Assembly (NCBI GenBank): GCA_000004985.1
Contig: GG738873.1
Source of the DNA: Naegleria gruberi
Lineage: Eukaryota
Reading direction: 5' to 3' (one strand)
DNA: 64,000 bases
In this document: piece after piece, positions 1 through 64,000 of the stretch
How positions within the stretch are numbered: position 1 is the stretch's first letter
Layout: each line of letters begins with the position of its first letter
Made by a program: the position numbers and the translations under genes
Notes under the pieces: model-generated
Databases searched by the model: none
What the model saw: the letters and a program-made list of their open reading frames with translations, nothing else
Told to the model about the DNA's origin: nothing

Positions 1-1255
1 GCAATGACAACAATACTTCCAATCTTGACACTACTTGCACTTGAAACAGTTCCTGATGCAGATTTATCCTCAGCACCTATTTACATTCAATTTTCAATAT
101 CAATTTTCATATTGATTTCAACAATGTTAAATATTAATATTAATTATTATACTTACCAAGAGAAGGATCCCAATTCAAATTATCAACTCTTTCAGTCAAT
201 GAAGCATAAAATCTAACAACACTTGCAAATGTTAAATCCTTCTTCAATGCACTTGTTGCAGCATTAAGTGAAAAATCAGATTTCAAAGCAGTTGTCACCA
301 ATTGACTCTTTGTAATTCCAGCACTCAATGTACTATATTTGGAAACAAAGGTTTGGAATGACAAGTATGGATTTGGTAATTCAAAACCGTCTGGCAAATT
401 CCATGAAGAGAAGAAACTTGTCTGATTGAATTGAATGACTTTTTGATCTGATGTGGCTGTGTCTGGTCTTTCTTCAGCCAAAATGTTTCTTGCACGTGGT
501 TTCTCAAAGATTGCACCTCTGAATGCAACCAAAGTGCTGATACCTAACTTGGAATTGGCATTGGAATATTTAATTCCAGTGATTTCTAATGAAGATTTGA
601 AAGATGAAGGGACCAAAACTTGAGTGACAGTTCTACTGACAAGTGTCTTGGATTCAAATGAAACTTCATTAGTAGTAATGAATCCAGTGAATGTAACTGT
701 ACAGAAATTAGGAATATCAACACTTGAAACAGCCTTATACACAGCAGCACTTCCATCACTTGTCAAATCTGTCTTGGTTACAGAAATAACCTTCCATGAC
801 AATCCAACAAGTGAATACTCCTTAACAATTGAATCAGCAGTATTTGGTTGATAACCAGGAGTACCATCATTATCCAAATACTCAAAAATCGAATCAAAAC
901 CAAAAGCAACACCAGTATCAATATTAATTGTCAATGGAGCCAACTTGTTTCCTAATTGAATTTTGAAACCAGCACTTGCTGCCATTTTAATCATTGGCAA
1001 TGTAGCAACTGATGCCTCGAACTTTAAGCCAGTGAAAGTGGACAAGGATGCCTTGGTAGTGACATTGAAATCACATGTGGTTCCTGAAGTAAATGTCACT
1101 TGATTGGCTGGAGTAGAGTATTGAACATTTCTCTTACATGAGAGTGAAGTTTGACGGAATTTGAGAGAAATCTCATCCAAAGCATGGATGAACGGTAAAA
1201 GTGAAAACACCAAGCAGAGTGTTAACAAGATATTTTTACAGATATAAAGTTTCAT
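1..1255 (-). CDS. Secreted protein of unknown function with an N-terminal signal peptide. Two exons, join(1..76,157..1255); the 3' end runs off the window.
   Basis: 371-aa ORF starting MKLYICKNILLTLCLVFSLLPFIHA (hydrophobic signal-like N-terminus), with an A-run before the ATG on the minus strand. The apparent stop at 140 lies inside a GGTAAGTAT donor, and an acceptor (aaatag at 77-78) restores the frame, which then stays open to position 1. Confidence 0.5.
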
Positions 1256-1527
1256 TTTTTTTTTGATAAGTTTTGGTCAATTGTGATTTGGAAGACGTTG
1301 AAATTTGAAGATCTCAAGAATAGTGTGACAGGTTGGAAATTTGCGCTTATAAAATCGGTAGATAAGTGAAATTCCTTGAGTTTCGAATGCAGAGTTGGAG
1401 AGTTTGAAAAGTTTATTCTATAACGAGATGTGATAATGTTAATTTTCCTTGAGTTTACAATGAGGGGTATTGTTGGAAGGCTTTTTTGTAGTATCGAGGA
1501 GATCCGGTTTGTCCAGAATATTCGAAA

Positions 1528-3429
1528 TTATTGGATTAAACATTTAGGTTTACCATTATTCGAAACTTGAGAATCCTGTAAAAGACAGCACTTTACAATC
1601 AATTCTTTCAATTCTTCAATTCCCACCATTTTCAATGAAGAAACTTCTGTAAATGATAAACATTTCAATTCTCTGGCTAGATTTTCTCCTTCCTCATACG
1701 AAACTATTCTTGGTTTTTCTTTCGAATAAAAATTTTCTCCTGGATTATAATTCCTCAAATCAGATTTTGTTCCCAACAGTAGAATTGGTGTTTTTGGTGA
1801 GTGAAGTCTTGTTTCCTCTACAAAAGTATCCTTAACTCGATGAAAGCTGTCTAAATTGTAGATACTGTACACTACAATGGTAAGATCTGGTGGAGGAGAG
1901 TAGGATAAATATCTAATTATTTCATAATCATATCCTCCAGCTGTATCTCTCATTTGGAGTGTGAATGTTTGATTTTTGAGAGTTACTGGAATTGGATGTT
2001 CACTTTCGAATACTGTTGGGATGTATTCTTGTGGAAATTCATTCATGGCTAGTACTATTTGCATTGAGGTTTTACCAACATTTGATGATCCAATTACGGT
2101 AATTCTAAATTCATGTAAATTATTTTCAGTTTCCTTGACAAGTTGTTGAATGTCTTGTTTTAAAATTTCCTGTTTTGGCTTGAATTGAAATTCAATGAGG
2201 GTTTTAATTCTTCCCAGTTCAATAATGTGATTTTTGGATTGTTGATAAAAAGTTCTTGAATGTAAAGCAAGATTGTAATAATTAACTCCACTACGTCGTG
2301 GGCTCACATTTTGTGATTTGCTTAACAAGAACTTCTTCCATAATTTGTCCTCAATGCTTAGTTGACTAAGTTGACAGTCTTTTCCAATCAATTGAACATT
2401 ATTGAGATCATGAACTGGTAAATATTCCAAAATCATTCTAAAAATGTCTTCGTTTAGCATTGATAACTTTCCATTATTTTCCTTTGCATTGATATTTGAG
2501 ATAGATTGTTGATATTTTCCTCCCCAGACAAAATAATAAACCACAAAGGTTAATTCGTGGGGTGTGTAAATGGTCAATGAATGGAAAACAGGTCCAAATT
2601 CAGAATTATTAAACACTCGAGAGAGAAAATGAAAGTTTTCTTCTCTCCACTCATTCTTCTCTGAGAGGTTTAAACTATGTAGAGTGGTAAAATCATGATT
2701 TGAATTACAACCACCAATCAAGAATAGCCTATCGTTTTCTATCCATGATTTGTGACCATATCTTGAAATATTTTGAGGAATTTTCTTGATTTTACAATTC
2801 AGATACTCAGATTCTGATAAATTTTCTAAATCAATTAGTAAAACGTCATTGATTGGAATATTTCCACTTTGTTTTCCACCTGAAATGATCAACAAATTAT
2901 TGTAAATCAGTGAGGAATGAAAGTATCTCCCCAAAATTTCATTATTTTTCCTATTTTTTAAAGACCGACATTTCCATTCGAAAGTTTTCAAATTTAATTC
3001 GAAAACTTGATTGGAAACAAATCCATCAGAATCATATCCACCAAATATAATCATGGAATCTTTGTAAATCTCAGCAGAATGTCCAAATCTGGGAGAAATA
3101 ACTTGATCATTCACAGTTGTTAGTTTCGTCCATTTTCCAACAGATTCCTTTGAATTAAATTCGAATTGCCAAACATCAGCTAGATATCCATTCGATTTAC
3201 CACCAAATAAAATCATTTTGTGATCATGGGAGATTGCAGAATGGAAATTTCTTGGAGATGGTTTTTCACCTTCCGATAAAATTATTGGAATGCAAGATTC
3301 TGATGAAATTTCATAAACTCTCAACTGATCAGAGTATTCGTTTTGATTGGCACTTTCGAGTAATCCACCAAAAATTAAAATATATTCATTGTTGATATTG
3401 ACGGATGTGTGACCGATGAGTTTTGACAT
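1528..3429 (-). CDS. Kelch-repeat beta-propeller, F-box and Rho/Rac-like GTPase in one polypeptide (633 aa)
   Basis: Single uninterrupted ORF with an A-rich context before the ATG. The N-terminal about 330 aa carry repeated kelch-type motifs (ILIFGG, MILFGG, MIIFGG, LIISGG, LFLIGG). An F-box-like segment follows (LNEDIFRMILEYLPVHDLNNVQLIGKDCQ...DKLWKKFLL). The C-terminal domain aligns to Rac/Rho: GSSNVGKT P-loop, YIPTVFE, DTAGGYDY, LLGTKSDLR. Confidence 0.8.
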   Translation of the reverse strand: MSKLIGHTSVNINNEYILIFGGLLESANQNEYSDQLRVYEISSESCIPIILSEGEKPSPRNFHSAISHDHKMILFGGKSNGYLADVWQFEFNSKESVGKWTKLTTVNDQVISPRFGHSAEIYKDSMIIFGGYDSDGFVSNQVFELNLKTFEWKCRSLKNRKNNEILGRYFHSSLIYNNLLIISGGKQSGNIPINDVLLIDLENLSESEYLNCKIKKIPQNISRYGHKSWIENDRLFLIGGCNSNHDFTTLHSLNLSEKNEWREENFHFLSRVFNNSEFGPVFHSLTIYTPHELTFVVYYFVWGGKYQQSISNINAKENNGKLSMLNEDIFRMILEYLPVHDLNNVQLIGKDCQLSQLSIEDKLWKKFLLSKSQNVSPRRSGVNYYNLALHSRTFYQQSKNHIIELGRIKTLIEFQFKPKQEILKQDIQQLVKETENNLHEFRITVIGSSNVGKTSMQIVLAMNEFPQEYIPTVFESEHPIPVTLKNQTFTLQMRDTAGGYDYEIIRYLSYSPPPDLTIVVYSIYNLDSFHRVKDTFVEETRLHSPKTPILLLGTKSDLRNYNPGENFYSKEKPRIVSYEEGENLARELKCLSFTEVSSLKMVGIEELKELIVKCCLLQDSQVSNNGKPKCLIQ

Positions 3430-3508
3430 TTTTTTAATAATTGTTTTCCTGTTAAATAGGTAAAGATGAAGGTTCTATCAACACATTCTTGTAAACATTT
3501 GTGTGAAA

Positions 3509-3760
3509 TCGGGTGTGGTATAGTGGTAGCATTCCAGACTGTCACTCTGGCGACCCGGGTTCAATTTGTTTTGTTAGTGTGTATGAGTTAGTAATGAATG
3601 ATATCGGTTAATCCTTATTTGGAAATTTCATTCCCGGTACCCAAAGTATGAACGAGAGTTTTGACTATGTGAAATCAAATTGTTTATTGCTCGAGTGCCT
3701 TTTGATCAAGAAGTTACAGTTATGAATAATTATCAAGAAATTCAATTCCCGGCACTCGAG
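3509..3760 (+). pseudogene. tRNA-Asp(GTC) gene interrupted in the T-loop by a ~180-bp insert. The 5' part is 3509-3566 and the 3' part is 3741-3760.
   Basis: Positions 3509-3566 fold as acceptor 5' strand TCGGGTG, a D-arm, an anticodon stem-loop CCAGA/CTGTCAC/TCTGG (anticodon GTC) and a T-stem CCGGG plus TTCAATT loop, but no closing strand follows. The missing piece, TTCAATT-CCCGG-CACTCGA-G, lies at 3741-3760 and pairs perfectly with both the T-stem and the acceptor stem. Both junctions carry TTCAATT. Confidence 0.6.
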
Positions 3761-3790
3761 TTTAATTTTTGACTCTGTCTCCAATTTTTA
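3567..3790. repeat. Diverged tandem duplication of about 113 bp (two units). It covers the 3' end of the tRNA-Asp and its flank, and it is the cause of the tRNA disruption.
   Basis: Unit 1 (about 3567-3680) and unit 2 (about 3681-3790) share gtta.agt.atgaat.at.atc, then aaatt(t)ca(a)ttcccgg(t/c)ac, then cgag...ttttgact.tgt. Unit 1 holds a degenerate copy of the tRNA 3' piece (ttcattcccggtacccaaag). Confidence 0.5.
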
Positions 3791-4159
3791 ATATTTGATA
3801 ATTAAAAAATACAAAGACAGTTGTCTATTCTACCTATTTCTCAATTTTTATAGCTTTATTTCTTAAAATCATAGAGATAATAACCTCTTCTCAAACCCTA
3901 TTTTCAATTTAAAAATTTCTGCTAATCATGCTTTATAACATGGATGGATCAAAATAATGGATTGGTTGGTTAAATTGTAATAAACTAGATTCTTCCAGTT
4001 GAATTGGTAACTCTTAAACAATTCCTCACTTGCAGTAAGATAAAGAAATATCACAAAATATAGTGCTCACTACTGAATTTCTCATTTATCCGATGAAAAC
4101 AATATATTGTTGATCAGTTTTTAATGAATAGTGAAAGGAAGCGAAATTACAAACATGTA

Positions 4160-4232
4160 GCCCGTCTAGCTCAGTCGGTAGAGCGCAAGGCTCTTAACCT
4201 TGTGGTCGTGGGTTCGACCCCCACGGTGGGCG
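4160..4232 (+). tRNA. tRNA-Lys (anticodon CTT)
   Basis: The 73-nt sequence GCCCGTCTAGCTCAGTCGGTAGAGCGCAAGGCTCTTAACCTTGTGGTCGTGGGTTCGACCCCCACGGTGGGCG has a canonical cloverleaf with anticodon loop CTCTTAA. It is near-identical in layout to eukaryotic tRNA-Lys-CTT. Confidence 0.9.
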
Positions 4233-4412
4233 ATTCCGTTTTGATTAATTCTTATTTTGTGGAGAATAGAACTTTTTATGTGGAATATCAATGTCTTGAG
4301 TTCACTCACAATATTCTGAATGCGTGTTTCTTGATTATTTCCAATGGAATAAACTTGAGCCATTATTTTATAATTTAATTACAATATTAAATACTCTTTT
4401 CGGCACCATCAT

Positions 4413-7400
4413 CTAGAAATTTTGAATGTCAGCACTTGTTGGTCTCATACTTGGTTCCTTTGAGACCATAGTCACAATAAAATTGCAAAGCTTCTCAGAG
4501 TAACCTCTTGATATCAAGTGTTCCATTGTTCTGTCCAACACCACTTCTTCCTTATCGTATAATAATTGAGCTGTAATGTTTAAATCTAAGGAATCATTTG
4601 CCATGGCCTGAATGAGTGAAACTCCAAGTGAAAATATATCAGCACTATAACTGTATTTTCTAGAAAAGACCTCAGGTGCCATATATTGCAATGTTCCTGC
4701 AACTGAATTTTGAGTTTCTCCAGTTTCCTTTGCCTCTCCATAATCACCAATAACCACTTGGATTTCATCCAATTCACGGTCCAATTTACTATAGAAAATA
4801 TTACGTGGTTTGATATCTCTGTGAACAATTAGTTTCTCTTGGTGAAGATAGTTCAAACCATCTCCAAGTTGTTTCATGATGGAGATGATCATCTTCTCAG
4901 AGACAATCTTTCCATCTTGTTTCAAATCTTTCAAGGCATGTTCCAAGTCGCCTTCATAAAATTTCATTACAATACAAATAGATTGAATAATCTGTGCTTC
5001 AAAGAATTCATAAACTTCAACCAGATTTGCATGTCTGTATGAAAGTGTTTTGGAACATTCATCAATAATTTTAGAATGTCTGCTTTGATCATAACTAATA
5101 GTCTTGATGGCAACTGGCATGTCATTCTTTTTAGAATCCAAACAGAGATAACATTTACCAAATGCACCCTGACCAATAACTTGTTGAATCTTGTATCTAT
5201 CTTTGAGCAAAGAATGATCTGTGTTTTGAGTAGAAGAAGTAGTAGTTGTGTTAGTATTGGAAGTATTGGAAGACAATTGGTACAAGGAATTGTTAAAGGT
5301 ATCGCTTGGGAAATCTGAAGTCACTGATGTACTATTATTGGCTGTTTGAGTGACATTTTCATCAATGGTTGTTATCATTTCAATTGGTTTTTCCTTAGTA
5401 ACCAGTGGTTTGCTTTTCTTCTTCTTTAATTTCACAATGAGACAGATGGTGACAATGATTGCAAGCAATATTAACAATACCAATAATGTTAAACCCACAA
5501 CCAATCCAACAATCAATCCAATGTTAGAATTAACTGGAGTAGTCACTTGTCCATTCTTGGATGCAAGTGGAGAGACATAGGTAGGAGGAACAATTCTATT
5601 CTCACAACTCAATCCACTATATCCTTCCAGACATGAACAACCATTACTTGATGTACATGTTCCATTTCCACTACAATTTTTCACGGCATCACAAGAGAAG
5701 AGGGAACAATCGAGACTTCCCTTCCATCCACTAGTGCATGAGCATGTATTATTACTCACACAGAAACCATGTCCTGAACAGGCATTCAATGTTTCACATG
5801 AGAAGAGAGAGCAATCAGAACTTCCTCTCCAGCCAGAATAACACGAACAATTGTTCATTACACAATCTCCATGTCCACTACATTGATTCTGTAGGTCACA
5901 ACCAAAAGAGATTGCTCTCACCTTTCCATTACTTGTGTCAGCAATGAAAATTTTAGATTCATCAGCAGAGAGAGCTACTCCCATTGGTCCATAAAATTGA
6001 GTTTCCAAAGGGTGCAAATTCTCTCCATTGTATCCATACAGTGGTGCAGTACCAGCAATGGTTATCAAAGTTCCATTCTTAAATAATTTCCTTATGGCAT
6101 GGTTTTGGGAATCAGAAATCAATAGTTCATCATTGGATAAAATGGCAAGACCAGCAGGATATCTCAACATTGAATTAACACCACTCAAATTCTCCCCACT
6201 ATATCCATCCACCCCAGTTCCTGCAATGGTAATGAGGGTTCCATCATTGAGAATTTTTCTCACTCGATGGCCTTCATACTCTGAAAAAATAACTTCATTA
6301 TTAGAGGTCAGTACAATTCCATATGGATTATTAATATTGGCACTAGTTGCTAATAGCCCATCTCCATTGTAGGTAGAAGTACCGGTACCAGCTACAGTAA
6401 TGATGGTCTGATTGAAAAACACTTTTCTAATTCGATGATTTCCAGAATCGGTAATGTACAAATCTCCATTTGTGGATCTGGCAATTCCTTTTGGTAAATT
6501 TAAATGAGCACTAGTAGCAGGAATGTTATCAGCATTGTATCCAGTAGTTCCAGATCCAGCTTTTGTTATTACAATTCCACTAGAAGATATGAGATATTTC
6601 ACAGTTGACGAATCAACAAAATAGTACTCCCCTACATTGGGCACGAGTGGAGATCTGGGTGAAATATAACTTGGAGTAATGGTTGTGATAATTCCACCGA
6701 GTGAAATCTTTCTCAATCTATAATTTCTTGTGTCGGCCACAATAACCTCATTATTTGGAGCGACAGCAACCGATTCTGGACCAAAGAGTTTTGCCTTCAC
6801 TGCCTCAATATTATCACCATTGTAGCCGAGATTGGAACCTGTTCCAGCAACAGTAGTGATGATATTGTTTGTGTTAATCTTTCTGACTCTGTAATTTCCA
6901 CCATCGGAAATGAAAATCTCCCCACTCGAGGATATAGCAATGCCTCTTGTGACTCTGAACATGGCATTGGATGCCAATTGATTGTCTCCAGCATAGCCAT
7001 ATGATGATCCAGCTATTAATGTTGCAACTCCATTCGTTTGAATCATGTACACTTTATCTGAAACAGTGACATAGAGAGCACCAGTGATTGGAGATATTGC
7101 CATTCCATTGACTGTATTAGTCTGGCCAGAGAGTTCAAAAGTAGTGAACATGACTACACTGGTGCCATTATTGAAAACCTTTCTAATCTTGTCATATTCT
7201 CCAATGTAAACTTCTCCACTATTAGAGATGGCAATGGAAGTGGGGAAGTTTAACTGTGCATTAGTTGCATCCTGTACCACAGTGGATGTATCTGTTCCAC
7301 CTCCAGCGAATGTTCTAATGATACCATCCGTATACGAAACTACACGAATTTTGTTATTTGAGGTTTCTGCAATATATAAATTATTATTCACAGGAGAGAT

Positions 7401-7961
7401 GACAATTCCACCTGGTGTATTCAATAGTGCATTGGTAGCGACTCCATCATCACCGATACTCCCTGGTACACCAACTTGACCAGCGTATGTGCTAATCAAA
7501 TTACTAGATAATATGACCTTTCGAATAACATGACTATTCGTATCAGACAAGTACATGACATCACTATTCTGAAAAGCAAGTGCACTAGGATAATTGAAAC
7601 GAGCCAAAGTTGCTATAGTTGTCGTGACAGAACCAGGAATACCCACACCAGCAATTGTTTTAATTTTACCACTACTTGCCACTACTTGTCTCACTCGACA
7701 ATTTATCTTGTCAACTATGAAAATGTCACCATTGTTACTTGGAGAGAGTGCAAGACCATCAGGTATGGCAATTTCTGCCTTGGTAGCATCAATGTTATCA
7801 CCATTGTAACCATTGGGATAACTACCTGCTATGGTTTTTACATGGTATAAAGATTGACCGTGGACAATTGGTTGGGCAGCAAGAAACACCAAGTGAAACA
7901 AAAACAACAATGGTAGCAAGAATGTTGAGCTATTAGTGTTGTTGAGTTTCAATTTGTCCAT
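4413..7961 (-). CDS. Receptor-like protein kinase (1,182 aa) with signal peptide, NHL-repeat propeller, EGF-like Cys-rich modules, a transmembrane helix and a C-terminal Ser/Thr kinase domain
   Basis: Continuous ORF with an A-rich start context. The N-terminus MDKLKLNN...LLPLLFLFHLVFLAA looks like a signal peptide. There are more than 15 NHL-type repeats (YNGDNI.A..A.L..P.G.A......IYIAD..N.RIRK.). Three CSGHG.C....C.C..GW.G..C modules look like EGF repeats. A TM segment (GLIVGLVVGLTLLVLLILLAIIVTICLIV) is followed by a kinase with GQGAFGK, VAIK, HRDIKPRN, DYG and MAPE motifs. Confidence 0.8.
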   Translation of the reverse strand: MDKLKLNNTNSSTFLLPLLFLFHLVFLAAQPIVHGQSLYHVKTIAGSYPNGYNGDNIDATKAEIAIPDGLALSPSNNGDIFIVDKINCRVRQVVASSGKIKTIAGVGIPGSVTTTIATLARFNYPSALAFQNSDVMYLSDTNSHVIRKVILSSNLISTYAGQVGVPGSIGDDGVATNALLNTPGGIVISPVNNNLYIAETSNNKIRVVSYTDGIIRTFAGGGTDTSTVVQDATNAQLNFPTSIAISNSGEVYIGEYDKIRKVFNNGTSVVMFTTFELSGQTNTVNGMAISPITGALYVTVSDKVYMIQTNGVATLIAGSSYGYAGDNQLASNAMFRVTRGIAISSSGEIFISDGGNYRVRKINTNNIITTVAGTGSNLGYNGDNIEAVKAKLFGPESVAVAPNNEVIVADTRNYRLRKISLGGIITTITPSYISPRSPLVPNVGEYYFVDSSTVKYLISSSGIVITKAGSGTTGYNADNIPATSAHLNLPKGIARSTNGDLYITDSGNHRIRKVFFNQTIITVAGTGTSTYNGDGLLATSANINNPYGIVLTSNNEVIFSEYEGHRVRKILNDGTLITIAGTGVDGYSGENLSGVNSMLRYPAGLAILSNDELLISDSQNHAIRKLFKNGTLITIAGTAPLYGYNGENLHPLETQFYGPMGVALSADESKIFIADTSNGKVRAISFGCDLQNQCSGHGDCVMNNCSCYSGWRGSSDCSLFSCETLNACSGHGFCVSNNTCSCTSGWKGSLDCSLFSCDAVKNCSGNGTCTSSNGCSCLEGYSGLSCENRIVPPTYVSPLASKNGQVTTPVNSNIGLIVGLVVGLTLLVLLILLAIIVTICLIVKLKKKKSKPLVTKEKPIEMITTIDENVTQTANNSTSVTSDFPSDTFNNSLYQLSSNTSNTNTTTTSSTQNTDHSLLKDRYKIQQVIGQGAFGKCYLCLDSKKNDMPVAIKTISYDQSRHSKIIDECSKTLSYRHANLVEVYEFFEAQIIQSICIVMKFYEGDLEHALKDLKQDGKIVSEKMIISIMKQLGDGLNYLHQEKLIVHRDIKPRNIFYSKLDRELDEIQVVIGDYGEAKETGETQNSVAGTLQYMAPEVFSRKYSYSADIFSLGVSLIQAMANDSLDLNITAQLLYDKEEVVLDRTMEHLISRGYSEKLCNFIVTMVSKEPSMRPTSADIQNF

Positions 7962-8504
7962 TTTTTTGAAAGTTATTGGTCTTTGTTAACACAGTATCTT
8001 GGTCTCTCCACAAGGAAAGGTCGCGGTACTCATCCAAGATACTACTCTCCATGGAGTTCAGTTGCCAATATAAAGATCGGACTTGCAATCTCATTCACGC
8101 ATTCATGTGTACCTGTTCAAGTTTAAAAAAGTGTTGTTTTTGAACATGAATGAGCAATGCATAGAAGGCACAATATTTAAAATGTTTGCGAATGATTCGT
8201 TTCAAAAAGTGATCATGTTCATTAAAGTTTCATTGTCACATTGAACAATGATAGTATCTGCAGAACCAACGAATGGTCTGTTTCAAATATTTGTTGCACC
8301 AAATCAGAATGGTAACATTTTCAAATGCAAGTCTCTTACTGTCAACATCGTCCATCTCTCAGTGGACCTTAAGAGAGTATCAATTCGTGCCTTGGAAGCT
8401 TTTTTGTTTGGATGGAGGTCTTGGTTTAAGTGTGGGAGATTGTGGTGGAGTAATTGAGGAAGAATCATTTGATACTATTGACCTATATTTTCTTTATAAA
8501 AAAA

Positions 8505-9618
8505 TGGCAAAACACAATCTTGCATCTCTTCCACAAGAAATTCTTCGGATCATATTATCGTATCATGTAATAGGCACATGTGGAGAATCAGCTGATTCTT
8601 CTCGGAAGGAAAAAACAACAATTTCCATCAATCAAGAAATTAAATTTATGACCAATTTTCAATCGATCAGTTCAATAATTAATAGCAAATTAAAGGAATA
8701 TTTTGATGATTTTTGGAGTGGAATTTTTGAACAATATTGTGTTGATGAAGAGGAGAAACAGGATCCTAAATTTCGAATAATGAAAGAGAAATTGGTAGAA
8801 ATGGACGAATTAAAGAGAAAGATTCTTTTAATTCGTTATATTGCTCCGATTATGATAAAACACGAAAAGATAAGAAAGACATTTAGAGATTATTTGAGAA
8901 TTGTAGTATTTGGTGATGAAGCAGTGGGTTAGTTTATTTGAAATTAATTGTTTCTAATATTGAAAAGGAAAGTCCAGTATAATTCTACGTTTCATAGAAG
9001 GTGAATTTAAAGAATGGGATCCAACTGTTGAGGATTTTCATTTGAAATCTGTAAAATTTGGAAATTCAACAACTAATCTCGATATTCTTGGTGTGGGTAC
9101 GTGAATTGAAATATTTCTTTTTAACAATTCTCGAAACTCCATATACGGATAGCTGGCCAAATGGAACACAACTCACACAGCATTAGAAATGGATATCTGA
9201 GTCAATGTGATTGTTATCTGGGTGTCTGCTCAGCAACCATCAAAAATTCAATGAATTATATAGAAGAAAACATTCAAGATTTAAATAATTCTAAGGATGG
9301 GCCCTACACACCAATCATTGTTGTGTTAAATAAGATGGATCTTATTGAGAATGATATCAATGACAGTTCAGATCGGAAATGAACAGAATTATTAAGAAAA
9401 ATAATCTTGAAAATGTTTTCACTGTTGAATGCAGTGCCAAGACAGGCGAAAATATTTCACTAATATTTGATGCATGTATTCAAATGTATATTTATGAATA
9501 TTTGAGAAGAAAGTGGTGGAATCTTTTGGAAAATGTCGCCAAGTTTGACTCTAAATATATTGAGCTGTGTACTGCTGATCCTTCCAAGTCAAAGAAAAAA
9601 ACTTGCCTCCTGAACTAG
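8505..9618 (+). CDS. Ras-like small GTPase with an N-terminal F-box-like extension and a polybasic CAAX tail. At least three introns (8928-8967, 9097-9152) plus a frame discontinuity near 9365-9400.
   Basis: ATG at 8505 in an aaaaaaATGG context. LASLPQEILRIILSY is F-box-like. Exon 1 ends GDEAVG at a GTTAGT donor, exon 2 gives GKSSIILRF...DPTVEDF, exon 3 gives VAGQ...IIVVLNKMDL (NKxD), and the last ORF gives ECSAKTGENI (SAK) then KSKKKTCLLN-stop (CAAX). The NKMD-to-SAK junction needs either a 31-nt GTTCAG...AAG intron (9368-9398) or a 1-nt frameshift. Confidence 0.55.
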
Positions 9619-9671
9619 TAATTTTAATGGTTTGTAAACTTGGAGATTGAACTGACAGTTTGTTAAAAAAA

Positions 9672-12600
9672 ATGATAATTGACCAACACCAAACTGCACC
9701 TCGTTGGATTTGCAACAAGTGCCAAGGATTCATCGATAGGGGAACAATCCGATACGTCAATACTGATGAAAAGGACTTTGACTTGTGTGAAAATTGTTAT
9801 CACTGGTGTTGGGAACAGTATCAGAAGAGAAAGCAACATAATACAAATTCACAATTTAATTCTCTTGATGATGATGGTGATGATGATGTTGGGAATAACA
9901 CGGAAAATAACAAAATATTGGACATGTTCTGTAGGGATTTGGAATTTATTGTACCAACCAAGTATCACTATTCTGAAATGAAAGGACGAATTAAAAGTTC
10001 CGATCGGTTTAATAGTTCTCTGTTTAGATCATTTGTTGAATATTCACTCAATCCTTGCTTTGGATTGTTGAAACAAGATGATGGTCCCTATCATTTTCAA
10101 ACCTATGAACAGGTATTTCATTTGATTTGTTGCATCAGTATTGGATTAGATCAGATTTTGAAACCATTAATACGAGTGGGAAAGAGACAATTTGTATCAA
10201 TATGTGGAAAGAATAATTTGTATTGGTATTTGAGTGATTATGCTTGTTTCTTTAGGGGGTTTGTGATTGCCCCCATTCATTTTGCTCAATCATTTGAGGA
10301 GACGAAATATTGCATTGAACTGACAGAGAGTCAAGTTGCTATTTGTACTGAAGAAATGTTAGATTTATTCATTAGAATTACCAAAGAGTTGGATATTGTG
10401 AAATATATTATTGTAATGGATGATACAGAATCAAAATCAAGAGGAAAATTTACCAATCAAAGAGGAACACAAGAAATTGAAATTATTCCAATGAATGACA
10501 TTATTGACGCTGGAAAATCAATATTGTGTGAATATTTGAATGAAAAGAACAAACCAAGAACGAATCCATATCCAGAACATTATGAAAATCACGAGACAAT
10601 CCTTGTGACTCCACCTCAGGACAAGTACGATCCTAGAAAGATGTGGATTGGAGTGGAACATGAAGAATTTATTCTAAATAGGTTGGATAATGAGGAGGAT
10701 CTAGTGACTCTTGTTTTCACAAGTGGATCCACTGGTATTCCAAAAGGAATCATGATGAGTGATAGAGCTTTGAGAAAGGAAGTACTCAGTTTAAGGATAA
10801 AAGATCCTAAAGTTCGTTTCTCTTTTTGTCCACTCGCTCACATGAGTGATAGAAAATACACCCTATTGGCCATGTGTAATGGAGCCAGAGTTGGAATATT
10901 TACTAGAGAATTTGTTCACATCTTTGAGGATATTCAAAACTGCAAACCAGTTGTAATTGCATCCACTCCAAGATTATTCAATGTGCTGTACGATGAGTTT
11001 AAGAAAGTAGTCGAATTGGAAAGAATTCGTTGGCTTTCTTCCACTGAAACTGGGAAACCAAAAACTGAGAAGGAACTTGAGGAAAGAACCATGCTTGACT
11101 TTCAATACATGCTTGGTGGGCGTGTTCAATCAATTATTCTTGGAGGGGCTTCTTCTAGCCCACAATTAAGAGAATTTTTGGCAAAATGTTTCCAGTGTAA
11201 AGTAACAGATGGTTTTGGAATGTCTGAAGCTGGAGGAATTATGAATAACAATCGACTCAACACTAATGTCGAATACAAGTTGATTGATGTTCCTGAATTG
11301 AGCTATTTCACAACAGACAAACCTTATCCGAGAGGAGAACTTTGTGTCAAGACAAATTACATGTTTATTGGATATTATAAGAATGAAGAGCTCACTAATA
11401 ATGCACTGGATGAAAATGGATGGTTACACACCAACGATATTGTTGAAGAATTAGGACCAAATCAAATCAGAATTATTGACAGACTGAAGAATATTTTCAA
11501 ATTGAGTCAGGGTGAATTCATAGCACCTGCCAAGATTGAAGATGCTCTCACTACCTCTAAATTTATTTTCCAAGCTTTTATTTATGGCAATGTGACAAAG
11601 AGCTACTTGGTTGGTGTCATTGTTCCCAACAAAACAGTTTTAAAACAGTTTGCAATTAAGGAAGGAATTATCAAACCATCAGCCGATCACCATCTCCTAA
11701 ATGAAGAAGAGAAAGAAGTATTGGCAAATAATGAGCTGATCAAGAAAGCTCTATGTGAAGAGATTGAGAAAGTTGCTGTAAATTGTTCACTTTTGTCTTA
11801 CGAAGTTCCAAAAGATTTTATCATTGAATTTGAACCTTTTAGTGAGAAAAATGATTTACTAACCTCCTCTATGAAGGTTAAGAGATTTGGATGTGAAATG
11901 AAATATAAGGAACAATTGGAGACACTCTATGAGCATGTAGATAGAAATTACAAGAGAAAGTTGGACGAAGATTTGATTCGTGAATTGTTAGTGAACTCCT
12001 CATCAGGCTCAGAGGAATCTGCAGATGGAAATATGAAAATTATTGACAGTCTTCATGCAGTTAAATTTTCTGGAATTATGAAACAAAAATTCAACATTGA
12101 CATTCCACTTTCATTGATATTTTCTCAAACGGATAGGAATGTGGAAAGTGTAGTGAGTAGAGTTTCAAACTTTGTCACAAAAGGCCAAACTAATCAGCAA
12201 TCGTATGACTGGAAAAAGGATATTCTCTTACCACAAGAACTTCTCGATGAAATTACTGACATTACTTCAAAAGGAAAGCAGAAATTCAATAAGATATCAA
12301 ACCTAAAGAAGGGTATTCTTCTGACTGGCTCAACTGGATTTTTAGGTGCCTTCCTATTGAGAGATTTATTGGAGAATTTACAAACAGCTCAGGAGCATGT
12401 GAAAATCTATTGTTTGATAAGAGAAAAGAATCAGCAACACAGTTTATTCACTAGATTGAAGAAACATCTTGTAAAATTCAATATCTGGAAAGATACTTAT
12501 GAAAGGAGAATATCTGTCATTAGGGGAAATTTACAGGATGAGAATTTAGGTCTCTCTCATGAGGAATTCAACAAATTGGCTGGAGATGTTGACATTATTT

Positions 12601-13604
12601 ACCACAATGGAGCATATGTCAACTCAGTCATGTCGTACTCTCAATTATTCTCTTCCAATGCTGGATCTACGTACTATTTATTGAAACTTGCTTGCCTGTC
12701 ATCAAAATTGAATATCCAAAATGATGGAGATTCCTTAACACCAATTATTCTCGTTTCAACTGTTGGTGTTGTACAATCTGCGTTGTCAGAATTTGATCTA
12801 CCAACCAGAAAATCTCAAGTTAATGATAACCCTCAGGAAACTAAAGAAATGATTAGCAATCATGTCGATCAAGTCATTGGTCAACTGAAACCAATTATTG
12901 AAAAAGCAGCTGGGTATAACAGCACCAAATTTATTGCAGAACAATACATTCAACAAGCAAGGTTATTGGGATATCCCGGTGCCATCTTTAGACCAGGAAT
13001 GATTGGAAGTGATACTGAGAATGGAGTTTCGAATTTAGAGGACTGGGTCAATAGGTTGATTCTGGGATGTTTCGAATTGGGTTGCTTCCCACAAACCAAA
13101 AAATCTCTCAATGTCATTCCTGTGGATATTATTTCAAGAGTGATTGTGGAATTGACACAGAATGAGAATGTATTCATTGGTACTTTACAATCCAATCCAA
13201 ACTATTTGATTTATGAGGTGGCTAATCTTTCTCAATATGAAATTCAAATTGATAATTTACTTGGCATCGCTGCCACAACTCTAGCGAAATTGCTAAACAA
13301 GAAACCAATGGAAATGGTTAGCTACACTAAGTGGAAACAAATACTGAATGAGAGAACATCAACCGAAGAAAACGAAATGTTATTGATTTTGAAAACTCTC
13401 TTCAAATCAGATACGGAATTTCTAAAAAGCATAAACAAACTCCAAGACAACCACATTCAGAAAATCATTGAAGTTCTTTCTAGATCAGAAAGCATACAGT
13501 GCAGAGAATTAGTTCCTAACAAAAATCTAAACCAAAACTATCTTGAAAAACAAGCTCTATACCTAGTCCAGAGTCTCAAGAAGAAATTGGGCGAAAATTT
13601 ATAA
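9672..13604 (+). CDS. ZZ-type zinc finger, long-chain acyl-CoA-synthetase-type adenylation domain, phosphopantetheine carrier (PCP) domain and NAD(P)-dependent thioester reductase domain (about 1,310 aa)
   Basis: Uninterrupted ORF; the first ATG at 9672 has an A-run before it. The ZZ finger is CNKCQGFIDRGTIRYVNTDEKDFDLCENCYHWCWEQY. AMP-binding motifs are LVFTSGSTGIPKG, GYYKNEELT..GWLHTNDI, IIDRLKNIFKLSQGEFIAPAKIE and LLTSSMKVKR (ACSL-type). The carrier motif is GNMKIIDSLHAVKF...IDIPLSLIF (DSL serine). The reductase domain has LLTGSTGFLGAFLL (Rossmann fold) and GYNSTKFIAEQ (YxxxK). Confidence 0.85.
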   Translation: MIIDQHQTAPRWICNKCQGFIDRGTIRYVNTDEKDFDLCENCYHWCWEQYQKRKQHNTNSQFNSLDDDGDDDVGNNTENNKILDMFCRDLEFIVPTKYHYSEMKGRIKSSDRFNSSLFRSFVEYSLNPCFGLLKQDDGPYHFQTYEQVFHLICCISIGLDQILKPLIRVGKRQFVSICGKNNLYWYLSDYACFFRGFVIAPIHFAQSFEETKYCIELTESQVAICTEEMLDLFIRITKELDIVKYIIVMDDTESKSRGKFTNQRGTQEIEIIPMNDIIDAGKSILCEYLNEKNKPRTNPYPEHYENHETILVTPPQDKYDPRKMWIGVEHEEFILNRLDNEEDLVTLVFTSGSTGIPKGIMMSDRALRKEVLSLRIKDPKVRFSFCPLAHMSDRKYTLLAMCNGARVGIFTREFVHIFEDIQNCKPVVIASTPRLFNVLYDEFKKVVELERIRWLSSTETGKPKTEKELEERTMLDFQYMLGGRVQSIILGGASSSPQLREFLAKCFQCKVTDGFGMSEAGGIMNNNRLNTNVEYKLIDVPELSYFTTDKPYPRGELCVKTNYMFIGYYKNEELTNNALDENGWLHTNDIVEELGPNQIRIIDRLKNIFKLSQGEFIAPAKIEDALTTSKFIFQAFIYGNVTKSYLVGVIVPNKTVLKQFAIKEGIIKPSADHHLLNEEEKEVLANNELIKKALCEEIEKVAVNCSLLSYEVPKDFIIEFEPFSEKNDLLTSSMKVKRFGCEMKYKEQLETLYEHVDRNYKRKLDEDLIRELLVNSSSGSEESADGNMKIIDSLHAVKFSGIMKQKFNIDIPLSLIFSQTDRNVESVVSRVSNFVTKGQTNQQSYDWKKDILLPQELLDEITDITSKGKQKFNKISNLKKGILLTGSTGFLGAFLLRDLLENLQTAQEHVKIYCLIREKNQQHSLFTRLKKHLVKFNIWKDTYERRISVIRGNLQDENLGLSHEEFNKLAGDVDIIYHNGAYVNSVMSYSQLFSSNAGSTYYLLKLACLSSKLNIQNDGDSLTPIILVSTVGVVQSALSEFDLPTRKSQVNDNPQETKEMISNHVDQVIGQLKPIIEKAAGYNSTKFIAEQYIQQARLLGYPGAIFRPGMIGSDTENGVSNLEDWVNRLILGCFELGCFPQTKKSLNVIPVDIISRVIVELTQNENVFIGTLQSNPNYLIYEVANLSQYEIQIDNLLGIAATTLAKLLNKKPMEMVSYTKWKQILNERTSTEENEMLLILKTLFKSDTEFLKSINKLQDNHIQKIIEVLSRSESIQCRELVPNKNLNQNYLEKQALYLVQSLKKKLGENL

Positions 13605-14261
13605 AGTTTTAAGAAAAGATAAAGTTGCAATATGTCTGAGTTTTCTGGATTTTCAAAAAGTGAAATATTCCGAATGTTAAATTGAAATACTTATTACCAG
13701 GTTAGCTAGCCATAAAATTTGTCATCATACATGCTCGGAATTTGACAAATACTCAATTTTACTCTGATTGAGATTTCTTTGTGCAATGATTTTTCAATTA
13801 ATTAAAAGAGTTAGGTGGCTCCTAATCTGACGGTTTGTGCAATGTCTGATTGAAACCAAATCAAAGTGAGCAATTAAGCTCAAACCCTGATCCCTACAAA
13901 AAATTGAGTTAATAGTAGATGCAACCCGTGAGCTGCTTTCAGCTATTAAACTGAAAAGAAAAGATACTACACTCGATCAAAGCCAATTGGCCGAGAAAGA
14001 TGGTTTTGAGAATTGCATAAGGAACAGAGTATTTATTCTGTTGGTTGTGGAGTGAAGAATGGCAAAATGTTTGTGGTATTTTAATAAATTTTAATGCCTT
14101 GTTCGACTATTGATATTGAACATGTAGCGAATCTTAATAATCAATATTTATGATGGAGCAGTTCAATCAGAACTTGGAAAGAATGTGAGAAGCAAACTTG
14201 ACTAACAATTAAGGGGGATGCATTGATAAGTAAAACGTGAACTAGTGAAAAAAACAAATAA

Positions 14262-14268
14262 ACAAAAA
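14262..14268 (-). terminator. Pol III oligo-T terminator directly after 5S copy 1
   Basis: The minus strand reads TCTTTTTGTTTATTTG immediately 3' of the 5S end. Confidence 0.5.
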
Positions 14269-14390
14269 GACTACAGCACCACAGGTTCCCAAGTTGTCTC
14301 CAACCTCAGTACTGATGTGGCTCGACGATGCTTAACTTCTCAAATAGGACGGGATGAGGTGTATTCATCGTGATATGGCCGTAGCCATAC
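14269..14390 (-). rRNA. 5S ribosomal RNA gene (copy 1)
   Basis: The minus strand reads GTATGGCTACGGCCATATCACGATGAATACACCTCATCCCGTCCTATTTGAGAAGTTAAGCATCGTCGAGCCACATCAGTACTGAGGTTGGAGACAACTTGGGAACCTGTGGTGCTGTAGTC. It is about 122 nt, has the conserved 5S blocks (CTACGGCCATA, CCCGTC, GAAGTTAAGCA, AGTACT, GGTGCTGTAG) and is followed by a T-run. Confidence 0.85.
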
Positions 14391-14502
14391 ATACTAATAA
14401 AATATGAAATAAATGAATTCACAATAATGACATTTCAAAATCCTTACTTCGTTTCTTAACCTTAGTAAGAAACAATCATTCATTATTCTCATTAATGGAT
14501 TA

Positions 14503-16110
14503 TTAAAATTTAATAATAATTTTCTTATGTTGACTCTTATCATATTTGGTAATAGTAAAACAATTAAATTGTTTCAAATTGATTGTTAACCATTCGTAAA
14601 ATTCTTTAAATTGACAATTATTGGAATCATAATCACCATACAATTCCACTATCAAAGTGGTCAATTTTGCCAACTTGCATACCTCCTTTCTAAACTTATC
14701 TCCAAAAATGTATTCCCACTCAATTTGATTTACTTTGAGAGTTGTCAAACTGGTTAACAACCCCAAGTTTAAAAACCTAAATTTCACTCTCGACAGTCCA
14801 GGATAAGTTGGTATCGTAAACTCAAAATATTCCAATTTCTCAAGCTTTGAAAGATGAATTAATGGAATGCAATCTGAGAATGTCAAAGATTTGAGTTCAG
14901 GGAAACCTTGAATCATTTGAAAATCATCTAACAAAAGAGTTTGTAGTTTCACTCTGCTCAGAGTTTTAGAATTTGATAATTGAATTATGGATTCCATATC
15001 AGATCTGTTAGTATCAATGATTAATGTTTTCAATTTTGGAAATTCAGAAAGAGAGGCACATACATCAACCATGGAATCATTATGGTTATCATGTTTGGCA
15101 TCCAGAATTTGTAGTGTTGTTAAATTTTTCAATTGTTTCAAACTGTCTGCTTTTTCCAAAGTCAATCCTCCATAAAAACTTAAATATTCTAAATTGGGGA
15201 AATGCTGAATATTGTCTAAGGTACTCCCACATTCATATTTACTCCTCAATTCCAATTTAGTGCATTTATCATAAATTTGATCAAGTTTAATTTTATCCAT
15301 ACCAAAACAAAAGATATCCACCAGTCTTAAATGTTCCACATTAGGAAATAATTTTAAAATAGGTTTCAATAATTCTAGATTTCTTGGCACATCCTCAAAA
15401 TTTACAACCTTGATAGAATTAAAAAGATCTTGATTCCTCTTTGATTTTGCTGATAATTTCTCAATCTTGTGGCAATATGCATTCACGAACTTTTGTTCAA
15501 TTTTTCTTTCCTTAGTTAACTTGGATCTATCAAAGCTATCACCATCACAAACTTCACACTTTTTCTGAAATATCAGCTTTTTATCCGAAATTTTAGTAAT
15601 TTGATTCAACAGTTGAGTTTCCCAATATGGAATATTAGAACTATTCAAACTTTTCATTTTCCATAACAAAAATTTAACTCTCGCCATATTGGAATTCTTC
15701 CTACACTCATTAACAAGTCCAAATTTAAATATAAATTTAATTCTTCCATCGGAGAGAAATCTTCCAAACCAATCCTTAATAAACAATTTCCAATCAATTA
15801 CAGATTCATCATTAAACTCATCAATACAAAGCGTCGAATTAATTATTACATTCCCACAAAATTCCAAAATATACAAGACACAATCGGAGGGAAGCCTAGC
15901 AAATTGTGAGGCAATACAACGAGAAGCAGAAACAGAAACAGAATTTGATGATCGCCTTATTCCGTCTTGTCGTTTAATCAATGCTGCGGAAGGAGTAGAA
16001 ACATGCCGTTTCGAAGTGATCCTATATGATGATGTTTTAATTGGTGATGAATTGGAAATATTCATAGTCGTGGTTGTATGACTGTTCATTCCTTCTTTAA
16101 AAGATTTCAT
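14503..16110 (-). CDS. F-box-like / leucine-rich-repeat protein (535 aa)
   Basis: Single ORF with an A-run before the ATG. It has an F-box-like LPSDCVLYILEFCG near residue 75. The C-terminal two thirds carry LRR-like periodic L..L..L..N/C motifs (LKNLTTLQILD, LKSLTFSDC, LTSLTTLKVN). Confidence 0.7.
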   Translation of the reverse strand: MKSFKEGMNSHTTTTMNISNSSPIKTSSYRITSKRHVSTPSAALIKRQDGIRRSSNSVSVSASRCIASQFARLPSDCVLYILEFCGNVIINSTLCIDEFNDESVIDWKLFIKDWFGRFLSDGRIKFIFKFGLVNECRKNSNMARVKFLLWKMKSLNSSNIPYWETQLLNQITKISDKKLIFQKKCEVCDGDSFDRSKLTKERKIEQKFVNAYCHKIEKLSAKSKRNQDLFNSIKVVNFEDVPRNLELLKPILKLFPNVEHLRLVDIFCFGMDKIKLDQIYDKCTKLELRSKYECGSTLDNIQHFPNLEYLSFYGGLTLEKADSLKQLKNLTTLQILDAKHDNHNDSMVDVCASLSEFPKLKTLIIDTNRSDMESIIQLSNSKTLSRVKLQTLLLDDFQMIQGFPELKSLTFSDCIPLIHLSKLEKLEYFEFTIPTYPGLSRVKFRFLNLGLLTSLTTLKVNQIEWEYIFGDKFRKEVCKLAKLTTLIVELYGDYDSNNCQFKEFYEWLTINLKQFNCFTITKYDKSQHKKIIIKF

Positions 16111-16215
16111 TTTTTTTATTAAAAAGAAATTACATAATTAATTCAAGTTTTATATTTCTCATGTACTTTACAATTAATTTGGAGTGATAGAATTAGTCCA
16201 GATAGAATGAGTCAA

Positions 16216-17590
16216 TTAAGCAAGTTGTTTGAAGAATCTGTTCCACATTGCCTCATTTGCCTTTTCTAAATCAATTTTTTTATCATCTTCTTCATCTTCT
16301 TCTTCCTCATCTTCCTCGTCTTCATCTTCTGCAAAATTGGAATTATTTGAAAGACCTCTACACTTGTGCAGTGGTTTCTTTTTAGCACGAAATAAATTAG
16401 GTTCGTTTCGGTCGATATATTGGTCTGCTGCCTCAGATAATGAGACTACTTTACAAAATCTATTCGTGTTCTCTATCAAATTGGAAATACTCTTTGAATT
16501 TTTAAATGGTAAAACGTTTAAACTTCCATTATTGGTGGAAACTTTTACAAAATCAAAGAATTTTTCAGACTTGTTGTAAATTGAAATTTCAACTTGTGAA
16601 AAATCTGTTGGATCATCTGGTTCGGAAGCATCATCTTTTGAAGTGCAAATATATTGATGAGTCAATTGGGGTTTGAATATTAAGGGAAGGGATGGCTCAG
16701 TATTAGAAATCATCTTACAAATAGAATGAATGAAATCTCTCAAAATAATGGGATCCTTTTCGATTGAAATAATAATATCATCATCATAGATCCATCCATC
16801 ATAATTTCTAATTTTGGATTTGAATATTGAGGTTTCTTTGGAATTGAGCTGGACGACTTGTCGAATAATAAAATCGTCATAGTTTCCTCCAGGTTGACGT
16901 CTAGAGTTTCATCTCAGTAATCATAAAAAAATATGAAACTTACTCTAATACTTTAAAATCAATTATCATCTTGATATCAAGAGAATCTTTGAATTGTTTC
17001 AATTCAGGTGACAGCTTTTCACTCAGTAATAAGCTCAATCTTGGTTCAATTCTCTTTCTTTTGAAATATTCCACAAATTGATTAGAACTCAAGAGTGTTA
17101 TAATGAGTTTTTCGTAATGAAAATCAAACTGTTTACAAGTTACTGCCAAATTGACCATCGAAGAACCATCTAAAAATTCACACACATGTGAAAATTCATC
17201 AAAATTCAATTTCAAACCACATTTTCCACTCAATTGAATTTCCTCACATTGTGCTCTAACAACTTTGTTTCTTTCAAAGAATCGATGCAACACTGTTTCA
17301 TATTGATCATGATATTTTCTTACCTCATCCTCCTCAAAGTAATTCCATTCTGTGTAAATATCACCACACAAACCGAAAAAGTAGTACCTAGAAGGATCTG
17401 CAGTGTCAGAAACCTCCGATGCTTCAAGTTGTAATATTTCATCAATTTGATCATCATTTAATTTGTGGCCATATTCGAGAAGGGCTTTTCTAAAATAGAG
17501 GTAGAATGGAGTGAGAGGAACTACGTGTCCATTGATGATGATTGGAGTCGGCTCGGTTAATGTTACGAGAGTACGTTTACGTCTTGCCAT
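16216..17590 (-). CDS. Hypothetical protein (about 443 aa) with an acidic D/E tail. Two exons, join(16216..16900,16944..17590).
   Basis: ATG at 17590 follows an A-run. The stop of the upstream 216-aa ORF lies inside a GA|GTAAGT donor. A 43-nt intron (acceptor ctctag) joins it in frame to an open frame (RQPGGNYDDFII...) that has no ATG of its own and runs into the 16216-16743 ORF. The C-terminus is DEDEEDEEEEDEEDD. Confidence 0.6.
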
Positions 17591-17753
17591 TTTTTTTAAT
17601 AAACTTTACAATGACAGTGAAAATCTAGCAAAAAAAGAAAGTTCTCTTTAATGATCAATTCCGATAATATTCTATATTTTCATAACATCAAGAAAACCAT
17701 CTAATCTACCTAATATCTTAAAAATATAATATGAGAGTTTATTTATCTCTGGC

Positions 17754-19243
17754 TCATTCTTTTAAAACCCAATTTGAAAGAATATCTGGATCTACAGTAA
17801 GCAAATCATCAACAATTTCTCCTGCCACCACTTTTTTGAAATATGGAATGGAAGTGACTTTACATTCTCTGAAAATGTCCAACATTTCATCATTATCCAG
17901 TTTGTAAAATTTGAACTTTGAATTCAAATTGGACAATTTTCCAAATTGTGGAGAAACCATTTTACAAGGGCCCTAATTAGATTTGTACACAATTTAGAAT
18001 AACTACTTACACACCAGGTTGCTGTAAAATAAATAATTGCATTTTCTTTTGAAGAGAAAATAGCCCTAAAATCCTTTTCTTCTGTTATTGGAACTGCCTT
18101 ACCCATGATTTTCGTTTCCAAGTCCAATTTTAATGTTATCAATTCATTAGATTCTCTCAATTGTCCAACAAGTGTCATGACTTTCTCAATAGATCCTTCC
18201 TCAATATTTAATTCAATGCTATTTGATAATGTATTGACAAAATCAATGCATGATTCTGTTCCCTCTCCTTCTAAGCTCGTTATAAGTTCTCTCACCGATG
18301 CAACAATCTTTCTTGATTGTAATTTTGAAGAGTAGAATTTATCAAACTCCCTACATGGTTCTATATACTTGTCTATTGGGAAATTATTGGCACAATTCAA
18401 ATGCAAGAATGTGAGTAGCTCTTCAGTTAAAACCTCTTCTCCACACGATAATAATTGTCTTTTTAAGGTTGAATCTGATCGAGACAACCGAAGAACTGGA
18501 ATATAAGGAAGATTAAATTCATCTGACATATCATTCTTTTCAATGTCCATGCAAAGAATTTGAATTTTCTCTCCACCTTCTTCAAGTAGTTGAGCCACAA
18601 ATTCTATTACTGGAAATAAATCATCACAAGGCTCACAATTATTAATATAATTGACAACTAACACATCCATACTTGATTTCCAAACCAATTCATCATATGC
18701 AGAGTGAACCAATTTCTTCAAACTCTTCCAACCTTCAAGTTGATCGTTTAGAGATCTCTTCTCGCTCTTGTAAAATACCTTCTCCTCTCCAGATCTGATT
18801 CTATCAAGCCAACCCAATATTGGTTCAATCTCAAAAGTACCTCTATACAAAAACTTGAACACTCTCTTTGAAAAATATCTATACAATAAGAGTGCTGGTT
18901 CGAGAAGTTCAGAAATACCAAAACACTCTGGTAGATTATCCGACTCACTCAGAGGAGCATTAATCCAAACAATATCAACAACATTGGTTTCTTGGGTATC
19001 CTCATCCAACAACAATTCCATGGAGAATAATTTCCTTTGAGTGGCCTCATCTTCCGATTGTAGGATGGTTTCAATTTTTGAAAGGAAATCTTGTTCTGTT
19101 CCCTTATTAAAACAATACATTACACATCTACCATCCAATCTGGCTGCTTCTGGCGAAGAAATGGAAATCAATTTGGACATTTTTTTGAGTGAACTTTTTC
19201 TCCTTGATAATCCATTTATGAAAAATGTTCTTCCTGTTTTCAT
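17754..19243 (-). CDS. Thioredoxin-domain protein with an internal CEPC thioredoxin-like domain and a C-terminal WCGPC thioredoxin domain. join(17754..17972,18011..19243).
   Basis: The 439-aa ORF ends ...IIYFTATWC at a GTAAGT donor. A 38-nt intron (17973-18010, acceptor ctaattag) joins it to the 68-aa ORF as GPCKMVSPQ..., rebuilding the canonical WCGPCK active site. The downstream sequence (IPYFKKVVAGEIVD) fits a thioredoxin fold. An earlier NNCEPCDDLFPVIEF segment is a second CxxC thioredoxin-like motif. Confidence 0.75.
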
Positions 19244-19260
19244 TCAAAATGGTGTTTAAA

Positions 19261-19269
19261 AGATGAAAA
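19261..19269 (-). terminator. Pol III oligo-T terminator after 5S copy 2
   Basis: The minus strand reads TCTTTTCATCTTTT immediately 3' of the 5S end. Confidence 0.45.
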
Positions 19270-19391
19270 GACTACAGCACCACAGGTTCCCAAGTTGTCT
19301 CCAACCTCAGTACTGATGTGGCTCGACGATGCTTAACTTCTCAAATCGGACGGGATGAGGTGCATGAATCGTGATATGGCCGTAGCCATTC
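19270..19391 (-). rRNA. 5S ribosomal RNA gene (copy 2)
   Basis: Same 122-nt sequence as copy 1 with about 6 substitutions, followed by a T-run. It sits 27 nt from the ATG of the thioredoxin-domain gene. Confidence 0.85.
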
Positions 19392-20720
19392 ATAATATTA
19401 ACACCATCCTTATCAAAATCCTTACTATATGAATTCGGTAATCATCCATTCGAAGCCATGTTGCAATATTCATGATCAAAGAACATTCATTGTATAATCC
19501 ATCAGAAAGGTAACACCTAGTAAAAGTGTCTACAGTATTTGTTAGAACCGCTACTGTAGATGATTTCTGACAGAAATAGCAACCATTTTTGTGATGCTTG
19601 GAACATTCCGAACAAACAAGGATTATCGCATGAAGCTTCCTCTTTTATCGCAATCAGTTGGTTCTATATTCACTAGCGTAACTCTCAATTTCTTGAACCT
19701 TTCTCAACAAAGTCCTTCATCTCCGATAGATTCTGTGATGATTTTTCAACATTCCCATTGAGGGTTTCATTTGTTACTAAGGGAAATAGTTAATTTGCTG
19801 AACCATCCACTTTGCAACCCACACATCACAACAACAGTAAGGAAAATTGCACATTCAAAACAGTGCCCTCAATTGACTTCAAGTGGACCGTTTGAAAGCA
19901 TCCTGCAAGACATAACATGGCCATGACCAAATTAATAACTTACCATTATGAAGGGAGTTTTTAGATAACGCCCACAAATAATCAGCTACAGTAAAGGAGA
20001 AAAACTGTAGTTTGAATATTATCAAGGAAGTAAATAAACGTGTTCTCCTTGCTTGAATGATCAATATGTTAATATATTCGATATGGAGGAAGGATGATTA
20101 TGATTCACTTCTACACAGAATGTTTCAAACTTTCCATTTATAAAGCAGGCATCAACATTCAATGTTGATATTTTCATAAGCAACCATTTCATCACAACAT
20201 CACATTATCCGGTAAAGTTTCAATGCCATCATGAGTTGCATCAAACATGAGCCTTCAAAATAGTGAAGGTTGCACTTTTGGCGCTTGATTTTTTTTGCAT
20301 TGTTGTTGCGTTGTTGCTCACATCAGCACATTCCAAGCTTCAAAGATGATTCAAAACGAAAACAACCTCCGAAAGCAAAAAAAAATCGGTTATATTGTAT
20401 TTGAAAAGCTGCTTTTCTCATATCCGATAATATTTTAGTGTCTTTTTGATTGTCGTCGAGACGAGTATTAGTAATTTTTAATAGCTACTACTACTTCTTT
20501 TGCTTTATCGGCTTGACACAATCTTCTTCCGTTCAACTTTGAATATCGGGTTTTATTTGGTTTTTTTTGTAGGAGGACTTGGATTGACTACTTTTTGGTG
20601 ATTGATACTATTGATAATAACATATATTGATACGACTACAACTTTTTTCAATACTACTTATTACTCGCCAGATATATTCACCTAAAAATAGTTGTCATCT
20701 TTATTAATAGATTAAAAGAA

Positions 20721-23700
20721 ATGCTACCATCATATCTTGCCAACTCTCCTGCCAGTGAAAATAACCAAGAAACTAATGTGGAATTCAATGAACAACACTC
20801 TCTAAAGAGAAAGAAAGAAGAAATAGACAAGGAATTGAAAGCTTGGGAGATTTTTGATGAAGTTAACAAGTACAAAGATGAACCATCTTTCAAGAAGGCC
20901 AAAAAAGCACTCAACCAGACTGAATGTTGTCCTGCAGGTCGTAACTTGATTGATAATGTCTTTATGCAAGATTGTGAATCATCTGATAATGATTCTTCCT
21001 CAGATGATGACCAAAGTAATGGTGCTTATAAGAAATCATGTTTAGGATTGTACAAGAGTGCAATTCCAAGCAAGGCATCCTGTATTATGGATACTTCTGA
21101 AGAATTACCATCAATCATTATCCCAGCTAGAAGAAGAAGAAAGAGTGCCAATACAAATAGTCCAACTTCACCAACTATTCCATCAAACGTTACTAATGAA
21201 CAAGTAACAACATTGGCTAATGTTTCTTCTGCACGTTCTGCAAAGAAATGGAACTCTTTCGAAATGATGCCTCACGGTATTTTGGTATTCATAATGTCAT
21301 ACATTTCTCAACCAATGATCATTCATGCAATGATGGCTGTTTGTAAGAGATGGTACCAAATCTCCAAGTTCAGTACACTTTGGAAGAGAATTGATTTTAA
21401 TGGTTCATTCAAGATCAAATCAATGAGTGATGTTGTTGGTTTCCTCGAAGACTTTACCACTTTAAAGATTTCTGACATGAGAAAGACCTATGCATTAGGT
21501 TCTACTGTGCTCATGGAATCTTTGGGAGGATTAGGTCAAAAGGAAGTTATTTACAATGTCCAACAATATGAATATGGTCTTTCTCTCCAAAAACAAGAAC
21601 AATTAGGTATCTATAAGAATGGTGGAGTTTTACTCCCACCAAAGAAATCCAGAATGCCTCACCTTTTTGGTGAAATCATTTTACCTGCTTCTTGTTCAAA
21701 CCTCTCTGTTGAAACTTTTGAAAAGTTGAAAGAGGTTTATCCATCCTTGTCTAAATTGGTTCTTCCAATGTGTTCTACAATTTCCACAGTTTCTAATACT
21801 GGTGCATTTCCTATCAATGCTGATAACAATTCCAGAATTCAATTCAATACTGAAGACATTGAAAACAGTATTTCTGATTCTGTACTATTGCAAATTGCCA
21901 AGATGCCATATTTGAGCTATCTTAAAGTATCTACTCATCACAAGTTAACTGATCAAGGTTTGAATGAATTTTCCATTCTTTCAAAGAGACTTGAATCCAT
22001 TGAACTTGACTATTGTTTGGGTTTGACTCAGCAATCACTCTTGCATCTTGTAAAGAATAGCAAACATATTAACACTATTAGTGCTCTCAGCAATGGAAAC
22101 ATTGTTTTGGGAGATCAAGAACTTGTAGAATTATCCCAATATGGTTCTCATTTAAAAGAATTGAGAATTGATGTTTCAAATATTTCTCTTCCATCCTTCG
22201 CTACCTTTATTAAGGGTTGCAGAAGACTCCAAACTTTATTTATTAGAGGTCTTGATTGTATTACTGATAAGACCCTCGATGTTATCTTTGCCGAGCTCCG
22301 TTACATTCGTAATATTACAATTATTTGTGAGAGCCCTGAGAAGACTGCTACAAACAAAATCTTCTCTACAACAATTTCTAGCACCACCTTAGAATCCTTC
22401 CAAATTACTGGTTGTGAGACTTTGAACATTTCCTTTGATCATTGCACCAACTTGAAGAAAGTATCTATTGACCAATGCAAGAGCTTGACTGGTCTTCAAA
22501 TTTCTAACTCCTTACTTGTTGATGAACTAAAATTCAGAAGTAGTAACATTGCATATGTGAACCTTTCACAATTGATAAATTCATTGCCAAAGTTGAGAGA
22601 GTTTGAACTCTTTGATTGCCAATCAGGAGAAACAAACAAGACTGTTACTTTCAATTCTGATATTATGAGAAAGATTATTATTCTCATGTGTAACGACATT
22701 ATCAACCTTGAAGTTTTATGTAGTAATCTTAGATCTATGAGCGTTGATTTGTGTGCCAACATTGAAAAGTTGATTCTCAAGAGTCCAAAGTTGGAAAATT
22801 TACAAATGTTTGCTCTTCCTCAATCAGCTACTCCAAAGCTCAAACATTTATTTGTTGAAAGTGATCATATCCAATCTTTGAACTTGCAAAAGATTCTCTC
22901 ACTCGAACAAATTGCAGTCAAGTGCAAGTCTTTGGATTCACTCAATGTTTCCAACCTTCATCAACTCAGAAGATTGGAAACTGGACCATGTCCAAAGCTT
23001 GAAAAGTTAGCCCTAGGAAGTGTCTTCCTCTTATTTGATGATCATCTTGTATCCAATATTATTAGCAAGTGTCCAAATATTAGTATGTTGAGCATTTCCA
23101 ATAGTGTATCATTGAATGATGTATCACTTGGAGTTTTGTGCAACAATTTGCCAAACCTTCAAGCTCTTGTCATTTCCAATTGCCAACGTTTGTGGAATGT
23201 CAACATTCAATCATCTGTACTTAAAGGTATCCAAATCTCAGATTGTCATCTCCTCAAGTATTTAAACTTGAAGAGTGAAAATCTTAACAAGTTATTCATT
23301 AGAAATTGTCCAAATGTTGAAGATTCTACATTTGATAACCTCTCTGCCTTCAGTCCAAATATCAAGTTTGTAGAGTTGGTTAATTGTAGTATGCTCAAGT
23401 CACCACATCTCAAGCTTCCACAACTTGTCGATCTCCATTTCAGAGAATGTGCCCAATTAGAAGTTCCAACCATTACTTCTGAATATTTGAAAAAGTTGTT
23501 GATTGTTTCTTGCACAAAGTTTTCTCACTTTAATGCTCAATCAGCAACCCTCTCTGAAATTTTACTCTCTGAATGTCCAAACTTGAACGAAGCTAATCTT
23601 ACAAAGAGTCTTTCCCAAACCGAAAACATTCAAGCTATTGTTTTCGATAAGTGTAAGGCCCTTAGAGCTCCTCAATTGAATCTTGATAACCTCAAGCTCG

Positions 23701-24449
23701 TTAGATTTACCTCATGTAATAATCTTGTCAATCCAAAGATTAATATTAGAGGTAATTTGTCTGTTCTCTCCTTCCAACATTGTGATAACATCAAGATTGA
23801 AAAGTTGAGCACCAACATTACTGGACAAAATATTGATAATATTGAAATTACTGAATGCAAGGGAATGACCAAACTCTCTTGTGATTTACCAACTAAGAGT
23901 TTGAGTGTTAGTGGATGTTCCAAACTTTCCTCTCTCACTCTTTCTCAAACCATTCAAACAATCCTTGTTGAAAAATGTCAAGCTCTCTGTACTATTCAAT
24001 GCCCACAAGAATGCCGTGTGACTGAGCTTAAAGTTAAGGATTGTGAACAATTCTCCTCTGTTCAATTTAGTGGACCAAATCAAGATATGAAGATTCTTGG
24101 ATTTTCAAGATGCCCACGTTTATCTGATATGTGTTTAGCATCCATGTTAAGCAAGTGCCAAACTCTTGAAAAGGCAAGATTAAGTGCTTGCGGTCTTGCT
24201 CGTCCATTTATTAATCATGCCAATTTATCTACTTTACATATTTCTCATTGTCAATACTTGGAAAGAATGAGATTAAAATGTCCAAAGCTTATTACCCTCA
24301 AACTCAATGATTGTCAAGCTTTAAATTCTGTTGTATTTGCTGAAGCTTCACCTGAGCTTAAGAATGTAACATTGAAAGGGCTTTCTGTCTGTGCATCTGA
24401 TAGAGAACTTTTGATGAGATGTTCCAACTCTAGTGTTGCCTCACAATAA
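20721..24449 (+). CDS. F-box / leucine-rich-repeat (FBXL-type) protein, 1,242 aa
   Basis: Uninterrupted ORF. A canonical F-box (MMPHGILVFIMSYISQPMIIHAMMAVCKRWYQISKFSTLWKRIDF) is followed by more than 25 cysteine-containing LRRs (C..L..L.L..C..ITD). Confidence 0.85.
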   Translation: MLPSYLANSPASENNQETNVEFNEQHSLKRKKEEIDKELKAWEIFDEVNKYKDEPSFKKAKKALNQTECCPAGRNLIDNVFMQDCESSDNDSSSDDDQSNGAYKKSCLGLYKSAIPSKASCIMDTSEELPSIIIPARRRRKSANTNSPTSPTIPSNVTNEQVTTLANVSSARSAKKWNSFEMMPHGILVFIMSYISQPMIIHAMMAVCKRWYQISKFSTLWKRIDFNGSFKIKSMSDVVGFLEDFTTLKISDMRKTYALGSTVLMESLGGLGQKEVIYNVQQYEYGLSLQKQEQLGIYKNGGVLLPPKKSRMPHLFGEIILPASCSNLSVETFEKLKEVYPSLSKLVLPMCSTISTVSNTGAFPINADNNSRIQFNTEDIENSISDSVLLQIAKMPYLSYLKVSTHHKLTDQGLNEFSILSKRLESIELDYCLGLTQQSLLHLVKNSKHINTISALSNGNIVLGDQELVELSQYGSHLKELRIDVSNISLPSFATFIKGCRRLQTLFIRGLDCITDKTLDVIFAELRYIRNITIICESPEKTATNKIFSTTISSTTLESFQITGCETLNISFDHCTNLKKVSIDQCKSLTGLQISNSLLVDELKFRSSNIAYVNLSQLINSLPKLREFELFDCQSGETNKTVTFNSDIMRKIIILMCNDIINLEVLCSNLRSMSVDLCANIEKLILKSPKLENLQMFALPQSATPKLKHLFVESDHIQSLNLQKILSLEQIAVKCKSLDSLNVSNLHQLRRLETGPCPKLEKLALGSVFLLFDDHLVSNIISKCPNISMLSISNSVSLNDVSLGVLCNNLPNLQALVISNCQRLWNVNIQSSVLKGIQISDCHLLKYLNLKSENLNKLFIRNCPNVEDSTFDNLSAFSPNIKFVELVNCSMLKSPHLKLPQLVDLHFRECAQLEVPTITSEYLKKLLIVSCTKFSHFNAQSATLSEILLSECPNLNEANLTKSLSQTENIQAIVFDKCKALRAPQLNLDNLKLVRFTSCNNLVNPKINIRGNLSVLSFQHCDNIKIEKLSTNITGQNIDNIEITECKGMTKLSCDLPTKSLSVSGCSKLSSLTLSQTIQTILVEKCQALCTIQCPQECRVTELKVKDCEQFSSVQFSGPNQDMKILGFSRCPRLSDMCLASMLSKCQTLEKARLSACGLARPFINHANLSTLHISHCQYLERMRLKCPKLITLKLNDCQALNSVVFAEASPELKNVTLKGLSVCASDRELLMRCSNSSVASQ

Positions 24450-24612
24450 TATGATGGTTTTTAGTGAGTGTCAATGTTGAGAATGTTGTGTGGTAAGAAT
24501 ACGTCGTTTATTCTCAAATTTTTTCAAAATAAAGCGTGATTTGTACATTTAACTTGTTAATTTCCTCTCAAAGAGTCTTATTGAGCTTATCAGATTACAT
24601 TATTTACAATAT

Positions 24613-26056
24613 TTACATGATGAACAACTTCTTGCCGTCCTCTTCTTGGAATGATTTTCCATCTCTTGGATCAACAAATGTTCCATTATTCTTTGCCATA
24701 TTTTCTGCCACTCCTTTTTGACTGTATACATTTCCATTTGGGAATACAAGAGGCGGATTTAAGTGATCCATTATATCTCCACAAATTGAACAAACAAGTT
24801 TGGAGTGGTGATGGTGAGCGAATGGTAAATCCTTTGCAAGCTCTTTGAATAGTGGATGTGACAGTGGGTCGTTAACATTGATCGAATTCTCATCGTATGA
24901 ATAAGGGGTCTTGAGTGCAGAAAGTCCAGCTTTAAGAAGTTTGAAAAGGGTGGCCTCCTCAGTCATTCCATAAAGTTTGTAATTCTCCTTATTGAACTCT
25001 TCCACCAATTCATCCCATCTCTTATCATCGTACAATTCCTTATATCCTGCCATTAGAGTTTTTGGTCCAAATGCAAGAGCAGCCATAATTTTCTTTACAG
25101 TATTAGTTTGTTCAGGTGTTATTTTACAAGAGTTATCGTCTTCATTTGTTGTTGTTGCTGCTGATGAATTACCCTTATCTACAATAGGATTAGTTAGGTA
25201 TTTTCTTGCATGAATAACAGCTTCCATTTTCTTATCTTGCTTTGATAATTCAATAAATTCCTGAACTCTAAGATCAAACTCTATATTGCTCTGAATTTTT
25301 CCAATAAATTGTTACATAATAAGTCAACATATTGATGCAAATGTAAACATATAAATAATTATTACACAAAATAGTCATTCACACAATTATTAGAATAATT
25401 AAAGCAATTCAAGTAAATTAAATCCAACTTACTGATATCTTTCTCAATCTTGATCTGTTCTCCGAGCACCACTTAAGAGCTGGACCACAATCATTATTTT
25501 TCAAACCCTCAATAATTCCTCTAATTTGAATAAACACTTGAGTATTTACCAAGTGCTTAATCTTTTCCGAATCAGCCAAGGCTAGAGCAGTTTCATAATG
25601 TCCAAATCGAAGAAGATAATCTACCAACACTCTACTCACTCTCACCCTTCTCCAATTGGAAAGAGTACGATACTGATTATCATCAATATTGGAGGTAGAC
25701 TTTCTTCTTGATATGGCTCCATCAATGAGTGGATATTCATTGAGGTGATCGATACGATCCTTGCACGTATTCAATAATTGTGTTTCTTCAATGTTGGTTT
25801 CTTCCAACTTTCTCTTAACTCCTCTCAACTTGGTTACAACCTTATCGAGAAAATTAGTTTGATCTTGAATGGAGAGGTTTTGTTTTGAAGCCTTTTGAAG
25901 CATTTCCTTCATGGCCTTTTCTAATATTGATAAATCCTTCTCAACCGATTTTTGTGATGATCTAAACTCAAAGTTTAGCATTTCAAAGGGTACCTGAAGT
26001 AAATCATGTTCCGATTCTAATTCTTTGGAGGTTGAATGAGACAATGATGAAGACAT
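24613..26056 (-). CDS. maea: MAEA/Fyv10-type CTLH-complex E3 ligase subunit with LisH, CTLH, CRA and Gid-type RING domains. join(24613..25290,25433..26056).
   Basis: Exon 1 carries LisH (LVDYLLRFGHYETALALA) and CTLH (ALKWCSENRSRLRK). A GTAAGT donor at 25432 and a 142-nt intron lead to an acceptor ttcag at 25291. Exon 2 starts SNIEFDLRVQEFIELSKQDKKMEAVIHARKY and ends SKLVCSICGDIMDHLNPPLVFPNGNVYS...KLFIM. It is collinear with human MAEA ([24 protein letters not shown]..., NPPMMLPNGYVY, KVYIM). Confidence 0.85.
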
Positions 26057-26227
26057 TTTTTAAAAGGAATGTATCTTGAATAGTATTGGATGTATTAATA
26101 AACGATAATAAGACTGGAAGATTAAAAGATAATCTAATCAAATATTCTAATACTATCACAAGTTCTACAAAATAATAATTCTAAATTTGATTTTTAAATA
26201 TATTTTTTTTATAGTGGAAAAAACAAC

Positions 26228-26641
26228 TTATTGGGTTTCTTCAGTCTTCAATCTGGCAGTAGCGTTCAAAACCTTGATGTCCAATTCCTTAGCTCTTTCA
26301 ACAATTTGCTTTCTCTTTTGAGCACCAGTCTTAGCAGAAATGACGGCAGCATACTTGTTGTTATGCATCAACAAGACTTCGAGATCCTTAGCATTAGCGA
26401 CAACGTATGGGATCAATCTAGTCTTTCTGTCGTGGAATCTGGAGACCTTAGCAGTACCGAAACCAGATGAAGGCAAAGCTCCGTGACCTCTGTAGTGTCT
26501 TCTCAAAGGGTTATCAATACCGTGTGGACATCTCCAGGTGGTCTTTTGGGCCAATCTGGTGAATTTGTGGGCATCGAAACGTCTAAACTTCTTGTCTCTC
26601 TTGTGGACAGGCTTGACTCTCAAAGCTGGTGTGACGGACAT
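26228..26641 (-). CDS. rpl32: 60S ribosomal protein L32e
   Basis: From the ATG at 26641 the protein reads MSVTPALRVKPVHKRDKKFRRFDAHKFTRLAQKTTWRCPHGIDNPLRRHYRGHGALPSSGFGTAKVSRF...VERAKELDIKVLNATARLKTEETQ, about 137 aa. It is collinear with eukaryotic RPL32. The longer track ORF is an upstream read-through with no homology. Confidence 0.85.
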   Translation of the reverse strand: MSVTPALRVKPVHKRDKKFRRFDAHKFTRLAQKTTWRCPHGIDNPLRRHYRGHGALPSSGFGTAKVSRFHDRKTRLIPYVVANAKDLEVLLMHNNKYAAVISAKTGAQKRKQIVERAKELDIKVLNATARLKTEETQ

Positions 26642-27315
26642 TGTGAGATATTTTTTTTCAACAAAATTTTTAATCAACAAGACTATTAGATTTTTACAAT
26701 GAAAATTTTTTGTGCAATAAAATTCAAGCATAAAAATTTTGAAGCAACAACAAGCTTGGCATAGCTTCTTCATCATGTCCCATAGATGATTATTTATGTA
26801 AAGATGGTACGGAAGTCGTGATACTTGACTTGAAAACACTAACACGTACCAACAATACGAGAGGAAGAATTTGTTGAAGGAATTAGCAGCTTATCCTATT
26901 AATATTATAATTATATGTTCATCAATGACAAAGCAAACACCACTACAAACTAATATTGCAGCCAGTAGTTGCTTCTCTAGCTAATAATTATAATATATTA
27001 ATTATAGGATATATATAATTAAATAATATTGGAGTTATAGGAGAAAGATTTAACTTGATTAATAACAACATAACAACCAGTCTTCAAATACCCTTCTGGT
27101 ACTTGATGTGATACGGACAACAATTATCTACCAGTATGAATCAAATGATTATTCCATGATCACATTATTAACACTACACAAATCTAAAGAATTCAAAGTC
27201 TTGGTATATCTTAATGTATTGGAAGGAACTTCTGGCACTCTTTCAAGTAATTACGACCAAGTAGAATTCAAATATTTACTGAGTGGATGTCTTGGAAAGG
27301 TTCTAAACAACATCT

Positions 27316-28005
27316 TTATTCAGATTTACATTGATCAATTGGTGGACAAATATCTGGTACCTTAAACACATTTGGATCAACACTCTCAACCATATTATAA
27401 TTATTTTCCAAGCTACTTCCAAATGAATCTTGTGAGTAGGTATTTAAAATCCAACAATTCTCGCTCTGAGATGGATTATCATTGAAAATGAAAGTCTCCA
27501 TGAATTGCTGTTGCGATTTGGAGACAATTCTCTTTGCATCTAAATGACCAATTCTGACCTTGCTGATATTTCCTTGATTTGGAAGACAGAACCAATCGAA
27601 ATCATATTGATATTTGACACATCCACATTGATTATTCATGATTTCAAAGTTGACATATTGGGAGCCAGCAATTCTGAATGTGTAGAGGATGTGAGGAGTT
27701 GGTTGACCAGTAGGTGATTTGGAGACTTCTTGTCTAATCTTTCCTAATTTATAATCTGCATAGAATGAGGAAGTGCCATTAAAAGAATTAATCATGGAAT
27801 TTGGGGTGAAAAAAATGTAATCACCAAGCATGGAGACAGTTCTTGGTAAACAACATAAATTACCTGCTGATCCTCTCTTTTTAGACAAACTTTTGGAAGT
27901 TTCGAATAGTTTACTGAGAGGAGTCAAAGAGAAATTGGTGCCACAGGTCACAGAAGAAATTGTAAGGATGGTTAAAAACAATGCATAGAGAAGTGATTTG
28001 TTCAT
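27316..28005 (-). CDS. Secreted Cys-containing protein of unknown function (229 aa)
   Basis: ORF with a signal-peptide-like N-terminus (MNKSLLYALFLTILTISSVTCG) and several cysteines. I recognise no known domain. Confidence 0.45.
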   Translation of the reverse strand: MNKSLLYALFLTILTISSVTCGTNFSLTPLSKLFETSKSLSKKRGSAGNLCCLPRTVSMLGDYIFFTPNSMINSFNGTSSFYADYKLGKIRQEVSKSPTGQPTPHILYTFRIAGSQYVNFEIMNNQCGCVKYQYDFDWFCLPNQGNISKVRIGHLDAKRIVSKSQQQFMETFIFNDNPSQSENCWILNTYSQDSFGSSLENNYNMVESVDPNVFKVPDICPPIDQCKSE

Positions 28006-28619
28006 TTTTTAATAAAGGAGTTGATTAGTTGTTGATCTTTCGGCTAAACATTAAGTAATCCATAGGGTTTCCAACTTGATTCCAATCTAAAATTTGGACA
28101 CCATTCTCCTGAGCCATTCTCTCCGTACCAACTCCACTTCCAAAACAATTAATTGAAATGCTCATTAGTGGCGTTGTAATTGATCTGGCAGTAATCCCAC
28201 AACTATGTTTGGGAGAAATATTTGAAATACTTTGAATCGAGGTAAGATGGATCCTATCTTAATGAAAAACCAAGTAGTACCTTACACATTATTTGGGTTT
28301 CCGAGCTGTTAATACGAAACTGTACTGTAACTAATGAAACTAAACATTCGGAAGAATATATACCAAGATGCATTTGAAGGTAATTCTTGAATTACTTGTG
28401 GTGAAGATGATACACCATACTATTCCGATCATGAAGAATAAAATGTTGGTATTACTATTGAAATGATCTTTTGTCAAATTTTCTTATCATCCATTAACTA
28501 TCTATTTGCATTATGAAGATTAAAATATACAACAATAATTCAATGAATCAGAAAAATCACTAAACCTTTTCACAATAAGTTATATATTAATGTACAATGA
28601 TGATTAGAGAGTTTCTAAT

Positions 28620-29447
28620 CTATTCCTTCTTTGACTTCTTACTAGACAATGCCTTGATAATACCCTTAGTGAGTTTAGTGAACCACATGATATTCAAAAA
28701 GGCCAAATTCAAACATTGGAGAAGCCAAAAACCGAGAGCAATCCAACCATTAACACCCTTTTCACCAACATAATTCATCCAAGCTCCCCAAGTATGAACA
28801 AAGAAGAGAATATTAAAGACAACATATCCAAGTCTAAAGATTGCCCATGAAAGCCACATCATTAATCCGTTCAAGACATAGATCATTGCTTCCTTGAAGC
28901 CTCCCTTCTCCAAGAACCATCTACCATTAATAAAAACAGTAGTATGTTCAGTCAATGTGACCCAGACACCCAAAATTTGAGCAACCTTCAATTGAACAAG
29001 TGCAATTTGAGCACCAGCAATACAAACATGGTGAATAATCATTTCAATTCCTCCAATTTGTGGATAATAATAAAAGACAAACAATAAATCAATAATCATA
29101 TAACCAGTTGAATAGTAAAAGATACATTCAGCATATAAAGAAGTGTGAAGGAAATCCCATTCAGACAAAAACTTGATATCATTCAATAAAATCCATCCTC
29201 CGACAAATCCCATCACAAATGAGTGAATTGAAGAAATGATACGTGATTCGTATTCATTTCGATCTTTGAGTTGAAGAGAATTGTAAAACTTTGGAAGGAG
29301 AATTGTTTTACAAAGAATTTTCATAACAAATAAATAGAGCAAGAGATTTCCGACCAAACTTGCCAACAATACTTGATGAGGAGTTGAAATTCCATAAGAA
29401 GACAAACTTTGATGCACGTCTTGAACAATTTGAATCACTCCACTCAT
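28620..29447 (-). CDS. TLC (TRAM/LAG1/CLN8) domain multi-pass membrane protein
   Basis: 275-aa ORF with about 6 hydrophobic helices and a conserved HH pair (IIHHVCIAG), typical of the TLC/TMEM56 family. It ends in a Lys-rich tail. Confidence 0.65.
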   Translation of the reverse strand: MSGVIQIVQDVHQSLSSYGISTPHQVLLASLVGNLLLYLFVMKILCKTILLPKFYNSLQLKDRNEYESRIISSIHSFVMGFVGGWILLNDIKFLSEWDFLHTSLYAECIFYYSTGYMIIDLLFVFYYYPQIGGIEMIIHHVCIAGAQIALVQLKVAQILGVWVTLTEHTTVFINGRWFLEKGGFKEAMIYVLNGLMMWLSWAIFRLGYVVFNILFFVHTWGAWMNYVGEKGVNGWIALGFWLLQCLNLAFLNIMWFTKLTKGIIKALSSKKSKKE

Positions 29448-29502
29448 TCTCTAATCTTACTTTTTTTTACTTTACTCTTATATAACTTTAGATAACTATC
29501 AG

Positions 29503-29520
29503 TTGTTGTTGTTGTTGTTG
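29503..29520. repeat. (TTG)6 microsatellite in an intergenic region
   Basis: ttgttgttgttgttgttg, read directly. Confidence 0.8.
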
Positions 29521-29892
29521 TACGGTTACTTCAACACTCTACTAATCACTACACTCCCGATAATGATGATGTGAAAGAAAAAAGGGCGAACAGCAATCGC
29601 TTTAATTTTTTTCAAATAAAAAACACAAACTCCTCTGTTATGAGAGTTTCGATACAATAATTGCGCCAATCATCACTATCGATAATTCCTCCATGTGAGG
29701 AGGAAGAAATTTGGATGTTTTGGTGTTGACGTGCGCAGGCATTTATCTAATGATTGGATTTGGATAAAATACGGAGAGTTTTTGAATCTTCATAATTGGT
29801 TTGATTGGATTACAATTTACAAAAAACTGCAATTCAGCATGGATGACTTGAGGGAGGACTCAATGAAGTTAAAAAATTGTTGATTTTATTTA

Positions 29893-30852
29893 TTAAGGAA
29901 GTGGTCTTGCGTGTGCTTTAATTTCTTCAACTTTTTCCTTAATCCAGGATTTGAGTGAGTGATCTTCTGGTTTTGCTTCTTCTTTGAGAGTTTCGTGCAT
30001 GATTGGTACTTCACCTTCCTTGAATTGAACTGTTTCAGGATTGGCATTTGGAACGTATTGAGGCATGGTGGTACGAAGATGTTCTTCTTGGAGAGGATTG
30101 TTAGTCAATCTCACTTGTTCTTCTGGAGTGAGAGTTTCTTTGAAGGTATCTTTGAGATGTTGGTTGGTGGCTTTGGCCTTATCGAGAAGTTCGTCTCTGG
30201 TTTCGTATCCAGTTTCTTTAAGGTCTTGGACAGTTTCTTTGAGAGTGTCTTTCCATTCAGAACCTGTTTCCTTGATGTTATCCTTCATGTCATAGGCCTT
30301 ATTGACTACATTTTCCTTGACATCAGCTGCCTTGTCCATCACTTTCTCTTTCACGTCACTTGCCTTGTCCATCACTGTATCCTTGACATCGGCTGCTTTA
30401 TCCATCACTGTATCTTTCGCATCAGCAGCTTTATCTTTCATTTCATAAGCTTTATCCATAACTGTCTCCTTCACATCAGCAGCCTTATCTTCCCACTCAC
30501 CAATCTTGGTTTTAATTCCTTCCTTCAAGTCGTGTGCCTTCTTCTTGATCGTATCCTTCCAATCTGAAGCAGTTTCCTTGATCGTATCCTTCTTGTCTCT
30601 CAAATAATCTTTGGTTTCATCGTAGGATTCTTTGATGTTGTCCTTAATCGAATCCTTGACATTCTCAACTCTTTCTTTCAAATTGTCCTTGAGCATTTCC
30701 TTCTTTTGAATATCGACTGGAACAATCTTTTCATTGGCTGGTGTCTTGGCTGGATTGCTGGAGGCACTGTACAGTGCTAATTGAATGACGAAACCTATTA
30801 GAATTGCAAATACGAAACCTGTTAAAAGTCTCTTATCAATTTGAAAATCCAT
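29893..30852 (-). CDS. LEA-like repeat protein with an N-terminal membrane anchor (about 319 aa)
   Basis: The first ATG is at 30852 (MDFQIDKRLLTGFVFAILIGFVIQLALY); the 30909 track start is a TTG. Tandem 11-mer-like repeats follow (DKAADVKDTVM / DKAYEMKDKAA / DKASDVKEKVM), resembling group-3 LEA or apolipoprotein-type amphipathic repeats. Confidence 0.6.
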   Translation of the reverse strand: MDFQIDKRLLTGFVFAILIGFVIQLALYSASSNPAKTPANEKIVPVDIQKKEMLKDNLKERVENVKDSIKDNIKESYDETKDYLRDKKDTIKETASDWKDTIKKKAHDLKEGIKTKIGEWEDKAADVKETVMDKAYEMKDKAADAKDTVMDKAADVKDTVMDKASDVKEKVMDKAADVKENVVNKAYDMKDNIKETGSEWKDTLKETVQDLKETGYETRDELLDKAKATNQHLKDTFKETLTPEEQVRLTNNPLQEEHLRTTMPQYVPNANPETVQFKEGEVPIMHETLKEEAKPEDHSLKSWIKEKVEEIKAHARPLP

Positions 30853-31180
30853 TCTTGTTGTTTTTTTGCTAATTTTCTTCCAATGGATTGTAAAGCAGGT
30901 AGTTTTCAATAAAACGGTTATTCTGTTTGGGAAGTTTTCATTATAGAAACTTGCTCTAATAGAATTTATTCACATGGATGTTATACATTTCCATTTATGA
31001 GCATTTTTATATATGGAAATTCACAATTTTCAGAATTATTGGACTCAATTATTTGAGACCTGATGAGCAACTGCATGTTTCAACTATTAGAATTTCATCA
31101 CACAAGGAAAATGTCCAAGTTTGCAAATATAAATTGAATAATTCCATAATAAATATTGAACTGTTGCTGTTTTATAAATC

Positions 31181-33004
31181 TTAATCACTGTACAGAGTTT
31201 CGTATGTTATATAATTTCGATATCTTGGTATGTATCTTATTTTTGTATAAATGTTCATGTCGTGATCTTCTGGGCTGAGCTTGTCAATTAAATTGAGAGC
31301 TGTATGGTATAGTTTTGCAAGATTTTCCCTATTTTCCACTTTCCAACAAGTATCTTTCGAATAGATATCTTTATCCAATTGAGAATATTGATAATTTTGA
31401 TAGAATGTTTCACAATACTCTACGAATGGAACATATTCACCATTGTAATTGATGCAATGTACCTGTTCCAACAAAGTTTTGAAGGCATGTAAACAACCAA
31501 CTTTCCATATTCTTTCTTCTGGATTCCAATCATGATATATTTCACAAATTTTCACAAGACATTCAATATTGAGTGAGTGAGTGATAAATTTTCCCAAAAT
31601 GGTAAGGGCATCAATTGCCTCAAACCAATTAAATTCAAATTCTGCAAATAATGACCCAACAAATTTGTTAACATACTCATCATAGTATGAATCAGGTCTA
31701 TTTCCTCCATCTAATTCATTCATTTTGTGAATTAGTTTTACAAGATCAAATTTTGGATATTTGTCAAAGTAATTATTGAAATAATGTGTAATGGCACCAT
31801 ATGGTTTTGTGAGGAAAGTGTTCATAAAGTTGTGAGCTATACCTAAATGATCTAAGACACATTCATATGGATCAAAATCCGGTAGTATTTCAATAATTTT
31901 CATCACTTCCTTATCTCTGAATTGATACTTATGAAGAAGGAGTTTCATATTCAAATGGTCAATCAGTTCACATTTAAACAACACATGCAAAAAATCAAAT
32001 CCATGTGAAAATATATTACAAAACTTGGGAGCAATATAAATTTCAATATTTTTCAATTCTGCAGTTTTACAAAACTCTACAAATTCTTCCACATTTCCAA
32101 TATTCTTTTCAGAGAGAAGTTCAAATCGACTCTCCTTGACAGATTTTTCCAATATTTGATTCCAATTTCCAGGATATAGAATCTCTACACACTCCTTTAA
32201 ATATTTAAATCCCTGAATGCTTGTGACCTTGAAATTCATAACTATTTCAGAAACTTGTGGAGTGAGATCGTAGCCGTTCTGATCTTTGAAATTTAAAATA
32301 TAATTCTTAATTGATTCCAATTTCTCTCTCTCATCAAATTGAAACAATAGCATTGGAAGAAGACTATCATTTAGAGTTGGCTTGAAATTATTCAACATTT
32401 TACAAATATCGAACTGCTTTCTTTGAATGCAGAATTTTAAAAGAGAAGGAGAAAATCTATTCCAATACTCAGATTCTTCCTTTGTGCGTTCTTCTTTGTT
32501 GACTTTCTTGTTGAGAATAAATTTTCTTGCTTGATCTAGGTAGAATTGACCAAACACATTCGAATGCTTAAATTCCAATACATTTTCCTCTAAATTTCTC
32601 ATAATCATTTCCAATCCATTCACCATATTCACATAAAACACTGAATAAAACGCAGAATGGACTAATTTCTTATATCTTTCTCCATAAATTATTGATTGAT
32701 CATCATTCGAATCTTTTCCCATAAATTTCACTTGTTTTTCATTCTCAATATTTTGTTTGTAAAGTTTCCGAAGGCAAGATAACGTCTTTTCACAATATTT
32801 CTCATCACTCTTTCCAATCTTCTTCTTCAATATAGAATAGTCATTAATTTTAATTTTCAACCAATTCGAAAGTAGTGTTTTCCACACAATTTCATAACGA
32901 TCTAATTCATGCCACGATCTTGAAACAGAGAGAATAGAAACACCATCACGAATATTAACAAATTCCAAGATGCAATACAAAGTGTCATGATACAGTTGAC
33001 TCAT
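31181..33004 (-). CDS. F-box-like domain protein, 607 aa, otherwise unknown
   Basis: ORF with an A-run before the ATG. The N-terminus LYHDTLYCILEFVNIRDGVSILSVSRSWHELDRYEIVWKTLL fits the F-box consensus (LP/ILxxL ... CK/SRxW ... LWK). Confidence 0.65.
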   Translation of the reverse strand: MSQLYHDTLYCILEFVNIRDGVSILSVSRSWHELDRYEIVWKTLLSNWLKIKINDYSILKKKIGKSDEKYCEKTLSCLRKLYKQNIENEKQVKFMGKDSNDDQSIIYGERYKKLVHSAFYSVFYVNMVNGLEMIMRNLEENVLEFKHSNVFGQFYLDQARKFILNKKVNKEERTKEESEYWNRFSPSLLKFCIQRKQFDICKMLNNFKPTLNDSLLPMLLFQFDEREKLESIKNYILNFKDQNGYDLTPQVSEIVMNFKVTSIQGFKYLKECVEILYPGNWNQILEKSVKESRFELLSEKNIGNVEEFVEFCKTAELKNIEIYIAPKFCNIFSHGFDFLHVLFKCELIDHLNMKLLLHKYQFRDKEVMKIIEILPDFDPYECVLDHLGIAHNFMNTFLTKPYGAITHYFNNYFDKYPKFDLVKLIHKMNELDGGNRPDSYYDEYVNKFVGSLFAEFEFNWFEAIDALTILGKFITHSLNIECLVKICEIYHDWNPEERIWKVGCLHAFKTLLEQVHCINYNGEYVPFVEYCETFYQNYQYSQLDKDIYSKDTCWKVENRENLAKLYHTALNLIDKLSPEDHDMNIYTKIRYIPRYRNYITYETLYSD

Positions 33005-33367
33005 TTTTTTAAAAGATCAATTTCACAATCAACTTTAATGATGGCATTGTACACTATTCCTTAAGGATATTTAGAGGGTCAAAGAATGTTATTAACTTAG
33101 TTAACATTTTGTAAAATAATTTGAATATTGTAATTTCAATTAATCGTCTCGTTCTTTCAGTAATTTTGTCCACGGACAATAAAACTGTATTGTAATATTG
33201 AAACACGTCATCTAGACGTCATTTTGATAAATATCTTCTCACATTCAACAAATATGTGCAAGGATTTTCTCCAATTTTCTTTCCACTTCTCACACCAATG
33301 AAACAATTCACAACACAAATAAGGAAACTTCCACCATGCATTCCAATCAATTAAAAACACAAAAAAA

Positions 33368-36046
33368 ATGAAAAAACAACACAACAGCAAGGTGAGAAAA
33401 TCCATGAATCCCTCCTTGTTATCTTCTCTCTTGCCAACACCAACAGCATCATCAACAACTGAAGATATTTCTGAGGAGCCAACAGATTCCTCTCCTATTA
33501 GAGAAACAACAACAACAAGAAGGAGAAATAATCATGCAACAGTAGTATTGGCAATTGATGAGGAGGAGAATGATAATGATGATGAGGAAGTAAATGATGA
33601 AATTGGATTATCCATTGCAAAGAGTGAGATTTCCCTCCGAACACTTCCAATGATTAATTCAATAGAAAAGGATTTTTCCGATGATGATGAAGATGATGCA
33701 GATGAAGCCTTTGATGATTTGAATGAAGAAGAAGAAACTCTATTATACTATCGGAGGGATGACACTGTGAGTGAGGATTCATCTACTGGAGCAGCTGCTT
33801 CCTCTGCTATCAATGGAGGATTTAATTCATCATCAAACAATGCTACTAGAGGAGTCTCTAATCCTCTTCTCGTAACATCAGAAGCAACAAATCCAATTCT
33901 TAATTATGGAACTGAAAAGAAGAAGAAAAAGAAGAAGAAGAAGAAGAAATCAGACAAGGCCAAATTGGATTTACAATTCATGATTCGGTTTTTCAAAATA
34001 ATTGGATATTGTCTGAGGGATATTGGATATAATAGTGATTATCATTGGACTGATGAGAATGGAAGAAGAGTTTCCAGATTGTTTTCAAGAAAACGAGTCG
34101 TGCATGAATTGAATCAATCAGAGAAGAAGGGATGTGGAGCATTTTGTTACAACTTTTCATTGTTTAACGTGTTTTTGGTGGTTCTCTTCTTGCTTATTTG
34201 CATTGGAGAGATTTTACTGGGAAATGAAGTTGGTAAATTACCTGGAGCTTTCTATACTGTAATTATTGATGCGAGTTCTAAGAATTTTGGAGATGCCAAA
34301 CCATTTATTCATGTCATGTTGACAAGTTTACTTTGGATTTGTGGAATAACAGCTCTGAAAACTTTTAGACAATTTATTTTGGATGTTATTCGAGTTTATT
34401 GGAGAAGAAATTTAACTTATCATACACAGAGGAGATATTTCGAGAATAGTAACTTTTACAAAATGTTGTTACTTGATAAGAGAATTGATAATCCAGATCA
34501 AAGAATTACCAAAGATGTAGAGAATTTTGTAGATATGACTTGTAAATTAATTGAGAGTGTTTTCACAGGACCAATCACTGTATTTTACTATACTGTCACT
34601 GTGTTTATGAATTTGGGTTGGCAAGGGCCTCTTTTCTGCTTTGTCTTTTTCATTATTGGTTCCATTTGTAACAAGTTGATTATTTCACCAATTGCTAATT
34701 TGTGGTTTATTCAAGAAAAGTTTGAAGGAAATTTCAGATATACTCATGCATTGTTAAGATCAAATGCAGAGTCTGTTGCCTTCTATGGAGGAGAATCAAA
34801 TGAAAAGATCAAGTGCAATCAAAAGTTGAAAGGAGTAATCAAGAATAGAAGAAAGATTGTTGTGTGGAATTTACTCTTGAATGGAAATATGAATTTATTT
34901 GGTTATGTTGGAAGTATTTTGGCATATGTGATTGTTGCCATTTCTGTATTCTTGATTGGTGGATTTATTGATGCCAATGCTACAGCAGGTGAAATTGCTG
35001 GCAAGATTTCTGTTGTAAGTATTCTTGATTGTGTAAATTAACATGTGCAGTCTTCATTCCAAGTAATGATGCTCATCTATGGTTTTACCACCTTCATTCA
35101 GACTGGTGCTAATATTTCAGAACTTGCTGGTTTTACTGGAAGACTCGGTGAAATGTACGAAGTGATGAATGAAATTGAGAAGGATACTGAATTGAATAAT
35201 ATTGGAAAGGTTACTGAGGAACACTCACTTTTGGAATCAACAACATCCAATAATAATTATCAACAAGAATCGGATAGATCTGGATCCACCGATACTAACG
35301 ACGTGAACTATATTGAATTTAAGAACGTCTCTGTATCTGTTCCAAAAGGTATCAGAGAAAAGTACAGAACCAATCACAACCTTGTTGAAAATCTTAGTTT
35401 CAAGATTTTACCAACTCAACACACTTTAATTGCAGGTCCTAGTGGTTGTGGTAAATCATCAGTTTTAAGAATTTTGGCAAATTTGTGGCCAAACAACTCT
35501 GGACAAATTATCAAACCGTCCACAACTCTTGGAAACAGTTCGAAACCAAATATTTTCTACGTTCCTCAAAACCCTTACATTTCCAGTGGTTCGCTAAGGG
35601 ATCAAATTACTTACCCACTCAAAACTCCAAAGAGAAATGTGGAAGATCATCCAGCTCTCTTAGAAGCCATTCAGCAGTCTCGACTCGAATATATTCTCGA
35701 ACGAGTTCATAAGAAGGATTGGGATGGTGAGTGTAATTGGAATGAATTGTTGAGTCCTGGAGAGAAGCAACGTTTAGCTCTTGCTAGAATCTTTTATCAC
35801 AAACCTAAATTTGTAATTCTCGATGAAGCAACCAGTGCTTGTGATGTAAATGTTGAAGAGATGATTTATCGTGACATTATCAAACAAGGATCTACAGTCG
35901 TTTCAGTTGGCCATCGTCCAACCATTGTGAAATTCCACACTCACATGCTTAGACTGAATGGATCAGCCTCAACTTTGGAAAATGCTAAAGGATGGGAATT
36001 TGGAGAAATTTCAGAATTCAGAACGAAAAAGAAGAAGAATTATTAA
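33368..36046 (+). CDS. ABC transporter, subfamily D (peroxisomal-type half transporter). join(33368..35014,35051..36046).
   Basis: ATG follows an A-run. A low-complexity N-terminus precedes a membrane domain with ABCD hallmarks (NPDQRITKDVENF, EAA-like loop). A 36-nt intron (GTAAGT...gtgcag, phase 0) joins it to a nucleotide-binding domain with Walker A GPSGCGKSS, signature LSPGEKQRLALAR, Walker B VILDEATSA and an H-loop. Confidence 0.8.
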
Positions 36047-36085
36047 ACAACAATTATTTCTACCAATATTATTTACAAATATTAT

Positions 36086-36969
36086 TTACATTGTATATTT
36101 TGTTTCAAATTCCTTCCTTTCCATTCGCCTTCTCAAATTCCTCTTCATTCTTTCCCTTAATTGTTTTTGTTTCCTTCTTATTCTCTCTGGAGTTATCAGT
36201 CGTTGAATTTTCACACCTTTCACATCGGATTTCTTACAAATTTTGACATTTCTCTTAATGACAAACTTTCTGACATCGTCCTCTTTTGAGAGATTGAATA
36301 ATTTCCGTATTTTTGAAGCTCGTTTAGGTCCAAGAGTTTTGTGTTTTGGATCATCAGTGAGGCCAACAATTACATGAGCTGGAGATTTGATTAATTTCAA
36401 AGAAACAGCAGAAACTGAACGATCCAGGAAACATCCCATTAAGGTTTTTCTTCTCCTTTCTCCATCTCTTTTTCTCCAACATTTCTGAAATCCAAATTCG
36501 CCTGCCCTTAACAACGGACTAATTTTTCCAATTTTCAATATTGTAGGATGACACTGTTTACCATTGTTATTGATAGCAGCTGTGATTTTAAATTTACAAT
36601 TTGCCAAATCAGGAATATTCAATATATCACCAGAAATGCATTCTCCAATTCTTTTTCCAAGAAATGGAAATGATTGATAGTACAAATCTGAAGTTTCGTA
36701 TACTTTTGTTTGACTAGTGAGTGGATTTGATACTTGAAGCTTCACAGAATTGCATTCTATTCATCTCGGAATCAATTTTGAAAACTTACCTTTCTCAAAT
36801 AATAATACTTTGGTTGACCTGAATACGTAGCCCTGTCAGCCATCTGTTCTTGCATGTTGACATCCTGTGAAAAGTATTGTATTCCTCTCGAATATTGATC
36901 ATCAAGTCTATTTATTGGCTTTGATGATGCTGGTTTGCCAGGCATTGAAAGTTTGCTTCTTCTGTACAT
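36086..36969 (-). CDS. rps6: 40S ribosomal protein S6e. Proposed join(36086..36739,36790..36969) with the ATG supplied by a 5' exon.
   Basis: Exon 2 (36086-36739) begins at codons K-L-Q-V-S. It aligns to S6 from residue 2 onward (KLQVSNPLTSQTKVYE vs MKLNISFP...; KRASKIRKLFNLSKEDDVRKFV). There is no ATG in frame: the track M is a GTG, and an in-frame TGA lies 6 codons upstream. The upstream ORF starts at a strong aaaaaaaaATG (36969) and ends exactly in RK|GTAAGT. A 50-nt intron (acceptor gtgaag at 36740) joins it in phase to LQVS. The 5' exon assignment is moderately confident; exon 2 is highly confident. Confidence 0.6.
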
Positions 36970-37020
36970 TTTTTTTTCAAAGTTCCACCAATGTTCTGAA
37001 AATTACGGCACAGAGATGAA

Positions 37021-38244
37021 CTACCAGTAGATCAAATGAGTTATTTTCCTAATTTCTTCAAATTCTATTAGACATTCCTCAAAATTAGCAATAAATTCAT
37101 TAGATTCTGAATCGTCAATTCGATCCACGAGTCGATCGACCTTCTTTACAAGATTCTTGACCTTCACTTTATCTTCTTCTTGGAATAGTTTGCTTGATAT
37201 TCTATTGAGATGAACAATTTCCTCTTGTAAATTATAAATCAAGCCAATAATACCCAATTCTTCACTCCAAATTTTTCTAAATTCATTCAGAGAAATCATT
37301 TCATCCTCAATTGGATACAGAAGATAACTTCCAAGTCGATGGTTCTTAAAAAGCAATTTGAATAATCTTGATTGACCACTTGGAACCAAAACTCCCAATG
37401 TAATATTCGTTTCAATAGTTCTGTGTGCATATTCCAACCAATATTTCAAATTCACATTCAATTGAGAGATTTTTGAATCACTCAATAGAATATTTTCCAA
37501 AACCGATGGGTGTATTTGATCCCTAATTGAGATTTCAAGAATTTGCCTATCTTTTGAGTTATAGACATGTCCAAGTCTTAATTTGTAATATTCACAGTCG
37601 ATTTCTTCTAGATTAGGCAATAAACTGATGATTGGATTGAAAACCTCTTGGAAATCAAAGGAAGGAAATGAAATGAACATTTTGGTGATTGTTCTGAATT
37701 CACTAGGAATTGCTGGTTGTCTAAGTTTCAAGTCAAATGTCAATTTCATTGTTTCTATTAGAGGATTTAATTCTCTGTTTTCTTGAAGGCAATCCTTTAG
37801 GTATGAAATATCACAGGCAATGAGTTTCTGGATTATTTCTTTGTTTTTCTTTGACTGGAACAAATCTTTCACATTCAAAGTTATTGATCCAATGTGTTCT
37901 TTCAAACGATCATTCAAAGTTTTTTTGGAATCAGTTTCTTCTTGAATGACAGCAGTTTTCTCAACTTGAATTTCTGGTAATTTTTCTTCCACCTCCTTAT
38001 CAACTATTTGCTCAGCTTCATTCCCATGTCCAATCAATTCCAATTCCTCTTCATGTTGGGCAGTTATTGTCTGTTGTTTGGATTCGATAGCACAACCAGA
38101 TAAGCCATGATTGGAGAGATCAAGAGTTTGTGTCTCCTTTTGATTTGTGGCAGGAGAACAACGTGCGTGAAGATAAACTTTATAAATCCAGAGGAACAGT
38201 TGAGGATCTTGCGTAATTTGTGAAAAGAGTGTGTCTGTTGCCAT
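37021..38244 (-). CDS. Hypothetical protein (407 aa) with an acidic, coiled-coil N-terminal half
   Basis: Long ORF with a 9-A run before the ATG. I recognise no domain. Confidence 0.5.
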   Translation of the reverse strand: MATDTLFSQITQDPQLFLWIYKVYLHARCSPATNQKETQTLDLSNHGLSGCAIESKQQTITAQHEEELELIGHGNEAEQIVDKEVEEKLPEIQVEKTAVIQEETDSKKTLNDRLKEHIGSITLNVKDLFQSKKNKEIIQKLIACDISYLKDCLQENRELNPLIETMKLTFDLKLRQPAIPSEFRTITKMFISFPSFDFQEVFNPIISLLPNLEEIDCEYYKLRLGHVYNSKDRQILEISIRDQIHPSVLENILLSDSKISQLNVNLKYWLEYAHRTIETNITLGVLVPSGQSRLFKLLFKNHRLGSYLLYPIEDEMISLNEFRKIWSEELGIIGLIYNLQEEIVHLNRISSKLFQEEDKVKVKNLVKKVDRLVDRIDDSESNEFIANFEECLIEFEEIRKITHLIYW

Positions 38245-39526
38245 TTTTTTTGTTTTTTGAAAACGTGATGCATAAGAAATACTTCTAATAGCTTTCTAAT
38301 GAATTGTAAGCTCGCTAATTTGTGAATTGAATTCCAAAACAGTTTTGACATTGAGCAACTCAAAGAGCTGAAACAAAATAGCAGAGTTTGGAATATGAAA
38401 ATAAAGGTGAAGAAATTATTGAGGTTAGTGAAAGTGGAAATGAAGTTTAAGGGGTTGAAAGTGTAGTGAGATCATGGAGAAGATGATGAAGAGGAGATTG
38501 GAAGAAGAAATAAAGGGGAGTAACGTTGAATAATTTCTATGATTTCTTTTCAATTAAAATCACATGATAGTGAGAATGCTGTGTCATGCTTGTTGTGTAT
38601 TTTTTGTAGAAGTAAAATAGTAGCGCGATATTTTACCGTTAAATTTTTAAAACAAAAACAAGCACAACACCCAATTCGTGTTGATGAAGTAATTTTTAAA
38701 AACCAAGAAAGACATCATCTACAAAAGCAAAAAAACAATCGGAAAAAGAACATGAAGAATTAGTAACTCTTCTTCCAGAAGCAGTCTTGCTGTATTTTCA
38801 TTGATTTGATGAAATTGTTTTCCCTCTTCCTAACATATGTATCTTTTTGGTAACTGTCAATATAGTTCATTGTGAGTTGCATTCTTCAGCAGCATCCTAA
38901 AATGTCATCAAATTGTTTTATACAACAACAAGTCTCAATAATAATAACACAACCATCACTCTATTAATATTTTCAACAATCATCATCAACAAAAAACCTT
39001 AACTGTACCTGTTATATTTGCAATTCATTCCATTTGTATCAAGTGACACGAATTATCTTAAGCACACAACTGCTTATTGAATTCATCCACTTAATGCAAT
39101 AACAATAACAGAATTGCATTTCCATCTACCCTTCACATTGTGTTTCTAAAGAGGGCCTTCTAAAATAATAAGTATGCGACTCAATGTAAATAATTCTATC
39201 ACAACCCTTATGGACATGAGTATGTATTGTAAACAAACAATCGGAAATGTTATCCAAAACAAAGATATTTAAAAGCCCGATTTCTGAATTTTGTTTCCAC
39301 TGTCTAAGGATGGTATGAAAGGGGATGTTCATTTCTTGGAACATTTGGGTAACCTACTACTTATTCGAAAGTGACACCGATGGTTGTCGTGCCGCAAAGA
39401 GTTTGTTCGTTTGCAATAACTCTGATTTGTTTTGGCTCTTGATTCAGGTGGGCCGATTTCGAATAACTATGGGGACAAGGATGTTTGGGAAGAAACATCT
39501 TTCAAAAAAAACTCTGTACACTAAGA

Positions 39527-42500
39527 ATGCCTGAAATTCTTGGCAATACAACCCACGCTAAACATGCTGTGGGATTTAACGTATCCCTCTTGGTAAGTTT
39601 CGAATAGAGAACATCTTTACTAATATTTCAATAATTAACAGAAAGGTGGTACTATTACTCAAACGATTGTAAGTTGTTTCCAATAGAATCAATGTTTTCA
39701 AACCATTCAGATTGGTGCAATTATCACAGGTTTAGTTGTTGCATCAACTGTTGCTACTATTATTCTCGTTTCTGTTGGTGTTGGTTACTCTAGTCCAGGT
39801 AAGTATTTCAGTGTTGAATTAGGCTGGTTTATTCTTGCTATTTTATGTTTTCCTCACATGCCTTCCTCTGGTGCGCTGTTAAATCGTGTTATCTCTCCAA
39901 ACATTGTTGATGTTCTAAAACATTCGAATAGTTGCCAATCCTGACACTGCCACAACATTCAAGCGTGTTGCTGTTACTCTTGATGTTTTGGCCAATGACA
40001 AAGATCCACGTGGTGGTAATCTTACTTTAACCCAAATTGTTGTTTCTCCTGCACATGGTACCGCAAAGATTGTTTCCAACTCCAAGATTGTTTATCAATC
40101 AAATGGAGCATTCTCTGGTAATGACACTTTCAGTTATGAAGTTACAAATTCTTTCATGACTGCAAATGCAACTGTAACTGTACAAGTATTGAATAGAGCT
40201 CCAGAAGCTGTTCCAATTACTAAAACTGTCTCTAAGAATGTCAAGAATAGTTTGATTGACATTTTTAACTTTGTTGGTGATAATGATCAAAAGATTAGTG
40301 ATCCAGATTCTGATGTATTGTATGCTGTTTCTTATGATGGTAGAAAGATTTTGAGTGGAAACTCTGATTCTTTTGGTTCCATTACTGTTGATCCATATAA
40401 TGGTTATTACTATACTCCTGTAGATGGTTTTAATGGAGTTGAACAATTCAATTATACTATTAGTGATGGTAATGATACTTCCACTTCCACTATTACATTG
40501 ACTATTGCCAATGACGCTCCAGTTGCAGTTGACAATGTCTATAACGTTCCAAAGTATGGTAGCATGGTATTGGATGTCTTGTCCAATGACTATGATATCA
40601 ATGGTGATGATTTCAATATTTCAAGTGCTGCTGGTACTGGTTACGGAGCTATTGCTGTTGACAAGAAGTTTATTACCTATATTACCTCGAGTACTCGTAC
40701 TAAGAAGTATTCTGATTCTTTCGAATACACCATCTCTGATGGCAATTTGGAAGCATCCGCTATTGTAATTGTCAATGTTTACAATTCTGCCCCAACTGTT
40801 TACTCCAAGACTGTTATTGTTGCCAAGAGCTCTGTTAACAATCTCATTACTGTAGATTACAATGATCCAGATCGTAAGGATTTGGTTTCTTTGAGCCGTG
40901 TTACTCCTGCTTTGGCTTCATTGTCCCCTGCTGCTTCATTGTTGGTTACAACCACCTATGAAAATGTCTTTTTCGAATGTTGTGAATGGATCAAAGTTGA
41001 AACCAATAATTATACTATTAGTTTCACTCCAGTTGCCAATACTGTCTATACTCAAACTTTAACTGTTACCATGACTGATACCGAAGCTGAAGGTACTGGT
41101 ATTATTACTATTATTGTTCAAAATACTCCTCCAGTTGCTGTCTCTGATTCTGCTGAATGTAATAAGAATCAACAAGTCTTGATTAATGTTGTTGCCAATG
41201 ACTATGATCAAAATAGTGGAGACACTGCCTTAATTCAATTGTCAGCTGTTGGTTGGACTAGTGCCACAACAAAGGGTGGTTCTGTTCAACTTTACAATAC
41301 CACACATGTCTTGTATACTGCTCCAAGTAATTTCTTGGGTGATGATGTTGCTACCTATGTCATTACTGACCAAAGTAAGGATGCTCAAGGTAATCCAGAT
41401 TCTACCAGTTATTCTAAAGGTACTATTAACATTAAGGTCATTAATAATCCACCAACTCCTGCTGATGATACCATCACCATTTCAAAGGGTGTAACTTCTT
41501 CTTTGAATGTTTTGGACAATGATTCTGATCCAAATGATGGTGCTTCATCTGTTTATACTATTAATTCTGTTTCTGCTTCTTCAATTAAGAATATTTTGGC
41601 TACTATTCAAAAGACTAGTGGTGCAAAGGATACCTTGTCTTATACTGCTAACAATGAAGAATATACTGACAAGCTCACTTATGATGTCACTGATCAAGAC
41701 GGCATGACCTCCACCTATAAGGCTACTGTTACTTTGAATGTTATTAACAATGCTCCTGTTGCTAAAGATGATACCTATTCTACCAAGTGGAATAGATCTG
41801 TTGAATGTTCTGTTAAGGATAACGATGAAGATATTAACGGTGATTTGGCCAAGTCCACAATTTCCATCACTTCTAATCCATCTAATGGTGCTGCTTTGGT
41901 TGTTGGTGATAAGATTGTTTATACTCCATCTAATGGATTCGTTGGAACTGACTCATTCAAGTACAAGTTGAATGATGGTAGTTCTGCAAATGCTGATTCT
42001 AATAGTGCTACTGTTACTATTACTGTAACTAATACTGCTCCAGTTACTGTTGCTGATTCTGCCACTACTCACTGGAATAATCCAAATGGTATCTTGGTTA
42101 GTCCATTGACCAATGATAATGATCCAGATGGTGATGCTCTTGTTGTTGTTTCTGCTTCTTCTGATTCTTCAGCTGGTGTTGCTTCAGCTGTCGATTCTCA
42201 AACTGTTAAATTTGTTCCAAACACTGTCTCTGCCACCACTGGTACTAAACAAGTCACCTACTATGCTTCTGATTACAATATGCAAACTGCTGGAACTATC
42301 AATGTTCAAGTTACTAATACCAAACCAGTTGCCAATGCTGACTCTTATACTCTTCACTGGGCTGCTTCTACTACTCAATTGAGTGTCTTGTCAAATGATG
42401 CTGATGCTGATAATGATGATCTCTCAGTTGGAAGTGTTAGTGGTAGTTCTGCTGCTGTTAACAGTGGTTCATCAATCACTTATACTCCAAAGAAGGATGG

Positions 42501-45500
42501 TGTTACTGATATATTCCAATATACTGCTACTGATTCAGTTACTGCTTCTGATGCTGCCACTGTTACTGTCAAGTTCACTAACAATGCTCAACCATCTGTC
42601 AGTGATTCCTCAACCACCATTCACTGGAGAACTTTTGCTTCTCAAAACAATCAACAAGATTTCACCGTTCTCAACTCTAACACTGATGCTGATAGTGATT
42701 CTCTTTCATTGACTGTTGGCGCTTCTGCTACTGGTATTTCTGGAGCTTCTTGTATCAAGACTAGTGATTCTGTTCCTAAGGTTAGAGTTACTGCTCCAAC
42801 CAAGACTGTTGGTACTGCCTCTTGTACTTTCACTGTTTCTGATGGCTTAGCTTCAAGCAGTGCCAAGACCTCTGTTGTCATTACTAACAATGCTCCAACA
42901 TGTAGTGATATTACTGTTTCATTCAATCCAAGTTATATTTCATCTGGTCAATCTTTCTCAATTGCTTCATCTGTAACTGATGCTGATTCTAATGATATTC
43001 CATATTTGGTTCCAGGAAGTGCCATCATTGTTGGTTCTACTTACCCAAGTGATAGTTTCCAAGTTTCTGGAAGTAATTTGTTATTCAAACCAATGGCTAC
43101 TGTTGGTGATCGTAATTATGCTTACACTGTTACTGATGGCGTTTCTACCTCTGCTCAATGTGCCTTCAAGATTGTTGTTAGCTCAGTATCTTCCAGCGAT
43201 TATGCTCAAAGCTTTGATGTTCATTGGGCTGCCACCTCTGTCAAGCTCGATATTTTGGCCAAATTGACCACTTCAACAATTGTTCGTTTGGGTTCTACCG
43301 CTGCTTCTGGTACTGCAACCATCACTGGTGGGATTCTCTATTTCACACCATTGAGAAAGATCTACGTTGACACTTTCACTGTAATTGTTGCTGATTCAGG
43401 AAATGTTGAAAGCACTGTCACTGTCACAGTTTCAACATTCAACAATGTTCCAACCGCTAGTCTTGCCACTCAAACTATCAATTGGGGAACTTCCAAGACT
43501 ATTGACCTCTTGGTTAATTATGCTGATACTGACTATACTAATGGTCTCGAATCTAAGGGAACAGTTAGTAGTATTGATAAGACATCTCTCAGTACTAAGG
43601 GTACTGTTTCTGCTCTATCAGGTAGCTCTGTTACTTATTCTGCTCCAGCCAATTATGTTGGTACTGATAGCTTTAAGGTTACTGCTACTGATGGTTTGGC
43701 TACTGTCACATTCACTGTCACTTTTAACATGATCAATACTGCTCCAGTTACAAACACTAAATATTTCAGTATTCACTGGGCTACTCACAAGGCTGGTTAT
43801 TCAATGAATTTGGCAACTGATGTCACTGATGCTGAAGGAAATACCTTAACTTATTCTGTTACTCCATCAAGTATTTCACCATCCACTGCTGGTACCGTTG
43901 CTATGGGAACTTCACCAAATGCTGTTGCCACTGGTCCATCAAGTGCTTACTTGGGTAAATTCTCATTCACTTATTCTGCCTCTGATTCTATTGCTACAAC
44001 TCCTGGTACCGTTCAAGTTACTGTTTACAATAACATGTCCACTCCAGTTGCTGACTCTAAGGATGTTCACTGGAAGGCTACTGGTATTACTCTTAGTCCA
44101 TTTGCCAAGTTTGCTCCAACCTTTAAGGATGCTGATGGTGACAGCTTGTCATTTGTTAGTGCTTCAGCTCAAAAGGGTACTGTTAGTACTGGAACAACCA
44201 CTTTAACTTACAATGCTCCTGGAAATGCCATTGGTGCTGATGTTGTCTCTTACAAATTCACAGATGGTGCTGAATCTCTCCAAAATGCTGCCACAATCGT
44301 CAATATTAATCTCTTCAATACTGCTCCACGTGCCATTGATAAGACCGCTAGTGGCAAATGGAGTTCAACAATTACAGTTGATTTGAGCAGTTCTTGTGTT
44401 GATGATGATTCTTTGGATACTGCTACTTTCAATGGAGCTGTTTCAAGCATTGTTGGTGGTACAACTTCTGTTTCTGGAAAGAGTGTTTTATATACTCCAA
44501 CTAGCTCACTTACTTATACTGGTTCTAATGGTGTTTATACTGCTACTGGTTCATTCAAATTCCAATGTACTGATGGTTTGTCAACTGCCACTAATCCTGG
44601 AACTGCTACCATTACAGTTACTAATAATGCTCCAACTGGTACTGGAAAGAGTACAAGTATTAATAGAGATTACACAAAGACTACCTATGATTTCACTTGG
44701 GCTGATATTGCTACTGTTTCTGATGCTGATGGTGACTCTATTTCATACATTAACTTTGCCTCTTCTGATGCTGCAATCACCGTCTCTAATATTGGAACTG
44801 GTATCAGATTGACCACTTCAAACAAGTTTGTCAATGGTGCCAAGTCTATTACCTTCAAGCTTAATGATGGTCTTCATGACAGTGTTTCACAATTGACTTT
44901 CACTGTTACCTTTGTCAACTCTGCTCCAGTCTGTGCCTCTAACTCTATTACTTTGAATAAGAAGGATTCAATTGATCTCTCTACATTGTTCTCTGCAACT
45001 GATTCTAACAATGATCCATTTACTTATGCTTTGACTAGCTCAATTTCCACTGATTTTGGTACAACAGTTGGTACTGTCTTTACCGCTTCAGCAACCCGTA
45101 GTGGTGCCACTTCTGTTACTTACACTGCCACTGATACTCTTGCTACCAGCACTGCCTGTACTATTTCAGTAACTATTAACAATAGAGCTCCAGTTGCTGA
45201 TGACATTTCCTATCAAGTTGTTCCAGTTGCCAGTTCATATGTTCACTCTTACACCTATGTTGCTACTGATGCTGATTCTGATACTTTGACCTATACTGCC
45301 ACAAGTAATGATTGTGTTTCTCAAAATCTTGCCACTACTCTCACAATCTCAACTTCAGGTGCCATCACCTTCACCAGAAAGTCAACTGCAGTTTCTGGAA
45401 GTTGTAAACTCTACATTACTGTTACTGATAACAATCAATTGACCAATGCTCAAGATACTGCCACTATTACATTTGTTATCTCATCAACTTCACCAATTGC

Positions 45501-46662
45501 TAAGGACGACAGATTTGAAATTAACCAAGGTCAAACTATTAGAATTTTCGCAAGTCAAATCTTGGCCAACGATCTCGATGAATTCAATTCCACATCCACT
45601 CTTACTCTCACCAGTATTTCATGCCCAGACTCGACCTATTGTCACAAGACTCCAAGACAAGTTACTTACAATGGTTTACCAGCTGTTGAACTCGATTCTG
45701 ATTCTTCTACTTGTCAAGCTGATAAATTCAGATATGCCATGACAACTGGTATGGGTGCTGTCAGATATGCTGACGTCTATGTCGAATTTAAGAATTGTTA
45801 CTGTGCTGCCAAGATTGACTTTGTCTTTTTACTCGATTCCTCCAAGTCAATTGGTTCAACTAACTTTGATTTGATGAGAGATTTGTCCAAGAGAATTACT
45901 GGTAGAATGAAGATTGCTGACGATGCCATTAAGGTTTCCATTGTCAAATTCCACAACAATGGTACATTGGCTTTGAAACTCTCCTCTGATGGTACCTTAA
46001 TTAATAGCACACTCACAACTATGTCCTACGAGGCGGGAAGTACGGCTCAAGTGCCCGGACTCAGAGTTGCTGTTGATGCTTTGAGACCTGCCAATGGTGG
46101 TAGAGCTGATGCTGACAAGGTTATTTATATTTTAACTGATGGATTGGCAAACGTTCCATGTTCATGTACCTCTTGCAGAAATGAATGGCAAGCAAAGCCA
46201 TCAGTCTTTTACAATTCAATTCAAGTTAATATTTTAGGAAAGTACACTGGAAATACCTTGAATTCTCAATTGGACAATTTATGTGCTTACAAGTATACTG
46301 ATACTTCAGTTTTGAATGGACAAACTTGTTCATACTGTTCCTCAAGTAATTATGCCTATTGTTTACCATGTGCTGATGCTGTTCCAATTGCTTCAAAGAT
46401 TAATAGTTGGAAGCGTAATGCTAGTGGAGTTGTTCCAACTGATCTTGATAATCCTTACAATGGAAACAATGCTGTTCAATGGAAGATTGTTGCTATGGCT
46501 GTAGGTGATGCCATGTCAAATGTTTGGGGAGCCAGACAAATCCAAGGTATGAATTATGATTCCACAAGAGCTATGACTGTTTCTTGGACTGACTTGTCTT
46601 CAACTATGAGTGAAATTGTCGATCAATCTTGTAATCAAGTCACAACTACTGCTGCTGCTTAA
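39527..46662 (+). CDS. Giant signal-anchored surface protein (about 2,240 aa). About 19 tandem cadherin-like/VCBS-type repeats of roughly 95 aa plus a C-terminal von Willebrand factor A domain. join(39527..39592,39642..39668,39711..39798,39932..46662).
   Basis: Three small 5' exons with GTAAGT donors encode MPEILGNTTHAKHAVGFNVSLL, KGGTITQTI, and IGAIITGLVVASTVATIILVSVGVGYSSP (a TM/signal anchor). The main exon holds the repeats, with a recurring LxVLxNDxD...DxL, YTPxxGFxGxDxFxYxxxDG, and AT/SVTITVxNxAP pattern. The C-terminus has vWA motifs (VFLLDSSKSIGSTNF...IYILTDGLAN). Confidence 0.75.
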
Positions 46663-46859
46663 ATAAATAATATGCAATAGCTTTTGATAATATCAAGTGT
46701 GTGGGAACAAAATTGTTTGTGATAGAGCATTGAGTTAATGCCTATTTTCTTCACTCCAGGATTTTCCTTTTTAAGTTTGGCAAAAATTTTCAAACTCTTC
46801 CAAGCTGCAAGAAGAAAAGATTGAAAGATTGTGTTGGAATGAGACACTTTATTTAGCAA

Positions 46860-48987
46860 TTACCACCAATCAGCAGTGAAAGAACGAGATTCTGGATGAC
46901 CAAATGGACAACCTGTTCCATCTCCATTTCCATCACCTTCATCATCACATTCTCCAAAAACTCCCATATCATCATCGTCTTCACTCTTCAATCCACTGTA
47001 TTTTCTATTTTCCTCTGGTGTAATGGCATGATAATTGGCATTTTGAGGAGATTTGAATGAACGTAACCAAAATGCACGATCGAAACTCTTCAATAACATG
47101 TAATCCTCCTCGTACTTTTCTTGGAAATCTGGAATCTTTGAGAGAATTGTACAAACTAGAATATCCAATTGTTTGTGAGTGTAGAATGTAATCTTCTTTT
47201 CCTTAATTCCAACCAATTCTCTAATATCATCAGGAACTCTCCATCTAATATTACACAAACCCTTAGTTCTCAATTTTTCCACATAGTGTTGCATGGATCC
47301 TGAAAAGTTCATCTTGATACCAAGAGCTTTACAAATATCATCAACGAAATGTTGACAATTGGATGAGTGTTGAGAATAGGCACGATGCACATTCCATTCG
47401 GAAATGACCTGACTAACCTTTTCAATAGCAACATCCAAATTCTTTGTGGAAATTTCCTGTATATCAATGGCAAGTGTTGCTGCATTACTATAACAACGAC
47501 GAGGAATACACAATGAACTACTATTCCACTCAATCAACCATGGTCTAATATTAAATTATATTGGAAATTAAAAAATTATTGGAAATTACTATTAAATAAG
47601 AACATACCCTAAAATTACACCAGAGTGGAATAAACCAAATTGAGGAGACATGGAAACTGAACTCATAATTGGAGAGAGTAATCTTCTCATAGTTCTCTCC
47701 TTCTTATTTTTGGCAATTTCAGCAATTACCAACTTGACCTTGATGGTATCTCTGAAACGAGTGGCAAGTTTCTTACTCAATTCCTCAGCTTCTTCAATGT
47801 CGGAAGGAAGTTTATCAAGAGAGGCTGAATCAGTCATACCAATCAATGATTTGGATTCTGATTTGGAATTTAAAGAAAATCCCTTAGATCCATGTTGTGA
47901 AATATTTCTCATTGAACTAAATAATTTCTTGATAGCATTAAATTCCTTGTTGAGATAGGCCTTTTTAAGACCTTCAATAGTACACAAATTCTCTGCATAT
48001 TCCTTCAAGTCGTCATCGCTCATATTTTGAACCTTCTTTGATGATTGTCTGATTTTACCAATGATAACTCCCAATTGTTCTTGATGAGTTAGCAATGGAA
48101 AAGAACTATCGGATGATTGACCTGATTGTGAAATAATATCAGAAACAGTTGTTGAACTTCTATCAATTGGATCAACATATCTATATCCATTACCATAAAT
48201 ATCTTGTGAAATTTTTGTAAGAGTTTCAAAAAGCTCAGCACGTAAACCATCTGAATAAACAGGTCTCAATTTATCAAAAACATAATCTCCATAATCGGAT
48301 GGTTTTGTAATATTAATGAAAATTTGACCATCAATTTTGTGTGAAAGGAATGTTTCTTCATGTTCCTTTGACCAAGCTCCAATTCCCAAATTTTCATCTT
48401 TCAATTTTACAATACGAGAATCGTTTCTAATAAGTGAGACAACTTCGTGAGCTGTTAATGTTCTGACATCACGATTTCTAATCATACCAGAATCAATAAC
48501 AGTTGCTTTACTCACAAAACTACTTGATTTACCACTCAATTTATCATTTTTCTGTCTTTCACTTTCAAAATTAACACTTTCCATATTAAATACTAAACAG
48601 TAGTAGAATTAGAAAATAAATTATTAGAAAGTACAATTAAAACTCACCAAATGCGTTATCTTTTAAATGATTAATAGCAGAGTATAATTTTCTCAAGTGA
48701 CCAAAAGCAAATACAAAATTCGAAACCCAATTTTTCAAATCTTGTTCGGACGAAATTCCACCAATTTTATTCTTCAACAGAGATCCATCAGTTATTCCAC
48801 ATTCTACAAAATCAATATAGTATTCTGATAATCCGTTTAATGATAACCATGTTTGAATGTCCTTTTTGTTCCAATCTTGAACGCGATCTTTATATTTCGT
48901 TTAAAATATTCGAAATAATGTGATGATGTTGGTAAATATTTTGTTATTATTACTTGTTGAATACATACCAGATTTGAGTGGTTTCAT
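46860..48987 (-). CDS. SAM-domain plus PPPDE/DeSI-like putative thiol-peptidase protein. Four exons, join(46860..47544,47608..48592,48648..48887,48969..48987).
   Basis: Exon 1 is ATGAAACCACTCAAATCTG followed by a GTATGT donor. Exon 2 encodes a SAM domain (DIQTWLSLNGLSEYYIDFVECGITDGSLLKN...FAFGHLRKLYSAINHLK) and ends at a GTGAGT donor. Exon 3 is the 330-aa ORF, ending HSGVILG at a GTATGT donor. A 63-nt intron leads to exon 4 (PWLIEW...), which carries HSSNCQHFVDDICKALG. The His (LFHSGV) and Cys (NCQHF) spacing matches the PPPDE peptidase fold. Confidence 0.6.
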
Positions 48988-49317
48988 AGTGTTGATGTTT
49001 TGTTGTTTTTTTGTGTGATAAGTTGTCTACAAACAAATAAACAGATGTTTGACACATTCTGCTACATTTATACACTTTTAATGGAATCTGGGTGAAACTG
49101 CTGAAGAAACACTAACAAAGATCTAAGGTAAATAACACTTCATTGTTAAATGTGTTTTTACTTGTGAAAAGTAATTGCGCCTAGAGTGGGAGTATTCAAA
49201 TAAAATACTTTGTCATTTTTCAATATTGTACATATCTACAATTGTTTTGTGTTGATCTCATTATTCCATAACGAAATCAAACTGCTACTAGATAGTTAAA
49301 TCTGTTAGGAGTGGTTA

Positions 49318-51399
49318 TCAGTTATTATCTGAATCATAATCTTCACTATCATCCTCCGAGTACTCATATTCTTGATTTCTCTTATCTAACCTTGACTCAT
49401 TCAAGCTCATCTCGGCAAGTGACCTTTCAAGGTTATTAATTGTCTTTTTGAGCTTGTTAACTTCAACTTCTCTGTGTTCCAATTCTTCTTTGTGAGATCG
49501 TTCGCTCTTTCTCTTCTCCTTCAAGTATTGAATTTTAAATGATTCAAATCTTTCTTCAATCATCTTTTCCAATTCTCTTTGATGTTGTTTTACAATTTTG
49601 CTTAGCTCTAGATCGGATTGGTGTGAAGCTTCTTGTTCATCGTATGGAACTGTAAAACTAGATACTGGTGTTGGAGCCCTTGCTGATGAGGTATCCTTAA
49701 GTGTTGTAAATCCGGTTGAACTTGGTGGTCTGAAACTTGTGCCAGACTTTTGTGATTTACTTGTCTCGAATAGTTTCATTTGAAGTTGAACCAATTCGTT
49801 GAGATAGTTAGATCGTTGTTCATCTAAAAGCTTATCTCTTCTGGACACTTGCTCTTTAATAATGTCCATTTCTGCAGATCTTCTGGACATTTCAATTTTG
49901 AGCGTATCAATTTCCTCTTGTTGAATCAAATTCACACCTTCCAAGTGATTAATTTTTTCCAAAAGGAAGAGATTTTCAGACTTTAAATCATGAAGCATCA
50001 TTTCCAGATTCTTATTGGTCTGTTTCATTGTCTTGACTCCCTTAGCGATTCTGTCATTCGATGTTGACAAGCTTCCAATAAAGTCCTTCAAAATATTATC
50101 AATAGTTTTCTTTGCAATGTCTTCTATTTCCAAAGATATTTCCGAATCCAATTTAACTACTAAGGAATGTTGAGGGCTATTTGTTGAAGTTGCTCTCCTC
50201 AATTCCAATAAAGCCTTGTGTAGAACAACCATTGAAGGATTTCCTCCAAACTTGGGGACTGATCTCAAATAAACCTCAGGAATCTTCTCTTGAGCCAAAG
50301 TTTTAACTACAGAAATAAATCCTCTAATGAGAGATTCTCTACATTTGGCTTGTTCTGATTGAAGATTTTTATCGAAAAAGGTAATACCTAGAGTAAGGTC
50401 GTTAACTCTATCATCAAACTTTCCCTTAATTTCATCCAATTGCTTGATAATTTCACTAAAATGTTCAAATCTAACCTTTCCAGCATATAAATCCTCGTCT
50501 TGGAATTGGAAACTTCCCATATGTCTTACCATTGGAGTTGAGAGGTTTGGCAGAGAATCTCTTGTTCCGTTATTATCTCCACTGTAAGGTGTTTCAGCAC
50601 CCAATCTACTATCCTCAAAAGAATTTCCTACAGCTTTTGGCAATCCTTGAACATTTGGAGAAAGTAAATTAACTTGAGAATTCGTCTTGGACCTTACAGA
50701 GTTATTCACCGATACTTCAGAAGCAAATGAATCATTGGCAGTGCTAATCGAATTACCACTGTCATCCAGATTTTGTCTCGAATGAATACTATCTTCAAAT
50801 TCTACACTACCCTTTGATGGATTTCTTAATAATTTTGATGGAACAGTTAGAGATTGATTTACAATTGTAGATTCAGATCCACGATATGAATTTTGAATAT
50901 CAGAGTTATTATTATCATACTGATTACTTGTTGTTGGTGTTATGGAAATTTCGCTGTTATCAATTCCAGAATAAGATCTTCCAGAAGAATGTACAAGTCT
51001 AGCATCCGATTCAATAGTTAAGGATCCCTTAGAAGAACTATTCTGCGTTCTCCTCACGAGAGGTTGAGCTGTACTGGATCTTGATTGAGATGAAGATACA
51101 CTACTACCTGTACTTGCTGCTCGTTGTTGAAGCTGTTGTCGATAGGCCATTGAACGTGGCTTTATATTCTGATGACGTGCACTGTTTGAAACTGGTGTTA
51201 TTGTTCTACTCATTGATGAGCTATTACTTGGAGATAAGGCAACATGTTCATCATGATTATCAGCATCATTGCTATGATCTAAAATTTCCAATCCATTGTT
51301 AGAAAACCCTTCCGAACTCCAATTAGGCCTTCTGATTGGTGTTGAAGGGGATTTCATTGCTTGCATTTTTTTCTCTTCTTCCTTAGTTTTTAACGACAT
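49318..51399 (-). CDS. Coiled-coil protein of unknown function with an S/N-rich N-terminal half (693 aa)
   Basis: Long ORF. The C-terminal 300 aa have heptad-like charged repeats (LEKINHLEGVNLIQQEEIDTLKIEMSRR, KLLDEQRSNYLNELVQLQMKL). The start codon is uncertain because the first ATG has a weak context. Confidence 0.55.
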   Translation of the reverse strand: MSLKTKEEEKKMQAMKSPSTPIRRPNWSSEGFSNNGLEILDHSNDADNHDEHVALSPSNSSSMSRTITPVSNSARHQNIKPRSMAYRQQLQQRAASTGSSVSSSQSRSSTAQPLVRRTQNSSSKGSLTIESDARLVHSSGRSYSGIDNSEISITPTTSNQYDNNNSDIQNSYRGSESTIVNQSLTVPSKLLRNPSKGSVEFEDSIHSRQNLDDSGNSISTANDSFASEVSVNNSVRSKTNSQVNLLSPNVQGLPKAVGNSFEDSRLGAETPYSGDNNGTRDSLPNLSTPMVRHMGSFQFQDEDLYAGKVRFEHFSEIIKQLDEIKGKFDDRVNDLTLGITFFDKNLQSEQAKCRESLIRGFISVVKTLAQEKIPEVYLRSVPKFGGNPSMVVLHKALLELRRATSTNSPQHSLVVKLDSEISLEIEDIAKKTIDNILKDFIGSLSTSNDRIAKGVKTMKQTNKNLEMMLHDLKSENLFLLEKINHLEGVNLIQQEEIDTLKIEMSRRSAEMDIIKEQVSRRDKLLDEQRSNYLNELVQLQMKLFETSKSQKSGTSFRPPSSTGFTTLKDTSSARAPTPVSSFTVPYDEQEASHQSDLELSKIVKQHQRELEKMIEERFESFKIQYLKEKRKSERSHKEELEHREVEVNKLKKTINNLERSLAEMSLNESRLDKRNQEYEYSEDDSEDYDSDNN

Positions 51400-51756
51400 C
51401 GTAGTTGATTTAATAACGGAAAGTTATTTGTTCAAAACTTGATGGCGGGCAATATAAAGTAAATCATGATATGAACCTCATATCATTTTCTATGTAGATG
51501 TATATTGATCAGCTAGTTTCTTTCTTGTTGCTAAATAAGCTGATGATACAATGTATTTGTTGTATGTATCAATTTACTTCATCATCATAAAAATTAATAT
51601 AAATTCCTGCCATTCATCCTTGTTAATAAAATCCTCTTCATCATAATTTGCTTTTTAATATATTTTGTTTTATTGATGTGTGTTCTTGCCGACCTCGTAA
51701 AGTCAATTCAAAATTCCATTGTACAAGTTTTTACTACTAGAGTGTTCCGCTTCTAT

Positions 51757-52064
51757 TTAATGATGGCTCGATTGTGTTGTTTCCTTTGGTTCGGTTGTTT
51801 TGAATCTGTTTGAATAAGTATCCTTTTGTTCGAGTAATTTCTTTTCAACCTTCTTGTGCCATTCAGACTATTTAAAAAAGACAATTAATAAATAGAAGAA
51901 AATCATCATCATACCTCTTTAAAATGGTGCAAACATTCCACATAATCTTCCAAATTAGCACTACAGGCCTTTGGTTGTTCATTGTGATACATGCAGCTTC
52001 TGTAATCCATCCAGAGACCGTAACATCTTCCGTTCTTGCTTCTAACACCGTAACCTGATGACAT
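51757..52064 (-). CDS. Twin Cx9C (CHCH) protein, COX6B/COX12-like, 86 aa. join(51757..51867,51915..52064). It is absent from the ORF track.
   Basis: Reads ATG in a taaaataaaaaATG context. Exon 1 encodes MSSGYGVRSKNGRCYGLWMDYRSCMYHNEQPKACSANLEDYVECLHHFKE. A GTATGA donor and a 47-nt intron (acceptor aaatag) follow. Exon 2 encodes SEWHKKVEKKLLEQKDTYSNRFKTTEPKETTQSSHH then stop. It carries two Cx9C pairs, with CYxxWxDYxxC as in COX6B. Confidence 0.6.
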
Positions 52065-52326
52065 TTTTTATTTTAAAAAAATATTTTTTAAATAAAATTA
52101 AAGAGAACAATACTCCCAACAAGTGAACGATAAGATAAAAAGGAAGTTGAAATTTGAGTCAATTGACTCAGTGATATTAAGATATTCTCTCATCATGAAA
52201 TTTATTCTATTGTCAGTGAATGAGTAGAAAAAAAAAGCTCTTCTTTTCATTGAACCAATTTCAATTTGGTTCAATAAGCTATGAAATCAATATTCACAGA
52301 GTCACAACAAGTGACTGCATTTTGCA

Positions 52327-54007
52327 TTATTCTCGTGGTATTTTAATACGTTCTGTAACTCTTCCAAACAGATTTACAAATGAAAGTTCCATAATATTCG
52401 AAGATAATCTTATATAGATAAATCCAGATTCTTGTTGGAATTTCTTCAAGTATGGATGGTGGTTTGAAACATCAAAGCGAACAGCTGATCCAGCTCCAGA
52501 AATGAAATGGTTAAGAGTGTCGTATGGTTTCAAGTATTGAATACTGTGGTCATGTCCTGAAAAATAATATCTAATATCATTCTTCCTAAGGAATGGAAGT
52601 AAATGTTCAATGAGATTTTCATTGTCTCCGTGTGTGGATGCTGAATAGAATGGATGATGTCCAATTGCAATCTTCCACAATGGAATATCACTTTTCTTAT
52701 CATCGGTGGCAAATTCATTCACATTCTTTCTCAAAATATTTGTTCTCGATCTTTCAGAGTTGATGAAATATGAAATGGCATCCTCTTCTCCACTCTCAAT
52801 GTTCTCGTCTAATTGTTTCATAACAGTTTCCATGTACTTTTTTTGAGCTCGAATATCTCTGGTTTTGTGGAGGGCTTCCTTATTCATTTTAGGATGAGTA
52901 TAATACTTGTGAATGAATGGATTAGTATCGAAAAACAAAAATTGAACTCTAAAATCAAAATTTCCAACTAGATTTCCAATAGTGTCAGTTCCATCTTTGG
53001 AAAGAAGTTGAATTCTCTTCTCTGGGAAGTACATTGTCTCTGAAAAATACTCTGATGCAATATATAAACGTTTGGATGAAGAAGGGTGATTGGTATATTC
53101 GATTTGAGCTGCTGGATTGGATCTATAATCTAAATTATTTAATAATATTAATCCAATTATTATAAAAATTATTGAAATTCCACATACCATGATTTCCCAA
53201 AACAGATAAGAATGGAATTTTTTGCAAACTTTCATGTTTGTACACATTTTCAAAACTCTCCTTAAACAAAGGATCATCTACAGATTTTACACCCTCTATT
53301 ATTATTATTAATATTGAAATAATTAAATTTCCACTCCAAACAGTAAACTTACCTTGATAGAAATTATCTCCAGTTGAAATAGCAAAATCACATCCAAAAT
53401 TTTGACAATAATATCCCATCTGCTCTGCAACATGTGACTGATTGAATGCTCCCTTTCTTCCCCAATCCCCAAATACTATAAACTTTAAAAACTTTTCATC
53501 AGATTTTGAAGAATACTTCAAATGCCAATCATTCTTATCATTACTCGAAACAACAGAATAAATTCCAATCTTGAATTGATCCATCTCTTCATCAGTCAAT
53601 ACAAAAAACACAACACTCATCAAAATAATGGTCGACAATATTATCAACAAGGAACAAATCAAACACATGGAAAAATAGGGCGAATTTCTAATAATTCCAA
53701 ATTGTGAAAGTTTTTGATGTTTCTGTTGCCACATTGACAAGAATCCAGAATCTTTCTTACTATCCGAATATGAAGAATAGGATGATGGTAATGTTGATGA
53801 AAATTGGAAAGTAGATGTTACAGTACTCGGATCAGATGAATATTCCCCACCACCACTATTACCCTGTCCACTATTCGATGCTCGGAACATTCCACCACCA
53901 ACACTATCGACACCTACTCCTCCTCCAGCACCTCCAGCACCAGCACCTCGAAATGATAATAAATTATTGCTCGAGAAGGTTTTTCTATTGTTGAGGAGGT
54001 GAGCCAT
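52327..54007 (-). CDS. Membrane-anchored purple/tartrate-resistant acid phosphatase (ACP5-like calcineurin-type metallophosphoesterase). join(52327..53129,53188..53295,53353..54007).
   Basis: ATG follows an A-run. A G/S-rich N-terminus precedes a TM helix (FSMCLICSLLIILSTIILMSVVFFVL). Phosphatase motifs are GDWG, GDNFY, GNHD and GHDH. Two introns were found by alignment to ACP5. A 57-nt in-frame GTAAGT intron removes an 18-aa hydrophobic insertion after GDNFYQ. A 58-nt GTATGT intron splits GNH|D and explains the two overlapping ORFs in different frames. Confidence 0.8.
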
Positions 54008-54328
54008 TTTTTTTGGTAATGAAATTGATTTAAAATTGGCAAGTCAGTGATAAATTATAAATTGGTGGAACACGTGTCATTGATGAAGATTGTGTGAAAT
54101 TGGGAAATGTTTTCAGAGGAAAATGAAAAGGATGGAAACAACACAGTTTATTATCACTTTGAGAGCTCAAAAAGATCACCACTCTTTCGAAATTGAGGAT
54201 GATGATAATATTATAGAAAATTTCTCTGTTGCACACAATACTTTCCAACTCCTTTAATATCTTAATATTTTTTTGTAATTTAGTATTAAACATTTTATTA
54301 AACATTTAATTTTCATTTACAAAAAAAA

Positions 54329-56401
54329 ATGCCATTCTTTGAAGACTTTCTCACCACTCCAGCACGATCAAATAATACCAATCATCAACCAAAGAAAAAA
54401 CCCACATCCACTAATAACAAACAACAACAACAAAATACATCAACAACACAAATGGTCGATGATGTTGTAGAAGTAAATTCCGATGATTCCGATGCCATTG
54501 TTTCATCACCCTCCACTGCAACTCATAAACGAAGGATTCCCAAAGTATTAAATCATACCAAACCCATTGTTGTTATTGATGATAAAGATGAGAGGAGTAG
54601 CAGTGGTGCTGCTGCAATTGTTATTGAAATTGATGATATGACAAAGCCTAAGGTGAAGAGAGAACGTTCGGATGATGTGGTTTTTGTATCATCAAAGAAA
54701 GTGGTGGTGCAATCGACTTTATCGGAGCCTTCAATTGTTGCATCTTATAATAATAATGGAAGCAATAATAGTAATAATATGAATAATATGAATAATATGA
54801 ATAATAGTAGTAGTACTTTATCAAATTCGACAACTACAATGGGCAGTACTGTTGCAGCAATGACACAAGAAAAATCACAATCTAATAATTCATCGATTAA
54901 TAGTGGAGAAAAGAGCAATCATTCCTCTAATAATTTGGAAAGTAATAATTCGAGCCAGTTTTCACAAGTTTCAACGAGTGCTAATAGTGCTATTACTACT
55001 ACTGTCCAGACTACACCAATAGGAAACAATAATTCCAGTAATGGCGTGGCAGTTGTAGGTTCGCCCGATGTCATTGCCAAATTACCAAAACCTAAAATTG
55101 AGGAAAATTCAATAATACCATCATTACAGCAAGCTAATCCTATTGTGAATAATCAACAACAAATGGGAAATGTCAATGCAGATATGAGAAATAATTCGAA
55201 CCCCTCTATAACAAGTGGAAATAATCAAACATCACAACAGAAAGATAACCTCAATCAAGTGACTTTAAAAATTCCAAATAATTCCACACAATCTGTTAGA
55301 ACAGTGAGCCTAACTTCTTCAAACATTCCTCCTCAACAACAGCAAAATATTGCAAAACCAAAAGAAACTATCCCAACAGTACCAACTCCACCTTCTCCAA
55401 TTTTCCAACCCAACCAAAATCCTGTAAATACCAGAATACCAAGCCCTGCTAGCAATGTAACAAATCCTACCAATCAAATTAACAGACCTGTAAATAATAA
55501 TTTAACTATCGAACAACTCACGCAACAAACTCTAATCACAATTGAAAATTTGAAAAGGAGAGTTGAGTTTAGTACTGTGTCATGCCCTGTAACACGAAAA
55601 ATCGTTACTAATCCAGTTTTGGCTAGTGATGGAATTGTATATGATAGAACGTTCATTCTGTCCTACATTTCTGAGCATGGAAGTTATAGCCCTATAGTGA
55701 AAGGATGTAAAATAACTGAGTCTTCTCTCATTAATGTTGATAGCATATATGCAAAGGCTGTATTAATGATTGAGTGTAGAATTTCAAAAATAATTGAAAT
55801 ACTTCAAAGCCCTGATTTTTTAAAGCTAGCTCCCTTAATACCGGAAAATTATTTGGATTTGATTAAGTTTGCTTTGGATTTAATGGCAGAAGGGAAACTA
55901 AATACACCTTCCACACCAAAATTTATTGAATTTTTAAGAAAGAACAAAGCCAAGTTACTATCTCATTACAGTTCCAAGTTGAAACAACAAGGGAGAAACG
56001 ATCAATCGTTGTACATACTTATGGAAAGTTATGAAATGCACAAAATTGGATGCCACTGTGACGATATTGCTTCTGTCATAGTTTCACTTTTGACTGAAAC
56101 TAAGGAACAAAATGTTGTGAATGAGGAAAAGAAAGCAGAATTGATACGAGATCTTTTTACGATTTCAAATTTGTCTCTTCCTAAATTATTGACCTATTTT
56201 AATATTGAGAAAGATTTTGCCATAATATTGGACATACTTTCAGTAATGATCAAACGAAACATGTGTAGATATGAGGCAATTTCAACTTTTATAATTCAAA
56301 CAATAACTGAGATCAATAAGGGAGAAATAGACAATCCATTTTACAAACAAATTTTGTTTTTCAGGGATCAATTAGTGATTTGCAGAAAGGAAATGGAATA
56401 A
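54329..56401 (+). CDS. U-box domain protein (690 aa) with a long N/Q/S-rich low-complexity N-terminal half
   Basis: aaaaaaaaATG start. Residues about 395-460 fit the U-box consensus (FSTVSCPVTRKIVTNPVLASDGIVYDRTFILSYISEHGSYSPIVKGCKITESSLINVDSIYAKAV). The upstream half is poly-N/Q/S/T. Confidence 0.65.
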   Translation: MPFFEDFLTTPARSNNTNHQPKKKPTSTNNKQQQQNTSTTQMVDDVVEVNSDDSDAIVSSPSTATHKRRIPKVLNHTKPIVVIDDKDERSSSGAAAIVIEIDDMTKPKVKRERSDDVVFVSSKKVVVQSTLSEPSIVASYNNNGSNNSNNMNNMNNMNNSSSTLSNSTTTMGSTVAAMTQEKSQSNNSSINSGEKSNHSSNNLESNNSSQFSQVSTSANSAITTTVQTTPIGNNNSSNGVAVVGSPDVIAKLPKPKIEENSIIPSLQQANPIVNNQQQMGNVNADMRNNSNPSITSGNNQTSQQKDNLNQVTLKIPNNSTQSVRTVSLTSSNIPPQQQQNIAKPKETIPTVPTPPSPIFQPNQNPVNTRIPSPASNVTNPTNQINRPVNNNLTIEQLTQQTLITIENLKRRVEFSTVSCPVTRKIVTNPVLASDGIVYDRTFILSYISEHGSYSPIVKGCKITESSLINVDSIYAKAVLMIECRISKIIEILQSPDFLKLAPLIPENYLDLIKFALDLMAEGKLNTPSTPKFIEFLRKNKAKLLSHYSSKLKQQGRNDQSLYILMESYEMHKIGCHCDDIASVIVSLLTETKEQNVVNEEKKAELIRDLFTISNLSLPKLLTYFNIEKDFAIILDILSVMIKRNMCRYEAISTFIIQTITEINKGEIDNPFYKQILFFRDQLVICRKEME

Positions 56402-56419
56402 ATTTATTTAAATTGGCAG

Positions 56420-58750
56420 TTATCTATCTGAAGATGAACCAACATTTGATTTTTTCAAAGGTGGCTCAAGAGAAGAAGTAGGGAAAGATGGGAATGGTGA
56501 AGGAGTCCAAGGAGCAAATGGGTTTGATGGAAGAGGAGTCATACCAGGGAAAAGACCAGGGTTCAAAGGGGAAGGATGAGGCATTTGACCCATTTGACTC
56601 ATAGCGTTTGACATATCTGCAACAGGCATTGGTTGCATTCCATGATAGCCTAGAGGAGTCATAGGTTGATGATGGTGATGAACTGTATGAATTGATGGTT
56701 GTTGTTCATGTGCTTGAAGGCCAAACATTTCAATCTTATTTCTATTAAATCCACATTGGAAGAAGAAGTGATTGTCTTTTTCTAACCATTTCTTTTCTTC
56801 GATATCAAGTTGAATATCAGGATCCATGAATTTTGCTTGACACTTTCCCTTGATACTAACCAAAGGACCATAGTGCATATCTTCATGAGTAAGGAAGATT
56901 TCCTTTTCACATGGATAATCATGATGTTTTCTACATTTTGATTGGTTTGTTGCTTCTTCGATATTACATCCAAATCCTTGTAAATCACTCCATCTGTAGT
57001 ACCATTGCCCAACAAATCTCATTTCATCATTCTTTGTTTGAACAAAGTTTACAATTTTACAAACCCAATATTTTTCGATATCTTTTCTTTCATCAAGAGC
57101 CTCGTCCTTATCTTGTCTATCCTCTGAATCACAATCCTCAGGAGAGACAAAAACTATATCGTTAACTCGGTAAACAATTCCATCCTTCAATAAATGAGCA
57201 TAAAAATAGTCTCCATTATCATTTAATCCAACAGGTTCACCTAGCCAAGACATTCCTGAACTCATTGGATAAAGTTGTGCATTTGGATCGTGAGAAGAAT
57301 ACATTTGAGGCATATGATTTGGGAACATTGGAAGGAATGGATTATACATCATATTCATATCATTCATTGGCCATGGATTGGCATTAGGATCAATATATGG
57401 ATTTGGAGCATACTGGTTAATCATTTCTCCTTCCTCAGGTTGAGTTTCCTTTTTTCTCTTTTTTGTTGTTGATCCCTTTTTTGTTTTTTTACCTGTTTGT
57501 TGTTTTGGTGAAGTACAACCTGTAGTAAATTTTGAGTAATCAACTTTTGTTGTAGTGGTACAGGCCTTTGTTACAACCTTAACTGTTGGATTGAGAGGCA
57601 TTGGTTGATTCAAATATTTGGAAATGTTAGCATCCTTTTTCACAAAAGTTTTGAATTCAGCAGAGAAAATTGTAAAATGATAATCATCAGATGAGTCTGT
57701 TGGGGTGTACTTTACACAAAGTCTGAAAGGCATATATTGAAATCTCTTTGAACAATATAAACTATTGATACCAAAACGTATTACAATTTCTTCATCTGAT
57801 GATCTATGTAAACTAGAAATATTAATAGTAGATTTGTCTTCTGACTTTTTAGGTTGGGAAGATCCTTTCTTTTTTGATACAGTTGCCTTCTTTTTCTTTG
57901 AACTTGTTTTACCATCAGCAACTGGGGAAGTAGGATCTTCTGGGAAAACAGGGATACGATCATTATATCCCATTACAAGAAACATATCAATTCCTTCCAT
58001 AATTTTAACTTGATTCTTTCCAGCAAATATCTTTTCACTACAAACAATTCTAACATCATACTTATGTTTCCATGTAAGTGTATAAAGTACTTCTGGGAAT
58101 TCTTCTGTGAATGTGGTGTGCCTAGAACCCTTAACAAACAGTCTAACATTAAATGTTGGAGCATGTGGGTTATGTTGTTGTTGGTGAAAATGTTCGGAAA
58201 CTGTTGTTCCTGAATTAGGAAGATTAGGTTTTTCATCTTGATCACTTGGGATACAGTATTGACTCCAATCCAATCTTGTTCCGACACTGATGCAATCAGT
58301 TACATAATGTTCATATACTATTGGTAAGTGGTATTTCAAAGCATGGTTAATTCTTTCTTTGTCATGATTGTTAGAGTTAGGAGTTATAAGTATATTAACT
58401 TTTTCATTTGGAGCATCAAAGAATTGACCTCCATTAGAAATAATTTTAAACTTTAAATCTTCAAGATGTGGATCTAAAAGAGCCTGAGAAAAACAGACAA
58501 GAAACCCTTCGAATATCTTTTCTTGAAGCCCAAAATGGGAGTTATACATATCATTAGTTGTCTCTGCAGCTGCTTGAACAATTACATGTTGGTCAGTTGC
58601 TGTAGCAGAGTAATCATTATGTTGTTGTTGGTTTAATCCCTCCGAATTATCTAAAATAAAACCTTGGTTATATGATGATGATTGTTCTGATGACACTGAT
58701 TCATCATCGGTTCTTTCATCGTCTTCAGTCTTAAAATTTGTAATGTTCAT
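56420..58750 (-). CDS. BRCT-like plus BAH domain nuclear protein (776 aa)
   Basis: The N-terminus is BRCT-like (FEGFLVCFSQALL...KIISNGGQF...VNILITP...IVYEHYVTDCISVGTRLDWSQY). K-rich low-complexity linkers follow. The C-terminus is BAH-like (NDIVFVSPED...KYWVCKIVNFVQTKNDEMRFVGQWYYRWSD...FLTHEDMHYGPLVSIKGKC). Confidence 0.6.
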   Translation of the reverse strand: MNITNFKTEDDERTDDESVSSEQSSSYNQGFILDNSEGLNQQQHNDYSATATDQHVIVQAAAETTNDMYNSHFGLQEKIFEGFLVCFSQALLDPHLEDLKFKIISNGGQFFDAPNEKVNILITPNSNNHDKERINHALKYHLPIVYEHYVTDCISVGTRLDWSQYCIPSDQDEKPNLPNSGTTVSEHFHQQQHNPHAPTFNVRLFVKGSRHTTFTEEFPEVLYTLTWKHKYDVRIVCSEKIFAGKNQVKIMEGIDMFLVMGYNDRIPVFPEDPTSPVADGKTSSKKKKATVSKKKGSSQPKKSEDKSTINISSLHRSSDEEIVIRFGINSLYCSKRFQYMPFRLCVKYTPTDSSDDYHFTIFSAEFKTFVKKDANISKYLNQPMPLNPTVKVVTKACTTTTKVDYSKFTTGCTSPKQQTGKKTKKGSTTKKRKKETQPEEGEMINQYAPNPYIDPNANPWPMNDMNMMYNPFLPMFPNHMPQMYSSHDPNAQLYPMSSGMSWLGEPVGLNDNGDYFYAHLLKDGIVYRVNDIVFVSPEDCDSEDRQDKDEALDERKDIEKYWVCKIVNFVQTKNDEMRFVGQWYYRWSDLQGFGCNIEEATNQSKCRKHHDYPCEKEIFLTHEDMHYGPLVSIKGKCQAKFMDPDIQLDIEEKKWLEKDNHFFFQCGFNRNKIEMFGLQAHEQQPSIHTVHHHHQPMTPLGYHGMQPMPVADMSNAMSQMGQMPHPSPLNPGLFPGMTPLPSNPFAPWTPSPFPSFPTSSLEPPLKKSNVGSSSDR

Positions 58751-59021
58751 ATTATTATATACTATCTAGTCGTCCGATTATAATCAGCCAACTATTCCAA
58801 GAACCGATGATAGATGATGTTAGTCAAAAAATACTATTTATTATCCAGCCAGGAGAGAACACTTTTGTAGATGAGAAAGTGTTGGGTGTGATGATATTTT
58901 TTTATTTAATAAAATAAATATGTATTTTTATTTGCTGGCTAAAATACCGCCCAAATTATTTTCCACTGATTGCTTCTTCTTGTAATTGGGCCTCAAAATT
59001 TATTGCAATAAAACTAATTTA

Positions 59022-60128
59022 TTACCACTCTAGAGATTTATCTTGGGATGGCTTCTTATCTTGTGGTGTTGAGGCAGCATCTGTTTGAGATGAAGATGAT
59101 GATTGTTGTTCAATCTCTTTGGCCATTGCTTCTCTACCTGCTCTTGCTTGACCATGAGATGAGTATAAAGTAATTCTGGCAGTACCCTTGTTAAGACCTT
59201 CAAGGAAGACACATGCTCTACACAATTCTTGACTACTAATATAACCACACTTGACACAGTTCATCAAAGTTCTCTTTTTTACAGTGGAATCCTCTGAGAT
59301 TGTTTCATTGGTAAATTCAAATTGTTCAGCAGATTTAACAATATCAATAATTGTTTGAGGTCGTAATTGTTCCAAATCCTTGATAAGTTCTCTAGCATGT
59401 CCTCTGTAAGCATTTGGAGAATAAGAGCACTCAGTACTAAAGTAATCTAATTTCTTAAAATAGGCGTAGAGAACAATTTCCTTTTGATAAGTATACTTGA
59501 ATGGTTTGGCTCTTGGAATGCTAAAACCTCCTTCATCATGTGTAATAATATCAACACATCGTTCAAGTCTTCCAATATCTCCTCTAAGAATATTCATCAA
59601 AACAGTTTCAGCAATATCATCGGCATTGTGACCAGTTACCATCTTGTCAACCTTTAATTGTTCACATCCTCTATCAAGTGCTTGTCTTCTGAAAACTCCA
59701 CAGAATGTACAGTTATTCTTCAATCCGATTTGTTGAACAATTTCATCCATTGACCATCCATATAATTCTTTATAACTTAAAATTTTGAGAGGTACTTGAT
59801 ATTGCTCTCTATTTCTTTTAACTGTTTCTAAACTATCATCTCTATAACCTTTAATACCTTCATCAATACTCAACAAGTATAAATCCAATCCGTAATTATA
59901 TCTTTCATTCAAAACTTTCATAATATGTGCCAACGCTGTAGAATCCTTTCCACCACTAGCAGCAATAGCAACCTTATCTCCAGGTTTAAATAAATTATTA
60001 TTAATAATAGTTTCATGAATTTCCGTCTCGAACAAGTCAAAGAAACATTCCCTACAAATGAGGGCTCCGTTCTTTGGTCTTTTAAGTGCTGCGTTTCTAG
60101 AGTTGCAGTTTGCACAAGGCTTTGGCAT
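59022..60128 (-). CDS. ctu1: Cytoplasmic tRNA 2-thiolation protein 1 (CTU1/NCS6, PP-loop ATPase)
   Basis: 368-aa ORF. It has an N-terminal Zn motif ([25 protein letters not shown]), a PP-loop ([17 protein letters not shown]) and C-terminal Cys pairs ([16 protein letters not shown]), collinear with CTU1/Ncs6. Confidence 0.85.
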
Positions 60129-60342
60129 ATTTTTTTTGAATTTAAAATTTATTCTTTGTTGAGGCCAAATTTCAAAATTGCATATTCAATTATTAAAAAA
60201 TTGTTTATTAGGAAAGATGACCAGTAGCTTTATTGGAATTAATTTTTTATTGAAATAATCTTTAAAAAGATGCTTTACAAAAATATGAACCTTGATATAT
60301 TTCGACTAATTAGAAGAATAATCACCAAACAAGCCTAAAAAA

Positions 60343-62612
60343 ATGCCACCAAGAAAGAAATCAGCCAAAAAGAAGGAAGAGGAAGAGAGTGACGAAGAAA
60401 TACTAGAAGAACCAACCGAATTTAATATTACAATAGATGATGATGTTAAACCTTTCACAAACGAATATGATGAATTAGTTAGATTTGATTCTCTCGAAAA
60501 GCTTCCTTCCGAAGTTGTATTTGAAATATTTAGCTTTTTACCTTCTATTCCATACTATTTTAAATTGCAATTGTTGAGTAAATTCTACAAGGAAAAGTTT
60601 CAAGAAATTATTACCCAAACAAAACATTTAGATCTTGCACCACTCAATCTTCAACATCATGCAATTTGGCCTAAAGTATGTCAAATGATCAAAGATTGTG
60701 GATCTTCATTAAAGAGTATTCAATTTGGAGAATTAAATTACAAATGGAATGAAATCAAGGAAGCAATTCTAAAGAAATGTTCCAAATTGGAAGAACTTGC
60801 ATTAGTAACTCCTACCATGTACTTTACTTCATTATTCAGAAAGGATGGCTCTTACTATGGATATTATGGTGGCCCTACTGTTGACTACTCTGAAGATAAA
60901 AAAAACAGAGATGTATGGTGTGATACTCTTACCACACTCAATGTGATTGGTTTAGAAAAGCCAAGAAAAGGCAGACGAAATCATAGTTACCTTCTCACAA
61001 GTGCCACTTTCAAATATATTCTTGAAAAATTCCCAAAGCTCAAAAATATTAATTTCATTCTTACTAATTATACAGAAATGCAAATTCAATCTCTTTATGA
61101 TGCAGTTGTAAGAAATAGAAAGAGATTACTTGAGTGGAGAGAAAAGGGTGGTAGTACTGATGGCCTTTATGAACGAACTGGAATTTGGTATGAAGAAGCT
61201 ATTGGAATTGTAGATTTTGATATTCCACACGATTTGAAAATCAATGTACAAGGAAGTATTGGAAAATTATCATCAATCGATGCTGCTAAAAATATTGTAG
61301 AAGTTTACAATATCAATCCAAATACCAAGTTTGAATTCTTATTCCAGAAGAATTCAAATGGTACATTACTAGATCAAATTATTGGTAGCCGTGCTGCTTA
61401 CAAACAAAAACATCAAGGTTAGTTGACATTTTCCCATTTTTATAACATTCCAAAGTAATTAACTATTTATTGAACAATGGAAGTCTTATTTCCAACCTGT
61501 CTGCAAATTCATGGCTCAATATTTTAAAACAACCAAATGAAAAAATCAAAAATCTTTTAGAAGAAATTACAAAATGGGTGGCCACCAAAAATGAAGGAAA
61601 AATGCTTTCTTCTGGCATATTCGCCTTAATAGTTTCAGGATGTATTTTTAATAATGTTGGAAATTTTATCAAGAATCTACAAGTTATGTTAAATAATGGC
61701 TGGTCAGATGTCAAAGACCAAAATCAAGACTTTATAACACCATCAATCATTTCGAACGAGTTGTGCACTTTTATGATTGAAAAGGCAGGATGTAAACTTA
61801 ATCCAACGACCGCTGCTACATTACTATCATCAGCTCTTTACTCTCACTTTAACTCACTTCCAATAGTTTTAAAGCTAGTTCCAGAAAAATTAGCCGAAAC
61901 ACCAACTGGGCAAGTTAAACCAACTCTCTCCCATGCCATTTCCAATTCTGATATACCTGATAGTGTAATTAATTATATTTTTGATTTTATTGTAAAGCCA
62001 AGTTATGCATTGAATGTGTTCACAAATACAGCTACTGGTGAAACTATTATTCATCAGCTGATTGCTGCTGACAGACTTGAACCTCTGCGTCTATTGCTTG
62101 ACATGCTTAAGGAACAAGAAAGAATTTCAAAAATTATTAACATTCCAAATAATTCAGGAGATACAGCACTTCATATGGCCTGCAAAAATAACAAGATTCA
62201 ACTAGCAAAAGACTTGGTAAATCATTATAGTGCTAATAAGAATTTATATAACGCCGATAATCAATTCCCTTATGATTTATTGAAAGTTAGCTCCCTTTCA
62301 TTCCTTCCTGAAATTTTAAAGCCAGATGAGGAAAAAGTTGAAGAGCTTAAAGAGTCCATAAAACAGAAGGAAAAAGAAATGCTTAAAGCACAAAAGAAAA
62401 AATCTCCAAAAAAGTCAGCAACCAAACGTAAAAAGGAAGAAAAGGAATCTGAAGAGGAGGAAGAGGAGAAACCAAGAAGGTCAACCAGAAAGAAAACCAA
62501 AAAGGAAATCCCAGTTGATTTAACTGACGATGATGAACAGGAAGTAGTTGAGGTGGAATCTGAGGAGGAAGTAAAACCAAAAAGAAAGCCAAGAACCTCG
62601 AAAAAAAAGTAA
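60343..62612 (+). CDS. F-box-like plus ankyrin-repeat protein with a K/E-rich tail. Proposed join(60343..61417,61456..62612).
   Basis: The 359-aa ORF (aaaaaaATG; F-box-like LEKLPSEVVFEIFSFLPSIPYYFKLQLLSKF) ends in HQG followed by TAG, where G|GTTAGT is a donor. A 38-nt intron (acceptor ccaaag at 61455) joins it in frame to the 380-aa ORF. That ORF has no ATG of its own (its track start is a TTG). It contains ankyrin repeats (GDTALHMACKNNKIQLAKDLVNH) and a lysine/glutamate tail. Confidence 0.5.
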
Positions 62613-62708
62613 CAGTATTTCCAATGAGTATCAATAATATCACCTTAGAATTGTTTAATAAATTGACATTAATTAGAAACAAGTTTTACAAAAACCAACC
62701 TTTAAAAA

Positions 62709-64000
62709 ATGAGAGAACCAACAGTATCGTATCTCCTTCCCTATCCCAACAACAAGATCAAAGCACATCGATTCGGAATCAACAAATTAATTTATTGTGG
62801 AGAGAATCAAACAGATAATGATCATCATGAATATTTGCTGTCTGGAGGAAGAGATGGTACTATTAAATGTTGGTCTTTAAATAATGTAGGAAAACAAACA
62901 TCCATACAATCATCACCTTTATCATCATCGAGTCCATCATCATCTGATCATCATCATAAATATGTATTTAGTTTGGAAGAGCATGTAGATTGGGTAACCG
63001 ATATGATTTTACTTGCAGATAGACATCATTTAATTAGTTGCAGTCAGGATAATACTCTAATGTTGTGGGACGTTGATATAAATGATCCGAAGCATTGCTT
63101 AACATACAGGTTAGTATAATTTGGAGAGTGGATGAAAAATAATAATTATTTGATTAGAACACATACTGATTATGTTACTTGTTTGGCTGCTCCAACAAAT
63201 CATTCAGGACAAATGACCTGTTCAACATTTTGTTCAGGAGGTCTAGATTGCTCTGTATTTGTTTGGGATGCTGAAAGGTTATGCTCAATAAGATCATATT
63301 TTGAATCAATTAGTAATAATATAGTTAGTAATCAACAAGTCAATAATCAAGAATTTGGCCAAAAACCTTTCCAACAATATGATATTCAGAGCTTGCAAAA
63401 TTATTATCCTCCTCATCTTAACCCTCAACCAAAGCATAGCGTCTATGCCCTTGATATATCAACATGTGGAAATAATGGTACATTAATAGAACAGCACATG
63501 TTGGTAGCGGCTGGATCTACTGACCAACTTGTTAGATTGTACGATTTGAGAACTTCATCAAAGGTTGGTAAACTAAGAGGCCACAAGGATAATATTAGAT
63601 GCCTTAAATTAACAACAGATGGAAAAAATTGCATTACTGGATCAACAGATGGTACAGTTAAATATTGGGATTTAAGAAACCAGAGATGTTTACAAACATT
63701 CTCTTTCAATTCCTCAAAAACCTCTACTAACGCATCAATTTGGACCCTAGAGTTTGATCCATTCGACACAGATCAAGCCTCTTTTACAATTGGAACCAGA
63801 GATGGTTTTGTATATTATCTTGATGCAAAGAATAAGAAGATGTGTACTGTTGCAGATTTAAATTCAATGACATCTCAATCATTTAACAAGCATTCAGTTC
63901 TTTGCACTAGTATTGCTCCAAAAGGTGGAAAATTATCGAGCACAATTTGGGTTGGATCTACTGATTCAAATATTTATGAGTTCGAGTATGGTAAATTAGT
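62709..64000 (+). CDS. wdr48: WD40-repeat protein, WDR48/UAF1-like. join(62709..63109,63158..64000); the 3' end runs off the window.
   Basis: ATG follows an A-run. Exon 1 encodes GGRDGTIKCWSL...EEHVDWVTDMILLADRHHLISCSQDNTLMLWDV and ends TYR at a GTTAGT donor. A 48-nt intron leads to exon 2 (THTDYVTCLAAP...GSTDGTVKYWDLRNQRCLQTF), which stays open to the window end. The repeat order matches WDR48 (EHHTDWVNDIVL..., RTHKDYVKALA...). Confidence 0.75.

Follow-up and report, generated by a model that had tools for sequence, protein, structure and literature searches.

Two Dispersed 5S rRNA Genes in a Naegleria gruberi Contig and a Short Sequence Shared by Their Upstream Flanks

Overview

The stretch of Naegleria gruberi DNA analyzed here (64 kb, hereafter the window) contains two full-length 5S rRNA genes, each standing singly among protein-coding genes, and both are preceded on their own strand by an exact copy of the 14-nt sequence AGTAAGGATTTTGA. 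The two loci probably belong, as ordinary copies, to the dispersed nuclear 5S rRNA family of a Naegleria in the N. gruberi group. Judging from its recurrence in the handful of loci compared, the short sequence AGTAAGGATTTTGA has most likely been preserved by selection near RNA polymerase III (Pol III) genes in this lineage.

Identity and Structure of the 5S rRNA Genes

Copy 1 (14,268–14,386, minus strand) and copy 2 (19,269–19,387, minus strand) are both 119 nt long and match the Rfam 5S rRNA model RF00001 over model positions 1–120, with 98.2 and 100.3 bits, respectively, so that both copies give full-length matches above the gathering score of 38. These matches confirm the initial annotation, which had read two 5S rRNA genes in the same orientation about 5 kb apart; the intervals it gave (14,269–14,390 and 19,270–19,391) hold real genes, with boundaries off by 1–4 nt. 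The copies differ at four of 119 positions (21, 22, 25, and 41), which corresponds to 96.6% identity, and the earlier figure of about 95% suits the slightly longer intervals to which it referred. Both loci are supported by their sequence as bona fide 5S rRNA genes, and we infer the activity of either copy.

For comparison, 5S rRNA genes from four metagenome contigs (L004, L006, L007, and L008) were used. All six Naegleria-type 5S rRNAs, including both window copies, adopt the canonical 5S fold with 39 predicted pairs. Compensatory two-sided changes keep four of these pairs, all owing to the divergent L008, and copy 2 has lost one pair. Three of the positions that differ between the window copies (21, 22, and 25) lie at or beside loop B, and position 41 is in loop C. 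In copy 1, loop B reads GAAUAC and U replaces G at position 41, so that the Rfam alignment shows a non-standard pairing there; in copy 2, loop B reads UUCAUGC and helix II loses its last pair through G21U.

Such differences raise the question of whether one or both copies are non-functional pseudogenes or silent variants of a large family, which we consider unlikely. The commonest Naegleria-type sequence, found in L004 and L006, scores 105–106 bits and thus above both window copies, each of which departs from L004 at three positions and from L006 at one to three; G41U and G21U disturb pairing as described, and many divergent or truncated copies were listed among the 279 putative 5S genes of N. 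gruberi (PMC3369914). However, both window copies are full length, lie far above the Rfam threshold, and have kept the box A, the box C-like segment, and the T-run, and three of the four differing positions fall at or beside loop B, a region that also varies in other loci (GAAAGC, GAAUGC).

Internal Promoter and Terminators

A predicted Pol III terminator, read from the sequence, directly follows each gene: a T5 run in copy 1 (TTTTT, 14,264–14,268, minus strand) and a T4 run in copy 2 (TTTT, 19,266–19,269, minus strand), both including the terminal U of the 5S rRNA. This agrees with the oligo-T terminator previously assigned to each copy, and at least four T residues likewise occur directly 3′ of the genes in L004 and L006–L008. 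Within the genes, a box A-like segment at 5S positions 50–64 (14,323–14,337 in copy 1, AGTTAAGCATCGTCG; 19,324–19,338 in copy 2; both on the minus strand) matches exactly the box A pattern quoted in PMC3369914. A box C-like segment at positions 80–97 (14,290–14,307 and 19,291–19,308, minus strand) has two mismatches in each copy, and no match to an intermediate-element pattern was found at +67 to +72 by sequence matching with loose patterns. A published survey of N. gruberi did not detect TFIIIA (PMC3369914).

By analogy with what is established for 5S rRNA genes, each copy would constitute an independent Pol III unit, with transcription initiating at the mature 5′ end or very close to it. The main directing signal would be the internal control region, comprised of box A (+50 to +64) and the box C-like segment (+80 to +97), with AT-rich or TATA-like upstream DNA in a helping role, and transcription would stop at the T4–T5 run directly after the gene.

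Dispersed Organization and Genomic Neighborhood

The repeat between the two loci covers 136 nt only (14,265–14,400 and 19,266–19,401, at a spacing of 5001), and the remaining flanks are unalignable. Four sizeable open reading frames (ORFs), two of them with Pfam domains, occupy the DNA between the copies, where no head-to-tail repeat unit is present. In addition, the 64-kb window yielded neither 18S, 5.8S, nor 28S rRNA, nor any 5S sequence beyond the two genes, complete or fragmentary, even at E ≤ 0.1. On these grounds, the view that the genes are dispersed and belong to neither an rDNA unit nor a tandem array holds. Since homology is limited to the transcribed unit plus approximately 15 nt, the copies are separate insertions or old duplicates that have stayed alike through selection on the RNA, rather than parts of a tandem array.

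Upstream of copy 1 lies a gene for a 535-aa leucine-rich repeat (LRR) protein (ORF at 14,503–16,110, minus strand; Pfam LRR_14) with an A-rich context before its start codon, and its stop codon (14,503) is 116 nt from the 5S gene. Just downstream of copy 2 is a thioredoxin-domain gene (439-aa ORF at 17,924–19,243, minus strand; Pfam Thioredoxin), whose ATG at 19,243 is 25 nt from the 3′ end of copy 2. The A-rich context typical of most start codons in the window is missing at this ATG and present at ATG 19,180; therefore, the true start is probably the latter, 88 nt downstream of copy 2. Homologues of the thioredoxin-domain protein share at most 27% identity and are too divergent for a check of the N-terminus. 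Thus, the single placement of each copy between protein-coding genes, as first described, is retained, while the distances then given (112 and 27 nt) become 116 and 25 nt, with the real ATG of the second gene probably 88 nt away.

With regard to the lineage, a neighboring 1310-aa protein shows 71% identity to N. gruberi, 50% to N. lovaniensis, and 44% to Willaertia. Neither a 5S nor a U2 gene was found in the regions syntenic to this neighboring gene in N. lovaniensis, another Naegleria, and Willaertia, which indicates that the placement is lineage-specific. In N. gruberi, the 279 putative 5S copies occur on most scaffolds and outside the rDNA (coordinates in Table S1 of PMC3369914), often in loose pairs 1.7–10 kb apart (PMC3369914). 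Because scattered 5S genes have already been published for this species, the organization seen here is ordinary and not new.

The Shared Upstream 14-mer

The 14-mer AGTAAGGATTTTGA is located at 14,435–14,448 (minus strand; −62 to −49) upstream of copy 1 and at 19,413–19,426 (minus strand; −39 to −26) upstream of copy 2. These are its only two exact occurrences in the 64 kb when both strands (128 kb) are searched, and each lies at most 65 nt upstream of a 5S gene, on the strand of that gene. It is also the longest word common to the 150-nt upstream flanks, compared with 8 nt for the downstream flanks; the probability of a common word of at least 14 nt is 2.5e-4 for random pairs of window segments and 7.5e-4 for first-order Markov resamples. 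The initial report of a 14-nt motif common to both 5′ flanks at variable distance is therefore borne out, being exact at both sites and unlikely by chance. The sequence on either side of the 14-mer is unalignable between the loci while the 14-mer itself is perfect, although about 12 of the 16 nt directly upstream of +1 match as well. A partial second copy of the motif (TAAGGAT, −25 to −19) directly follows the 14-mer of copy 2. The 14-mer stands 23 nt closer to +1 in copy 2 than in copy 1, which speaks against a positioned element of the TATA or PSE type. As a separate feature, an 8-bp hairpin (14,451–14,473) lies 2 nt upstream of the 14-mer of copy 1.

Further upstream flanks were taken from the metagenome contigs, namely those of three 5S genes (L004, L007, and L008) and two tRNA genes (L007); a second tRNA-Glu of L007 (tRNA-Glu_b), with 26 nt of contig upstream, was excluded. 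The core of the motif is TAAGGATTTTGA, whose background at up to one edit is approximately 0.2% per 100 nt of random intergenic DNA. Near-copies with one edit were found upstream of the L007 5S gene (TAAGATTTTGA, ending at −10; null P 0.002–0.0045) and of the L007 tRNA-Glu (TAAGGCTTTTGA, ending at −63), and a weak match with two edits upstream of the L004 5S gene (AAGGATTCCTGA, ending at −39; P 0.08). No copy of the motif preceded the L008 5S gene, the window U2 and tRNA-Lys genes, or the L007 tRNA-Met, and no match occurred in the downstream flanks examined. A clear match was thus present in one of three further 5S flanks (one weak, one without) and in one of four other flanks (three tRNA, one U2), a small sample in which both good independent matches are on one 1.35-kb contig (L007) and the 5S upstream flanks number five in all. 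The initial annotation had proposed that a lack of enrichment upstream of other 5S genes would refute the motif, and the outcome on the few further genes compared is mixed: the L007 5S gene has a clear near-copy, the match in L004 is weak, and L008 has none, with one additional near-copy at the L007 tRNA-Glu gene.

No fixed distance to the transcription start is observed, as the motif ends at about −48 in copy 1, about −25 in copy 2, and −10 and −63 in L007. With regard to the idea that the upstream element is informative about Pol III promoters, the 14-mer is a candidate promoter element: near-copies recur near some Pol III genes, and the variable distance, with 23 nt between the window copies, is against a positioned element. 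Considering the handful of loci at hand, the 14-mer might be bound by an auxiliary factor at variable positions, rather than act as the element that fixes the start site. A position-flexible element associated with Pol III genes is plausible from these sequences, in a sample too small for proof. The more specific proposal, that TAAGGATTTTGA represents an undescribed position-flexible cis element of Pol III genes (5S and some tRNA genes) in Naegleria of the N. gruberi group, is put forward only tentatively. In such a role, TAAGGATTTTGA could be the target of a factor specific to the lineage that assists in recruiting TFIIIB or Pol III, no TFIIIA homologue having been recognized.

Alternative Explanations for the Motif

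A possible, though on balance doubtful, alternative is that the 14-mer is a functionless relic of shared ancestry, left by duplication of a segment that included upstream DNA or by a short gene-conversion tract. The copies are 96.6% identical, 5 kb apart, and in the same orientation, the match of about 12 of 16 nt upstream of +1 suggests that some flank was co-inherited or co-selected, and a 23-nt offset is easily made by an indel. However, neutral decay should give scattered matches, rather than a perfect 14-mer island in unalignable surroundings, and near-copies also occur at the unrelated 5S and tRNA-Glu genes of L007. Since the latter adjoins a tRNA gene, that site cannot derive from 5S duplication. 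Coincidence in AT-rich intergenic DNA appears extremely improbable. The DNA has a G+C content of 34%, the motif was picked in the initial annotation after the flanks had been viewed, and, with two mismatches allowed, the window count of five was reached in 4 of 100 shuffles; nevertheless, the probabilities given above for a shared word of at least 14 nt in pairs of 150-nt segments are low (2.5e-4 to 7.5e-4), both exact copies are just upstream of the only two 5S genes in the window and on the 5S strand, and L007 offers independent near-matches.

It was also considered that the motif is a 5′ splice site followed by intron sequence (A/GTAAGG..., the slash marking the junction), with copy 2 inside a first intron of the thioredoxin-domain gene, so that a Pol II gene would be its host. 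One intron confirmed in the window begins CA/GTAAGTTGG, GTAAG agrees with the donor consensus, and at copy 2 the arrangement ATGGATGATTACCGAATTCATATAG/GTAAGG...5S...AAAACAG/GAAGAAC joins in frame with the 439-aa ORF. However, an in-frame join is a 1-in-3 event, and the ATG of the putative mini-exon lacks the A-rich start context that ATG 19,180 has. Moreover, copy 1 has no downstream exon, being followed by the U2 gene and then a convergent gene, the motif in L007 has Pol III genes on both sides and no ORF in its vicinity, and a donor site accounts for at most 6 of the 14 shared bases. This explanation is regarded as very improbable, and selection on a sequence near Pol III genes remains the preferred reading of the 14-mer.

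Comparison with Known Systems and Linkage to U2 snRNA

Besides Naegleria, several fungi and other protists have dispersed 5S genes, and the window genes themselves add little to this picture. To our knowledge, the Pol III promoters of Heterolobosea have hardly been described. What remains of use is a concrete and inexpensive hypothesis, that of a 12–14-nt sense-strand word at variable distance upstream of Pol III genes. If its enrichment is true genome-wide, this word would provide a handle on 5S gene recognition in the Naegleria lineage and could serve as a sequence tag when Pol III expression cassettes are designed for this genus.

TATA-like boxes are found approximately 30 nt upstream of 5S genes in Neurospora crassa, Schizosaccharomyces pombe, and Arabidopsis. 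These resemble the 14-mer as short conserved 5′-flank sequences on a gene with an internal promoter; however, they stand at a fixed distance from +1, whereas the 14-mer is at variable distance and not TATA-like. The 5S genes of Yarrowia are also numerous single genes among protein-coding genes, forming independent Pol III units with microheterogeneity between copies. In that yeast, however, 48 of 108 copies are fused 4–17 nt (mostly 4–5 nt) behind tRNA genes and transcribed without TFIIIA, whereas the window copies have no tRNA directly upstream and the tRNA-Met upstream in L007 has its own T6 terminator.

The 5S genes described for N. gruberi NEG-M (PMC3369914) are likewise scattered rather than part of the extrachromosomal rDNA unit, frequently in loose pairs separated by a few kb, and have a length of approximately 117–120 nt, an internal control region, AT-rich or TATA-like upstream DNA, and T-run terminators. 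On the other hand, the 71% identity of the neighboring protein points to a different species or strain, the arrangement was labeled "tandem" in that study, although its own coordinates show dispersion, a TATA box was the sole upstream motif reported, and no linkage to U2 was reported.

A U2 snRNA gene overlooked in the initial annotation (13,810–14,003, minus strand; Rfam RF00004, 109 bits, gathering score 46, model positions 1–192) lies on the strand of copy 1, 264 nt beyond the 3′ end of that gene. It contains the branch-point-binding sequence GUGUAGUA and the Sm site AAUUUUUUG, and TTTT occurs just past its 3′ end (13,804–13,807). This 5S–U2 pair is single in the window, copy 2 having no U2 neighbor. 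In Diplonema papillatum, another member of Discoba, 5S also adjoins U2 in the SL RNA–5S rRNA–U2 snRNA unit, but there the unit includes SL RNA and is repeated in tandem, with up to 27 copies (PMC10161547). The 5S–U2 adjacency reported here represents a small extra data point on small-RNA gene linkage in Discoba.

RNA Genes and Their Structure

Scanned against Rfam at gathering thresholds, the whole window yielded four RNA genes: two 5S rRNA genes, copy 1 at 14268-14386(-) (98.2 bits) and copy 2 at 19269-19387(-) (100.3 bits), a U2 snRNA gene at 13810-14003(-) (109 bits), and a tRNA-Lys(CTT) gene at 4160-4232(+), which was also predicted by ARAGORN. A scan of the window at E<=0.1 gave no further match, neither 5S fragments nor 18S, 5.8S, or 28S rRNA. 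The initial annotation had described the two 5S genes with oligo-T ends, and the covariance-model check, run on the window, recovered both at the gathering threshold; the description was correct, while its coordinates were off by 1-4 nt. Both genes are 119 nt long and 96.6% identical (mismatches at positions 21, 22, 25, and 41), and a T run lies directly 3′ of each (T5 at 14264-14268 for copy 1, T4 at 19266-19269 for copy 2). The repeat common to the two loci is 136 nt long (14265-14400 versus 19266-19401, spacing 5001), and outside this block the DNA around copy 1 and that around copy 2 cannot be aligned. With a repeat of only 136 nt and no other rRNA in the window, the proposed dispersed, non-tandem arrangement outside an rDNA unit holds; a tandem array or a segmental duplication is excluded by the unalignable flanks.

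Both copies are full-length and contain an exact box A pattern at +50-64 and a box C-like segment at +80-97 with 2 mismatches; judged from their sequence, both prove structurally sound. Going by what is established about 5S genes, each copy would act as an autonomous Pol III unit, in which the internal control region would recruit initiation factors, AT-rich upstream DNA would help TFIIIB, and transcription would terminate at the T run. The homology pattern suggests that selection acting on the RNA, perhaps along with gene conversion, would account for the similarity of the copies, rather than array homogenisation.

The U2 gene, which was absent from the initial annotation, is located 264 nt downstream of copy 1 on the same strand, with TTTT at 13804-13807 after its 3′ end and a TATA-like element (AATAAATA) about 30 nt upstream. 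U2 is a Pol III product in trypanosomatids, and the TTTT tail and the TATA-like element raise the question of whether it may be one here as well. The tRNA-Lys(CTT) gene has a TTTT terminator 7 nt downstream.

Protein-Coding Neighbours

The window has a G+C content of about 34% and is dense with long ORFs that contain few introns. Copy 1 and U2 are situated together in a gap of about 900 nt on which two genes converge: a leucine-rich repeat (LRR) gene (14503-16110, -), with its stop codon 116 nt upstream of copy 1, and a carboxylic-acid-reductase-like (CAR-like) gene (9660-13604, +), which adjoins the U2 gene. Copy 2 occupies the gap between a divergent pair, a thioredoxin-domain gene downstream of it (17924-19243, -) and an F-box/LRR gene on the other side (20721-24449, +). 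This gap (19244-20720, 1.5 kb) is unusually long for such a gene-dense window; it contains no ORF of more than 61 aa and no Rfam match besides 5S copy 2.

It was also noted initially that copy 2 lies 27 nt from an ATG. This ATG is present at 19243 (25 nt away by recount), but its context does not support it as the true start. At least 15 of the 23 long ORFs of the window have a run of A5-A9 directly before the ATG (e.g., 16111-16120, 17591-17600, and 19181-19190); the ATG at 19243 is not preceded by such a run (cattttgaATG), whereas that at 19180 is (ctcaaaaaaATG). The thioredoxin-domain gene thus probably starts at 19180, which would leave about 88 nt between copy 2 and the likely start codon downstream of it.

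The CAR-like protein (about 1310-1314 aa) comprises AMP-binding and NAD_binding_4 (terminal reductase) domains and is 71% identical to an N. gruberi protein; its identity is 52% with a Naegleria-like protein of a Logan assembly, 50% with a protein from N. lovaniensis, and 44% with one from Willaertia magna. This one protein and the general style of the genome place the window in the N. gruberi group of Naegleria. Outside the Heterolobosea, the relatives of the CAR-like protein that the search recovered are mostly actinobacterial and cyanobacterial FadD9/CAR proteins, together with a few from amoebozoans and sponge, a distribution for which an old gene transfer is possible.

Comparison with Known 5S Gene Organisation

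For N. gruberi NEG-M, a BLASTn search identified 279 putative 5S genes that are not part of the rDNA unit and that have an internal control region as well as a TATA box; TFIIIA was not detectable in the genome (PMC3369914). The copies occur on most scaffolds, many of them as loose pairs or triplets 1.7-10 kb apart (PMC3369914, Table S1), such as the pairs on scaffold_81 (50274 and 52665), scaffold_12 (420559 and 422722), and scaffold_13 (175088 and 177056), and the triplet on scaffold_7 (543593, 545993, and 551533). In light of this map, two same-strand 5S genes 5 kb apart among protein-coding genes represent what is normal in Naegleria. Around the orthologous CAR-like gene, N. lovaniensis, another Naegleria (a Logan assembly), and W. 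magna have no 5S, U2, or tRNA gene; individual placements are therefore not conserved across the genus, as expected of a turnover family.

The 5S family of N. gruberi itself is the closest known counterpart, and dispersed 5S families are present in Neurospora and S. pombe as well. The family of Yarrowia, with 108 dispersed 5S copies, 48 of which are fused behind tRNA genes (PMC2566860), is analogous in its dispersal, but its tRNA-5S fusion does not apply to the window copies. A dicistron of that type is excluded, since no tRNA is directly upstream and the tRNA on a metagenomic 5S contig (L007, see below) has its own terminator. In Diplonema, 5S and U2 are likewise adjacent, within an SL RNA-5S-U2 tandem unit (PMC10161547); however, the window holds a single such pair, with no U2 gene next to copy 2. 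The 5S genes of the window are ordinary, and the sole non-trivial residue is a testable candidate motif in their 5′ flanks.

A 14-nt Word Shared by the Upstream Flanks

As described initially, the two copies share a 14-nt upstream motif at a variable distance. The word AGTAAGGATTTTGA occurs exactly at 14435-14448(-) and 19413-19426(-), both upstream of 5S, and nowhere else in the window, at -62 to -49 of copy 1 and -39 to -26 of copy 2 (an offset of 23 nt). In the 150-nt flanks of the two copies, the longest shared word is 14 nt upstream versus 8 nt downstream; for 150-nt segments, the probability of a shared word of at least 14 nt is 2.5e-4 in random window segment pairs and 7.5e-4 in first-order Markov resamples. 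Other matches in the window (<=1 edit, 11-nt core) fall almost all within long ORFs and are chance-like. Given this low probability and the chance-like near-matches, the shared word is real and implausible as a coincidence. Another word common to some upstream flanks, GAATTCAT, was dismissed, as about 45% of random segment pairs share 8-mers.

A perfect 8-bp hairpin at 14451-14473(-) (GTTTCTTA, loop CTAAGGT, TAAGAAAC) lies 2 nt upstream of the copy 1 motif; it falls within the LRR gene's 3′ region and is not matched by a counterpart at copy 2.

Additional Naegleria-Type 5S Genes

A metagenome scan with a 5S-internal 23-mer revealed one Naegleria-type locus, L004. The 5S gene has an open antisense frame, whose translation, used as a protein query, retrieved three spurious ORFs over 5S genes on further metagenome contigs (L006, L007, and L008); a sense-frame query found nothing. 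A flavobacterial match (L005) to a 5S-internal 20-mer in the genome_contigs scan was discarded as chance, being about the number expected in 596 Gb, and 5S-internal words had no match in viral_contigs.

The best-scoring 5S sequence is that of L004 and L006 (105-106 bits). Loop C of L007 carries a 2-nt insertion, and the more divergent L008 is the source of all four doubly changed yet paired positions in the fold, which confirm the 5S structure. The window copies vary mainly in loop B (GAAUAC and UUCAUGC versus GAAAGC and GAAUGC elsewhere); in addition, copy 1 carries G41U in loop C, and in copy 2 one helix II pair is opened by G21U.

L007 (ENA ERZ929261, 1-1354) is a Naegleria-type small-RNA gene cluster, with tRNA-Met, 5S, and tRNA-Glu on one strand and, on the opposite strand, another tRNA-Glu and a partial tRNA. 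A direct repeat of 45 nt (ccggtcaaattgattttgttggctaagaatcaaattcgag) is also present, at about 945-985 and 1035-1075.

The Motif Upstream of Other Pol III Genes

Each gene was scored by how few edits separate the 12-mer TAAGGATTTTGA from its best match in the 100 nt upstream, against a null of 6000 random 100-nt segments of Naegleria DNA. L006, with 2 nt of upstream sequence, and the L007 tRNA-Glu_b (1255-1328, + strand), with 26 nt on its 1354-nt contig, were left outside the comparison. With regard to the claim of a conserved upstream element, the three further 5S flanks gave a divided answer: L007 contains TAAGATTTTGA ending at -10 (1 edit, null P 0.002-0.0045), L004 a weak match to the 11-nt core, AAGGATTCCTGA, ending at -39 (2 edits, null P 0.08), and L008 none. 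The L007 tRNA-Glu gene (209-280) is preceded by TAAGGCTTTTGA ending at -63 (1 edit, P(<=1 edit) 0.002). No match was detected upstream of U2, the window tRNA-Lys (best 4 edits), or the L007 tRNA-Met, nor in any of six downstream flanks. A distance of <=1 edit in 2 of 7 independent flanks has a probability of the order of 1e-4 at a per-flank null of about 0.002, a result that is suggestive only, because both flanks belong to the same contig of 1.35 kb and the definition of the motif was post hoc.

Possible Origins of the Motif

Coincidence is unlikely in view of the P values of 2.5e-4 to 7.5e-4 for the shared 14-mer. That the motif is a relic of a duplicated flank common to both copies, or of a conversion tract, is plausible when only the window pair is considered; however, this reading poorly fits a perfect island amid unalignable sequence and leaves the L007 tRNA-Glu site unexplained. 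Mobilization of 5S by a transposable element is unsupported, in that homology ends at the gene, no target-site duplication was seen, and the motif-gene spacer is not conserved.

A speculative reading is that the motif is a 5′ splice site and that copy 2 resides inside an intron of the thioredoxin-domain gene. The motif reads donor-like (A/GTAAGG), a real window intron starts with CA/GTAAGTTGG, and at copy 2 splicing from a mini-exon (ATGGATGATTACCGAATTCATATAG) to an acceptor (AAAACAG/) would keep the frame of the thioredoxin-domain ORF (19413-19426 and 19233-19243, -). On the other hand, no exon lies downstream of copy 1, L007 lacks an ORF near the motif, the mini-exon ATG is outside the usual start context, and the donor covers only 6 of the 14 shared bases. 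Comparison with protein representatives gave homologues of <=27% identity, too divergent for the N-terminus to be compared with the mini-exon.

The enrichment upstream of Pol III genes raises the possibility, which we hold tentatively and with more doubt than conviction, that the motif is a selected, position-flexible auxiliary site. With distances ranging from -10 to -63, it cannot position the start site in the way that a TATA box or PSE does. Every good match reads in the same direction as the Pol III gene that follows it, and separate AT-rich, TATA-like stretches are found at about -30 to -15 of copy 1, L004, L008, and the L007 tRNA-Glu.

Follow-up and report, generated by a model that had tools for sequence, protein, structure and literature searches.

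A proposed two-exon gene of Naegleria gruberi for a divergent eS6-like protein with a 60-residue N-terminal extension

We have found that an S6e-domain gene of Naegleria gruberi, which appeared to lack an initiator ATG, very probably consists of two exons and encodes a 277-aa eS6-like product with a 60-aa N-terminal extension, as a member of a fast-evolving, Naegleria-restricted clade that is distinct from the housekeeping protein. The ATG seems to be missing because exon 1 was left out of the public gene model, XP_002676285. The GTG-AAG that directly precedes exon 2 is the 3' end of an intron, and the gene is a divergent, lineage-specific paralogue of eS6 and not the housekeeping copy. Positions throughout are those of the window, by which we mean the whole 64,000-nt stretch of N. 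gruberi DNA that was analysed.

Results

The S6e-domain frame and the proposed gene

The minus strand of the window holds, at 36086-36745, an S6e-domain ORF of 219 codons that starts GTG AAG CTT CAA and is translated as (V/M)KLQVSNPLTSQTK..., with K-L-Q-V-S-N-P following the GTG at the N-terminus. Residues 1-131 of this ORF match the Pfam family Ribosomal_S6e (PF01092) with 98.9 bits, against a cut-off of 26 bits, over profile positions 1-125 of 125. From Lys2 on, the ORF is 100% identical to XP_002676285.1 / EFC43541.1, an N. gruberi "predicted protein, partial" of 218 aa that begins at Lys2 and is flagged incomplete. Reading of the frame revealed no ATG between the in-frame TGA at 36763-36761 and the S6e homology. 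The preliminary description had likewise placed the start of S6 homology at K2, with a GTG where an ATG was expected and a TGA six codons upstream, and all of these coordinates check. The features of the proposed gene are as follows.

36970..36977, minus strand: A8 run directly 5' of the start codon, a start context typical of N. gruberi
36967..36969, minus strand: proposed initiator ATG (Met1), the first ATG downstream of an in-frame TAA
36790..36969, minus strand: coding part of exon 1, 60 codons (MYRRSKLSMPGKPASSKPINRLDDQYSRGIQYFSQDVNMQEQMADRATYSGQPKYYYLRK), the N-terminal extension
36740..36789, minus strand: 50-nt spliceosomal intron, phase 0, with donor AAG/GTAAGTTT and acceptor gtgaAG/CTT
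36763-36761, minus strand: in-frame TGA, six codons upstream of the GTG
36745-36743, minus strand: GTG codon, followed by AAG CTT CAA
36086..36739, minus strand: coding part of exon 2, 217 codons and TAA, with the S6e domain and a C-terminal helix

Transcription of this gene would start within the 51-nt spacer that follows the TAG stop of the upstream gene (37021-37023), and translation would begin at the A8-ATG at 36969. Exon 1 would supply the 60-residue extension, its last codon, AAG (Lys60), standing in place of the canonical Lys2 of eS6. Removal of the 50-nt intron (36789-36740), which would be of the U2-type GT-AG class, would join exon 1 to exon 2 (36739-36086), which would contribute the S6e domain and complete the 277-aa eS6-like protein.

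Exon 1 and its start context

The upstream ORF is preceded by an in-frame TAA 11 codons upstream of ATG 36969, and its codon 60 is AAG (36792-36790), which adjoins GTAAGT at 36789-36784. The earlier report of a 60-codon ORF, 50 nt upstream, that opens at the A8-ATG and ends in ...AAG/GTAAGT was confirmed at every coordinate. Residues 1-60, the extension, contain LDDQYSR and GIQYFSQDVNMQEQMADR, and a Pfam search of the 65-aa upstream ORF returned no family. The closest relative, an environmental locus (L001), also has an A8-ATG at its Met1.

Across both strands of the window, a run of at least six A residues directly before an ATG proved to be a very specific start-site signal for gene modelling in N. 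gruberi. There are 17 such sites, 16 of which open ORFs of at least 60 codons, compared with 15% of all ATGs, and 15 of which open ORFs of at least 100 codons, compared with 10% of all ATGs. Both neighbouring genes clearly start at such sites (38244 and 33368). The upstream neighbour (37021-38244, minus strand) is an ORF of 407 aa with an A7-ATG start and without a Pfam match. Its TAG stop (37021-37023) is separated from the eS6-like start codon by only 51 nt, so that the promoter and 5'UTR must fit within this spacer or overlap the 3' end of the neighbour.

The intron and its splice signals

The 50-nt intron includes both the in-frame TGA (36761-36763) and the GTG pseudo-start (36743-36745), and the CTT at 36739 carries the frame on in phase 0 after the 50-nt interval. 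That the acceptor gtgaag/CTT CAA keeps phase 0, as first described, is borne out by the sequence and by the conserved position of the intron in relatives. The donor octamer, GTAAGTTT, is identical to the donors of ORF-joining introns at 53352 and 16943. In the window there are about seven short GTRAGT...AG intervals, of 36-142 nt, that link long ORFs. On the minus strand, further candidate short introns of this GTRAGT...AG type lie at 53352-53256, 48647-48593, 25432-25291, 18010-17973 and 16943-16901, the acceptors of the longer ones being tentative.

With the donor at 36789, the S6e frame stays complete only if the AG at 36740 is used. Just one further acceptor for this donor is ORF-compatible, the AG at 36554, but its use would remove 62 codons of the domain; it was rejected, as were two AGs within the intron (positions +25 and +33), which give out-of-frame products with early stops. 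The chosen acceptor is AAG, compared with YAG in the relatives and in most introns of the window. Its branch point is represented by a weak candidate only, GCAAT or TTGAT, and there is no clear pyrimidine tract; the relatives and the other introns of the window have TTAAC, CTAAT or ACTGA, followed by YAG. An Rfam search of 35900-37200 gave only a chance, sub-threshold miRNA match, and thus points to no non-coding RNA in the intron or the spacer.

A micro-exon of the form ATG-AAG, which the preliminary description had named as a find that would speak against it, was sought as ATGAAG/GT in the 275 nt between the stop of the upstream gene and exon 2, and none was found in that interval; the relatives have an exon 1 of 57-63 codons in place of any micro-exon.

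A gene for an ABCD-type ABC half-transporter (33368-36046, plus strand; PF06472 and PF00005) lies beside the eS6-like gene and is split by a 36-nt in-frame intron (35015-35050; GTAAGT..AATTAAC..CAG) that contains a TAA, so that the six-frame list shows two abutting ORFs in the same frame. The in-frame stop of this transporter had suggested that TGA or TAA might be sense codons under an alternative genetic code, an idea that was rejected because the stop sits inside this clean 36-nt GTAAGT...CAG interval.

Relatives share the extension and the intron position

A homologous N-terminal extension of 57-63 aa occurs in six relatives, which come from N. gruberi, N. lovaniensis, N. fowleri and environmental contigs. 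In five relatives (L001, L002, L003, L005 and L006), a phase-0 intron of 45-211 nt occurs at exactly the same codon boundary. The loci compare as follows, with the residues on either side of the intron separated by a slash.

Window locus, N. gruberi: exon 1 of 60 codons; LRK / LQV; intron of 50 nt
L001, closest relative, environmental, 63% aa identity: exon 1 of 63 codons with A8-ATG; LRK / IQV; intron of 45 nt
L002, N. lovaniensis (P0003): exon 1 of 58 codons; ..HH / YQVS; intron of 124 nt
L003, N. lovaniensis (P0008): exon 1 of 58 codons; ..RR / FQIA; intron of 172 nt
L005, N. fowleri: exon 1 of 60 codons; ..RR / FQIA; intron of 103 nt
L006, environmental: exon 1 of 58 codons; ..RH / FQIS; intron of 211 nt

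Exon 1 of the window gene is homologous to the first 57-63 aa of the products P0007, P0003, P0008 and P0005 and of those of L001, L005 and L006. The motif KP..[KR]LD...G.G..[HY]M.QD.D[VL] is common to P0007, P0003, P0008 and the environmental P0005 and aligns with window exon 1. In the alignments used to judge family membership, the motif takes the form KP..[KR]LD...G.G..[HY/F]..QD.D, directly before [LIFY]Q[VIL], and the window gene has it as well. Residues 12-36 after Met1 are conserved in the paralogues, and the first ~10 residues of the extension are poorly conserved across the extension-bearing family. At the position of Lys2, the last codon of exon 1 encodes Lys, Arg or His in every relative.

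The intron of L001 has the donor GTGAGT and the acceptor TTTAG/ATT CAA, with an in-frame TAG directly before exon 2, so that no local start is possible there; the last six intron bases are CTTTAG in L001 as against GTG-AAG in the window gene. The window gene and L001 lack synteny, and L001 may thus be a close paralogue and not a strict orthologue. A genomic contig (L008) shows the extension and the S6e domain in one continuous ORF without an intron (..GFYMNK FQLSDPTTG..), starting at aacaaaaaATG; extension and S6e domain are therefore one polypeptide in the extension-bearing family. The intron of L008 was either lost or never present. Comparison with the rps6 loci of related species, which had been proposed as a check, thus disclosed the same architecture of extension and intron, and the homologous extensions, the conserved boundary and the L008 fusion together support the view that the Lys of the canonical MKL comes here from the upstream exon. 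The recurrence of this architecture in six related loci, the start context and the single acceptor that preserves the whole S6e frame go beyond what would be expected by chance.

The gene belongs to a clade apart from canonical eS6

In a neighbor-joining tree of 216 S6e-domain columns, all extension-bearing copies group together (100% bootstrap support) as the sister of canonical heterolobosean eS6 (98.5%), and their branches are much longer than those among the near-identical canonical copies. A family profile searched against 5.8 billion proteins separates members, at 316 bits or more, from canonical eS6, at 242 bits or less; two double-length eS6 models, P0128 (beetle) and P0129 (hookworm), also score above 316 bits. 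All named members of the family recovered in this search are from Naegleria (N. gruberi, N. lovaniensis and N. fowleri), and Willaertia and Acrasis gave canonical-type matches only. Exhaustive HMMER searching of 1.84 billion representatives with an extension-only profile (A4) found three matches, all of them to this S6-like family. Because the extension profile matches only this family and the extension matches no Pfam family, we regard the extension as a lineage-specific module. A second extension-only profile (A1) gave nothing at E<=0.01 in the 5.8-billion-protein database, a result that is uninformative for so short a profile in so large a database.

The canonical eS6 of N. gruberi is XP_002676748 (NAEGRDRAFT_68050), which lies on another scaffold and clusters at 90% identity with the MKLKISDPSTG-type eS6 of N. 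lovaniensis and N. fowleri. The canonical gene of N. lovaniensis (C9374_009547) is intronless and starts MKL, which indicates that the intron and the extension were acquired by the paralogue lineage. Heterolobosean-specific residues are common to the window protein and the canonical Naegleria copy, and the window gene thus stems from a duplication within that lineage. The preliminary description had regarded the missing ATG as an oddity of a core ribosomal protein. This was not borne out, since the canonical eS6 is encoded on another scaffold and the window gene falls in the long-branched clade; the core eS6 of N. gruberi is ordinary, and nothing here upsets what is known of the core ribosomal protein. 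A literature search found no paper that mentions these accessions or Naegleria S6 paralogues.

Selection and predicted structure

Compared with L001, the window gene has a dN/dS of 0.52 in exon 1 (60 codons) and of 0.24 in exon 2 as a whole, with 0.36 in the N-terminal S6e domain and 0.08 in the C-terminal third; dS is about 0.9, which is near saturation, and exon 1 is thus no more than moderately constrained. At such a dS, neutral DNA would have lost co-linear frames of 60-63 codons with a matching start and donor, which argues for a constrained coding gene with a looser extension.

An AlphaFold2 model of the 277-aa product has a mean pLDDT of 78.4. The S6e part (residues 61-277) reaches 71-97, mostly above 80, and the extension 39-63, where short helices are predicted at residues 18-26, 29-32 and 39-49; the extension appears either disordered or under-sampled in the model. 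The top Foldseek matches (E=1e-19, ~35% identity, about 213 aligned columns) are without exception eS6 chains, taken from structures of the 40S, the 80S and the SSU processome, and by this model the eS6 fold is retained. From the near-invariant C-terminal blocks and the retained fold, we infer that the strongly conserved C-terminal half would bind 18S rRNA or pre-40S particles, from which the low-confidence extension may protrude as an added module.

Discussion

Sequence comparison suggests that the two-exon gene is spliced and expressed in N. gruberi. It is extremely improbable that the mRNA is instead unspliced, or starts downstream of 36790, with non-AUG initiation at GTG 36745 yielding a 219-aa protein (M/V-KLQVS...) and the 65-codon upstream ORF being an unrelated uORF or a chance frame. 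The GTG-AAG-CTT does resemble a canonical M-K-L start, and the public model begins at the same Lys. However, in L001, the closest relative, exon 2 is immediately preceded by TAG, with neither GTG nor AAG there, and every relative takes the Lys, Arg or His at this position from the final codon of exon 1. Homology links the upstream ORF to the N-termini of the paralogues, in L008 it is physically fused to the S6e domain, and the GTG lies inside a GT-AG interval of conserved position. The preliminary description had offered either an extension of 18-60 aa or non-canonical initiation; the extension stands, most probably at its full 60 aa, and initiation at GTG finds no support, given the TAG of L001. 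The in-frame ATGs that had been described at 36969, 36945, 36855 and 36843 are all present, and the last three would allow the same two exons to be translated from an internal Met, namely M9 (36945), M39 (36855) or M43 (36843), with an extension of 52, 22 or 18 aa. The poor conservation of the first ~10 residues across the family accords with such a later start, which is nevertheless most unlikely: only ATG 36969 has the A-run context, as does Met1 of L001, and scanning ribosomes would reach it first. Initiation at M39 or M43 would also delete the KP..RLD...G.G..Y..QD motif, since residues 12-36 are conserved in the paralogues.

Decay of the locus has also to be weighed. A weak 3' splice site with an AAG acceptor and no obvious branch point, the long branches of the extension-bearing clade and an exon 1 omega of 0.52 would all fit a decaying or unexpressed paralogue in which efficient splicing or expression has been lost and the open frames are residual. 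Searches for transcript-derived sequence point the same way: the exact spliced product has no match in a 15-billion-protein collection, and JGI metagenome contigs do not contain the junction 24-mer. Yet both exons are intact, with neither frameshift nor stop, the A8-ATG start context is kept, and the dN/dS of exon 2 and of its C-terminal third against L001 (0.24 and 0.08, at a dS of ~0.9) is low. The S6e domain is also predicted to fold confidently. We therefore consider a pseudogene very unlikely and retain the two-exon gene as the preferred reading.

The protein of this two-exon gene is alike in S6e domain and fold to canonical eS6 (XP_002676748, C9374_009547), and the blocks GPKRASKIRKLFNLSK..DDVRK and KGVKIQRL.TPERIRRK are nearly invariant between them. 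Its identity to canonical eS6 is only about 40%, however, whereas the three canonical Naegleria copies form one 90%-identity cluster, and its N-terminal beta-domain is fast-evolving, unlike that of canonical eS6. The canonical M-K-[LF] N-terminus, which sits right at the first beta-strand, is absent; the 60-aa extension replaces Met1, and Lys60 aligns with Lys2. The intron lies between the equivalents of codons 2 and 3, whereas the canonical N. lovaniensis gene is intronless.

Of the same architecture are the annotated Naegleria paralogues, XP_002670307 of N. gruberi (NAEGRDRAFT_74747, P0007, 286 aa), C9374_007606 and C9374_014249 of N. lovaniensis (280 aa each) and FDP41_010695 of N. fowleri, which share the 57-63-aa extension with its motif, the phase-0 boundary intron and the S6e domain, and which fall in the same clade. 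Their identity to the window protein is 39-45%, and they sit on separate branches, not grouped with the window gene. Introns of 103-172 nt with YAG acceptors interrupt these paralogues, as against 50 nt and AAG in the window gene. The public models differ as well, that of the window gene being without exon 1 and that of N. fowleri starting from an internal Met.

Ribosomal protein genes of intron-poor eukaryotes can have 5'-proximal introns. In RPS6A and RPS6B of Saccharomyces cerevisiae, the first exon of which is just ATG-AAG, an intron likewise lies at or beside the codon 2/3 boundary, and exon 2 alone looks 'ATG-less'. Exon 1 of the window gene, by contrast, has 60 codons with a conserved extension and is not a micro-exon, and the intron belongs to the paralogue clade, since none interrupts the canonical Naegleria eS6 gene. 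Divergent ribosomal-protein paralogues, such as RPL22/RPL22L1 and RPS27/RPS27L, have been proposed to serve specialised ribosomes or extraribosomal roles. The Naegleria case resembles these pairs in that a duplicate is kept under purifying selection beside the housekeeping copy; it differs in a far greater divergence (~40% identity), in the added N-terminal module and in the presence of several fast-diverging copies per genome.

Naegleria, including the pathogen N. fowleri, thus has fast-evolving eS6 paralogues with a unique extension beside a nearly invariant canonical eS6; the genomes of N. gruberi and N. lovaniensis each have at least two such variants, and that of N. fowleri has one or more. 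This small family offers a tractable candidate case of natural heterogeneity among the ribosomes of a deep-branching eukaryote. More speculatively, and as a possibility that we hold to be rather doubtful, these private, rapidly diversifying variants may define distinct 40S subunits through the extension that they would place on the 40S, or they may have an extraribosomal job. If the former were true, ribosomes could be stage-specific (amoeba, flagellate, cyst), for example, or altered under pressure from pathogens. The constrained C-terminal rRNA-binding half (omega 0.08) and the fold that the structural model retains are compatible with incorporation into ribosomes.

Several public gene models are affected. 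The "partial" XP_002676285 should give way to the complete two-exon model of 277 aa, and FDP41_010695 of N. fowleri needs the same correction at its 5' end. In the latter model (P0009, 245 aa), translation begins from an internal Met (MTDWKD...), and the homologous extension begins 42 codons further upstream (L005, 1375-1554 of VFQX01000006.1; MVRLEKGPYKV...), which shows that FDP41_010695 is N-terminally truncated. The canonical N. gruberi model XP_002676748 (P0122, 219 aa) starts M-TKMVV... and is without the KLKISDPSTGC segment of its N. lovaniensis and N. fowleri orthologues, and is probably another gene model truncated at the 5' end. Some other public S6 models are oddly long. In P0126, a short in-frame intron at the extension/S6e boundary seems to have been translated as coding sequence, P0128 (Gonioctena) and P0129 (Ancylostoma) have 460 and 414 aa, and P0132 (Acrasis kona) has 419 aa and combines PF09451 with PF01092; these are likely to be merged or unspliced gene models.

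Follow-up and report, generated by a model that had tools for sequence, protein, structure and literature searches.

A four-exon gene lies at positions 39527 to 46662 of the window, the 64,000-nucleotide stretch of Naegleria gruberi NEG-M contig GG738873.1 that was analysed; all features below are on the plus strand. ORF and splice-site analysis of the window joins its exons in frame into a coding sequence of 6912 nt, specifying 2303 residues. The long ORF (39988..46662, 2224 codons) has TTG as its first codon, no ATG and an in-frame stop just upstream, in agreement with a preliminary description of this DNA, which had placed the true start further upstream, across micro-exons of 66, 27 and 88 nt with GTAAGT donors. 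The splice model recovers exactly this arrangement. Exon 1 (39527..39592, 66 nt) supplies the initiating ATG and encodes MPEILGNTTHAKHAVGFNVSLL, the cytosolic tail, with an N-terminus that is conserved, and is followed by intron 1 (39593..39641, 49 nt). Exon 2 (39642..39668, 27 nt) encodes KGGTITQTI, a juxtamembrane motif conserved in alignment A2, and precedes intron 2 (39669..39710, 42 nt). Exon 3 (39711..39798, 88 nt) encodes most of the membrane anchor, as placed by hydropathy, and then the start of the first repeat, and is separated by the phase 1 intron 3 (39799..39931, 133 nt) from exon 4 (39932..46662, 6731 nt including the TAA stop), which encodes the repeats and a C-terminal VWA module. 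All three introns have a GTAAGT donor and an AG acceptor.

The junctions can be checked against homologs. N. fowleri genomic DNA encodes GFNLSLLKGGTITQTI as a single exon across the site of N. gruberi intron 1, has an intron at most 1 nt from the position of intron 2, and is unbroken in its coding sequence at the site of intron 3 (VGVGYSPPEPKNDMATTFKR). The spliced N-terminus is matched residue by residue in paralogs and orthologs and is conserved in seven homologs, among them an N. gruberi paralog (P0001), the N. fowleri ortholog (P0125) and a Willaertia protein (P0153). An environmental homolog, L002, carries the anchor, the repeats and the VWA in one unbroken ORF of 6.4 kb. In-frame splicing, homologs and N. 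fowleri DNA together confirm, at the level of sequence, that the four-exon gene is real. The exact 2303-residue product was not found in the protein collection searched, so no annotation independently confirms the N. gruberi model, which may be missing from the annotation of that species or be wrong there. The many L-rich ORFs nested in the gene had been attributed to antisense translation of the repeat DNA. This does not hold: 18 nested ORFs reach at least 60 residues, of which 12, L-rich, are out-of-frame readings of the gene's own strand and only six are antisense. In the neighbouring ABCD transporter, an apparent in-frame stop proved to be located inside an ordinary 36-nt intron.

The encoded protein has a computed mass of 242 kDa and is acidic (computed pI 4.5). 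Its only segment above a hydropathy of 1.6 spans residues 31-57 (IIGAIITGLVVASTVATIILVSVGVGY, 39666..39788, split by intron 2) and includes four glycines; the Kyte-Doolittle maximum is 2.43 there, and the next best value in the whole protein is 1.32. This lone segment is what had been anticipated from the 5' exons, namely a short tail followed by a single transmembrane or signal anchor. It is conserved across the family, with G33 invariant in alignment A2, as are the juxtamembrane residues K23, T26 and Q29. In the 30-residue tail that precedes it, the motif N-x-S-L-[LI]-K-x-x-T-x-x-Q is conserved; neither NPxY or NPx[YF] nor another recognised cytoskeletal-linker motif was found in these 30 residues. 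The charges on either side of the segment are nearly balanced, so it is the character of the C-terminal domains on which the topology depends. The conserved cysteine pattern of the C-terminal module and the depletion of N-glycosylation sequons in the protein were counted in favour of an extracellular location. The protein would thus be a single-pass type II protein of the cell surface, with its N-terminus in and its C-terminus out.

Residues 58-2017 (39789..45801, split by intron 3) form an array of 20 repeats of the Big_9/tandem-95/cadherin-like type. In Pfam, Big_9 (PF17963) matches 17 stretches (E 4e-127, 415.9 bits against a cut-off of 23.6), Cadherin_4 matches 15 and Cadherin_5 matches 11, while the NCBIfam tandem-95 repeat (NF012211) matches 14 (302.7 bits, cut-off 90). 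A profile HMM built from the protein itself resolves 20 contiguous head-to-tail repeats of about 98 residues, spaced 87-111 residues apart. The earlier view of about 19 bacterial-style repeats was consequently right as to type and short by one as to number. At E ≤ 0.1 the Pfam profile of classical cadherins (PF00028) did not match, and the only cadherin-named families that did were the bacterial-type Cadherin_3, Cadherin_4 and Cadherin_5. Acidic ND-x-D-x-x-GD motifs occur in many repeats. The repeats of the array share 26% identity on average, and no tandem repetition was found within it at the DNA level. An AF2 model of repeats 7-8 (pLDDT 92.4) is almost entirely beta and consists of two beta-sandwich domains; a Foldseek search with this model matched the cadherin-like modules of SraP as well as cadherins (E 1e-7 to 1e-9), and a sequence search of the PDB with two repeats gave nothing significant (best E 0.42).

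The C-terminal module (residues 2007-2303, 45769..46659), delimited by Pfam, alignment A1 and an AF2 model, has a Pfam VWA core at 45817-46152 (PF00092, E 2e-15; 58 bits, cut-off 23.8; VWA_2, 33 bits, cut-off 27). Its metal-ion site is complete: the MIDAS residues of the pattern D-x-S-x-S...T...D (D2029, S2031, S2033, T2098 and D2130; codons at 45835-45849, 46042-46044 and 46138-46140) are invariant in 11 of 11 aligned family members. The module had been described as a canonical MIDAS-type vWA. It is MIDAS-type, and it is not purely canonical because it contains a Cys-rich insert of about 110 residues (46144..46479) between strands beta4 (ILTDG) and beta5 (WKIVAMAVG), which homology searches and alignment A1 find in the heterolobosean family only. 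Eight to nine of the 11 cysteines of the module, which form a conserved pattern, are invariant in the family (in alignment A1, C131, C172, C190, C198, C201, plus C10/C12 and C288). The AF2 model of the module (pLDDT 82, pTM 0.85) has the alpha/beta, Rossmann-like VWA fold with extra helices at the insert, and Foldseek superposes the model on vWF A3, integrin I domains and ANTXR with TM-scores of 0.72-0.79 relative to the target. The highest scores of the VWA are with extracellular VWAs of eukaryotes, the best PDB relatives being collagen VI, PTMP1, MIC2, integrin alpha1 and alpha2 I domains, TRAP, vWF A3 and ANTXR2, in a ranking biased by the summed scores of multi-VWA proteins and by the richness of the PDB in eukaryotic VWAs.

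The same architecture is present in N. fowleri, N. lovaniensis, Willaertia, Acrasis, N. gruberi paralogs and environmental sequences. In the Naegleria, Willaertia and Acrasis proteins the C-terminal module finds a match along its whole length, placed C-terminally in each, and all of these proteins have Big_9 repeats and a VWA. The family, a heterolobosean N-anchored tandem-95/VWA family as defined in the present analysis, covers five or more species of Heterolobosea, and individual genomes contain several diverged paralogs. It was retrieved by exhaustive phmmer searches; word-index searches returned only proteins of at most 806 residues and missed the long orthologs as well as any match of the protein to itself. 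The N. gruberi protein displays the whole family signature in alignments A1 and A2: an MPE...N-x-S-L-[LI]-K-x-x-T-x-x-Q tail with the transmembrane segment, Big_9 repeats, and C-x-C...VWA...C-x-P-C...C. The anchor at the N-terminus is peculiar to the family. Between N. gruberi and N. fowleri the proteins share 57% identity and have 20 repeats each, and their repeats pair one to one (41-76% identity, against 13-40% off the diagonal). Orthologs bear introns at differing positions, and none of the genes flanking the N. fowleri ortholog was found in the window. A literature search with the N. fowleri locus tag, or with Naegleria and Big_9 or tandem-95, returned nothing specific.

The preliminary description proposed a horizontal origin or an unusual adhesin. 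This is reasonable and needs qualifying, since the family is multi-paralog and conserved across Heterolobosea with collinear arrays, so that any transfer would be ancient and confined to the repeat module; moreover, the repeats resemble bacterial adhesins while the VWA is nearest to eukaryotic extracellular VWAs, which makes any horizontal origin old and domain-level. That a bacterial gene arrived recently, or that bacterial DNA contaminates the assembly, might be suspected from the repeats: their matching Pfam and NCBIfam models are bacterial-type families, and among the 120 repeat-region matches listed (of 1355 at E ≤ 0.001), those with a named source are all bacterial except one Naegleria paralog, the rest being unnamed metagenome proteins (identity 27-39%). 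Yet the gene sits amid eukaryotic genes on a 462-kb N. gruberi contig, two ORFs of the window match N. gruberi EFC43458 and EFC43460 exactly, the gene has three spliceosomal introns and a GC3 of 0.26, inside its neighbours' range of 0.22-0.32, and no bacterial match listed exceeds about 39% identity. The eukaryotic, intron-bearing setting noted earlier is thus upheld. No phage record matched the gene by megablast, and a motif scan for the VWA module across 185,579 prokaryotic species genomes gave 17 pattern matches with no relative confirmed, a weak negative because a single peptide pattern was used. With relatives, both orthologous and paralogous, in five or more heterolobosean species, collinear 20-repeat arrays and differing intron positions, contamination or recent transfer is effectively refuted and deserves almost no credence. 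The opposite reading holds that Big_9/tandem-95 is an extracellular module of long eukaryotic or universal standing, which Heterolobosea kept by vertical descent while other lineages lost it or let it diverge. This gains from the age of the family within Heterolobosea, from the failure of any donor lineage to stand out among the bacterial repeat matches listed, and from Amoebozoa, where bacterial-like repeats occur in Sib proteins of Dictyostelium (PMC2651865) and in a tandem-95 gene of Vermamoeba that is highly expressed (PMC7125106). It is nevertheless unlikely: the named matches listed are overwhelmingly bacterial, with a eukaryotic source for only one, and uptake from prey, whether repeated or ancient, accounts better than vertical inheritance for a distribution that is patchy and limited to bacterivorous amoebae. 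The repeat module itself is bacterial in type, and its acquisition is probably ancient. With bacterial-type repeats, a eukaryote-type VWA and a family-specific anchor, the protein looks like a lineage-specific chimera that later gained introns and lost N-glycosylation sequons: the observed/expected ratio of N-x-S/T is 0.36 in the protein and 0.15-0.72 in most Naegleria and Willaertia homologs, against a median of 1.34 across 119 tandem-95 proteins of bacterial or environmental origin.

Naegleria and its relatives crawl and eat bacteria, and N. fowleri adheres to and invades host matrix. No molecularly defined adhesion receptor is known for these organisms, and literature searches for the gene or its orthologs found no specific report. 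The best explanation, which I hold to be probable without being secure, is that the four-exon gene encodes a type II single-pass receptor for adhesion or particle capture, with a VWA on a stalk. The 30-residue cytosolic tail and the glycine-rich, 27-residue signal-anchor would hold the protein in the membrane; the twenty diverged cadherin-like repeats would form a long stalk, presumably tens of nanometres in length, that pushes the tip past the cell coat; and the C-terminal VWA with its disulfide-rich insert would sit at this membrane-distal tip and bind a ligand on the substratum, the matrix or the surface of prey through the metal-ion site. The conserved tail and transmembrane segment may serve sorting or coupling inside the cell. 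Instead of a receptor, the protein could be a secreted or shed component of a coat or of a pericellular, cyst-wall or aggregation matrix if its N-terminal segment were cleaved, for example after VGVG, a conserved run of small residues at the outer end of the transmembrane segment that could be a cleavage site. The conserved G-V-G, with which the hydrophobic segment ends on its exoplasmic side, speaks for this, as does the presence of matrix proteins (collagen VI and the mussel byssus protein PTMP1) among the nearest VWA relatives. The Acrasis genome paper, for its part, names two strongly expressed, aggregation-upregulated novel vWFA proteins as ECM candidates, which are only putative members of the family; a search of its supplements for vWFA found nothing. 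I regard cleavage as unlikely, however, since a 27-residue hydrophobic segment after a conserved 30-residue tail is typical of a signal-anchor and atypical of a cleaved signal peptide, and since a cytosolic motif conserved across genera argues that the mature protein keeps its tail. Quite improbable is a role in cell-cell or self/non-self recognition through homophilic or heterophilic contacts between the cadherin-like repeats of amoebae. The predicted cadherin-like fold would suit cell-cell contact, several diverged paralogs per genome were counted for recognition, and the aggregative Acrasis has the family; but Naegleria is not known to aggregate, the one-to-one conservation of repeats between N. 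gruberi and N. fowleri is at odds with the quick diversification usual at recognition loci, and the invariance of the MIDAS points to binding by the VWA tip instead of by the repeats.

I therefore consider the family a good candidate adhesion receptor of Naegleria and its relatives, from whose architecture I infer an adhesive function; the gene and its paralogs make this candidate concrete and conserved, with a predicted metal-dependent binding site. They also provide a clean case of a bacterial-type extracellular repeat module long resident in a eukaryotic genome, and the differing introns of orthologs and the roughly three-fold depletion of sequons should be useful for studying how a foreign domain adapts to a new host. 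A bolder and tentative conjecture is that the family is the main adhesion receptor of heterolobosean amoebae for substrate, matrix and prey, including the 'integrin-like' ECM-binding adhesion of N. fowleri, and that it was assembled independently of Sib and TRAP/MIC2 from the same parts: a captured bacterial-repeat stalk, a MIDAS VWA tip and a single transmembrane segment. If so, the VWA on a stalk would be a recurrently invented eukaryotic adhesion design, and a bacterial adhesin module would have been adapted to the eukaryotic secretory pathway, with sequon loss as its footprint.

Among known repeat proteins, the predicted repeat pair superposes best, as a rigid tandem, on the staphylococcal SraP CDHL modules (TMq 0.58), and this two-repeat beta-sandwich structure also matches EC pairs of cadherins and protocadherins. 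Classical metazoan cadherins are, however, type I proteins with a catenin-binding tail, whereas the sole hydrophobic segment of the Naegleria protein is N-terminal and its polypeptide stops nine residues past the last VWA cysteine. Giant bacterial tandem-95/Big_9 adhesins, such as those of Vibrio harveyi, share its period of about 95 residues, acidic ND-x-D motifs and long diverged arrays. The Naegleria gene differs from them in its spliceosomal introns and N-terminal transmembrane anchor, and its product in having about three-fold fewer sequons and only 27-39% identity to the matches listed; a Pfam scan found neither the RTX nonapeptide (PF00353) nor type I secretion features of the LapA, SiiE or FrhA kind, and its C-terminus is the VWA module.

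The collagen-binding VWAs of metazoans (integrin alpha1 and alpha2 I, collagen VI, vWF A3, ANTXR1/2) resemble the Naegleria VWA in fold, complete MIDAS and terminal cysteines, but are only 13-27% identical to it, and the insert occurs only in the heterolobosean family. The likeness to integrins is limited to the VWA (alpha I), as no FG-GAP beta-propeller or beta-subunit domain was matched in Pfam. The apicomplexan gliding adhesins TRAP and MIC2 are likewise single-pass surface proteins of protists, and bind their ligands through a VWA (I) domain of MIDAS type that lies distal to the membrane. Of single-domain PDB entries, MIC2 scores highest by profile (85 bits), and it is also the top Foldseek match. 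These are type I proteins with a TSR-repeat stalk and an aldolase/actin-linking C-terminal tail, and have neither Big_9 repeats nor the Cys-rich insert.

The Sib family of Dictyostelium (SibA-E) offers a further likeness, drawn here from its published description, as an amoebal single-pass protein with an extracellular VWA and bacterial-like repeats. SibA-D are described as adhesion receptors with a vWA, RTX-adhesin-like bacterial repeats and a transmembrane domain (PMC2651865), and adhesion to particles and substrate is mediated by Sib proteins (PMC2651865; PMC3279395; PMC9197732). The Sib transmembrane domain is glycine-rich (PMC3279395), as is that of the Naegleria protein (4 Gly in 27 residues), and in both the VWA occupies the terminus opposite the anchor, at the membrane-distal tip. 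The topology is inverted: Sib proteins are type I, with an N-terminal VWA, a transmembrane domain near the C-terminus and an NPxY tail that binds talin, whereas the Naegleria protein is anchored at its N-terminus without NPxY and carries its VWA, distinguished by the Cys-rich insert, at the C-terminus, beyond 20 repeats instead of about 4.

The open frame at 39988–46662 (+) comprises 2224 codons and begins with TTG; read upstream, it meets stops within about 20 codons. On sequence grounds, chance cannot account for a 6.7-kb open frame in DNA of 36–40% GC. The preliminary description had placed the true start 460 bp upstream, reached through exons of 66, 27 and 88 nt with GTAAGT donors, and this proposal holds. 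The exons at 39527–39592, 39642–39668, 39711–39798 and 39932–46662 (6731 nt), all on the + strand, are separated by introns of 49, 42 and 133 nt, each with a GTAAGT donor and an AG acceptor, and splice in frame into a coding sequence of 6912 nt, a multiple of three, that encodes 2303 residues and contains one stop, at its end. The N-terminus so obtained matches at nearly every residue the start, MANTVLGSTTAAKHAVGFNLSLLKGGTITQTIIGAIITALVIASTVATIILVSVGVGYNPPVAAND, of P0001, a 332-aa predicted N. gruberi protein from a different contig that is 71% identical. The same N-terminal module is present, in the alignment of family N-termini (A2), in the N. fowleri ortholog (P0125, 2312 aa), a second N. 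gruberi paralog (EFC39496, 2816 aa), Willaertia magna KAL9644294 (3559 aa), N. lovaniensis KAG2374233 and two environmental proteins.

Intron positions in the N. fowleri locus (L003, VFQX01000051.1) bear on each junction. There, GFNLSLLKGGTITQTI lies within a single exon and is thus unbroken across N. gruberi junction 1, and VGVGYSPPEPKNDMATTFKR is unbroken across junction 3. One of the three N. fowleri introns (3035–3190, 3257–3427 and about 9783–9885) falls within 1 nt of the position of N. gruberi intron 2; the other two, after codon 11 and inside the VWA insert, are absent from N. gruberi. An environmental homolog (L002, 6536 nt) carries anchor, repeats and VWA in one unbroken ORF. Taken together, the conserved N-termini, the N. 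fowleri locus and the uninterrupted L002 frame make it very likely that the predicted junctions are correct. The exact 2303-aa product is absent from a collection of 15 billion proteins, so the official annotation either lacks the gene or models it differently. The 1.28 kb 5′ of the start codon (38245–39526), with no ORF longer than 74 aa, is a long gap for this gene-dense window and presumably holds the promoter and 5′ UTR.

Residues 1–30 form a tail in which N18, S20, L21, K23, T26 and Q29 are invariant in alignment A2. Residues 31–57, a 27-residue stretch with four glycines, are the sole hydrophobic segment of the protein (Kyte-Doolittle 2.43; next best 1.32). Residues 58–2017 consist of 20 head-to-tail repeats spaced by 87–111 residues, in the register N-x-A-P-V-A-x-D-D ... 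[VL]-x-N-D-x-D-x-x-G-D ... Y-T-P-x-x-G-F-x-G-x-D-x-F-x-Y ... D-G ... T-V-T-[IV]-x-V-x-N, which is better preserved in repeats 1–9 than in repeats 10–19. Scores far over the curated cut-offs for Pfam Big_9, Cadherin_4 and Cadherin_5 and for NCBIfam tandem-95 bear out the bacterial-type family originally assigned to the repeats, if not their original count of about 19. Identity among them averages 26% and reaches at most 40%, and Tandem Repeats Finder detected no long-period DNA repeat in the gene; judged by its sequence, the array is old and not a recent expansion. The AlphaFold model of repeats 7–8 (pLDDT 92.4) consists of two beta-sandwiches. Superposed as a rigid body, it fits best onto the tandem cadherin-like modules of SraP, a staphylococcal adhesin, and numerous EC pairs of cadherins and protocadherins match as well. 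By sequence alone, no solved structure was detectable for the repeats. Twelve Leu-rich ORFs, 62–138 aa long, follow one another in a shifted frame across the repeat region (40505–46504, +), a side effect of the codons for Thr, Ser, Val and Ala that abound in the real frame. Such ORFs had been ascribed to antisense translation, but 12 of the 18 nested ORFs are frame-shifted on the same strand.

In the C-terminal module (residues 2007–2303) the Pfam VWA match stops after the first 116 of the 174 profile positions, because a Cys-rich insert of about 110 residues lies between beta4 (ILTDG) and beta5 (WKIVAMAVG). The module is of MIDAS type, as first described, without having the plain canonical form: the MIDAS residues (D-x-S-x-S, T, D) are invariant across 11 aligned family members, as are cysteines at the domain start (C10/C12), in the insert (C131, C172, C190, C198, C201) and at the end (C288). 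Its AF2 model has the VWA fold (pLDDT 82, pTM 0.85), with TM-scores relative to the target of 0.72–0.79 for vWF A3, integrin I domains and ANTXR1/2. In a profile search of PDB sequences, the best single-domain VWA match was T. gondii MIC2 (85 bits), followed by the integrin alpha1 and alpha2 I domains (81 and 74 bits), alphaM, TRAP and vWF; multi-domain matches were led by collagen VI and mussel PTMP1, and no bacterial chain was among the best 60. Beyond the family, the best relatives in the database come from metazoans: multi-VWA proteins of Branchiostoma and a cephalopod COL6A. A scan of prokaryotes (one genome per species, 185,579 species) with one pattern, the most conserved motif of the module, found no relative, a weak negative. 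Subject to possible sampling bias, these sequence comparisons place the VWA with the eukaryotic extracellular type.

Searched exhaustively with phmmer, the last 390 residues of the protein gave full-length module matches at the C-termini of long proteins of N. fowleri, N. lovaniensis (three), Willaertia magna, Acrasis kona (two) and N. gruberi (EFC39496, EFC44248), together with several metagenome and Logan sequences. All eight family proteins scanned have the order Big_9/Cadherin_4 repeats, then VWA, and the sequences indicate that N. gruberi has at least four paralogs. Some members extend beyond the VWA. In P0199 (EFC39496) and the Willaertia protein P0153 a conserved extension occupies the last ~300 residues and, by eye, ends in a Cys- and Trp-containing, C-type-lectin-like domain; Pfam at E <= 0.001 gave no additional family for it. 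The metagenome contig L001 (1440 bp, 29% GC), from an AT-rich eukaryote, encodes a Big_9-like repeat and the Cys-rich VWA module of the family; its nt 1–90 are the exact reverse complement of about 540–630, probably an assembly chimera. Overall identity between the N. gruberi and N. fowleri orthologs is 57%, and their 20 repeats pair one to one (41–76% identity on the diagonal versus 13–40% off it); no synteny with the window was seen for the genes flanking the N. fowleri ortholog. Literature searches turned up no description of the family. The Naegleria pangenome paper counts VWA genes and says nothing further on them, and the Acrasis paper reports two novel vWFA proteins, strongly expressed and upregulated in aggregation, that might be members.

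A family with bacterial-type repeats raises the question of its origin. Bacterial contamination is excluded: the ORFs at 20721–24446 and 54329–56398 exactly match N. gruberi EFC43458.1 and EFC43460.1 (461,873-bp contig), the neighbours are typically eukaryotic (a Kelch-Ras fusion, an NHL-EGF receptor kinase, an F-box/LRR protein, a peroxisomal-type ABC half-transporter, a U-box protein and a BRCT-BAH protein), and GC3 of the gene (0.26) is within their range (0.22–0.32). Total GC is slightly above that of the neighbours, owing to an amino-acid composition rich in Thr, Ser, Ala and Asp. Genes for U2 snRNA (13810–14003, −), two dispersed 5S rRNAs (14268–14386 and 19269–19387, −) and tRNA-Lys(CTT) (4160–4232, +) are interspersed with the protein-coding genes. 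The ABC half-transporter (33368–36046, +) appears as two same-frame ORFs split by a stop, which falls in a 36-nt GTAAGT...CAG intron (35015–35050); it is therefore a single ordinary gene with a very short intron. A 1314-aa ORF at 9660–13604 (+), with AMP-binding and NAD_binding_4 domains, resembles a carboxylic-acid or aminoadipate reductase, and a 1182-aa ORF at 4413–7961 (−) combines NHL repeats, teneurin-type EGF and a protein kinase.

Among the 120 repeat-region matches listed (of 1355, E <= 0.001), every source-named one is bacterial, a Naegleria paralog aside, and the remainder are unnamed metagenome proteins; identities are 27–39% and no phylum dominates, a cyanobacterium, Vibrio, Acidobacteria and Planctomycetes being included. 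The horizontal origin put forward in the preliminary description survives, if at all, as an ancient capture of the repeat module: a recent transfer is rejected by the depth of the family in Heterolobosea, the host-like codon usage and the differing intron positions of the orthologs. These features, with the bacterial matches, favour a picture in which the module was acquired anciently, at the domain level, and later joined with a VWA of eukaryotic type and an anchor specific to the lineage; alternatively, the repeats would be a very old shared module, with no acquisition. Dictyostelium Sib proteins contain similar bacterial-like repeats (PMC2651865) and Vermamoeba expresses a tandem-95 gene at a high level (PMC7125106), which suggests that this module has repeatedly been put to use by bacterivorous amoebae. 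Count, insert, nested ORFs and origin thus corrected, the preliminary description was accurate in its observations and largely correct in its interpretation.

The ectodomain (39789–46659) contains 15 N-x-S/T sequons versus 42 predicted from composition, an about 3-fold depletion (observed/expected, O/E, 0.36). When homologs P0125, P0153, P0199, P0218 and P0126 were compared, O/E was 0.37 in N. fowleri, 0.29 in Willaertia, 0.38 and 0.52 in the N. gruberi paralogs and 0.15–0.72 in N. lovaniensis; in a few environmental members sequons are not depleted. The median for 119 bacterial or environmental tandem-95 proteins is 1.34, with 1% below 0.5, and cytosolic control proteins of the window give 0.6–1.5. 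Most simply read, the depletion reflects selection against adding N-glycans to a fold of bacterial type as it passes through the ER; this would support a lumenal or extracellular location of all residues past the transmembrane segment. The best-supported reading of the protein is a type II surface protein, in which a stalk of 20 cadherin-like domains would hold the MIDAS VWA at its tip, for metal-dependent binding of a ligand. Its main rival is that the anchor is cleaved and the protein secreted as a matrix or coat component.

As a type II surface protein, it would share its design logic with Dictyostelium Sib (VWA, bacterial-like repeats, Gly-rich transmembrane segment), with apicomplexan TRAP/MIC2 and with integrin I domains. 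It belongs to none of these families: compared with Sib, its topology is inverted and its tail lacks NPxY, and it has neither TSR repeats, as in TRAP/MIC2, nor integrin domains. The uncharacterised family, well established and conserved in Heterolobosea, is read as a new, eukaryotic variation on a known adhesin design and not as a new kind of system.
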